The notes under the pieces: model-generated
Seen by the model: only the letters and a program-made list of their open reading frames with translations
Databases searched by the model: none
Told to the model about the DNA's origin: nothing
Program-made: the position numbers and the translations under genes
In this document: piece after piece, positions 1-34,766 of the stretch
Position numbering within the stretch: the stretch's first letter is position 1
Layout: each line of letters opens with the position of its first letter
DNA from: a virus
Lineage: Duplodnaviria; Caudoviricetes
IMG/VR virus record: IMGVR_UViG_3300022183_000025
Location: 1-34,766 of that record
Strand: one strand, 5' to 3'
Length of the DNA stretch: 34,766 nt

Positions 1-2
1 GT

Positions 3-419
3 CAAGTTAATTCTAACTATGGAGCTCAATGGGAAAGACGTGGTCAATTAGACAAAGTTATAAAAATGCTAAGACGTAACCCAGACACTAGGCAAGCTAC
101 GATATCTATATATGATGGCAAAGAAATCGATCAATATAAATATGATACCCCTTGTACTTATGCAATACAGTTCACTGTTGTAAACGATAAACTGAATATG
201 TGTGTGACGATGCGATCTAACGATCTCTGGTACGGTTTCTGCAATGATCAGTATTGTTTTGCAAGACTGCAACAGATGGTATCAGAGGAGACAGATTATG
301 AACTAGGATATTATTATCATTTTGCACACAACTTACATTTGTATGAAAAAGATTTAGGAAAGTTTTTACCGCAAAAGCCTGATAATCTGCTACAAAGAAA
401 ACATGATATATATGGATAA
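3..419 (+). CDS. Thymidylate synthase-fold enzyme, 5'-truncated; probably dCMP hydroxymethylase/methylase type
   Basis: The frame is open from base 3 (QVNSNYGAQW...QLDKVIKML), so the ATG at 66 is internal. TS-family motifs: DTRQA, catalytic PC (Cys codon 153-155), MRSNDLWYGFCND (210-248) and HNLHLYE. Asp occupies the ThyA Asn177 position. Confidence 0.85.
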   Translation, partial: QVNSNYGAQWERRGQLDKVIKMLRRNPDTRQATISIYDGKEIDQYKYDTPCTYAIQFTVVNDKLNMCVTMRSNDLWYGFCNDQYCFARLQQMVSEETDYELGYYYHFAHNLHLYEKDLGKFLPQKPDNLLQRKHDIYG

Positions 420-1236
420 AGAAATAACATATTATTTATACCACATCCCGGGTAAAAAGATTGGTGTAACACGTAATATTAATAAGAGAGTTACACAACA
501 ACAGGGATATACCCTAGACGAAATAGAAGTTCTAGATCAAAGCACAGATATCGATTATATATCAAGCCGCGAGTTAGAACTTCAAAAGTCTTACGGCTAT
601 AGAGTCGACCTTAAACCTTATAAACAATTATTTAAAATGAAAGTAAACGCAACCGAACAAACCTCAACATTTCCTGTACCATTAGACAAACTTAAAGGTA
701 GACTTATGGATTCACTAGGATTAACATGGGAAACAATCCATGGCAAGTTTGAAGTAACTAAAGAAACAGTAGAATGGATAATGAAAAACGCATCTACGTC
801 TATGTTTAATAAAAATAGATCTTATATATATAATAAAGCTTTTTACGAAGCTTTCTTAAACGAAACTAAAAGCGAAATTCAATCTTTTTATGATCAACTA
901 AAAGATAGACCATCCAAACAAAACGGTCACGCTTGGGTTGAGTCTGATAGGTTTCAATTAATAAGAGATTGGGCTGGATCAAGAGGCTTATATAGTAAAG
1001 GTGATACTAAAACTCAATTCTGTAAGTTAATGGAAGAAGCAGGTGAGCTTGGTAGAGCTATACTAAAAGATGATGAAGCTGAATTTGTAGATGCTGTAGG
1101 TGATATGGTTGTGGTGTTAACAAACCTAGCTCATTTAAGAGGAGTATCTATTGAACACTGTATTGATTCAGCATATAAAGTTATATCAAACAGAAAAGGT
1201 AAAATGGTTAATGGTACATTTGTAAAAGATGAGTGA
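403..1236 (+). CDS. Fusion of a GIY-YIG-like N-terminal domain, an unknown middle domain and a C-terminal MazG-like NTP pyrophosphohydrolase
   Basis: The C-terminus has MazG motifs KLMEEAGEL...DAVGD...LTNLA...AYKVISNRKGKMVNGTFVK. The N-terminus YYLYHIPGKKIGVT...R...E resembles GIY-YIG. The start could be 403 or 412, and there is an internal ATG at 637. Confidence 0.8.
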   Translation: MIYMDKEITYYLYHIPGKKIGVTRNINKRVTQQQGYTLDEIEVLDQSTDIDYISSRELELQKSYGYRVDLKPYKQLFKMKVNATEQTSTFPVPLDKLKGRLMDSLGLTWETIHGKFEVTKETVEWIMKNASTSMFNKNRSYIYNKAFYEAFLNETKSEIQSFYDQLKDRPSKQNGHAWVESDRFQLIRDWAGSRGLYSKGDTKTQFCKLMEEAGELGRAILKDDEAEFVDAVGDMVVVLTNLAHLRGVSIEHCIDSAYKVISNRKGKMVNGTFVKDE

Positions 1237-1333
1237 TTATCAACAAACAATGACAGCTATAATAGCCATACAAATCGTAGGCTTTTTAATAATATTTATA
1301 TGGACAAAAACAGATGACAGAAAAAACAATTAA
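1229..1333 (+). CDS. Small single-pass membrane peptide (34 aa), absent from the ORF track
   Basis: Hand translation: MSDYQQTMTAIIAIQIVGFLIIFIWTKTDDRKNN*. The ATG overlaps the upstream stop (ATGAGTGA), the ORF fills the gap and it has one hydrophobic helix. Confidence 0.6.
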   Translation: MSDYQQTMTAIIAIQIVGFLIIFIWTKTDDRKNN

Positions 1334-1601
1334 ATTCAGAGACCCAGTAGTTGAAACAGTAGTAGATAAATTTGTAGGTAGATCAGACGTAGGCTTTAAA
1401 AAATACGGCCAAACGTTAGATAAAGAACGCAAAACAGGCGTTAAAGACTTAGCAGGTTATTTAAACGATGTACAAGAAGAACTAATGGATGCAATATTAT
1501 ATATTCAAGCAGCTAAAGATGAGCTAACGGAAGCTAAAGACAGAGTTTATGGCAAAAGTATTAACGGTTTACCATATTATGTCTCGGATATTGCGTCGTA
1601 A
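1314..1601 (+). CDS. Small all-alpha NTP-pyrophosphatase (MazG/dimeric dUTPase-like) protein
   Basis: Pattern RSDVGFKKYGQTL...YLNDVQEELMDAILY includes an EExxD acidic motif. It lies within the nucleotide-metabolism cluster. Confidence 0.55.
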   Translation: MTEKTIKFRDPVVETVVDKFVGRSDVGFKKYGQTLDKERKTGVKDLAGYLNDVQEELMDAILYIQAAKDELTEAKDRVYGKSINGLPYYVSDIAS

Positions 1602-2031
1602 AAAGCGCGGTCCGGTTAGAGCTAAAAAGAAAGTTGTAGATGGTATAGAATTTAAGTCAGGACTTGAAGCATATATGTATAAAGCTTTGAAAGAAGCAGG
1701 TATACAGGCAGAGTACGAAGGGGTAAAGTATGAACTTACCCCTTCATTTGACTTTAACAACGAATGTTATGAGCGACAAGGAAATGGAAAGGGCGAGTAT
1801 AAGAATCGCGGAGGCAAAAAAATACTTAAGATCTCTTATACACCTGATTTTACAGGAACAGGATTTATCATTGAGTGTAAGGGAAGAGCAAACGAATCTT
1901 TTCCTATACGTTGGAAACTATTTAAGAAATATGTCAGCGAACGACTTAATAGCGTTACTCTATATAAACCACAAAATCAAAAAGAATGCGACGAAACCGT
2001 GAGCCTAATACTTGGGAAAAAAAAGAATTAG
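1579..2031 (+). CDS. T7 endonuclease I-like Holliday junction resolvase (PD-(D/E)xK)
   Basis: Motifs FKSGLE, YTPDF, IIECKG and RWK. The ATG at 1579 is favoured over 1549 because it gives a shorter overlap with the upstream gene. Confidence 0.8.
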   Translation: MSRILRRKKRGPVRAKKKVVDGIEFKSGLEAYMYKALKEAGIQAEYEGVKYELTPSFDFNNECYERQGNGKGEYKNRGGKKILKISYTPDFTGTGFIIECKGRANESFPIRWKLFKKYVSERLNSVTLYKPQNQKECDETVSLILGKKKN

Positions 2032-2177
2032 CTAGAAAAAAATATGCAGAAAGACAATTAGAAAAATTTATTAAATGGAGTATAGATAACAAAGGTTATC
2101 TAAAATACAAAGAACTTATAGAATATGAAAGAAAGTACTCTGCTAGAAATGCAGAAAAAAATAACGGCATTAACTAA
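1986..2177 (+). CDS. Hypothetical basic protein
   Basis: 63-aa ORF that fills the gap between the resolvase and the next gene; start uncertain. Confidence 0.4.
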   Translation: MRRNREPNTWEKKELARKKYAERQLEKFIKWSIDNKGYLKYKELIEYERKYSARNAEKNNGIN

Positions 2178-2364
2178 TGTTGTGCAACACCTAATGCAGG
2201 AGATTAATTATTTAAGAGATCTTAGTGTAGGAACATTAGAAACAGTTAAGCTTATGCCTGACTATGAAAACGCAATCAACGCTTTAAAAGCTAAGATGGA
2301 GGAAGAAGTTAAACAAAAACAAAAGGAGAAAAAAGATGGAGCTATCGAACAAGATACTAAGTGA
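2125..2364 (+). CDS. Hypothetical coiled-coil protein
   Basis: 79-aa ORF with a heptad-like pattern, overlapping the RNR start in the same operon. Confidence 0.6.
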   Translation: MKESTLLEMQKKITALTNVVQHLMQEINYLRDLSVGTLETVKLMPDYENAINALKAKMEEEVKQKQKEKKDGAIEQDTK

Positions 2365-4198
2365 TGTAACAGTTTATATGAAATATGCAAAATACATCCC
2401 TGAATTAAGCCGTAGGGAGACATGGGACGAGTTAGTAACACGTAACATGAATATGCATATTAAAAAATATCCTGAGCTCACAGACGACATTAAAACAACA
2501 TATAAATTAGTCTATGAAAAAAAGATTTTACCAAGTATGCGATCACTTCAGTTCGGAGGTAAGCCGATTGAAATATCACCTAATCGTGTTTATAATTGCG
2601 CTTATTTACCTATCGATCATATTGAATCGTTTAATGAGGTTATGTTTTTATTACTTGGTGGAACCGGAGTTGGATACTCTGTTCAAGATCACCATGTTAA
2701 AAAGCTAGAACCAGTAAATAAACCTTATAGTAAAAGAACTAGAAGATTTTTAATAGGTGACTCAATTGAAGGTTGGGCAGATGCTATTAAAGTATTAATG
2801 AAATCATATCTTGGTGAAAAAAGAAGTTCACGTGTAGAGTTTGACTACTCTGATATACGCCCTAAGGGTGCAATGTTAGTAACGTCTGGTGGTAAAGCAC
2901 CTGGACCTCAACCGCTTAAAGAATGTATAGTAAAAATAACAGGAGTTTTAGACTCAAAGGAGGATGGCGATATGCTCTCCACTATAGAAGTACACGATAT
3001 AGTTTGCCATATTGCAGACGCCGTCTTAGCTGGTGGAATACGTCGAGCAGCTTTGATAAGTCTGTTCTCAGCGGACGACGAGGAGATGATCTCTTGCAAG
3101 TCTGGAAATTGGTGGGAAACAAATCCACAAAGAGGAAGAGCGAATAACTCTGCTGTTCTTATGAGACATAAAATAACTAAAGAGTTTTTTATGGACTTAT
3201 GGAAACGTGTAGAATTATCAGGTGCAGGTGAACCTGGAATATATTTTAATAATGATAAAGACTGGGGTACAAACCCTTGTTGTGAAATAGCTTTACGACC
3301 ATATCAGTTTTGTAACCTATGTGAAGTAAATGCTAGTGATATTGAATCACAAGAAGATTTAAATAACAGAGTGAAAGCAGCTGCGTTCATAGGAACTTTA
3401 CAAGCTGGATATACGGACTTTCACTATTTAAGAGACGTATGGAAAGAAACAACAGAAAAAGACGCGTTGATAGGAGTATCGATGACGGGGATAGGATCTG
3501 GCACGGTGTTAGGATACGACATGAAGAAAGCCGCTCAATTAGTAAAACGAGAAAACGCAAGAGTCGCGAAAGTGATTGGAATTAATTCTGCAGCTAGATG
3601 CACAACCGTAAAGCCTGCTGGGACGACTTCTCTGGCGTTAGGAACTTCATCTGGTATTCATGCATGGCATAATGATTATTATATCCGTAGAGTTAGAGTT
3701 GGTAAGAACGAAAGTATATACAAATACTTAGCTACAAACCATCCTGCTTTAATTGAAGATGAGTATTTTAGACCTCACGATACCGCTGTTATTAGTATAC
3801 CACAAAAAGCACCTGAAGGTTCTATACTTAGAACTGAATCACCATTTCAATTGCTTGAAAGAATAAAACAAGTAGCAACTGAATGGGTTGCGCCTGGTCA
3901 TAGAAAAGGTAGCAACACTCATAATGTTTCAGCTACGGTTAGTTTAAAAACTGAAGAATGGGAAACAGCTGGAGAGTGGATGTGGGATAACAGGAAACAC
4001 TATAATGGTTTATCTGTATTACCTTACGACGGTGGAACTTATACACAAGCTCCATTTGAAGATATAACCGAAGGTGAATATATTAACATGTTACAACACT
4101 TAACTGATATAAACTTAGAAAATGTTATCGAGACTGAAGACAACACTGATCTTAGTGGTGAGCTTGCTTGTGCTGGTGGTGCTTGTGAAATTACTTAA
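2336..4198 (+). CDS. nrdJ: Class II (adenosylcobalamin-dependent, RTPR-type) ribonucleotide reductase
   Basis: Motifs LPSMRSLQFGG, YNCAY, GGIRRAA, GEPG, catalytic TNPCCEI (~3270-3290), TTVKPAGT and C-terminal CAGGAC. No beta-subunit gene is adjacent. Confidence 0.93.
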   Translation: MELSNKILSDVTVYMKYAKYIPELSRRETWDELVTRNMNMHIKKYPELTDDIKTTYKLVYEKKILPSMRSLQFGGKPIEISPNRVYNCAYLPIDHIESFNEVMFLLLGGTGVGYSVQDHHVKKLEPVNKPYSKRTRRFLIGDSIEGWADAIKVLMKSYLGEKRSSRVEFDYSDIRPKGAMLVTSGGKAPGPQPLKECIVKITGVLDSKEDGDMLSTIEVHDIVCHIADAVLAGGIRRAALISLFSADDEEMISCKSGNWWETNPQRGRANNSAVLMRHKITKEFFMDLWKRVELSGAGEPGIYFNNDKDWGTNPCCEIALRPYQFCNLCEVNASDIESQEDLNNRVKAAAFIGTLQAGYTDFHYLRDVWKETTEKDALIGVSMTGIGSGTVLGYDMKKAAQLVKRENARVAKVIGINSAARCTTVKPAGTTSLALGTSSGIHAWHNDYYIRRVRVGKNESIYKYLATNHPALIEDEYFRPHDTAVISIPQKAPEGSILRTESPFQLLERIKQVATEWVAPGHRKGSNTHNVSATVSLKTEEWETAGEWMWDNRKHYNGLSVLPYDGGTYTQAPFEDITEGEYINMLQHLTDINLENVIETEDNTDLSGELACAGGACEIT

Positions 4199-4201
4199 CT
4201 A

Positions 4202-4777
4202 ATGGAAGAAGCAAAAGAATATTATAATGAAGTATACAGATCTGGCGGAGCTGGGTCTGTATATCTACTTCCAGCAGAAGAAGTTAAATTTTACTATCCT
4301 AATTGGAAAATAGCATATGATTATATAGTAAGAAATAAAGTCAACAGCATAGTAGATTTAGGCTGTGGACCTGGTCATTTTTCAAGTTTGTTTAGTGAAT
4401 CTAGCACAACAATCAATGCTTATGATTTTTCTGATGAAGCTATTTCACAGGCTAAAAAGCGTAATAAAACTAATAAAAATACTACTTTCCATGTTGAAGA
4501 TTTAAAAAACACTAACTTAAAAGATAAAGGTACTTTTTTTACTGCTTTTGAATTTTTAGAACATATTGAGTGGGACTTAGATATAATAAGCAAAATTAGT
4601 AGTGGATCTACAATAATATTTAGTGTACCAAGTTATGATGCTAAAGGTCATGTAAGATTTTTTAACAATGAAAAAGAAGTAGAAAATAGATATGGTAAAT
4701 TACTAAATTTAGATTTACTTAATATACATAAGTTTGGTAAACAAAAAATATTTTTATATAAAGGAGAAAGAATATGA
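4202..4777 (+). CDS. Class I SAM-dependent methyltransferase, small-molecule/glycan type
   Basis: Motif I IVDLGCGPG, then AYDFS, FEFLEHI and IFSVP. No DPPY/NPPY or C5-MTase PC motif. Confidence 0.88.
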   Translation: MEEAKEYYNEVYRSGGAGSVYLLPAEEVKFYYPNWKIAYDYIVRNKVNSIVDLGCGPGHFSSLFSESSTTINAYDFSDEAISQAKKRNKTNKNTTFHVEDLKNTNLKDKGTFFTAFEFLEHIEWDLDIISKISSGSTIIFSVPSYDAKGHVRFFNNEKEVENRYGKLLNLDLLNIHKFGKQKIFLYKGERI

Positions 4778-5508
4778 GAACTTTATGCATACTTACTATT
4801 TACAACGAAATTAAATTCCTTCCTTATAAGCTACAGTACTGTAAAGACAACGATTTAGATCTGTATGTAATAGATAACATGTCTAATGACGGTAGTTGGG
4901 AATGGTTACAAGATAATAATATTAAGTCTCATAGATTTGACACTAATGGGATGTTTTATTTGAAAGCTCTTCAAAAGGAAATGGTAAAAACAGTTCATGA
5001 AGAAAAACCTGATTGGGCAATTTATAATGGGTGTGATTTATTTCCTTTGGTAAAAGGTAGTTTAGGTAAAAAACTAGAAGAAATAAATAAAGAAGGTTAC
5101 AACTTAGCTACTATAGATTATTTAATGTTTTGTAACACTGGTGAAGAACGTTCTAATCCTTTTACTACTTATTTTCATTTCCATGGTTTAAGAAGTTTAA
5201 TGATGATACACAAGTATGATCCTAAATTCGACTACTATGGAGACGCAGTTAAAATTAGTGCGCAAAATAAAATATATAATCTCGAAGGTGTAATGCCTAA
5301 CTATGGATGTACTAAAACAAAAGAAGAAAGAGATGAAACATATGCTAGAAGAAAAAAAGCTTGGGATGCTGGTGTAACTCTGAAAGGTCATGGTATACAC
5401 TACAAAGGTGGAAAAGAAATAAATTGGCTATGGGAAAAGGATAAACTAACAGATGTTAGAAATACTAAATATTATGAGTTTATAAAGAACGCTAGTTTCT
5501 ACAAATAA
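4774..5508 (+). CDS. GT-A fold (GT2-like) glycosyltransferase
   Basis: N-terminal IYNE...YVIDNMSNDGSWEWL, and PDWAIYNGCDLF at the (degenerate) DxD position. ATGA overlap with the methyltransferase stop. Confidence 0.75.
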   Translation: MRTLCILTIYNEIKFLPYKLQYCKDNDLDLYVIDNMSNDGSWEWLQDNNIKSHRFDTNGMFYLKALQKEMVKTVHEEKPDWAIYNGCDLFPLVKGSLGKKLEEINKEGYNLATIDYLMFCNTGEERSNPFTTYFHFHGLRSLMMIHKYDPKFDYYGDAVKISAQNKIYNLEGVMPNYGCTKTKEERDETYARRKKAWDAGVTLKGHGIHYKGGKEINWLWEKDKLTDVRNTKYYEFIKNASFYK

Positions 5509-5509
5509 T

Positions 5510-5538
5510 AAAAGGGAGGTCTTACGGCCTCCCTTTTT
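5510..5538. terminator. Bidirectional intrinsic terminator between the convergent arms
   Basis: AAAA-GGGAGGTC-TTAC-GGCCTCCC-TTTTT: a GC-rich stem with an A-tract on the left and a T-tract on the right, just after the stop at 5508. Confidence 0.88.
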
Positions 5539-5570
5539 GGTTACAGGAACTTTGGGTATGGTGCCCAGTA

Positions 5571-6221
5571 TTAAGTGTTCCTTAAAGAATTATAAAAATC
5601 TTTATCTAAACAATGTTTATTAAACCATTCAAAGCTTCCTTGTTTTGTCATCTGAGGATGCTTTGTATTATGTCCACTACCACCGCTTAAACCTATGCCA
5701 TGTTTAATACCTATAGCTAGCACTTCATTTGTAGGAAAGTATAATCCACCTTTTGTTTGATTATTTTTTGATCTAAATATATGTAGGTCAAACCAAGGGT
5801 CATTATCTTTAGGATAAGTAATGTTATAGGGTAATTTTAATAAAGAGCAAAAAGCTGAAGCTCTACCTGGATGCCTCATGTGAAAATTACTTTTAGTGAA
5901 TATATTATAATAATACGTTTCATAGGCTCCAAATACATCTGGCTTTAAGTCTTCTTGCCAAGCTTTAGTTATCCACTCTATATATTTAGGATGATACCAA
6001 TCATCATCTTCCCATAGCAAAGCATACTCATGACCGTTTTCTGTAGCTTTTTCTATTCCATATTTGTATCTCTGTGTTAAATCCTTGTCTTTAGATTTAG
6101 GTTCATAGTCTACTACTATTACTTCATCAGGTTGTTTTGTTTGAGATTTAATTATATTCCAATATTGATCTTTAAAAACAGGTCTATCTCCTCTTGTAGG
6201 CGTTATTAAGCAAAAGCTCAC
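5571..6221 (-). CDS. GT-A fold (GT2-like) glycosyltransferase
   Basis: Motifs ITPTRGDR, QTKQPDEVIVVD and LLWEDDDWY (DxD). It is the last gene of the - operon. Confidence 0.8.
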   Translation of the reverse strand: MSFCLITPTRGDRPVFKDQYWNIIKSQTKQPDEVIVVDYEPKSKDKDLTQRYKYGIEKATENGHEYALLWEDDDWYHPKYIEWITKAWQEDLKPDVFGAYETYYYNIFTKSNFHMRHPGRASAFCSLLKLPYNITYPKDNDPWFDLHIFRSKNNQTKGGLYFPTNEVLAIGIKHGIGLSGGSGHNTKHPQMTKQGSFEWFNKHCLDKDFYNSLRNT

Positions 6222-6496
6222 TTTTTCTTTTTATGTTTATTACAAAAACTCCTAGCAGCTTCCTTGCTACCAAATCCCCATTTTTTAAGAGCCATTTTTA
6301 AATTACTAGGTTCTCCATTAGGTTTTTTCATACCACCTTTCATACCTCCAAATCTACAGGCAAATTTAATTCTAGCAGGAGCAGTCCCGCTAGTATGTCT
6401 CTTACTTAGTGTTTTACCTGTTTCTTTTTTGTGTTTAGCTCGCATTTTTCTATTACGAGCTTCATACCTTGCGTCTACACTTTTTTTCTTAGCCAT
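6218..6496 (-). CDS. Small, highly basic phage protein
   Basis: 92 aa, K/R-rich, with motif FACRFGGMKGGMKKPNGEP...ALKKWG. Start and stop overlap the neighbours on both sides. Confidence 0.75.
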   Translation of the reverse strand: MAKKKSVDARYEARNRKMRAKHKKETGKTLSKRHTSGTAPARIKFACRFGGMKGGMKKPNGEPSNLKMALKKWGFGSKEAARSFCNKHKKKK

Positions 6497-6645
6497 TACT
6501 TTTTCTTTTTCCCTATTTTAACACAGTTATTAACCATTTTTATCTTACCAGATCTAGTTTTTTTACCACTAGGTGATTTCTTCTTACCTTTCGCTACATA
6601 CCCAGGCCAACAAGTGTTTTTCTTTTTACCTTTCTTTTTTACCAT
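6496..6645 (-). CDS. 49-aa lysine-rich CWxGY...NCV protein, absent from the ORF track
   Basis: Hand translation: MVKKKGKKKNTCWPGYVAKGKKKSPSGKKTRSGKIKMVNNCVKIGKKKK*. Its TAA overlaps the next ATG (TAATG at 6494-6498). Confidence 0.8.
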   Translation of the reverse strand: MVKKKGKKKNTCWPGYVAKGKKKSPSGKKTRSGKIKMVNNCVKIGKKKK

Positions 6646-6904
6646 CTGTTAACTCTTTATCTATATCTCTACACCAGTCTCTTAATTCTTTGACTTCGTT
6701 TTCTAATCTATTTATATGATCCGTGTGCCAGTCTTGTTTTAAGTCGTATTCTATACGATCTATTACAGCTTCAGGCATTGCTTTAGCTTCAGTTATGTCG
6801 TCTTGTAATGTGTAATACATACCTACAAATGATGAGGTAATTATTATTATACTTAATATAGTTTTAATATCTATTTTAAACTCAGTTCCTTCACTTATTT
6901 TCAT
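6626..6904 (-). CDS. Small membrane-anchored coiled-coil protein, possibly lysis-related
   Basis: Hydrophobic helix ILSIIIITSSFVGMYY followed by a charged helical C-terminus. Confidence 0.7.
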   Translation of the reverse strand: MKISEGTEFKIDIKTILSIIIITSSFVGMYYTLQDDITEAKAMPEAVIDRIEYDLKQDWHTDHINRLENEVKELRDWCRDIDKELTDGKKER

Positions 6905-6906
6905 TT

Positions 6907-9900
6907 CTAATCTTGTAATACGTTTCCAAACTTATCTGTTTTTTGTTTTTTGTACCCGCCTTTTTCAATAGGGTTTCCAAATTTATCTACTTTTTCTTCT
7001 TTTGTTTCAACTACAACATTTCCAAACTTATCTTTTTTTACTTTTTCTTTTTTTATTTTATCTGGTTTTAACTCCCATTCACTCCATCCGAGTGCTAAAG
7101 CTATACGCATCCACGTAGCAGTTTCCTCCGCGAACGCGCCTTTTAAATTTTGCATTTTAATCATTAACCTATCTAAAGGTACATTAGTAACCGCTGATAT
7201 TACCTTAGCTGTAGCTTCGTAAGCTGGGTTATCTAATGAAAAACCTTTATCAATCATTTCTTGTCTACGTTTTTTAGAATCAACGTACCATAATGCTGAT
7301 TTTATTCTTTTTACTTTAGAATCTACTACTGGTGATAAAGCAATTAACTTCCACGCTGCATCTACGTATTCAGGTCTAGACCTTTTACTTCTTTCATATA
7401 CATCAATAAGTGTGTTTTTAAGGACTGATACGATGTGTCCAGGAATACCTAGTCCTCTAAGTTGAGAATCCATTATACCGTTTGCAACTCTAAATGTTTT
7501 TTCGTCTTTAAATTTTTCAATGTCATCTTCCTCGTCATAGTCTCCAAAGCCTAGAGCAAACATTCCTGCGTGCGCTGCCTGAAACCACAGGTTTTGTACT
7601 AACCCATAGTATATTATTTTAGAAACATTATCAGCATCATTACCTCTTCTATTAGATATGTCTTGAATAGCTTTCTTTTGTATCCTTACATATTGCATTT
7701 GAGTGTTCGCCCAGTTTAAAAATATTCTACCTAAATCACTAGCTTGCTGAGATGATGTTTTATCAGGTCTACTAGATTGTTGTGACTTTTCAGATATAGT
7801 TACAAAATCTTCATAAGCTTTTGCTTTAGCTTCTTTCTCGTCAAAGCCTTGGTCAATTAATTCATTAAGCCTATTTCTATAAAAAGTAGCACCACCTGAA
7901 GCAATAGCAAAACTATCCATAAATTTAGTGGGTGAATAACCTTTTTCAATAAGATAAGAAACAGCTGCTTTAAATTTGTTCTTAGCGGTTTTAGCAGCAT
8001 TAGATATTTCACTACCCTGTAAGTCTATAGATAAACCGTTTCTCCTGTCTACCAGGTAATCAGAGTTTATCAACTCCATAAAATCACTCCAATATTGAGG
8101 TTGATTAGCAAATGCCTTACCAGCTTTTAATATGTTATTGTTACTCCAATTTAAAAAGTTAGCTGCTGATATACTTTGTAGTAAAGCAGATCTCATATTA
8201 AAGAACATTACAACCCCTTGTGCATTGTTCAAGTAATCTAATACTCTTCCAGCAATTCTATTTTGACCAGACAGTCTATTGTTTCCAGATTTCATCCTAG
8301 CGAGCATGTTTTCTAGTGCTTCTCTATATCTAGGACCTAACGCTGCTTCTAGTTTATTTAAATTCTTCTCACTAAATATTACATCTACATTCTGTTGCCA
8401 TTGCTCTAAATACTTTTTTCTATTTACAGTATTTAAACCTTCAAGTATATCGCTAGAAATACCTCCACCTAACCAGCTTTTATCAGGCTTCATGTACTCT
8501 CCTTTGTTTACAGCTATTACTTGTTCTGCAAAAGTTCTAAGCTCAAAGTTATCTAGTACGTAGTCATTCACTTCTTTTAAATCAGACTTAGATAAACCAG
8601 GTACGTCATAACCAAGTGAATTCCATATAAAAATTCTAGCAGAGTTTTCGTTTGAAAAACCTGTGTCGTTTATTTTTCTAAGATTTTTAGGTACAGCATT
8701 AAGATCTTTTCGTAATTTTCTAAAATCGTCCATTACATTTGTTCTAGCTGTCTGCATGTTCATTTCAGCTCTAACATAAGGCATTATTAAATGCTCATTA
8801 AACCATTCCATAGCTTGATCACCTGCTTTCCCTTTGCCTAATAATGGATACAGTAGACCTTCAAAGTCTTCAGCGGAGTAAGGATGAATCATACGATTAT
8901 CTTTACCTTTACCTATCATAGCCGCTTTAGCAGCTGAAAACTCTTTATAACTTTTTATACCAGTCGCGCTTTCTATTATATCATTAAACTGGGTATCTAC
9001 TTCTTCACTAAATTTAAACTTAGCTTGTTGTACTTTTGACTTAACGTCTATTTGACCTAATGCTTCTTTTACTGCTTTAACGTTTTGAATAGCATCATCT
9101 GCAAAGTAGAAATCATTAAATCCATTTGCCGCTTTTTCTACTATCCATCTTGACTTAGCATACGGCGAACCATCACCTAGCCCAGTTATATTTTTTAAAG
9201 GTATATTTATTCCTACACCTTTCAAGAATTCATGTATATTTTGAGCGGACTCAGAACTTCTAGCTGTTAATACAAACACGTTGTCAGATCCTCTTTTATT
9301 TATTATAGTTCTAGCTAAATCAGCTAGTGGACCTTCACCACCTTCTCTTACAGTATTAAAATCTGTAAAATCCATTTTAGCTCCGTCGCTTACAAGATCT
9401 GACCCTTTTTCAGCAAATTCTTCAGCGTTTAATTGACCCTTAGTACCATCAGGCATAGTGTAATTAACTAAATTTTTACTAGTAGCTAGCGTGTCGTCAA
9501 AATCAAATACTCTTATTTTTTTAACAGGCGCATTTAAATCTCTAGCATTAGCTAGTGATTCATCTACTGTAGCAGCAAAACCTAAAACTTCGTTAGCGTC
9601 CATGCTGCTTTCTTTAAAACCTGTTACTTCGTTGTTTAACGTATTAACGTTTACTTCTCTAGCTTTTTGATAGTCTTCATACAACTTAGCAGCTATTTTT
9701 GACTCTTCTACTATTTCACCAGTTTCAATATCTAATAATTCATGAGCAGCTCCTCCTTTAGTATACTCATTTATCCATCTACTAATTGGAGAGTCACCTA
9801 TCTTATAATCACTAGGCATGCTTTGCTGAAAGAAAGTACCAAAGTTATCATTAAACGAAGTGTGTATTACCCCTACAGTATAGTTTTCTTGTAATTTTTT

Positions 9901-12900
9901 AAGATCTACTTTTGACTTATCATTTAACACTGCATCAGCAATAGCTAAATTAACAACTAACGCAGGTATACCATGCTCATATTCAAATTGTTTTTTGCCA
10001 TCAATATTTAACTGTGTAGTAGGTGGGTTAACTGGTAAGTATTTTAATCTAGCTGCAGCACGTATTGGTCCTTTCATGTTTTCACCCATGCCTTTAGCTA
10101 GCAAAGCAATATTATCGTTTGTTGCTAAGTTTTCATCAAGTAATTGCTTAGCAGCTTTATAATTATTAACTACAAAATCAAAAGCTCTTTCTGAATCTTC
10201 TTTTCTGTCAGCCATTTCTTTTTCAGAAATGTTATTGTTTATCATGTCTTTGCTAACAGCTTGGGTTTGTAATCTTAATGATTCGACTACTTTAACTTCA
10301 CCACTTTTTAACTTAAACTCAACTGTACCATCTTTCTTTTTAGTCTGATAACTTTCTAGGTTAGGTATAAATCCCTCTAAAAAACCATCAACAAATTCAT
10401 TTTTATTACCGTATAGCATGGCTCTTTCTCCAGATTTATATCCATCTTCCATCATGCCTTTGTATTGAACGTATGTAGCAGCTAGTTCAAATGGATCTGG
10501 ATATATTAAATTACCTTTTGCATCTTTAAGTTTCAACATTTGTTGAGCATTTAGATTCATAAAGCTTCTTTGATTCTGTATGTCTGGCCCATACTGATCT
10601 AAGTTTTTTCTTAATAAACCGGCTAATGAACCTGTATTAAAAAAGTCTGCATAAGATTTGTTTGTGTTGCTATCTATAATGTCATCTACAAGTTTTTGTA
10701 CATTTAAGTTTACACCTGGATTTTTCTTTAATTGTCTAGAAAAAGGAGCTAATAATGTATTGAATTTATTAACTACTTTAGTAATCTGAGCTTTTGTCAT
10801 TGTACCTTCAGGGAAACTTAATTCTACAATAGATCTAATCTGAGGCCTTCTAATTTTAACTTCATTGCTAAACCCATTATTTTCCACAACTGATCTTAGA
10901 TTGTTTATAAACGCATCCTTATTAGCTATAAACTTATTATAAACGTCTTCTCCTAAACTGTTTTGTAAATCTTCAGAAAACTTAAAACCAGTGCCTCTAC
11001 CTACAGCTGTAGCGTATTGAGTTAACATCTCAGAACCTAACTGCTTTTTCATATCAGGATTATTAGCAGTTGCTTCTTTAACAAACTTTTCATTTGTTAA
11101 TACTTCCATCGTGGCGTCTAAACCAAATTGTTTAGACAATATCTTAGCAAGCGCATTATTTCTACCTCTTACTTTAAAAAACTTATTAAAAGTTTCTGAA
11201 CTAGGGTTAAGCCTTTCGTATAGTTTAGGACCTTGTGTAGTTGTAGCTGTTTTTAAATTACCTGAACCTTCATATACTTTAACTTCAGTGGGGTTTAATA
11301 CCGTTCTACCAGTTGCTTTATCCATAACAACTTCTTTAGCAAGAATTTTCTCTTTAGATAACCTTTCAAGTGCCACTAAGTCTTCTATCGGAAGTTTACT
11401 TAACAAATACGGTCTAGCTTGTTTTAAAAACGAATCATATACTTTTGATTTTACAAATTCTTTTTTTACTAGTTTATCAAACTTACCTGCAAATTTAGAT
11501 TCTAATTCTGATGTAAAGTTTTTGTATATACCTGCTAGATCACGCTCAGCTTGACGTTTAGTTTCTCCAGTAGGATTTTTATCCATAACTTTTTTAACTT
11601 CATCTAGCGTAACCATAGGACCTGGTCCTTCTTTTGTTCTACGTTGATATTCTAAAGTAGGTAAACCTTCTGACAACATCTCAGACGTTCCCTCCATAAT
11701 AGCATTGTAAAATTCACCACCAGTTTCTATACCTAAATCTTCTCTTAATGTTTTATCTAGTGTTTGGTCTAAAGATTCTTTAGCGGCAATGTTAACAGCT
11801 GAACTTAAATCTTGTTTAAAACCTAATTGGTCCCCGTATTTTTTCGTAATTAAATTATGAGCACGCTTTACTTTATTAGGCAGTATTGAAGGGCTCATTA
11901 AATAAGCATCAAAATCATTGTTTTTTGTAGGATCAAAGTTTTTAATAGATTTTGTTAATTCAATATTGGCCAGTGAAACTAATTCTTCTTTAGCTTCTTG
12001 TAGAGTAAGGCTTTCATAAGGATCTGTATTAAAGTAATTAGCTTTACCAGCTATTTCAATAATGTTGGTTTCATATCCTTTTAGTATTTCATTTAACACA
12101 GCTCCTTGCCTAGCTGTACCTAATTCACCTCTGAACAAAAGTTCTGTTTTGTTAACTCGCTCTTTACGATCACTATTTGATTCACCTTTTTTAAACTTAG
12201 GTAACACCTGTTTTAAATCTTGAAATTTCTTAGTTAAAGAAGCCGCTTTTTCTTTCCACCCTGTAGGCTTTTCTTTTGCTAATTTTTTTATAGCATCTAA
12301 TACATCAGCAGCATTTGTAAGCTCTGTTGTTCCTGATAATTTTAAACCAGCATCTTTAAATAAGTCATCAACTACTTTTTTACCTAATGCTTTATCTAAG
12401 TCTTTTTTAATCTTTTTAATTTCCTTTTGAGATTCTTGAAATTTAGTTTTAGCATCTTTTATTACTTTAGACTTTTTAAATTCAGTTATACTACTTGAAG
12501 TTATTCTACCTTCAGACACTGCTTTACCTAAATCGTATAAATATTTTATAGCTCCATTTTGACCTGCTAAATCTAGTTCAGATTTTTTATTACTTTTGAA
12601 TATACCGTTAGTTAAAAAACCAAAAGATGAAGACATTAAACCACCTTGGTTATTGTCTAGGTCTATTTTACCTTTACCAACTAATTCTAGAAAGTTCATT
12701 ACCACTTCATCAGAAGCTTTAAGAGCACCACCTCTTCTCACCTGCATATATTCTAACAGCTTAGGATCATTAGATTTTAAGTAGTTAACTATTTCCTCAG
12801 CTAGTGGATCAAAAGCTTTTGAGTCTGTACCTAGTAATTCGTTAAATATACCATGACTAGCTTCATGTGTTGCAACCTTAACATCTCCATTTAATATAGC

Positions 12901-15900
12901 GTTTTCTCTAAATATTAAACTTTCTGATCTTGCTACTTTACTAGGGTCAAACGTTATTACTCCATCACTATCAAATGTTATATTAACACCATTAGCTTTA
13001 CCTTCAGCTACTTTATTATTAATACCATTTCTAGCGTCTCTAAATTTACTTTCTAGATTTTGTATTTTTGTTTTCTTTTCGTCTTCAGATAAATCACTAT
13101 CACGTATATTATCTTTACTTGTAGCATATATATCTTCTAAATATGTAATAGCTTCAGAGTTAGTATCAAATTTAAAATACTTTCTCTTATTCTTAGCGTT
13201 GTCTTTAGATATATTATTGAAGTCTTCATCTATTAATTCACCAGTGTACATGCGTTCAGCGAGTTTAGAAACCTGATCGTCTCTAACTTCTCCTTTGCCT
13301 TCTTTTTCTAACACTTGCTTTGCTTCAGAAGTTATTCTATCATATCTGGATTTGTCACTAGTTTCAAGTAATGTAAATCTATTTGCAAAATTCTCATTAT
13401 TCTTCCACGAATCTTTTTTAAATTGAAGTTGGTCGAATTGTCCTTTTAAAGTTTCTAAAAACTCTACATCAGGGTTTTTGTAATCTAAAATTTCATTAGC
13501 TACTTTACTTATTTTACCTTGCTGAAGCACTGCATCGTAAAAATTATTAAAAGCACTTTCTTCTGTAGTGTTTCTAATAGCACCAAATTTATTTTGTATA
13601 AAAGTGTCTTGTTCAATTTGTAAATTATCTATAGACTCTTGTTGTAACTCTTGATTCTCTTTAGATATTTTATTATTCTTAACTAAATCATCTAGAGCAC
13701 GTTGTTGATTAATTATATTAGTTTCCTTAACTCTAAAGTCTTCAAAAGTATTATAATCCGTAAACTGTCTTGCTGCTAATCCAGCCATAAAAGGAGTTAT
13801 TGACATTGCATGACCAAACATTCCCCCAACAAAAGCAGCATGATCAGCGTTTTCTAGTACAGGTTTGCCGTCAATAAAATTCTGTGTTAGTGTTGTACCA
13901 AACTCAGCACCAGCTTCTAGTATAGGATCTGTTGCTAAGTGTAAAGAATTTTGCTTTATATATTGCTTCATAGCATTTTTATATGAAAGCATACTTTCTT
14001 TACCCATGTTTTTAATAAGATTCTGTCCTCTTTTTAATATAGGAATTGTAGTAAATCTTTCAAATATAGCTTCAGAAGCACCGTAACCTATAGATTGAAC
14101 AGCTTGTAAAAATTCATTTTTAACTTTACCTGTTATAAATTCTTCTCTATCACCATCTGCCCAATGTTGACCAGCTGAATAAGCTCCAATAGCCCAAGCT
14201 CCTTGACCACCAGTTGCCATTAACGTAGCTAATATAGGTATTTGTTTACCTACTTCATTAGCAACAAAAGAACCAAAATTTGAAGCGTTAGAAAAAGCTC
14301 CACCTTGTCCGTATTTATTTTTACGAAAGCTTACGGCTTCACCATACTTGCTCTGCACTCCTTCTTTCCATGAAGAGTAATCATCATATTTATCAGCAAA
14401 GAAATTATCATATCTTGCCCATGCTTGACCTATTACATCCAGTTCTTCCATCCCAGCTAACTGTAAACCTTCACTAGCTAAAACAGCTCCTAAACCAGGT
14501 CCATACTTTCCAATTTTACTAGCTAAGTAACCTACTCCAGCTACTATATCAGTAAAACCTGTACCTAAATAACTCATCGACTGATTCCAAGTATCATATT
14601 GTTTACCAAGTAAATGTAAAGCAGCATCATTGTCTCCTACTTCATCTTCTAAATCCCAAACCTTTTGCCTAGTATTAAACATGGCGTTCATTTTGTTTTG
14701 TTGAGTCTGTCTTGCTGCTATATATTCATCAAGCGTTTTCTGATTTACTGGTTTACCATTTCTTAAAGTAACTATTTCACTTTCATCGTTTATGATAAAA
14801 TCTTTATCAGGGTCATTATATATAGATTCAAATGAGTTTACTGCTTGTAGCTCAGGTGCTGCAAGATATTCTTTTAGTTTTACCTCGTTGTTTGCCATTA
14901 AACCCATAGCTTCGTCTAAGTTTTTGTCACGTGACACAACGTTATAATACGATGCTAATTGCTGCGTGTAGTTATCATTGTCAGCACTTCTTAAGTAATT
15001 TTTTAAGTTGCCTTGTTCAATATTATCAAACTCGCTATTGTAAAATTTTTCTGCTATAGATTGTTTTATTAATTCAGCGGGTACAGGTAGCTGTTTACCA
15101 GACGCATCTACATACTGCTTTTTTAATTGCTCTTCCGTGCTTCGCCACATTTCACTTCCAGGCCCTACGTTTTCTTTTCCACCTTTCATGTAAGGATTTT
15201 GAGAACCAAAACCGTTATTTAAATTTCTTAAGGCATCTGACAAAGTTGTTACACCACGCATAAGACCAGTTCCTTGTATCCGCGCACTTGATTGACCGCT
15301 AGCAACTAGATTTTTAAGTTCTTTAAACTCCTCACTAACTACAAAAGGTAATGGTGTGTCTTTTCCTCCATAAGAAAATGTTTGACCTCTGTTAGGATCT
15401 TCAGGAATTAATTCACCTTTTTTTACAAACTTCATAGCACCATCAACCATTATGTTTTGATCGTATGGACTTCTAATCATTTTGACTTCACCAGACTCAG
15501 GTATTACAAAGTTTTTAGACCAAGCTTTTAATTCTGCCTCTGCTTCTTTAGTATACGGATTATCTATAGTTGATTGACTAATCCCTTCAGGCAGTGCATT
15601 ACCTTCTGATGTTGTTTTAATATAATCAGCTATCATAGCTGAGTTAGTTCTAAACAAATTAGGATTGTAACTAAACTTGCCATTTACATCGTAATTACCT
15701 ATATTGCTCAACAAATCTTGCTGTTCAGGATTTGGTGCTATACCGCCTTTTGAAGGGGCACTATTATCATAAGGTCTATTCAGTAAATACGTTTGTTTGT
15801 TTAGTATATTAGATTTCTTAGTATTTAATTTTTCTAAATCTATACCACCATTTTCATTTACAAATTTAGCTATTTTATATTTTTGTTGAGCTAGTAATCT

Positions 15901-16929
15901 TTGTATTGCTGGGTCAAAACTATCACCTAAAGCCCTACTTTCTATCTCTGTATATATATCTACAGAAGCTGTTTTATCAACGTTGTATAAAGTTATTTTT
16001 TCCGCATTAGCATAAACTTGACCTTCCCCATCTTCAGCTAGATCCATATCGTAGTCATCGCCGGTTTTTAGTCTTAGTTCTGATTTTCTACTACTAGGTA
16101 CTTCAACTGTATAACCTGGGTATTGAGCTTCTAATATAGGTTTTAATAAATTTTTATCTTTTCTAGAGTAATGACGATCTGCATAAAGCCAAGTGTTTTC
16201 TGCTTTACGTGTAAAAAGATCATCAATATAAGATGTGCTATTATCTTTTAATCCAACGGCTGCAGATAATGCGTTAGTAGTTTGTTGAGGAAATAATAAA
16301 GAGTGTATGCCTTGTGAAACAATTTCAGTTTCAGTCTCTACAGCAGCGTTTGGATTAAGTATATTTAGCTCTTTTGTATTTTGCTTATATTTAAAGTTTT
16401 GTTCTGGATTCCAAGAATCACCAACACCATAGTTAGGTAGTGTAGCTACTAAATTATTAGTATAAGATACGTTTCTAAATTGTTCCTTTTGATTTTTGTA
16501 ATCTTTATCTAATTTTTTTAGTAAATAAGTTTTATTAGGCTTGTTACTTTCTTCTAGTTCTTTTTTCTTTTTTGCATAATTAATTTCAATGTCATTTATA
16601 AGATTATCATCACTTTGCTGGGTTATAGATCTATCGTCGACCATATTAGAAAACGAAGATAGATCGGCATTTTCATATATGTTTTGTATAGGATCTATCT
16701 TAGTGTCATCAATCTCACCATCTCCAACATTAGCAGTTGCTCCAAAATATTTTCCTAAGAAGTTGTTAAAGTTTTTAGATTCTTCAGTTAGTAGCTCAGG
16801 CATAGTAGTTAACTCAGCGTGTAAGTCAGCTACTTTATCTGTAGTATTATAACTATTTACAAACTCGCTAAAAGTCATGTCTTGCGCTATTACGCCATCT
16901 CTTCTTAACTTTTCAAATAAATCTCTCAT
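6907..16929 (-). CDS. Giant (3340 aa) putative ejected/internal virion polyvalent protein with zincin, sigma-like and HAD regions
   Basis: Uninterrupted 10-kb ORF after the tail genes. Contains Gly/Ala-rich hydrophobic segments, HEASH (12853-12867), HAD motifs DFDDT/LTAR/ADD and a helical C-terminal domain. Confidence 0.8.
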   Translation of the reverse strand: MRDLFEKLRRDGVIAQDMTFSEFVNSYNTTDKVADLHAELTTMPELLTEESKNFNNFLGKYFGATANVGDGEIDDTKIDPIQNIYENADLSSFSNMVDDRSITQQSDDNLINDIEINYAKKKKELEESNKPNKTYLLKKLDKDYKNQKEQFRNVSYTNNLVATLPNYGVGDSWNPEQNFKYKQNTKELNILNPNAAVETETEIVSQGIHSLLFPQQTTNALSAAVGLKDNSTSYIDDLFTRKAENTWLYADRHYSRKDKNLLKPILEAQYPGYTVEVPSSRKSELRLKTGDDYDMDLAEDGEGQVYANAEKITLYNVDKTASVDIYTEIESRALGDSFDPAIQRLLAQQKYKIAKFVNENGGIDLEKLNTKKSNILNKQTYLLNRPYDNSAPSKGGIAPNPEQQDLLSNIGNYDVNGKFSYNPNLFRTNSAMIADYIKTTSEGNALPEGISQSTIDNPYTKEAEAELKAWSKNFVIPESGEVKMIRSPYDQNIMVDGAMKFVKKGELIPEDPNRGQTFSYGGKDTPLPFVVSEEFKELKNLVASGQSSARIQGTGLMRGVTTLSDALRNLNNGFGSQNPYMKGGKENVGPGSEMWRSTEEQLKKQYVDASGKQLPVPAELIKQSIAEKFYNSEFDNIEQGNLKNYLRSADNDNYTQQLASYYNVVSRDKNLDEAMGLMANNEVKLKEYLAAPELQAVNSFESIYNDPDKDFIINDESEIVTLRNGKPVNQKTLDEYIAARQTQQNKMNAMFNTRQKVWDLEDEVGDNDAALHLLGKQYDTWNQSMSYLGTGFTDIVAGVGYLASKIGKYGPGLGAVLASEGLQLAGMEELDVIGQAWARYDNFFADKYDDYSSWKEGVQSKYGEAVSFRKNKYGQGGAFSNASNFGSFVANEVGKQIPILATLMATGGQGAWAIGAYSAGQHWADGDREEFITGKVKNEFLQAVQSIGYGASEAIFERFTTIPILKRGQNLIKNMGKESMLSYKNAMKQYIKQNSLHLATDPILEAGAEFGTTLTQNFIDGKPVLENADHAAFVGGMFGHAMSITPFMAGLAARQFTDYNTFEDFRVKETNIINQQRALDDLVKNNKISKENQELQQESIDNLQIEQDTFIQNKFGAIRNTTEESAFNNFYDAVLQQGKISKVANEILDYKNPDVEFLETLKGQFDQLQFKKDSWKNNENFANRFTLLETSDKSRYDRITSEAKQVLEKEGKGEVRDDQVSKLAERMYTGELIDEDFNNISKDNAKNKRKYFKFDTNSEAITYLEDIYATSKDNIRDSDLSEDEKKTKIQNLESKFRDARNGINNKVAEGKANGVNITFDSDGVITFDPSKVARSESLIFRENAILNGDVKVATHEASHGIFNELLGTDSKAFDPLAEEIVNYLKSNDPKLLEYMQVRRGGALKASDEVVMNFLELVGKGKIDLDNNQGGLMSSSFGFLTNGIFKSNKKSELDLAGQNGAIKYLYDLGKAVSEGRITSSSITEFKKSKVIKDAKTKFQESQKEIKKIKKDLDKALGKKVVDDLFKDAGLKLSGTTELTNAADVLDAIKKLAKEKPTGWKEKAASLTKKFQDLKQVLPKFKKGESNSDRKERVNKTELLFRGELGTARQGAVLNEILKGYETNIIEIAGKANYFNTDPYESLTLQEAKEELVSLANIELTKSIKNFDPTKNNDFDAYLMSPSILPNKVKRAHNLITKKYGDQLGFKQDLSSAVNIAAKESLDQTLDKTLREDLGIETGGEFYNAIMEGTSEMLSEGLPTLEYQRRTKEGPGPMVTLDEVKKVMDKNPTGETKRQAERDLAGIYKNFTSELESKFAGKFDKLVKKEFVKSKVYDSFLKQARPYLLSKLPIEDLVALERLSKEKILAKEVVMDKATGRTVLNPTEVKVYEGSGNLKTATTTQGPKLYERLNPSSETFNKFFKVRGRNNALAKILSKQFGLDATMEVLTNEKFVKEATANNPDMKKQLGSEMLTQYATAVGRGTGFKFSEDLQNSLGEDVYNKFIANKDAFINNLRSVVENNGFSNEVKIRRPQIRSIVELSFPEGTMTKAQITKVVNKFNTLLAPFSRQLKKNPGVNLNVQKLVDDIIDSNTNKSYADFFNTGSLAGLLRKNLDQYGPDIQNQRSFMNLNAQQMLKLKDAKGNLIYPDPFELAATYVQYKGMMEDGYKSGERAMLYGNKNEFVDGFLEGFIPNLESYQTKKKDGTVEFKLKSGEVKVVESLRLQTQAVSKDMINNNISEKEMADRKEDSERAFDFVVNNYKAAKQLLDENLATNDNIALLAKGMGENMKGPIRAAARLKYLPVNPPTTQLNIDGKKQFEYEHGIPALVVNLAIADAVLNDKSKVDLKKLQENYTVGVIHTSFNDNFGTFFQQSMPSDYKIGDSPISRWINEYTKGGAAHELLDIETGEIVEESKIAAKLYEDYQKAREVNVNTLNNEVTGFKESSMDANEVLGFAATVDESLANARDLNAPVKKIRVFDFDDTLATSKNLVNYTMPDGTKGQLNAEEFAEKGSDLVSDGAKMDFTDFNTVREGGEGPLADLARTIINKRGSDNVFVLTARSSESAQNIHEFLKGVGINIPLKNITGLGDGSPYAKSRWIVEKAANGFNDFYFADDAIQNVKAVKEALGQIDVKSKVQQAKFKFSEEVDTQFNDIIESATGIKSYKEFSAAKAAMIGKGKDNRMIHPYSAEDFEGLLYPLLGKGKAGDQAMEWFNEHLIMPYVRAEMNMQTARTNVMDDFRKLRKDLNAVPKNLRKINDTGFSNENSARIFIWNSLGYDVPGLSKSDLKEVNDYVLDNFELRTFAEQVIAVNKGEYMKPDKSWLGGGISSDILEGLNTVNRKKYLEQWQQNVDVIFSEKNLNKLEAALGPRYREALENMLARMKSGNNRLSGQNRIAGRVLDYLNNAQGVVMFFNMRSALLQSISAANFLNWSNNNILKAGKAFANQPQYWSDFMELINSDYLVDRRNGLSIDLQGSEISNAAKTAKNKFKAAVSYLIEKGYSPTKFMDSFAIASGGATFYRNRLNELIDQGFDEKEAKAKAYEDFVTISEKSQQSSRPDKTSSQQASDLGRIFLNWANTQMQYVRIQKKAIQDISNRRGNDADNVSKIIYYGLVQNLWFQAAHAGMFALGFGDYDEEDDIEKFKDEKTFRVANGIMDSQLRGLGIPGHIVSVLKNTLIDVYERSKRSRPEYVDAAWKLIALSPVVDSKVKRIKSALWYVDSKKRRQEMIDKGFSLDNPAYEATAKVISAVTNVPLDRLMIKMQNLKGAFAEETATWMRIALALGWSEWELKPDKIKKEKVKKDKFGNVVVETKEEKVDKFGNPIEKGGYKKQKTDKFGNVLQD
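6922..7032 (-). repeat. Three DKFGN-coding repeats at the C-terminus of the giant protein
   Basis: (g/a)tttccaaa(c/t)ttatc occurs at 6922-6936, 6973-6987 and 7018-7032. Confidence 0.85.
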
Positions 16930-18639
16930 TTATATCTTGCCTATTTTTTTCTTTCCTTGTTCTGTTCCCATTAAATATTGATCTGCATATCCATATCCAT
17001 AACCTTCATCAAGTATTATAGCTTCTAATGTGCTAGGATCTTTTATTTTGCCGTTTTCAAATTTAACAAAATCTGGGTTAAAACCTCCATATTCTCGCGG
17101 CACTGTAGTAGGGTTAATACTACCATCCATTTCAAATGTATACACTTTATTAGGTGATAATGAAAGTTGGCCACTAGTTATAGCGTTGTTAAGTACTCCA
17201 TTAACACCACCGTATTTTGCTTTTATATCTGCTCCATTCATGTAAATAATATCTTTACCTGTAGATTTAACAGATCTTCCTGCATTCATTCCATCTGCAA
17301 ACTGTTTTGAAACTTGCTCTGAAGTAGAAGCATTAGCGAATAAATTGCGAACTGATTTTGCGCGATCTGTATATGTATCATATTCTTCTGATGCTGTAGT
17401 TAATGTAGCTTGATTGTAACCACCTGTAACTTTATCAATTACTTCTTTTTCTTGTATAGCTTCTACTTTCTGTAAGTCACCATATATTTGACTGTATTTA
17501 GTTGCTAAACCTTTTACAGCTAAATCCATTTGGTATTTTTTAAATTCAGTTCTTGATATACTTTTATCACCATCTGTGTTTATCTCTTTAGCCTTTTCGC
17601 TTGACAATTCTTTTGTATACTTTTCCCAATCCTCATCATTTACTTCTGTTATAGACCAAGGTGCATTTAAAGATTCTTCTTCACTAATTAAGCCTGATTG
17701 ACGCATTGTAGCATATGTTTGAAAAAAGCTTGAAGCGTTACTATTTATATCATCTGTCAGAGCTTTATATATATCACTATTTTCATCTTCAGCTGCTGCC
17801 ATTATTTCATTACCTTTTACGGTTACTTTAGTTTTCCATGTACCGTCTTTTTGGTCTTTAAATTCAATTTTTTCTTTAAAATTGTCAAATAGATTTTCTC
17901 TCTTGTTAGTAGTATAAGTAGAATTAGACCAATTACCTATAGCATTTTCAGATTTTATAACGTAGTGGTTTAAATCTCTACCATCTTTCATAAATGCAGC
18001 GTTTTGTGCAGTTACATTTCTTGTTTGAACAACACCATCTCTATCTTTATAAGTAAATTCTACCGTCCCGTTTTTCAAGGTTTCAAAACTTACATCTGTT
18101 GCTTTATTGGTCGAAAGATTTTGTGCGTCAGATATTCGGTTTTGAGCTAGATAATTAGCATCATCACTTAGAGTACCAATACTATTTGCACCAGATAAAT
18201 TTGTATTCCTCGCGGATAGTGACCATGCTTTTTGATCACTTGTGCTTGTTTGACTAAATGTACCTATACCTTTTACATCTATATCTGATGCTAGTTTTAG
18301 CTGATTAGATTCCTTTTTCATCTGTGCATTACCACCAGAACTATAAGCATCAATTTGCTTATTACTTATAGCGCTTGCTTGAGTACGTCCCCAACTCTCA
18401 ATAGCGTTGTTGACGTCTGTATTAGCGTTCGTGGCTGACTCAGCTACAGTTTTTTCAAAAGAATAAGAATCTTCTAAAGCTTTAGCTTCTGCCGCTTCGT
18501 CTTTCTTTTTCTTTTCAGCTAGTCTAGCTCCCATGTTTTTCATAGACTCTGAAAGACTAGAGGTAAGACTTGATATAGATTGTGTTACCTGCCCAGGTAA
18601 AGCACTTAATTTGTATTGAGGTAAGTTAGGTTGTGCCAT
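16930..18639 (-). CDS. Putative ejected/internal virion protein
   Basis: 569-aa ORF with a helical N-terminus, located between the small pilot-like protein and the giant protein. Function is inferred from position only. Confidence 0.55.
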   Translation of the reverse strand: MAQPNLPQYKLSALPGQVTQSISSLTSSLSESMKNMGARLAEKKKKDEAAEAKALEDSYSFEKTVAESATNANTDVNNAIESWGRTQASAISNKQIDAYSSGGNAQMKKESNQLKLASDIDVKGIGTFSQTSTSDQKAWSLSARNTNLSGANSIGTLSDDANYLAQNRISDAQNLSTNKATDVSFETLKNGTVEFTYKDRDGVVQTRNVTAQNAAFMKDGRDLNHYVIKSENAIGNWSNSTYTTNKRENLFDNFKEKIEFKDQKDGTWKTKVTVKGNEIMAAAEDENSDIYKALTDDINSNASSFFQTYATMRQSGLISEEESLNAPWSITEVNDEDWEKYTKELSSEKAKEINTDGDKSISRTEFKKYQMDLAVKGLATKYSQIYGDLQKVEAIQEKEVIDKVTGGYNQATLTTASEEYDTYTDRAKSVRNLFANASTSEQVSKQFADGMNAGRSVKSTGKDIIYMNGADIKAKYGGVNGVLNNAITSGQLSLSPNKVYTFEMDGSINPTTVPREYGGFNPDFVKFENGKIKDPSTLEAIILDEGYGYGYADQYLMGTEQGKKKIGKI

Positions 18640-18655
18640 ATTTATTTACTTTTTT

Positions 18656-19309
18656 TTATCCAAATGCTCCTGATCCAGCTGCTGATCCAGCTACACTTGC
18701 TGAACCAGTTACTGCTCCTAAAAACGCAGCGGAAGAAGCATCTTCATAAGCTTGTTGTTGATTTCTAAAATAGTCTGCTTCACTTTGTAATCTATTTATG
18801 TCAAACACTTCTCTTTCTTCTTGTATAGCAAATGCTCTTTCTTCTGCTTGTAATGCGCTTTGATCTAGAGCTATACGCTGCTGTTGTAATTGAGCTGCTC
18901 CTTGAGCTTGTAATTTTTGATTAGCCGCCTCTTGTTTTTGTATATCAGCAGATATACTTCTTTTTGATTCAGAAGCTGCTCTAGCTAAAGCTGTTGCTGA
19001 AGCTGAACCACCTGAAGACGTCATACCTTCCACCATGTTTGCTAAAGCTAAATCGGTTTGTTCCATTTGTATTTTAGCTGATTCTGTTGCGACTCCAAGA
19101 TTAGCGTATTGATTTGTTAATTGAGATTTTAAAGCTCTAATATCGTCAGCTGTGTTTATTACGTCTTGTCTTCCAGCTATTGCAGCTTCAACTGCTTGTG
19201 CTGATTGAGAAACGTCTGTTTCCATATCGTTAGCTTTGCCTTGCATGATTACGCCACCTACTATACCTGCCACTGCTGGTGCTGCTACTGCTGCTACTAA
19301 TTGCCACAT
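18656..19309 (-). CDS. Putative DNA ejection/pilot protein
   Basis: Hydrophobic Ala/Gly-rich N- and C-termini flank an A/Q-rich coiled coil, as is typical of small podovirus ejection proteins. It directly follows the tail genes. Confidence 0.6.
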   Translation of the reverse strand: MWQLVAAVAAPAVAGIVGGVIMQGKANDMETDVSQSAQAVEAAIAGRQDVINTADDIRALKSQLTNQYANLGVATESAKIQMEQTDLALANMVEGMTSSGGSASATALARAASESKRSISADIQKQEAANQKLQAQGAAQLQQQRIALDQSALQAEERAFAIQEEREVFDINRLQSEADYFRNQQQAYEDASSAAFLGAVTGSASVAGSAAGSGAFG

Positions 19310-19318
19310 AATTTTATT

Positions 19319-21010
19319 TTAAGATGATTGTATAAATTTTGAACCTACTGACCATAATTCTTTAGCTCCTCCTGGATCAGTTGTTTCGTCTGTTTGCATT
19401 AAAACATTTAATGTATATCCTTTTAAGCCAGAAGAAGTATTGCTAAATAATACTTGGCCGTTTTGTACTAATGATGAGTTTTTTATATTAGCTACATACA
19501 AGTTTTCTTTTCTATTGAAGCCAGCTCGCATAGGATAACCGCTAATAGGATCTGTATAAAGTCCTTCGTTATAACTATATATCACACCTGATCCGTCACT
19601 ATTTACTTCATTTGGAGCAATATCTACACTAGTAGTGTCAGTAGACATTAACCTAACATACCAACCGTTATTACCTTCGTAATTTAATGTTTGAAACACT
19701 TTCTTCATAGAAGGAGAAGCATTTATAATAAACTGTATTGAACTCGGGTTTCTTTGATTATAAAACGTATTGTAGTTTTTATCAAGAGTATTTCTATAAT
19801 GTAAATATAAAGAATGATCAATTGTAGAATAGTAATTACCTTTTAGACTAAACATAAATGAAGGTTTGTAAGTAAAAAAACTTACCCAACCTTTCACAGA
19901 CTCATCAAAAGACAATGTAGCATAATCAGTACTACTATTTATATAAGTAGGAGTAGGCTGTAATGAAATCGTATAGTACCTACTATGGTTATCCCACCCA
20001 CCTAATATTCTTGTTTTATAATTATAACTGAAAAGCCCTACTGCAGGAGGTATTATAGCACTATCGACTGTTAAGGTATATCTACCAGCTGGACTACCTA
20101 GTACAGGTGTTATAGAAGTAACAATTGTATTTAAATCTATTATGTTGCCACTATCTGATTCATATACTTTACTACCTATTAATACATCACAAAATTCATC
20201 TACCATAATTTCAAAAGTAGACTCTGCAGTAAGTGGCGGTTCATCAACAGTAAAATCAATAAACTTTTCTCTAATGTTATTATCTAATGCGGTTAAATTG
20301 TCTCTAAAATAATCTTTCATACCATACTCAGATATTTCAGTCAAACCATCGCGAGACAATCTCATTACCGTTGCTCTAACAGGATCTACAAAGTACTTTC
20401 TAAAACCAAATTGAGCAAATGATTCTGGGTTTTTACCTATACCATATCTACCTAAATAAGGAACTACTTGACCAATTACTAAATTTTGCGTACTTACGGG
20501 TTGTCCTTGACCTTCTGCTGAATATATAGCATCTTTATCTATTAAAGCTTGACTTACTTTATCTTCTTGGAATATGGTTAAGTTTGTTTCTTCGGCAAAT
20601 AACTTTTGTATACTACCGTAAGACGGATCTAATGATTTTGTAATTGGTTCACCAACAGAAAATACATTAGTTTGATTAATATCAGTTCTTGAATTATAAA
20701 CGCCAGAGTATATAAGAGAAGCTTGTCTAATGTCTTGGTCTGGCGATTCTTCATTTAGATAAGCTCTAACGCCCTGTGAAACCATTGAGTTATTAAAACC
20801 ACCTTTAATTCTAGCTTCTTCAATATAGAAATTAGCTGATGATGCTGTGTCTACAACTGCAGCATCTATTGGAAAAGCTGGTTGGCCAAAAGGATTCCAA
20901 GGTAACCCAGGCCAAACCGGCTGTGAAGATGTACCTACAGGCGTTCTACTTCTTTCAGCTTTTTTCATCATGAAAGAATTGTAATACTTTACATCTATTA
21001 TGGTTGCCAT
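19319..21010 (-). CDS. Tail stabilisation/muzzle-like protein, C-terminal part
   Basis: Beta-rich, with motifs YGSIQKL, YGIGKNPESFA, YFVD...VMRLSRDGLTEISEYGM, GGWD and FDESVKGWVSF that I recall from crAss-like stabilisation proteins. Confidence 0.7.
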   Translation of the reverse strand: MATIIDVKYYNSFMMKKAERSRTPVGTSSQPVWPGLPWNPFGQPAFPIDAAVVDTASSANFYIEEARIKGGFNNSMVSQGVRAYLNEESPDQDIRQASLIYSGVYNSRTDINQTNVFSVGEPITKSLDPSYGSIQKLFAEETNLTIFQEDKVSQALIDKDAIYSAEGQGQPVSTQNLVIGQVVPYLGRYGIGKNPESFAQFGFRKYFVDPVRATVMRLSRDGLTEISEYGMKDYFRDNLTALDNNIREKFIDFTVDEPPLTAESTFEIMVDEFCDVLIGSKVYESDSGNIIDLNTIVTSITPVLGSPAGRYTLTVDSAIIPPAVGLFSYNYKTRILGGWDNHSRYYTISLQPTPTYINSSTDYATLSFDESVKGWVSFFTYKPSFMFSLKGNYYSTIDHSLYLHYRNTLDKNYNTFYNQRNPSSIQFIINASPSMKKVFQTLNYEGNNGWYVRLMSTDTTSVDIAPNEVNSDGSGVIYSYNEGLYTDPISGYPMRAGFNRKENLYVANIKNSSLVQNGQVLFSNTSSGLKGYTLNVLMQTDETTDPGGAKELWSVGSKFIQSS

Positions 21011-21012
21011 AT

Positions 21013-24000
21013 TTATGTTCTTGTTAAAGTTAAATCAATAGTAAGTGTTGGGGAACTAGGTGATAAACCACTACCAGACCTATCAACTGCCTGTAAAATT
21101 ATCTCAAACTGTACAAAATTAATAAGTTGCCATGTTTGAACACCAGTTTGATAAGTTACCTCTTCAGTTCCTAAATCAAGTAAACCACCAGGTACTTCTT
21201 CAGTGACATCTACAGAAAGCCATCCTGTGAGCCCTTTACTATCAATCATACATGTTGGTGAAATTATTACATTATTACCACTGTAGCTAGCTTGAAGAGT
21301 GTTTGGATTAGATACAATAGAAAATAAGCTATTTTTATACTCCCCAAATTTCTTAATTTGCCACGACTCTGGATTTCCTGAAGTTATGTAACCTACAGGC
21401 CATTCAACTATAGTTTGACCAGGAGCCAGGTATTGTGGCGCTGGCGCGTTTTCACCGTCAATGCATATAGCGCTTATCAACTCCCATTGTATTTCTTCAT
21501 TTTGTAATGTTGCATCTCCACTACCATTAATACATTGAAAACCATTTAGATTTGGATCAACTGAATTTTTTGGGAAAATATCTCTGGTGCCAAGTGATCC
21601 AGGTAGGATAAAAACCATTGTTGGATTGTTGTAAAATCCAGTATAAGTAGGTCTTACATTAGTTATAGATTCACCTGAGAATGTTTGATTTATAGTGGTG
21701 CTTCCATTATCTAAAGCTAAAGTGAAATCAAATGTAGTTAAAGAGCTATCTTGACCAACATATGAAGCCCAATTAGACTTTGTTAAAACTTCAAAGCCTC
21801 CATTACCATTATCTGATAAAGTAAATTCTGACGTTCTATCATTTTGCTGACCATCTAAAACGCTTATTAAAGAACCGGTGATATTAGGTGATGTTACAGG
21901 ATCGTTTGCGTTATCAATTAATGTAATAACACTACTAACAGTGTTAACACCTACCTCAGCTTCAGTTAAACTAAAATTAAATGGAGATAGTCTAACAGGG
22001 AATGTAGCTGGTAAACCACTAGCTATTGCATTGTTTAACTCACTAACTAGACCAGAACTAGTTGTCTCGTAATATATGTCTAATAGTGATTCAAAAGGCT
22101 GAGTTTCTGCTACAGATAAATAAGGAGCAAAACCATGTTGTTCTGAAACACCAATGCCAGTTGACGTACTTAATATGCCTATTAATGGATTATTGCTTGA
22201 ATTATAAATTACACCTGGAGGTCCAAATGTTATAACGTCTGGTGAAGGAGTGCCATCGACTTCAACGGGTTGGCTAAGAACAACTACTGAGTTAGAACCG
22301 TCAGCATAATAAGCTTTAACATATATACCATCACCAGTGAAATATTTTTCAACTCCACCGTCATCTATAATACTTATGACAGCTAAACCAGGTTGTATGT
22401 TTTCGTTAAAACCATCTAGATCAACTGTTTCACTCCCAGGTGCTGGGATACTGGTACGAACAGTAGCTGTTGTTTTAAATAGATTTATACCAAGATCAGA
22501 TAATTCAGATATTTGAGTTACTTTTTCTATGTCAGTTCCAGGGTAAAATTGAGCACTAGCCCATGAAGGATCTTCAAAGTTTGAAACTCTTAAAGATAGT
22601 TCAGTACTAGAATTGTAATTGGTTTGAGATGGTCCTACTTCTCTTAAATCCTTAGGAACTTTATTTATGTTATCAGCAAATAAACTAACTGTTGCTTCTA
22701 CAGAGCTATCAGCGCCGTCTTTATTTATAGTTCCATTTACAATGCCCGGCAAGTATACATTATAATAATCTTGTTCTGTTTGTTTTACTACTATTTTATA
22801 ACTGTACCATCCAATTAAGTTTGGTTTTATTAAAGGATTATAAACAAAAGTAGCAGAAGTTGCACCTCCCGTTATCGTGATAACATCTCCTCTAACATAA
22901 CCGGTTCCAGGAGTGTTGATAGTTACTTCTTCTAGAAAACCTGCTCCACAATTACAGTTAACGATATCAACAGTTAAACCAGTTCCTGCACCACTTGTAG
23001 TAGTAGCTACGTCAGTTGCGTTAGCATATCCTCCGCCAGGAAATAAATCAGATATAGGACTAGGATTTGTATCAGTAAATAGACCGGGATATCCTACTTG
23101 ACCAGTTGATTCTGGAATTTGAGCATTAAACTTTACTTGCAACGCATCTCCAGGCCATGAGTCAGCACCACCTATAGTTACAATATTGTTTTCAGAAAAA
23201 CCTAATGTCTTATATCCATGATATATAGTAGAACCGCTAAACGTAACAGCGGAAGTGGAAGTTTCTTGATCTAAAGAGGAAAGTATAACATCTGAGGTTC
23301 TACCGTATCTATCCACTAAAACAATACCTACTTGATAATTTCTATTTTGTTTTAACGTATGATTTTGATATTCTTTCCTAATAGCGTCGTCATTTTCATC
23401 TCTTTTCTGGTTAGCAGCAACTTCATAATTTAATGTTCTAACAGATGTATATCCATCTACATAGTTACCATATACTACTCTATTTCCAGTAATTTCTTGA
23501 GTAAGAGCTTTTATTGGTACTCTATCGCTAACTCTAGTTATTTCATTTTCTGGTAATGTTTTTGAAGGTCTACGTGATTGATAAGAATAAGAAAGTACAT
23601 TATCATCTAATGCTGCAAATTTGTCTAATGATATAGTATCAAGTACTTTTAACACGTTTTCGTTATCGTCCTTGTATATTATTTCTATTGATTCTACATG
23701 CATTTGAGAATTTAAGCTACTAAAGTTTTCTACATCACTTAAAAATGAAGGACAAGGTATTAATAGTTCTACGTCTGTGACTTTATTTTGAAAAAACTCT
23801 ACATCTGTATCTTCGTAAGCTTTAACAGTATCTAATATTGTGTCAGAAGTTCCGTCAGGAAGTGTATGTTCTTTGCTTAAAAAGTAACCGTCTTGTTGAG
23901 GTATAAAGCATGCTTGTGTAAATGGAGATATTAATGAGTATTCATTGTCATCAAATTTAAATCTATACGCAAATCTTACAAATTTATCTTTTAAATATTG

Positions 24001-25185
24001 ACAATCACCAGGCCAATTAGCATTGTAATCGGGGTTAAGACCTAACTCTATTATTGACACGTTACTAACAGTGTCTACTGCGCCTCCATTTGGCCAGGTT
24101 AAAGTTATGGTCCCGCCAGAAGTACCGCTAGTGCCTTGCACTTTACATAAATAGGGTGTACCATCACCACTAGTTAACTTTGCTAATGCTCCTGTCCAAT
24201 CTAAGTCATTTAAATCTAAGTTTGTATTTTCACCCGCGTTTACGTTAAACGCAACACCTTTGGTTAGAGTAGTAGTTATAGTAGCCGGAAAAGAGTTGTA
24301 AGCGGGAAGAAACTCAGTGCAAGTGTCTTTCATGGTTGTTTGAGACTCAACTGTTATTGTTATTTCTGCTTCACCAATTCTAGGAGCTATTTCAATAACA
24401 TCTCCGTCTTCATATCCAAAACCTTGATTAACTATTTCTAAACCTGTTAATTGCCCAATAGTTGGACCTATAGATACTGCGCTAGTTATTCTAACAGTTA
24501 AACCTGTTCCCGATCCTCCAGCTGTAGGAACTACTTCATTTAAATAATTATTATAAGAACTATCTCCAATTCCACCTGGATTACTTATAGAATAATCTAC
24601 TATATAATCCTTTAATAAAGATATAGGTTCAAAAGGATAATATTTAGCAACGTTTATTTGATCGTCATTAGTATAGTAAGATGGATTAGGTAATCTACCA
24701 GGATTAGCTTTATTTATGTTTATTTTTCTAGGTTGATTACGGTTGTCTGTCCAAAATAAAAGATCTTCTAAAAGATTTATATTTTCAATATAATGAGTTA
24801 ATGAAAAATTTAAAAATTTACCTTCAACAAGTTTTACTTTTTCCTCGGTTTCTATGTTATATCTCCATATATTACATATAGCTTCGTCAGAAGGATAAGA
24901 GCTTAATCTATCTGTAGATGTGTCTATGAAGTTAGTTAAAAATAAATATATATCTTTACCTTGTTCATCAACAAAGTAACCAAGTATTTCAACATTACAA
25001 TCTTCTATATTTAAATCAGTCTCTATTATATTGCCTAATACCGTTTGTAACGTTCCTACATCCGAACCTTCAGATTGACTTACGGATACATTAATAGCTT
25101 CTCTATATTCACCATTAGGTAAAAGTCTAGCGTCCAAATCTCTATTCATTTTGGACTTTATAAAAGTGTTCTTGCTTTCAGCCAT
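21013..25185 (-). CDS. Tail stabilisation/muzzle-like protein, N-terminal part with inserted beta domains
   Basis: N-terminus KMNRDLDARLLPNGEYREAIN, then LLFWTDNRNQPRKIN, RFAYRFKFDDNEYS and GNRVVYGNY. Confidence 0.7.
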   Translation of the reverse strand: MAESKNTFIKSKMNRDLDARLLPNGEYREAINVSVSQSEGSDVGTLQTVLGNIIETDLNIEDCNVEILGYFVDEQGKDIYLFLTNFIDTSTDRLSSYPSDEAICNIWRYNIETEEKVKLVEGKFLNFSLTHYIENINLLEDLLFWTDNRNQPRKININKANPGRLPNPSYYTNDDQINVAKYYPFEPISLLKDYIVDYSISNPGGIGDSSYNNYLNEVVPTAGGSGTGLTVRITSAVSIGPTIGQLTGLEIVNQGFGYEDGDVIEIAPRIGEAEITITVESQTTMKDTCTEFLPAYNSFPATITTTLTKGVAFNVNAGENTNLDLNDLDWTGALAKLTSGDGTPYLCKVQGTSGTSGGTITLTWPNGGAVDTVSNVSIIELGLNPDYNANWPGDCQYLKDKFVRFAYRFKFDDNEYSLISPFTQACFIPQQDGYFLSKEHTLPDGTSDTILDTVKAYEDTDVEFFQNKVTDVELLIPCPSFLSDVENFSSLNSQMHVESIEIIYKDDNENVLKVLDTISLDKFAALDDNVLSYSYQSRRPSKTLPENEITRVSDRVPIKALTQEITGNRVVYGNYVDGYTSVRTLNYEVAANQKRDENDDAIRKEYQNHTLKQNRNYQVGIVLVDRYGRTSDVILSSLDQETSTSAVTFSGSTIYHGYKTLGFSENNIVTIGGADSWPGDALQVKFNAQIPESTGQVGYPGLFTDTNPSPISDLFPGGGYANATDVATTTSGAGTGLTVDIVNCNCGAGFLEEVTINTPGTGYVRGDVITITGGATSATFVYNPLIKPNLIGWYSYKIVVKQTEQDYYNVYLPGIVNGTINKDGADSSVEATVSLFADNINKVPKDLREVGPSQTNYNSSTELSLRVSNFEDPSWASAQFYPGTDIEKVTQISELSDLGINLFKTTATVRTSIPAPGSETVDLDGFNENIQPGLAVISIIDDGGVEKYFTGDGIYVKAYYADGSNSVVVLSQPVEVDGTPSPDVITFGPPGVIYNSSNNPLIGILSTSTGIGVSEQHGFAPYLSVAETQPFESLLDIYYETTSSGLVSELNNAIASGLPATFPVRLSPFNFSLTEAEVGVNTVSSVITLIDNANDPVTSPNITGSLISVLDGQQNDRTSEFTLSDNGNGGFEVLTKSNWASYVGQDSSLTTFDFTLALDNGSTTINQTFSGESITNVRPTYTGFYNNPTMVFILPGSLGTRDIFPKNSVDPNLNGFQCINGSGDATLQNEEIQWELISAICIDGENAPAPQYLAPGQTIVEWPVGYITSGNPESWQIKKFGEYKNSLFSIVSNPNTLQASYSGNNVIISPTCMIDSKGLTGWLSVDVTEEVPGGLLDLGTEEVTYQTGVQTWQLINFVQFEIILQAVDRSGSGLSPSSPTLTIDLTLTRT

Positions 25186-25187
25186 GT

Positions 25188-26363
25188 TTAATGTTTAAGC
25201 CATTTAGATTTCCCTCTCATTACTTGTACAAATTCATCTAACTTAATATTGCTTAGTCTTATTTTAGCATTTCTAAGAGCTGCATATCTATCTTTTTTGT
25301 ATCTTTGTACTATATACTCTGGTACGTTTCTTCTTACTGAGGTTAAGCTATATAATATATGTTTATACATAGCTTCTTCAGCCATTTTAGGAACTTTAGT
25401 ATCTTCATCATATCCTAAACCATCTGATATATATTCTAATACTATAACTCTTTGAGAAAGGTTACTGCTAAAAGAAAACATACCTGTTCTTTCATTTATA
25501 GTATACCAACCATTTGCTTGTGCATACTCAGGTTTTTGACCATATAGTCTTCCATACCAGTCTAAAGTAGGATAATATCCCCAATAATCTCCCCAAGGAT
25601 ATTGCTCCCAGTTTTGTTCAAAATTCCATTGTTGATTTTTCCATCTATCTTCCGTTATAGATAAATTAGCTTCTAAATTATTTTCACTATTATCTTGTAT
25701 AGGTATACCGCCAGTGTCTTGTATAGGTAATTCTGTAGGATTAGTAGTTAGTGTAGTTGGGTATATAATTCTTCTAACACCACCATCGTCAATCCATGAT
25801 AAGCGTACATAGTTTACATAATCTTGCGGTATAGGTACAGATAAGCTAGGTGGAATAGTTAATTCTTGAGACTTAACACTTCTTAGTGTGTCGTATGAAA
25901 ACTCTTGCAAACCTCTTTTAGCATGAAATAGCACATCACTCCTTCTAACCCTTGTTATCACATTGTCAGGTCCAACATACGCAGCTAAAAAATTATTTAT
26001 AATATCACTTAATGGTACATACTCATAACTACCATAGTTTGACTGTACGGCAAAATCCTTTAACTGACACATCATAAAACCACCACTATAATATCCCAAT
26101 GTCAATACTCTAGTTCCATCAGCGTCTATAACTTTTAAAGTACTATCGTCTACTAACACAGGTGGTGTTCCAAAACTTGCTATGTAATATAGTTCAAAAT
26201 TAGAAGTAGAATTAGCTATTGTGCCGTTTGGAGCAAGCCTGCTTTGTAACTTAGTATTAAAATCGTTAAATACAAAATCATTTTGACCTGGTGATCCCGT
26301 CGACACTGCCACTATATGTTGACCAGAGTAATATTGTGCGTTAGTTTCTTTTATTAGTCCCAT
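25188..26363 (-). CDS. Tail ring/adaptor structural protein
   Basis: Motifs VLFHAKRGLQEFSYD, IPQDYVNYVR, LEYISDG and RNAKIRLSN. Located between the head genes and the stabilisation gene. Confidence 0.6.
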   Translation of the reverse strand: MGLIKETNAQYYSGQHIVAVSTGSPGQNDFVFNDFNTKLQSRLAPNGTIANSTSNFELYYIASFGTPPVLVDDSTLKVIDADGTRVLTLGYYSGGFMMCQLKDFAVQSNYGSYEYVPLSDIINNFLAAYVGPDNVITRVRRSDVLFHAKRGLQEFSYDTLRSVKSQELTIPPSLSVPIPQDYVNYVRLSWIDDGGVRRIIYPTTLTTNPTELPIQDTGGIPIQDNSENNLEANLSITEDRWKNQQWNFEQNWEQYPWGDYWGYYPTLDWYGRLYGQKPEYAQANGWYTINERTGMFSFSSNLSQRVIVLEYISDGLGYDEDTKVPKMAEEAMYKHILYSLTSVRRNVPEYIVQRYKKDRYAALRNAKIRLSNIKLDEFVQVMRGKSKWLKH

Positions 26364-26366
26364 TTA

Positions 26367-27161
26367 TCAAGATTTTTCATTTACTTCTTCTTGTTGTATC
26401 TTTTGTGATGCTATTTGCACTATTTGTGGATCTCTTATAACTACACCAGCGTAAAATAATATATTAACAACTAATTCAGTATATTCACTATTATCTAATT
26501 CAAAATCTACAGATCCAGTAGATGGTACAACTGTGCCTGACGTTCCGGCAGGTGCATAATTAAATTCTCCTAAAGTACCAACTGTATAGGCCCAAACAGG
26601 ATCCTCTGGTTTTTTAATATAACTTATTTCTATAGGAGTTTCACCCGATGTTGTAGCTAATTGTGGAGTTGTTTTTATTTTATTCTCCTCATATAAATAT
26701 ACAGGATATTCTTTGGTGGGAGCTGCTAAAGTAGATCTTCTTAGCAAGTTGAACTCGTGTCTAGTAACTGGTTGAGCTTCTATATAGTCATTGTTATATG
26801 AAACAGCAGCAGTTAGTGGAGTCCATGTTGTATAGGTTTGAGATGGCCTATATGTTACCTCATTTAATCTGTAAAGATTTATTGGTATTTCAAAGTAATC
26901 ACCACTTACATTATAAGTAGGAAAAGTGGATGTTCTGAAATACTCTATTTTCTTTTCTATTTCGGCTAGTCTATCAGCGTAGTCTACTTCAGTTTGTGGA
27001 ACTCTAGATTGTTGAGTAAGATCTTGAAAATATCTTTCAAATATCTCTCTTTGTACTTGAGTTCCTATTTTGTTAAACTCAAACGGTGTCATATATCCTC
27101 TTTGTTCTTTATTTAGGATCGTTAACACTGTTTGGTATACGCTGTTTACGTCTACTGCCAT
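26367..27161 (-). CDS. Head-tail ring/adaptor structural protein
   Basis: N-terminus VYQTVLTILNKEQRGYMTPFEFN, then YIKKPEDPVW and DFEL; position in the morphogenesis operon. Confidence 0.6.
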   Translation of the reverse strand: MAVDVNSVYQTVLTILNKEQRGYMTPFEFNKIGTQVQREIFERYFQDLTQQSRVPQTEVDYADRLAEIEKKIEYFRTSTFPTYNVSGDYFEIPINLYRLNEVTYRPSQTYTTWTPLTAAVSYNNDYIEAQPVTRHEFNLLRRSTLAAPTKEYPVYLYEENKIKTTPQLATTSGETPIEISYIKKPEDPVWAYTVGTLGEFNYAPAGTSGTVVPSTGSVDFELDNSEYTELVVNILFYAGVVIRDPQIVQIASQKIQQEEVNEKS

Positions 27162-27173
27162 TATAAATATTTT

Positions 27174-27201
27174 AAAAAAGAGGTCGCCAATCGCGACCCC
27201 T
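27174..27201 (-). terminator. Intrinsic terminator after the 253-aa gene
   Basis: On the - strand AGGGGTCGC-GATTG-GCGACCTCT is followed by a T-tract; the stem has one G-U pair. Confidence 0.75.
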
Positions 27202-27219
27202 AATGATTATAATCACTTA

Positions 27220-27981
27220 TTATTTAAGTTTTTTCTGTATTGATTTATAAACTTCTAACCCTTCATCAGTCTGAAACCAAGCAGCCATAGCTGAATATGC
27301 GTTTTCTTCAAATGGTACTGTCATAAGTTTACGACCGTTGCTAGCCCAACTAAACGTTCTTTGATCTTCGCTTAATTTTATTATTCTAGATTCTGCAGCT
27401 AATATAGCTACATTTCTTAATTGAATTTTTTCATCATTGGCTAGTTCTAAGAACAAAGCAGGATTATTTCTAGCTAATAGTAATATATCTCTTTTTATTT
27501 CTTTAGAACTCATGTTAGCCACTTTAGATCCAATCTCAACCCTTAGTATTGCTTCTGCATGGTCTATTTCTAATTCTCTAGCTATTATCATTGCATCTAC
27601 TTCTAGCTCTAGCGTATCAACACTAGATTCTGCTAGTATTTCTGGTCTGTATTCAGCATACTCTCTATCTCTTTTTGGATGATACAAAGATAAAAGTTTC
27701 TGTAAGTTCTGTTGTTCTTTTGGAACAAACAAACGACCTGATTCAAAAACAATATGACCTAACGTCGCTGTTCCTTTTTGCTCATCAACGAAAGGGCTAG
27801 ACATATTAGTAGCATATCTTAATTCTCTTTGAGATCCATTTGCTTCATCGAAAAAAAGCAAAGGAGATCTTAACGAGTGTTTTGAATTTAACCTTAATGT
27901 TAGTGGTTTTTTGTTTAATAATGTATAAAGACGATCTTTTATTTCCCAAGATTCATCTATACTAGATTTTTGTTTTGACAT
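27220..27981 (-). CDS. Hypothetical protein directly downstream of the major capsid gene
   Basis: 253-aa ORF flanked by terminators; no catalytic motif recognised. Confidence 0.6.
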   Translation of the reverse strand: MSKQKSSIDESWEIKDRLYTLLNKKPLTLRLNSKHSLRSPLLFFDEANGSQRELRYATNMSSPFVDEQKGTATLGHIVFESGRLFVPKEQQNLQKLLSLYHPKRDREYAEYRPEILAESSVDTLELEVDAMIIARELEIDHAEAILRVEIGSKVANMSSKEIKRDILLLARNNPALFLELANDEKIQLRNVAILAAESRIIKLSEDQRTFSWASNGRKLMTVPFEENAYSAMAAWFQTDEGLEVYKSIQKKLK

Positions 27982-27995
27982 AATATAATATAATA
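27976..27995 (-). promoter_or_regulatory. 20-nt translation-start-region repeat, copy at the 253-aa gene
   Basis: The - strand reads TATTATATTATATT-ATG-TCA, identical to 30770-30789. Confidence 0.55.
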
Positions 27996-28001
27996 GTTAA
28001 T

Positions 28002-28030
28002 AAAAAGCTAGAGTGCCGAAGCACCCTAGC
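28002..28030 (-). terminator. Intrinsic terminator after the major capsid gene
   Basis: On the - strand GCTAGGGTGC-TTCG-GCACTCTAGC-TTTTT: a 10-bp stem with a C(UUCG)G tetraloop. Confidence 0.92.
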
Positions 28031-28045
28031 ATAATTTTGATGTTA

Positions 28046-29587
28046 TTAAGTAGTAAACAACATAAAGTTGTTAGCCGCTTGAGTAACTAAACATCTTTCA
28101 GATAGGAAGTGAACTTCCATAGCATCTAAAGAAGATGTGTAAGCTCCACCAACTGAACCAGTAACCCATGACTTCATTCTACGATCATCAGCTTCAGAAG
28201 CTCTATATCTTACGTGTAAGAAAGGTCTTCTAATGTTTGATCCTAGCATTTGGTCATAAACTGTAGATGTTCCAGCAGGTACTAATACACCTTCGATATC
28301 TGGTGCTAAACCTCTAGTTGAAGCATCATTTAGATATTTCCAGTCAGTCTTATAGAAATCATAAGAACCTCTTCTAAATCCATCAAAACCGAAGTTCAAT
28401 GCCATTTCAGAATCGTTCTCAAATAAACCATAAGAAGCACCGCCTGAAAAACCTGCGTTTACTTCTGCTATCATGTTATCAATAGATAAAGCTAAAGATC
28501 TATTACAGAAAATCATATTTTCTTCAATAGCACCTTCAAAATCTAATTGAGCCAAGATAGTATCGAAGTCAGCCAAAGCGCCCGATCCATCACCTGTTCC
28601 TGCAAAATTTTGGTACTCATGACCTCTATCTTTAATAGCAGCGAATAAACCTTCTGTACCTTTGTCATCTGTAAAGTTACTATTTAAACCTAAACCTTTA
28701 GCAGCAGATCCAGTAGCAGCAAGCTCACCTTCAACAATTGCCATTTCTAAGTAATCTTCAAATCTTAGTCTTGTTTCAGATTCAGACTTTAAATACCATA
28801 GATATCCAGAAGTACCATCTTCAGTAGCAACTTCAACCCAACCAATTTGAGCAGCATCAGATCCATTGATCTCAAACTTATCTCTAATAATAATTGGAGA
28901 GTTAGAGTACTGTGTAAAATCTGGCTCGATAGAAGCTAATCCATCAGTGTCAGATCCTTTTTGCCAAGCAGCACCGTAAACAAATACAGCAACGGCTGAT
29001 CCAGTACCACCTGAAGAAGCGCCTTCTCCTTGGAATACACCAGATGGATTAGGATCACCAGTTAATAAACCTGAAGCAGTATAAGGAGCCACAGAAATTT
29101 CACAAGTTCTAGGAACACCAGAACCACCACCTGCATAAGCACCTGGAGCTGCGGTAACAATTACCTTCATTGATTCACCAACACCAGCACCAGTTGTACC
29201 GTTTCCGTAAACAACTAATGTTTGATTAATTTTAATCGCACATTGTTTGTTACCTACAATACCACCATTAGCTGTAACGTCTGGATCAATAGTAATTCTA
29301 ATTGTAGTACTATCAACAACTTCTGCAGTGTCATAAGAAACGTGTAATCTATTTTGTTCTGACCAAACAACCTGATCTGAAGTCATTGGCATTTCTGCGC
29401 CTACCATTCTCAAGAAACCAGAAATAGTTCTGTTTCCGTATCTTTCTACCTCTTGCTCATAGAGCTCAGGTAGATATTGTTGAGCAAAATCGTTATCACC
29501 TTCCGTGAAAGAAAGATAATTACTCGATAATGCCATTCGCTTTTGAGCGGGCTCTAAGTTAGGAGCCAATCCTGGAATTAATCCCAT
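28046..29587 (-). CDS. Major capsid protein
   Basis: Motifs QQYLPELYEQEVERYGNR, WSEQNRLH, IIRDKFEINGSD, GTEGLF and FRRGSYDFYKTDWKYLND. It follows the portal and scaffold genes and is followed by a strong terminator. Confidence 0.85.
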   Translation of the reverse strand: MGLIPGLAPNLEPAQKRMALSSNYLSFTEGDNDFAQQYLPELYEQEVERYGNRTISGFLRMVGAEMPMTSDQVVWSEQNRLHVSYDTAEVVDSTTIRITIDPDVTANGGIVGNKQCAIKINQTLVVYGNGTTGAGVGESMKVIVTAAPGAYAGGGSGVPRTCEISVAPYTASGLLTGDPNPSGVFQGEGASSGGTGSAVAVFVYGAAWQKGSDTDGLASIEPDFTQYSNSPIIIRDKFEINGSDAAQIGWVEVATEDGTSGYLWYLKSESETRLRFEDYLEMAIVEGELAATGSAAKGLGLNSNFTDDKGTEGLFAAIKDRGHEYQNFAGTGDGSGALADFDTILAQLDFEGAIEENMIFCNRSLALSIDNMIAEVNAGFSGGASYGLFENDSEMALNFGFDGFRRGSYDFYKTDWKYLNDASTRGLAPDIEGVLVPAGTSTVYDQMLGSNIRRPFLHVRYRASEADDRRMKSWVTGSVGGAYTSSLDAMEVHFLSERCLVTQAANNFMLFTT

Positions 29588-29605
29588 ATTTTCTAAATTT
29601 TAATT

Positions 29606-30775
29606 TTATGTTCGTTTTTTAAATTTTAATTTAGAGGAGTCCGCGCCAGTAATAGCCTTAACTTTTAAACCATTAATATAAACATCACCAGAAGCTGTTG
29701 CTCTAGGCTTGCCATCTTGGATATTTTTGGATTTAGCCATAATATCTTTTGTAGCATCAGCTCTACCTTGTTCATAAAAGTGACTTACTAAGTTATCAGA
29801 ATTACCTGCTGCATAAATAGCCTTGTGATAACCAGCGTAATCTTTCACACTACCATCATCATTCAAGAACTTCTTAAATACAGATTGTAAATTTGTTTGT
29901 TGATCTGCGGTTTGGCTTGGGTCATTTAATTTGTAATTAAACTTTTTTTCTCCAACGTCAAATTTAAATCCATTAAATTCATTTTTGAAAAAATTATGAG
30001 TTTTATCTTTAAACGTCCCATGCATTTTTGTTTGCCTATCTTGGCTCTCTCTATATGTATTTACAAAATCTAAAGCAGCTTCGTATTCTTCATTAGGAGC
30101 ATTGTTATTAGTCTTCAACTTGATTTCCTTATAATACTCTTGTTTTGATTTTTCAAGCTCACTTTTAGCTTTTGCAATTTCTTCTTTGTATGCTAGTTGT
30201 TTCTTTTTTACAGTTCTAGCATCTTCCTCTTCTTCATTCCATGAAAAACTATCTTCTAATATAAATTCTATTTCTTCTTGGTTCAGATGAGGTTTAGTCT
30301 TTTTATAATACTCTCTTAATACTTGACTATCGTTTAAAGAACTGTAGTCTTTATTTAGATTAATATAATCCTCCATTGACCCTCCAGTTTCATTCATAAA
30401 CTTAACTAAGTCTTGTAGGTTTTCTGGAACTTGTGCTTGAGGTTTTATTTCTTTTTTAATTTCAGGCATAGCAGATGTTGTTTCTACTATTTCTTCTATT
30501 GTAGATTCTTCTACCGCTTCAACCTCTTTGGTAGGTTCTTGTTCGGCGCGTGCTTGTTCCAAGTCTTGCAATTCTACTTTGGTTTCTTCCTTTGTTTCTT
30601 TGCTTTGCTCATCAGACTGTAGCTCAACTTTCGTTGTTTCTGGCTCTTGAACGGCATCTTTTTTTTCTTCTTGTAAATCTACTTTTACTGTGTTTTGTTT
30701 TTCTACTAGTTTTTTAGGCCTTCCAGGTTTTTTCTTCACCTTGAACTCGCCTTCTTGTTTCACTTGTTCTGACAT
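29606..30775 (-). CDS. Putative scaffolding/head assembly protein
   Basis: Acidic low-complexity N-terminal half and helical C-terminal half, located between the portal and major capsid genes. Confidence 0.6.
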   Translation of the reverse strand: MSEQVKQEGEFKVKKKPGRPKKLVEKQNTVKVDLQEEKKDAVQEPETTKVELQSDEQSKETKEETKVELQDLEQARAEQEPTKEVEAVEESTIEEIVETTSAMPEIKKEIKPQAQVPENLQDLVKFMNETGGSMEDYINLNKDYSSLNDSQVLREYYKKTKPHLNQEEIEFILEDSFSWNEEEEDARTVKKKQLAYKEEIAKAKSELEKSKQEYYKEIKLKTNNNAPNEEYEAALDFVNTYRESQDRQTKMHGTFKDKTHNFFKNEFNGFKFDVGEKKFNYKLNDPSQTADQQTNLQSVFKKFLNDDGSVKDYAGYHKAIYAAGNSDNLVSHFYEQGRADATKDIMAKSKNIQDGKPRATASGDVYINGLKVKAITGADSSKLKFKKRT

Positions 30776-30789
30776 AATATAATATAATA
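30770..30789 (-). promoter_or_regulatory. 20-nt translation-start-region repeat, copy at the scaffold gene
   Basis: The - strand reads TATTATATTATATT-ATG-TCA, identical to 27976-27995. Confidence 0.55.
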
Positions 30790-30797
30790 ATTAATAA

Positions 30798-33209
30798 TTA
30801 AGTAGGCATAAAGTCACCTGCTGTTAAAGGCGTTTGACCCATACCACTTCCTTTTTCAAAATCTACTGGTGCACTATCGTTATTTCTTTGTGCTATCATT
30901 TGACTTTGTTGTGTTCCTTGTATTCTTGTTCTTTGATCTTTTCTTTGCTCGATCATGTCTTCTTTATCCTTGTCTTTTTGTATCTTAGCTTGTTCTATTT
31001 GCATAGCAAAACCATGATTAACTTCAGCCATTTTTATTTGATGGTTTAGTTCAATTTGCATTTTTTGAATTTCCAACTCTGTTTTTACTTTTTCTAATTG
31101 AGACTGGGTTTCCACTAATGCTTGTTGTTTTTGAACTTCAGACATTGCTTCTTGCTCTCTCGCTTGAGCCTGAGCCTGAGCTTGAGATTGAGCTATTTGC
31201 TCTTGCATTTTTTGATCTGCTTGCGCTTTCTTTTTTCTTCTAAATTTAAGAAACTGATTAGCTAACTTTAAATTTTTAACTTCTCTTATATCAATAGCAT
31301 CTTCTAAATATATTTGATTATTCTTTAATGCTATTTGTATATTTTGCTCAAGCATTGCTTTTTCTTCTTCGTCTGGTTCAAGGTTTATAAATATACCAAA
31401 ATCGTGTATATTTATTTTAGATAGTTCCTCTAATGTAGCTGTATTGTATTCAGATATACTGTTCATTAAAGCTTGTTTAGTAGTTGGGAAAGCTAATGAA
31501 TCAGCAACTCTTAAGGATATGTTTTCACAAGTTCTAACAGTTAAATACAAACTACCTTGTAGTATATGTCTTGTAGCTGTATTACTGTTTGCGGCAGCTA
31601 ATTTTTGTAAACCAACTAATGAATCTTTATCAGGCGTACTAGCATCTCTAGCTTCATTTAAACCAGTTACATCTCTTATCATTTGTAAATAGTAGTTGTA
31701 AGTTTGAATAAGGCTCTGGATTTTACCCATACCGCTAGAACTACTTAATTCTTGTATAGGAACTTTACCTCTATTAGCATCACCTTCCTGTGTAAGACTT
31801 CTACCTACAACACTACCTGTTTGGAAGTACATGTTCAGTGCTTCTCTTGGATTATAGTTAGTTCCATTTCCAAGATCTACTTCAGCTAGTCCATCAACGT
31901 CTAAGTATACACCATCAGGTACTATACGTGACATAACTTGTTGCAGTTTTAAATGCGTAAGTTGAATCATATCCGCGAATCCAGTAACTCTATTGACTAA
32001 AGAATCGATACGACCCTTATATAAGCGTGGAGCACAGATGTTGTAATTCATATTAACTTTTACAGTATCTGAAACTGGTCTAGTCATGTTCTCAGCTAAA
32101 TTCCATTTAAGCATCATCTCATGACCTAATATTTTAGCACCACTATATAATACCTCTATTGATCTATATTCTTTTTTGAAATTAGGATTATCTGGGGCTT
32201 CTAAAAATGTATCTTGTTTTTCTAGTACTTTTTCTAAACCAGTGCTAGTTTCCTTTAACTTAAACACTTGGTTTGTAAAAGTTTTATATTCAAAATATAA
32301 TACTTGTATAATATTATCGTCTCTTCTACCGTTCCAGTTTCTAGTATAGTTTTGATTTCCTGGGTATTTTTGTATCTCTTCTAGTTCTTTAGGAGTTAAA
32401 TGTGGGAACTCTTTTTTAAGTTCTGATAAACTAACACCTTTTACTTCTCCTACATACCACATGTCCTCAAAGTTAGGGTCTTCAGTATATGACCAAATTA
32501 GGTTGGCTGGATCAACGTAATCTACAGTTACACCTTCAGATCTATTCCAGTTAGTTTTTACAGCACCAATACCTAAGACTGTTAAGTCGTAATTAACTCT
32601 TTGTCTAGTTAGCTCATATTTATTATAATCTAACACTTGATTTATAACTTCTTCTTCAGCTACTTCTACACTTTGTTTAAAATCCATTTGCATATGCACA
32701 GCCAACTCCTCTTTGTCTTGTGGAGCCGCGCTTGGATCGCTACTATTAAAAGCATTTACACCTAAAGTCTTTTGTAAATTATCTAAGAATTGTTTAGCAT
32801 TTATGTCAGTCAATAAGCCTTGAGCATACTCAGTTCTTTGCTTATTTGAAACTGGATCTTGAGCATAAGCATTAATATCATAAGTTCTTTGACTAATACC
32901 ATTTACAACTATGTCTACAAACTTAGACAATATAGGTACGGGTTTCCAATCTAAATTTAAGTATGATAAATCCCCATCAATAGCTAGTTCGTCTTTATAT
33001 TTTTGTATTGGCTGCTCACCTCTAGCGTATAATCTAAGCATGTGGAAGTTCTGGTAGTTTTCGTGGAATTGATCTCTACCTCTTCCTGCCCAGAACCAAT
33101 CTCCTTCAATAGCTCTGCCTACTTGAAGACCATACTCCCACGTTGCTTTTTCTGCATCTGGTACTACCTGGTCCGGAAAAGCGCTTTGTGAATTAGTATA
33201 AACTTTCAT
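30798..33209 (-). CDS. Portal protein
   Basis: 803 aa directly after TerL. Motifs LRLYARGEQ, LDWKPVPILSKFVDIVVNG and IRDVTGLNEARD, with a long Q-rich C-terminal coiled coil. Confidence 0.85.
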   Translation of the reverse strand: MKVYTNSQSAFPDQVVPDAEKATWEYGLQVGRAIEGDWFWAGRGRDQFHENYQNFHMLRLYARGEQPIQKYKDELAIDGDLSYLNLDWKPVPILSKFVDIVVNGISQRTYDINAYAQDPVSNKQRTEYAQGLLTDINAKQFLDNLQKTLGVNAFNSSDPSAAPQDKEELAVHMQMDFKQSVEVAEEEVINQVLDYNKYELTRQRVNYDLTVLGIGAVKTNWNRSEGVTVDYVDPANLIWSYTEDPNFEDMWYVGEVKGVSLSELKKEFPHLTPKELEEIQKYPGNQNYTRNWNGRRDDNIIQVLYFEYKTFTNQVFKLKETSTGLEKVLEKQDTFLEAPDNPNFKKEYRSIEVLYSGAKILGHEMMLKWNLAENMTRPVSDTVKVNMNYNICAPRLYKGRIDSLVNRVTGFADMIQLTHLKLQQVMSRIVPDGVYLDVDGLAEVDLGNGTNYNPREALNMYFQTGSVVGRSLTQEGDANRGKVPIQELSSSSGMGKIQSLIQTYNYYLQMIRDVTGLNEARDASTPDKDSLVGLQKLAAANSNTATRHILQGSLYLTVRTCENISLRVADSLAFPTTKQALMNSISEYNTATLEELSKINIHDFGIFINLEPDEEEKAMLEQNIQIALKNNQIYLEDAIDIREVKNLKLANQFLKFRRKKKAQADQKMQEQIAQSQAQAQAQAREQEAMSEVQKQQALVETQSQLEKVKTELEIQKMQIELNHQIKMAEVNHGFAMQIEQAKIQKDKDKEDMIEQRKDQRTRIQGTQQSQMIAQRNNDSAPVDFEKGSGMGQTPLTAGDFMPT

Positions 33210-34766
33210 TTGTATCTTTTATTTTTGATGTTAAACCGCTATTGTCGTAATTAGTCATATTTAAACTTATTTTTTTAACTGATGTTTGGCTATTAGGTGC
33301 ATATTTGTTTTTATTACAAGCCATTATAGCTAAACCAGAACTAATAGAGGCATCATGTTTAGTTCTATTATTTATATTAAATTTAGCCCAATCTTCTAAT
33401 GTTTTTTGAAAATACATACTACTGTATGAATCCTCAAGTAATCCAACGTGTTGTTCTATATAATATTCTATCGCAGCAGCGTGAGCCTGCTTAATATCCT
33501 CGCTAGTGTTAGGTATGCCACCTATTTCTCTTTCTGCTGGTGATAATTTATTCCATACTTTGTCAGGCCGATTCATGCTAAAACCTCTATATCCTCTACG
33601 CCTTATATAATACAATAATCTTGGTTTATTATTTTCAGCAAGTATTGGCATGCCATAAAATACTAAAGCCATAAGTACATCTTCAAAAAATATATCAGCC
33701 GTTTGTGGTCTAGCTATATACTCTAAAAAAAAATGATTAGGTGGCGCATCTTCCATTGAAAACTTAGTTAAACCATGAAGTGATCCTTTTGATCCTTTGC
33801 CATCAACTGTTCCAGATATATCATAACTATCACAACCAAAAGCTCCAACGTGTTCATTGCCAGGGTGCTTAACACCATTTTTTATAATCACTCTATTTTG
33901 AAGATTTTTAGGTGGAACCCAAGAAATTAAAAATCTACCGTCTTTATTAGGATAGAATATTACATTAGTATCTTTAAGTCCATTTTCCCACATGAAACTA
34001 CCTCTTGTAACTCCTTGTGTTCTTATAACCTCTTGATTGTAATCAATTTGTTCGTATATTTTAGTTAAGTTAAATATACTATTTTTAGTCTCATCTCTAA
34101 AAGCATGTTGTTCTGTACGTGGAAACTGCCTATAGTATTCATTTAAACTATCGCTATCGCTTTTTAATCCTTCAACTTCATTTTCCCAATGCTCTATAAC
34201 TCCGATTGTAATTGGAGTATTATCAATTCCGAATATTTTATCCTTTGGCGTAGTGAATACAGGTGATCCAAAAGTATCCATGAATCCTTCGTAGTTCCAC
34301 TCCATAGGTATGAATAAGTTATAGAGTCCAGAGCTTGTTTGTCCGTTTCTATTTCTTTTTGTAACGTCTGAATTGTAGTATAATTTTTTGAAGTTTTCTC
34401 CACCTTTATCTAAAGCGTTTGAAGTTGAGCCCATCATACATTTACCTACTATTCTTGATCCTAGCCTTAACGTAGTTTTTGTAACTCTCCAGTTATTTAA
34501 TATGTTATCAGGTCTTTCCCATTTACCACTCTCATCATGCGCTAATATTTTTAGCTTTTCACCATCGTAAGAGTTATCGCCTGTGTTCTTCCAATCTATT
34601 GTTGTATCTAATCCTTCTAGCTCAGCTAGTTTAACATTATCATCTAGTTTACGTCTAGTAAGTTTTGAAGCTGGGACTCTATATGCCAGTTCGGTCTTAG
34701 GACGATCCATACCATCCTGGATCGGCTTGAAGAAAAACGGATAGTTAACGGATATCGGGACAACTT
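33193..34766 (-). CDS. terL: Terminase large subunit, 5'-truncated by the window edge
   Basis: The frame stays open past 34710 to the window end (..VVPISVNYPFFFKPIQDGMDRPK). Walker B LAHDESGK, coupling motif GSTSN and RNase H-like nuclease motifs GCDSYD, ENNK and HDASIS. Confidence 0.9.
   Translation of the reverse strand, partial: VVPISVNYPFFFKPIQDGMDRPKTELAYRVPASKLTRRKLDDNVKLAELEGLDTTIDWKNTGDNSYDGEKLKILAHDESGKWERPDNILNNWRVTKTTLRLGSRIVGKCMMGSTSNALDKGGENFKKLYYNSDVTKRNRNGQTSSGLYNLFIPMEWNYEGFMDTFGSPVFTTPKDKIFGIDNTPITIGVIEHWENEVEGLKSDSDSLNEYYRQFPRTEQHAFRDETKNSIFNLTKIYEQIDYNQEVIRTQGVTRGSFMWENGLKDTNVIFYPNKDGRFLISWVPPKNLQNRVIIKNGVKHPGNEHVGAFGCDSYDISGTVDGKGSKGSLHGLTKFSMEDAPPNHFFLEYIARPQTADIFFEDVLMALVFYGMPILAENNKPRLLYYIRRRGYRGFSMNRPDKVWNKLSPAEREIGGIPNTSEDIKQAHAAAIEYYIEQHVGLLEDSYSSMYFQKTLEDWAKFNINNRTKHDASISSGLAIMACNKNKYAPNSQTSVKKISLNMTNYDNSGLTSKIKDTNESLY

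What the first reader, a model, noticed from the sequence alone, without database searches (positions are those of the whole stretch)
3..6221. Candidate cytosine hypermodification pathway: dCMP modifier, two NTP-PPases, two GT-A glycosyltransferases and a methyltransferase
Seen: within 6.2 kb are the dCMP-type TS homolog, a MazG domain, a second EExxD pyrophosphatase-like protein, an RNR, a non-DNA-type SAM methyltransferase coupled to a GT-A enzyme, and a second GT-A enzyme. Established: T-even phages combine dCMP hydroxymethylase, dCTPase and GT-B glucosyltransferases, and GT-A enzymes glycosylate hydroxymethylpyrimidines in base-J/TET-associated systems. Inference: the PPases remove dCTP, hmC is incorporated, one or two sugars are added and the sugar is O-methylated. 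That would be an anti-restriction base I do not know to be described in crAss-like/Flavobacteria podophages. The link between the GTs and the TS homolog rests only on proximity.
Basis: inference. Interest (0 to 1): 0.8.

Follow-up and report, generated by a model that had tools for sequence, protein, structure and literature searches.

The report
Phage hmC enzyme, unlinked glycosylation cassette
An uncultured aquatic phage carries an enzyme predicted to put hydroxymethyl-cytosine into its DNA, but the neighbouring sugar- and methyl-transferase genes are missing from most close relatives and sit among particle-building genes in other phages, so they likely decorate the phage particle rather than build a new DNA base.

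Summary
The genes are real, but they form two unlinked systems, not one pathway. (1) The 5'-truncated thymidylate-synthase (TS) homolog has T4 gp42's diagnostic residues (D143, C146, D169, D177). It is a core gene of a large Pachyviridae/Elemovirus-like clade and is predicted to make 5hm-dCMP. These genomes do not avoid C-containing restriction palindromes (0 of 11), unlike 4 of 5 TS-less relatives. (2) The methyltransferase and two GT-A genes are accessory: absent from 80 of 80 TS-selected loci and 8 TS-bearing whole records, including the one with 97% TS identity. Among viral loci, TS accompanies GT1 in 1 of 41 and GT2 in 4 of 78. GT1, GT2 and the methyltransferase do travel together, even fused, inside head-tail operons of TS-less siphoviruses. 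GT2 ends the late operon and tracks the capsid type, not the TS. Relatives fill the same slots with other GTs, sulfotransferases or a pyruvyltransferase. Best reading: plain hmC DNA plus a swappable virion-glycan cassette like that of mycobacteriophages; the target is unproven. The methylated sugar-hmC base is unlikely (about 5%). This scan already reported the TS-MazG cassette and similar GT/MT cassettes on other DNA.

The parts
3..419 (+). C-terminal half of a thymidylate-synthase-family enzyme, predicted dCMP hydroxymethylase (fragment residues D48, C51, D74, D82 = E. coli ThyA 143, 146, 169, 177)
   Evidence: PF00303; aligned to T4 gp42 1b49 through the 97%-identical full-length L001 protein; motif in 80 of 80 loci; residue rules from PMC13326640 sections 24 and 28
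403..1236 (+). T5orf172/GIY-YIG-like N-terminal domain fused to a MazG NTP-pyrophosphatase; substrate unknown, dCTP plausible
   Evidence: follows the TS in nearly all of the 80 loci; MazG homolog also in TS-less phi19:3
1314..1601 (+). 95-aa protein with an EExxD motif, possible second all-alpha pyrophosphatase; not TS-specific
   Evidence: only unknown-function PHROGs; no PDB match; homologs in TS-less elemoA and MW202828
1549..2031 (+). DUF1064 / endonuclease-I-like resolvase
2336..4198 (+). Class II (B12) ribonucleotide reductase; replaced by class I in some relatives
4202..4777 (+). Class I SAM methyltransferase, accessory, predicted glycan-tailoring (O-methyl) enzyme; 27% GC
   Evidence: Methyltransf_23/25; travels with GT1 in TS-less phages; GC
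4774..5508 (+). GT1, GT-A glycosyltransferase without DxD/DDD motif, accessory and laterally mobile
   Evidence: AF2 model and fold searches; alignment A1; Atlas cluster 95% viral; identity discordance
5510..5537 (.). Terminator-like hairpin between the two convergent operons; A-run before and T-run after suggest both directions (inferred)
   Evidence: listed on - strand; sequence
5571..6221 (-). GT2, GT-A (SpsA/TarS-like) glycosyltransferase, last gene of the late/virion operon, co-inherited with one capsid type
   Evidence: its start overlaps the stop of ORF 6218-6496
28046..29587 (-). Probable major capsid protein (inferred from position after portal and from conservation) with Gly/Ser/Thr-rich insertions found only in GT2-bearing genomes; candidate glycan acceptor
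   Evidence: phrog_13704 virion structural protein; alignment; identity table; no PDB match

Best explanation
The 6.2 kb joins two unlinked systems at the junction of two convergent operons: a core enzyme predicted to make 5-hydroxymethyl-dCMP, and an exchangeable methyltransferase/glycosyltransferase set that likely builds and methylates a glycan on virion proteins. System 1: the TS converts dCMP to 5hm-dCMP (inferred from residues). The MazG domain may lower dCTP (inferred). With no phage kinase or polymerase recognised, host enzymes would phosphorylate and incorporate it, giving partly or fully hmC-substituted DNA with no sugar from these GTs. System 2: GT2 is made from the late operon with the virion proteins. 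MT and GT1 were picked up laterally into a hot slot behind the RNR. Together they would add sugars from host NDP-sugars and O-methylate them (inferred), the capsid protein's Gly/Ser/Thr loops being one candidate acceptor. Shown: gene content, folds, residues, distribution. Inferred: all chemistry and the acceptor.
For: TS: D143/C146/D169/D177 as in T4 gp42; RSND...ND motif in 80 of 80 loci; DTPC in 83 of 84 ORFs; one TS per record in 9 of 10 records, the tenth not covering it. No C-palindrome under O/E 0.4 in 11 of 11 clade genomes, against 4 of 5 TS-less relatives; same with or without GTs. Independence: MT/GT1/GT2 in 0 of 80 TS loci, 52 of them with at least 6 kb downstream; slot behind RNR empty in 35 of 48 loci where visible; absent from 8 TS-bearing records, 6 of them at least 90% complete. 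L081 shares MT/GT1 at 86-88% DNA identity but TS/RNR at 76-77%; L001 shares TS 93% and RNR 91% and lacks them. Module: among 41 GT1 loci, GT2 in 13, MT in 8, TS in 1; GT1-GT2 fusions (L130, L132, L140, L148) and a GT2-MT fusion (L147). Virion link: 16 of 31 GT1 loci and 26 of 52 GT2 loci lie within 4 kb of a PHROG-annotated virion or packaging gene. GT2 is present in 3 of 3 records with capsid identity 81-82% and 0 of 8 at 55-60%, whatever the TS identity. Slot swaps: GT + GT-D + pyruvyltransferase (L158), two GT2 + sulfotransferase (L090), NDP-sugar transferase + sulfotransferase at the late-operon end (G013). Precedent: O-methyltransferase followed by three GTs that modify capsid and tail tube in cluster O mycobacteriophages (PMC11600133, passage; Corndog layout).
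Against: No activity or glycan was measured. MT-GT1 here lie in the replication operon, not the virion operon. About half of the GT loci are not near an annotated virion gene, and several sit in LPS/capsule-like sugar clusters of large phages (L082-L089). GT1 and GT2 are not orthologs of the Che8/Corndog GTs (best HH probability 43%). The SunS match of GT1 ties with a fucosyltransferase (Z 13.0 vs 12.9), so it does not show a protein acceptor. The three GT2-positive records were found through GT searches, and shared capsid type may be plain linkage. In the forward test only 1 of 3 high-identity records (69-82%) showed the slot, and it held a different GT, not GT2. L159 and L160 carry another Asp-type TS 8-9 kb from a GT2 homolog. 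phi19:3 lacks TS and yet shows no palindrome avoidance. The 80 TS loci are the best of 510 and missed two TS+GT2 genomes (G006, G011); loci include near-duplicates.
Confidence: 0.6

Rival explanations
1. TS as in the best reading, but MT/GT1/GT2 tailor a host surface polysaccharide or lipid-linked glycan during infection (receptor masking), not the virion.
For: Slot alternatives and neighbours are polysaccharide-type enzymes: pyruvyltransferase, sulfotransferase, GT-D, WbqC, RgpF, TylF, DegT, epimerases. GT2's best folds are TarS, SpsA, RmlT and heparosan synthase. MT-GT1 lie in the replication operon.
Against: Same families lie between capsid and neck/tail genes in many siphoviruses. GT2 is in the late operon and tracks capsid type. 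GT1's Atlas cluster is 95% viral, and only 5 full-length hits came from 185,579 species genomes, all MAG contigs.
Confidence: 0.2
2. One reading: GT1/GT2 glycosylate hmC in DNA and the methyltransferase O-methylates the sugar, as an accessory upgrade in a minority of the clade.
For: MT-GT1 are in the same predicted transcription unit as TS and RNR. ThyS-linked GT-A enzymes exist (10.1101/2023.12.21.572611, passages). All four genes co-occur in the window and in L081; two large phages have another Asp-type TS 8-9 kb from a GT2 homolog.
Against: Independent distribution. The trio occurs, even fused, in TS-less virion operons. No TAGT (PF20691) hit at E 0.05. GT1 has DDD in 0 of 54 sequences; GT2 has ED[YF] in 8 of 118. 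Palindrome usage is the same with and without GTs.
Confidence: 0.05
3. The TS does other chemistry: 5-methyl-dCMP, or it feeds thymidylate or hmU supply via deamination, and the DNA is not hmC-substituted.
For: It is the only TS in each record checked. No dNMP kinase or DNA polymerase was recognised among the representatives scanned, apart from one PolA in L024. A dCMP deaminase follows it in L022, L029, L033. Its top PDB hit by E-value is a canonical TS, about tied with gp42.
Against: An acidic residue at 143 correlates with hydroxymethylation and D177 with dCMP (PMC13326640). D169 is kept, so the 5-hydroxy-dCMP signature is absent. Restriction palindromes are not avoided.
Confidence: 0.15

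Closest known systems
T4 gp42 dCMP hydroxymethylase (PDB 1b49) and the T-even glucosyl-hmC pathway
   Same: Catalytic Cys and D143/D169/D177 pattern; E 1e-17 for the full-length relative; adjacent all-alpha pyrophosphatase and a GIY-YIG-like domain that may parallel gp56 and endonuclease II (T4 roles recalled)
   Different: No GT-B glucosyltransferase, dNMP kinase, second TS or phage polymerase recognised; about 60 kb podovirus-type genome
Bacteroides phage BF486P2 WAX06796, annotated dCMP hydroxymethyltransferase (closest cultured TS, 54%)
   Same: Same motifs around C146 and D177
   Different: That genome has a second Asp-type TS with a carbamoyltransferase and an AAA kinase-like gene; none here
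Mycobacteriophage virion glycosylation (Corndog gp35-38, Che8 gp108-110; Freeman et al. 2023, seen only through citing papers)
   Same: Methyltransferase plus tandem GT-A genes; homologous loci sit inside head-tail operons as Corndog's do
   Different: No orthology; genes split between two operons; tailoring enzymes swapped among relatives; target not shown
TET/JBP-associated DNA GT-A enzymes (TAGT, JGT; Pyle et al., 10.1101/2023.12.21.572611)
   Same: GT-A fold; GT2 has the R and DDD parts of the motif
   Different: Third motif missing, no PF20691 hit, no 5mYOX or C5 methyltransferase, no stable linkage to TS
Pachyviridae, Pervagoviridae and Elemovirus podoviruses of Flavobacteria (elemoA, Panino, phi19:3, Calle_1)
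   Same: Closest cultured portal (41-49%) and terminase (38-48%)
   Different: These have no TS (0 of 5 records) and mostly avoid C-containing palindromes

Membership tests
dCMP hydroxymethylase (T4 gp42 type) | TS fold with catalytic Cys146 | tested here: met
   PF00303; DTPC in 83 of 84 ORFs; alignment to 1b49
dCMP hydroxymethylase (T4 gp42 type) | Asp at ThyA 177 (dCMP preference) | tested here: met
   80 of 80 loci; rule from PMC13326640 section 24
dCMP hydroxymethylase (T4 gp42 type) | Acidic residue at ThyA 143 (hydroxymethyl rather than methyl) | tested here: met
   D143
dCMP hydroxymethylase (T4 gp42 type) | Forms 5hm-dCMP; hmC in DNA | not testable with these tools
   Only indirect: no palindrome avoidance
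5-hydroxy-dCMP synthase (RB69 gp48 type) | D169N | tested here: not met
   D169 kept in 80 of 80; signature from PMC13326640 section 28
T-even glucosyl-hmC system | GT-B alpha/beta glucosyltransferase | tested here: not met
   Both window GTs are GT-A; none recognised among the representatives scanned from relatives; about 24 kb of this genome lies outside the window
T-even glucosyl-hmC system | dCTPase | tested here: inconclusive
   MazG domain present, substrate unknown; homologs also in TS-less phages
T-even glucosyl-hmC system | Phage dNMP kinase and DNA polymerase | tested here: inconclusive
   No Pfam hit among cluster representatives from ten records; remote forms could be missed
DNA-acting GT-A (TAGT/JGT) | R...DDD...EDY/F motif | tested here: not met
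   GT1: DDD 0 of 54; GT2: DDD 117 of 118 but ED[YF] 8 of 118; motif
DNA-acting GT-A (TAGT/JGT) | PF20691 match | tested here: not met
   No hit at E 0.05 for either GT
DNA-acting GT-A (TAGT/JGT) | Conserved linkage to a base-modifying enzyme (5mYOX or TS) | tested here: not met
   TS in 1 of 41 GT1 and 4 of 78 GT2 loci; 5mYOX linkage was not profiled separately
DNA-acting GT-A (TAGT/JGT) | Structural closeness to JGT/TAGT models | tested here: inconclusive
   No such model named in the libraries searched; TarP, the PDB hit reported for those enzymes, is a generic hit here too
Phage virion-glycosylation cassette (Che8/Corndog type) | Methyltransferase plus GT-A genes inherited as a set | tested here: met
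   Adjacent or fused GT1, GT2, MT in TS-less phages
Phage virion-glycosylation cassette (Che8/Corndog type) | Position in or beside virion operons | tested here: inconclusive
   True for window GT2 and about half of homologous loci; not for window MT-GT1
Phage virion-glycosylation cassette (Che8/Corndog type) | Orthology to Che8 gp108-110 or Corndog gp35-38 | tested here: not met
Phage virion-glycosylation cassette (Che8/Corndog type) | Glycan on capsid or tail protein | not testable with these tools
   Needs virion glycoproteomics

The most novel reading that the evidence does not exclude
A minority of this phage clade recruited a mobile virion-type GT/methyltransferase pair into the replication operon and turned it onto its hmC DNA, giving an O-methylated glycosyl-hmC base and a living example of a glycan transferase switching from protein to DNA.
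Probability: 0.05. Interest if true: 0.8.

Novelty: new member of a known kind. Interest (0 to 1): 0.3.

Why it matters
It removes a tempting but unsupported hypermodification pathway and leaves two testable predictions. First, a common aquatic Flavobacteria phage clade (510 TS matches in IMG/VR) likely protects its DNA with plain hmC using a minimal gene set; this could bias restriction-based or sequencing surveys. Second, virion glycans with swappable methyl, sulfate or pyruvate tailoring may extend to aquatic podoviruses, with a candidate acceptor loop on the capsid protein. Both are known kinds of system, and neither is shown chemically here.

Tried and rejected
Linkage of GTs to TS: tested by tblastn and own HMMs on 80 TS loci, 41 GT1 loci, 78 GT2 loci and 11 records; rejected. 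5-hydroxy-dCMP synthase: rejected, D169 kept. GT1 as a SunS-like protein glycosyltransferase: top Foldseek hit but tied in VIA-align; not used as proof. Orthology to Che8/Corndog enzymes: none. No DNA-GT family was named among the fold-search hits, which does not exclude one. GT2 and MT have no match among GenBank phages, and GT1 one weak match (GX15bay, in a GT/MT cluster before the terminase). Forward test of the capsid-GT2 link on five capsid-selected records: 0 of 5 had GT2. G012 and G014 end before or at the slot, G013 holds a different GT plus sulfotransferase, and G015 and G016 have distant capsids and were not opened. Population variants lacking MT-GT1: no such joint among the 15 shown, 42 not shown. 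L241 equals the window's first 15.5 kb and comes from a 58.7-kb contig; its remainder could not be searched, so upstream kinase or NDP-sugar genes were judged from relatives only. The D169/D177 counting pattern was mis-written and is not used; one search gives that count. Literature searches with no hit. Freeman et al. 2023 is not held. bioRxiv supplements of Pyle et al. (GT-A lists, Table S4) were not seen and could bear on whether these GT families were among their hits.


Full report
Setting. The window is a fragment of an uncultured podovirus-type phage. It has portal, terminase and crAss-type muzzle domains. Its closest cultured relatives by portal and terminase are Flavobacterium elemo phages, Maribacter phage Panino and Cellulophaga phages of Pachyviridae and Pervagoviridae. 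Near-identical DNA occurs in marine and freshwater metagenome runs. The finding covers the end of the rightward replication operon (3-5508) and the last gene of the leftward late operon (GT2, 5571-6221). A terminator-like hairpin at 5510-5537 lies between them.

The TS. The contig starts inside the gene, leaving 138 aa. The full-length L001 protein (97% identical) aligns with T4 gp42 (1b49, E 1e-17) and about equally with canonical TS. I read sections 24, 28 and 29 and the opening of PMC13326640. They give the rules: N177D for dCMP, L143D/E for hydroxymethylation, D169N for 5-hydroxy-dCMP. This enzyme has D143, C146, D169 and D177. The D169/D177 motif is present in 80 of 80 loci and DTPC in 83 of 84 ORFs. 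It is therefore predicted to be a 5hm-dCMP synthase. It is the only TS in 9 of 10 records searched; the tenth does not cover that region. As indirect support, none of 12 C-containing 4-mer palindromes falls under O/E 0.4 in the window or 10 clade records. Four of five TS-less relatives avoid several strongly; phi19:3 does not. GT-bearing genomes (mean 0.93-0.99) and GT-less ones (0.85-0.97) look alike, so the apparent protection does not need these GTs. Hosts differ, so this is weak evidence.

The pyrophosphatases. ORF 403-1236 is a fusion of a T5orf172/GIY-YIG-like domain (weak, score 0.97, family on 11-15% of cluster members) and a MazG domain. It follows the TS in nearly all loci. dCTP removal is plausible by analogy with T4 (recalled) but untested. 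The 95-aa ORF has only a motif and unknown-function PHROGs. It also occurs in TS-less elemoA and MW202828, and a MazG homolog occurs in TS-less phi19:3. No DNA polymerase or dNMP kinase was recognised among cluster representatives from ten records; one TS locus, L024, has PolA.

Do the GTs and methyltransferase go with the TS? No. Of 510 TS matches in IMG/VR the best 80 were kept. None carries MT, GT1 or GT2 by tblastn or by profiles built from 54 and 118 homologs. Fifty-two of them extend at least 6 kb downstream, and in 35 of the 48 that show the junction the slot behind the RNR is empty. Eight TS-bearing whole records lack all three, including G001 with TS 97% and RNR 96%. Conversely, TS is found in 1 of 41 GT1 loci and 4 of 78 GT2 loci. 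Two of those four are this clade (L091, L158). The sample has limits: loci include near-duplicates, and the TS scan missed two TS+GT2 genomes (G006, G011). GT1 moves laterally: it is 87-93% identical in DNA across phages whose RNR is 77-89% identical, sometimes without MT (L235, L236, L239). The MT is 27% GC against 37% for the RNR.

What they do go with. Among the 41 GT1 loci, GT2 occurs in 13 and MT in 8. GT1 and GT2 are fused in L130, L132, L140 and L148, and GT2 with MT in L147. In a siphovirus group (L130, L131, L133, L135-L138, L143, L145-L148) the set lies between capsid/decoration genes and neck/major-tail genes, followed by a sulfotransferase. Counting the clustered loci, 16 of 31 GT1 loci and 26 of 52 GT2 loci are within 4 kb of a PHROG-annotated virion or packaging gene (L157 gave no strong hit and L210-L232 were not clustered). 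Others lie in LPS/capsule-like sugar clusters of large phages. In the window's clade the same two slots hold other glycan enzymes: GT + GT-D + pyruvyltransferase (L158), two GT2 + sulfotransferase (L090), NDP-sugar transferase + sulfotransferase (G013). G005 and G010 carry a different GT and methyltransferase far from the TS. GT2 tracks the virion module: present in 3 of 3 records whose probable capsid protein is 81-82% identical, absent in 8 of 8 at 55-60%, regardless of TS. Those capsid proteins carry Gly/Ser/Thr-rich insertions. The three positives were found by GT searches and linkage alone could explain the pattern; a forward test had one informative record, with a different GT in the slot.

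Structure and motifs. Both models are confident, single-domain GT-A folds. GT1 is nearest SunS/ThuS in Foldseek but tied with other GT2 enzymes in VIA-align (Z 13.0, rmsd 3.6, 196 aligned, against 12.9). GT2 is nearest TarS and SpsA (Z 14.1 and 14.0). Folds do not name the acceptor. DNA-acting GT-A enzymes carry R...DDD...EDY/F (Pyle et al. preprint; section 8 and passages read). GT1 lacks DDD (0 of 54), GT2 mostly lacks ED[YF] (8 of 118), and neither hits PF20691.

Comparison with known systems. The TS part works like T4 gp42 without the T-even glucosyltransferases. The GT/MT part is arranged like the mycobacteriophage virion-glycosylation genes. I know that work through PMC11600133, PMC12363180 and PMC12619734 (passages) and PMC11256854 (main text); the primary paper was not held. 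Corndog has the methyltransferase and three GT genes directly before the capsid protease gene. The window's enzymes are not orthologs, so this is 'works like', not membership. Six paper searches found nothing on hmC or GTs in this phage group or with the terms tried. Earlier notes of this scan describe the same TS-MazG cassette and similar virion GT/MT cassettes on other DNA; I had reached this reading before opening them.

Verdict. Observation partly confirmed; the proposed pathway is not supported. Best reading (0.6): predicted hmC DNA plus an unlinked, swappable glycan cassette that likely acts on the virion. Rivals: host-surface glycan tailoring (0.2), other TS chemistry (0.15), methylated glycosyl-hmC (0.05). 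New member of known kinds; interest 0.3.

Noticed in passing
L032, L044, L050, L053, L060, L075 (e.g. L053:662-3986), partial in L026: In siphovirus-like phages the same TS is preceded by three conserved co-oriented genes: about 305 aa (phrog_13881/17781, unknown), about 298 aa (no family) and a PLP-dependent enzyme (PF00291, below cut-off). This is a better candidate for true cytosine hypermodification than the window's GTs.
   Followed up: partly
L093 (Bacteroides phage BF486P2, OP172667): A cultured phage with two Asp177-type TS genes plus a carbamoyltransferase, an AAA kinase-like gene and dUTPase; the most accessible place to test this TS family.
   Followed up: partly
window 403-897: T5orf172/GIY-YIG-like domain fused to MazG right after the TS; could cut cytosine-containing host DNA as T4 endonuclease II does (role recalled, untested).
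   Followed up: partly
L022, L029, L033: A dCMP deaminase gene is inserted between the TS and a short MazG, which could route the product to hmU or dTMP.
   Followed up: no
G001-G005, G008-G010: Records carry primase-helicase, ligase, ERF, a sigma-like factor and GroEL/GroES, but no recognisable DNA polymerase or dNMP kinase; L024 alone has PolA.
   Followed up: partly
window 28046-29587 and G006, G007, G011: The probable capsid protein has Gly/Ser/Thr-rich insertions of about 25 aa in total only in GT2-bearing genomes.
   Followed up: partly
L023, L042 (e.g. L042:1880-2635): A 2OG-Fe(II) oxygenase gene lies between the TS and MazG in two loci.
   Followed up: no
window 6907-16929: A 3340-aa late protein, only about 40-55% identical among close relatives; not analysed.
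   Followed up: no
L282 (Caudovirales GX15bay, MK557849): Six GT genes and a methyltransferase just before the terminase, two of them GT1 homologs.
   Followed up: partly
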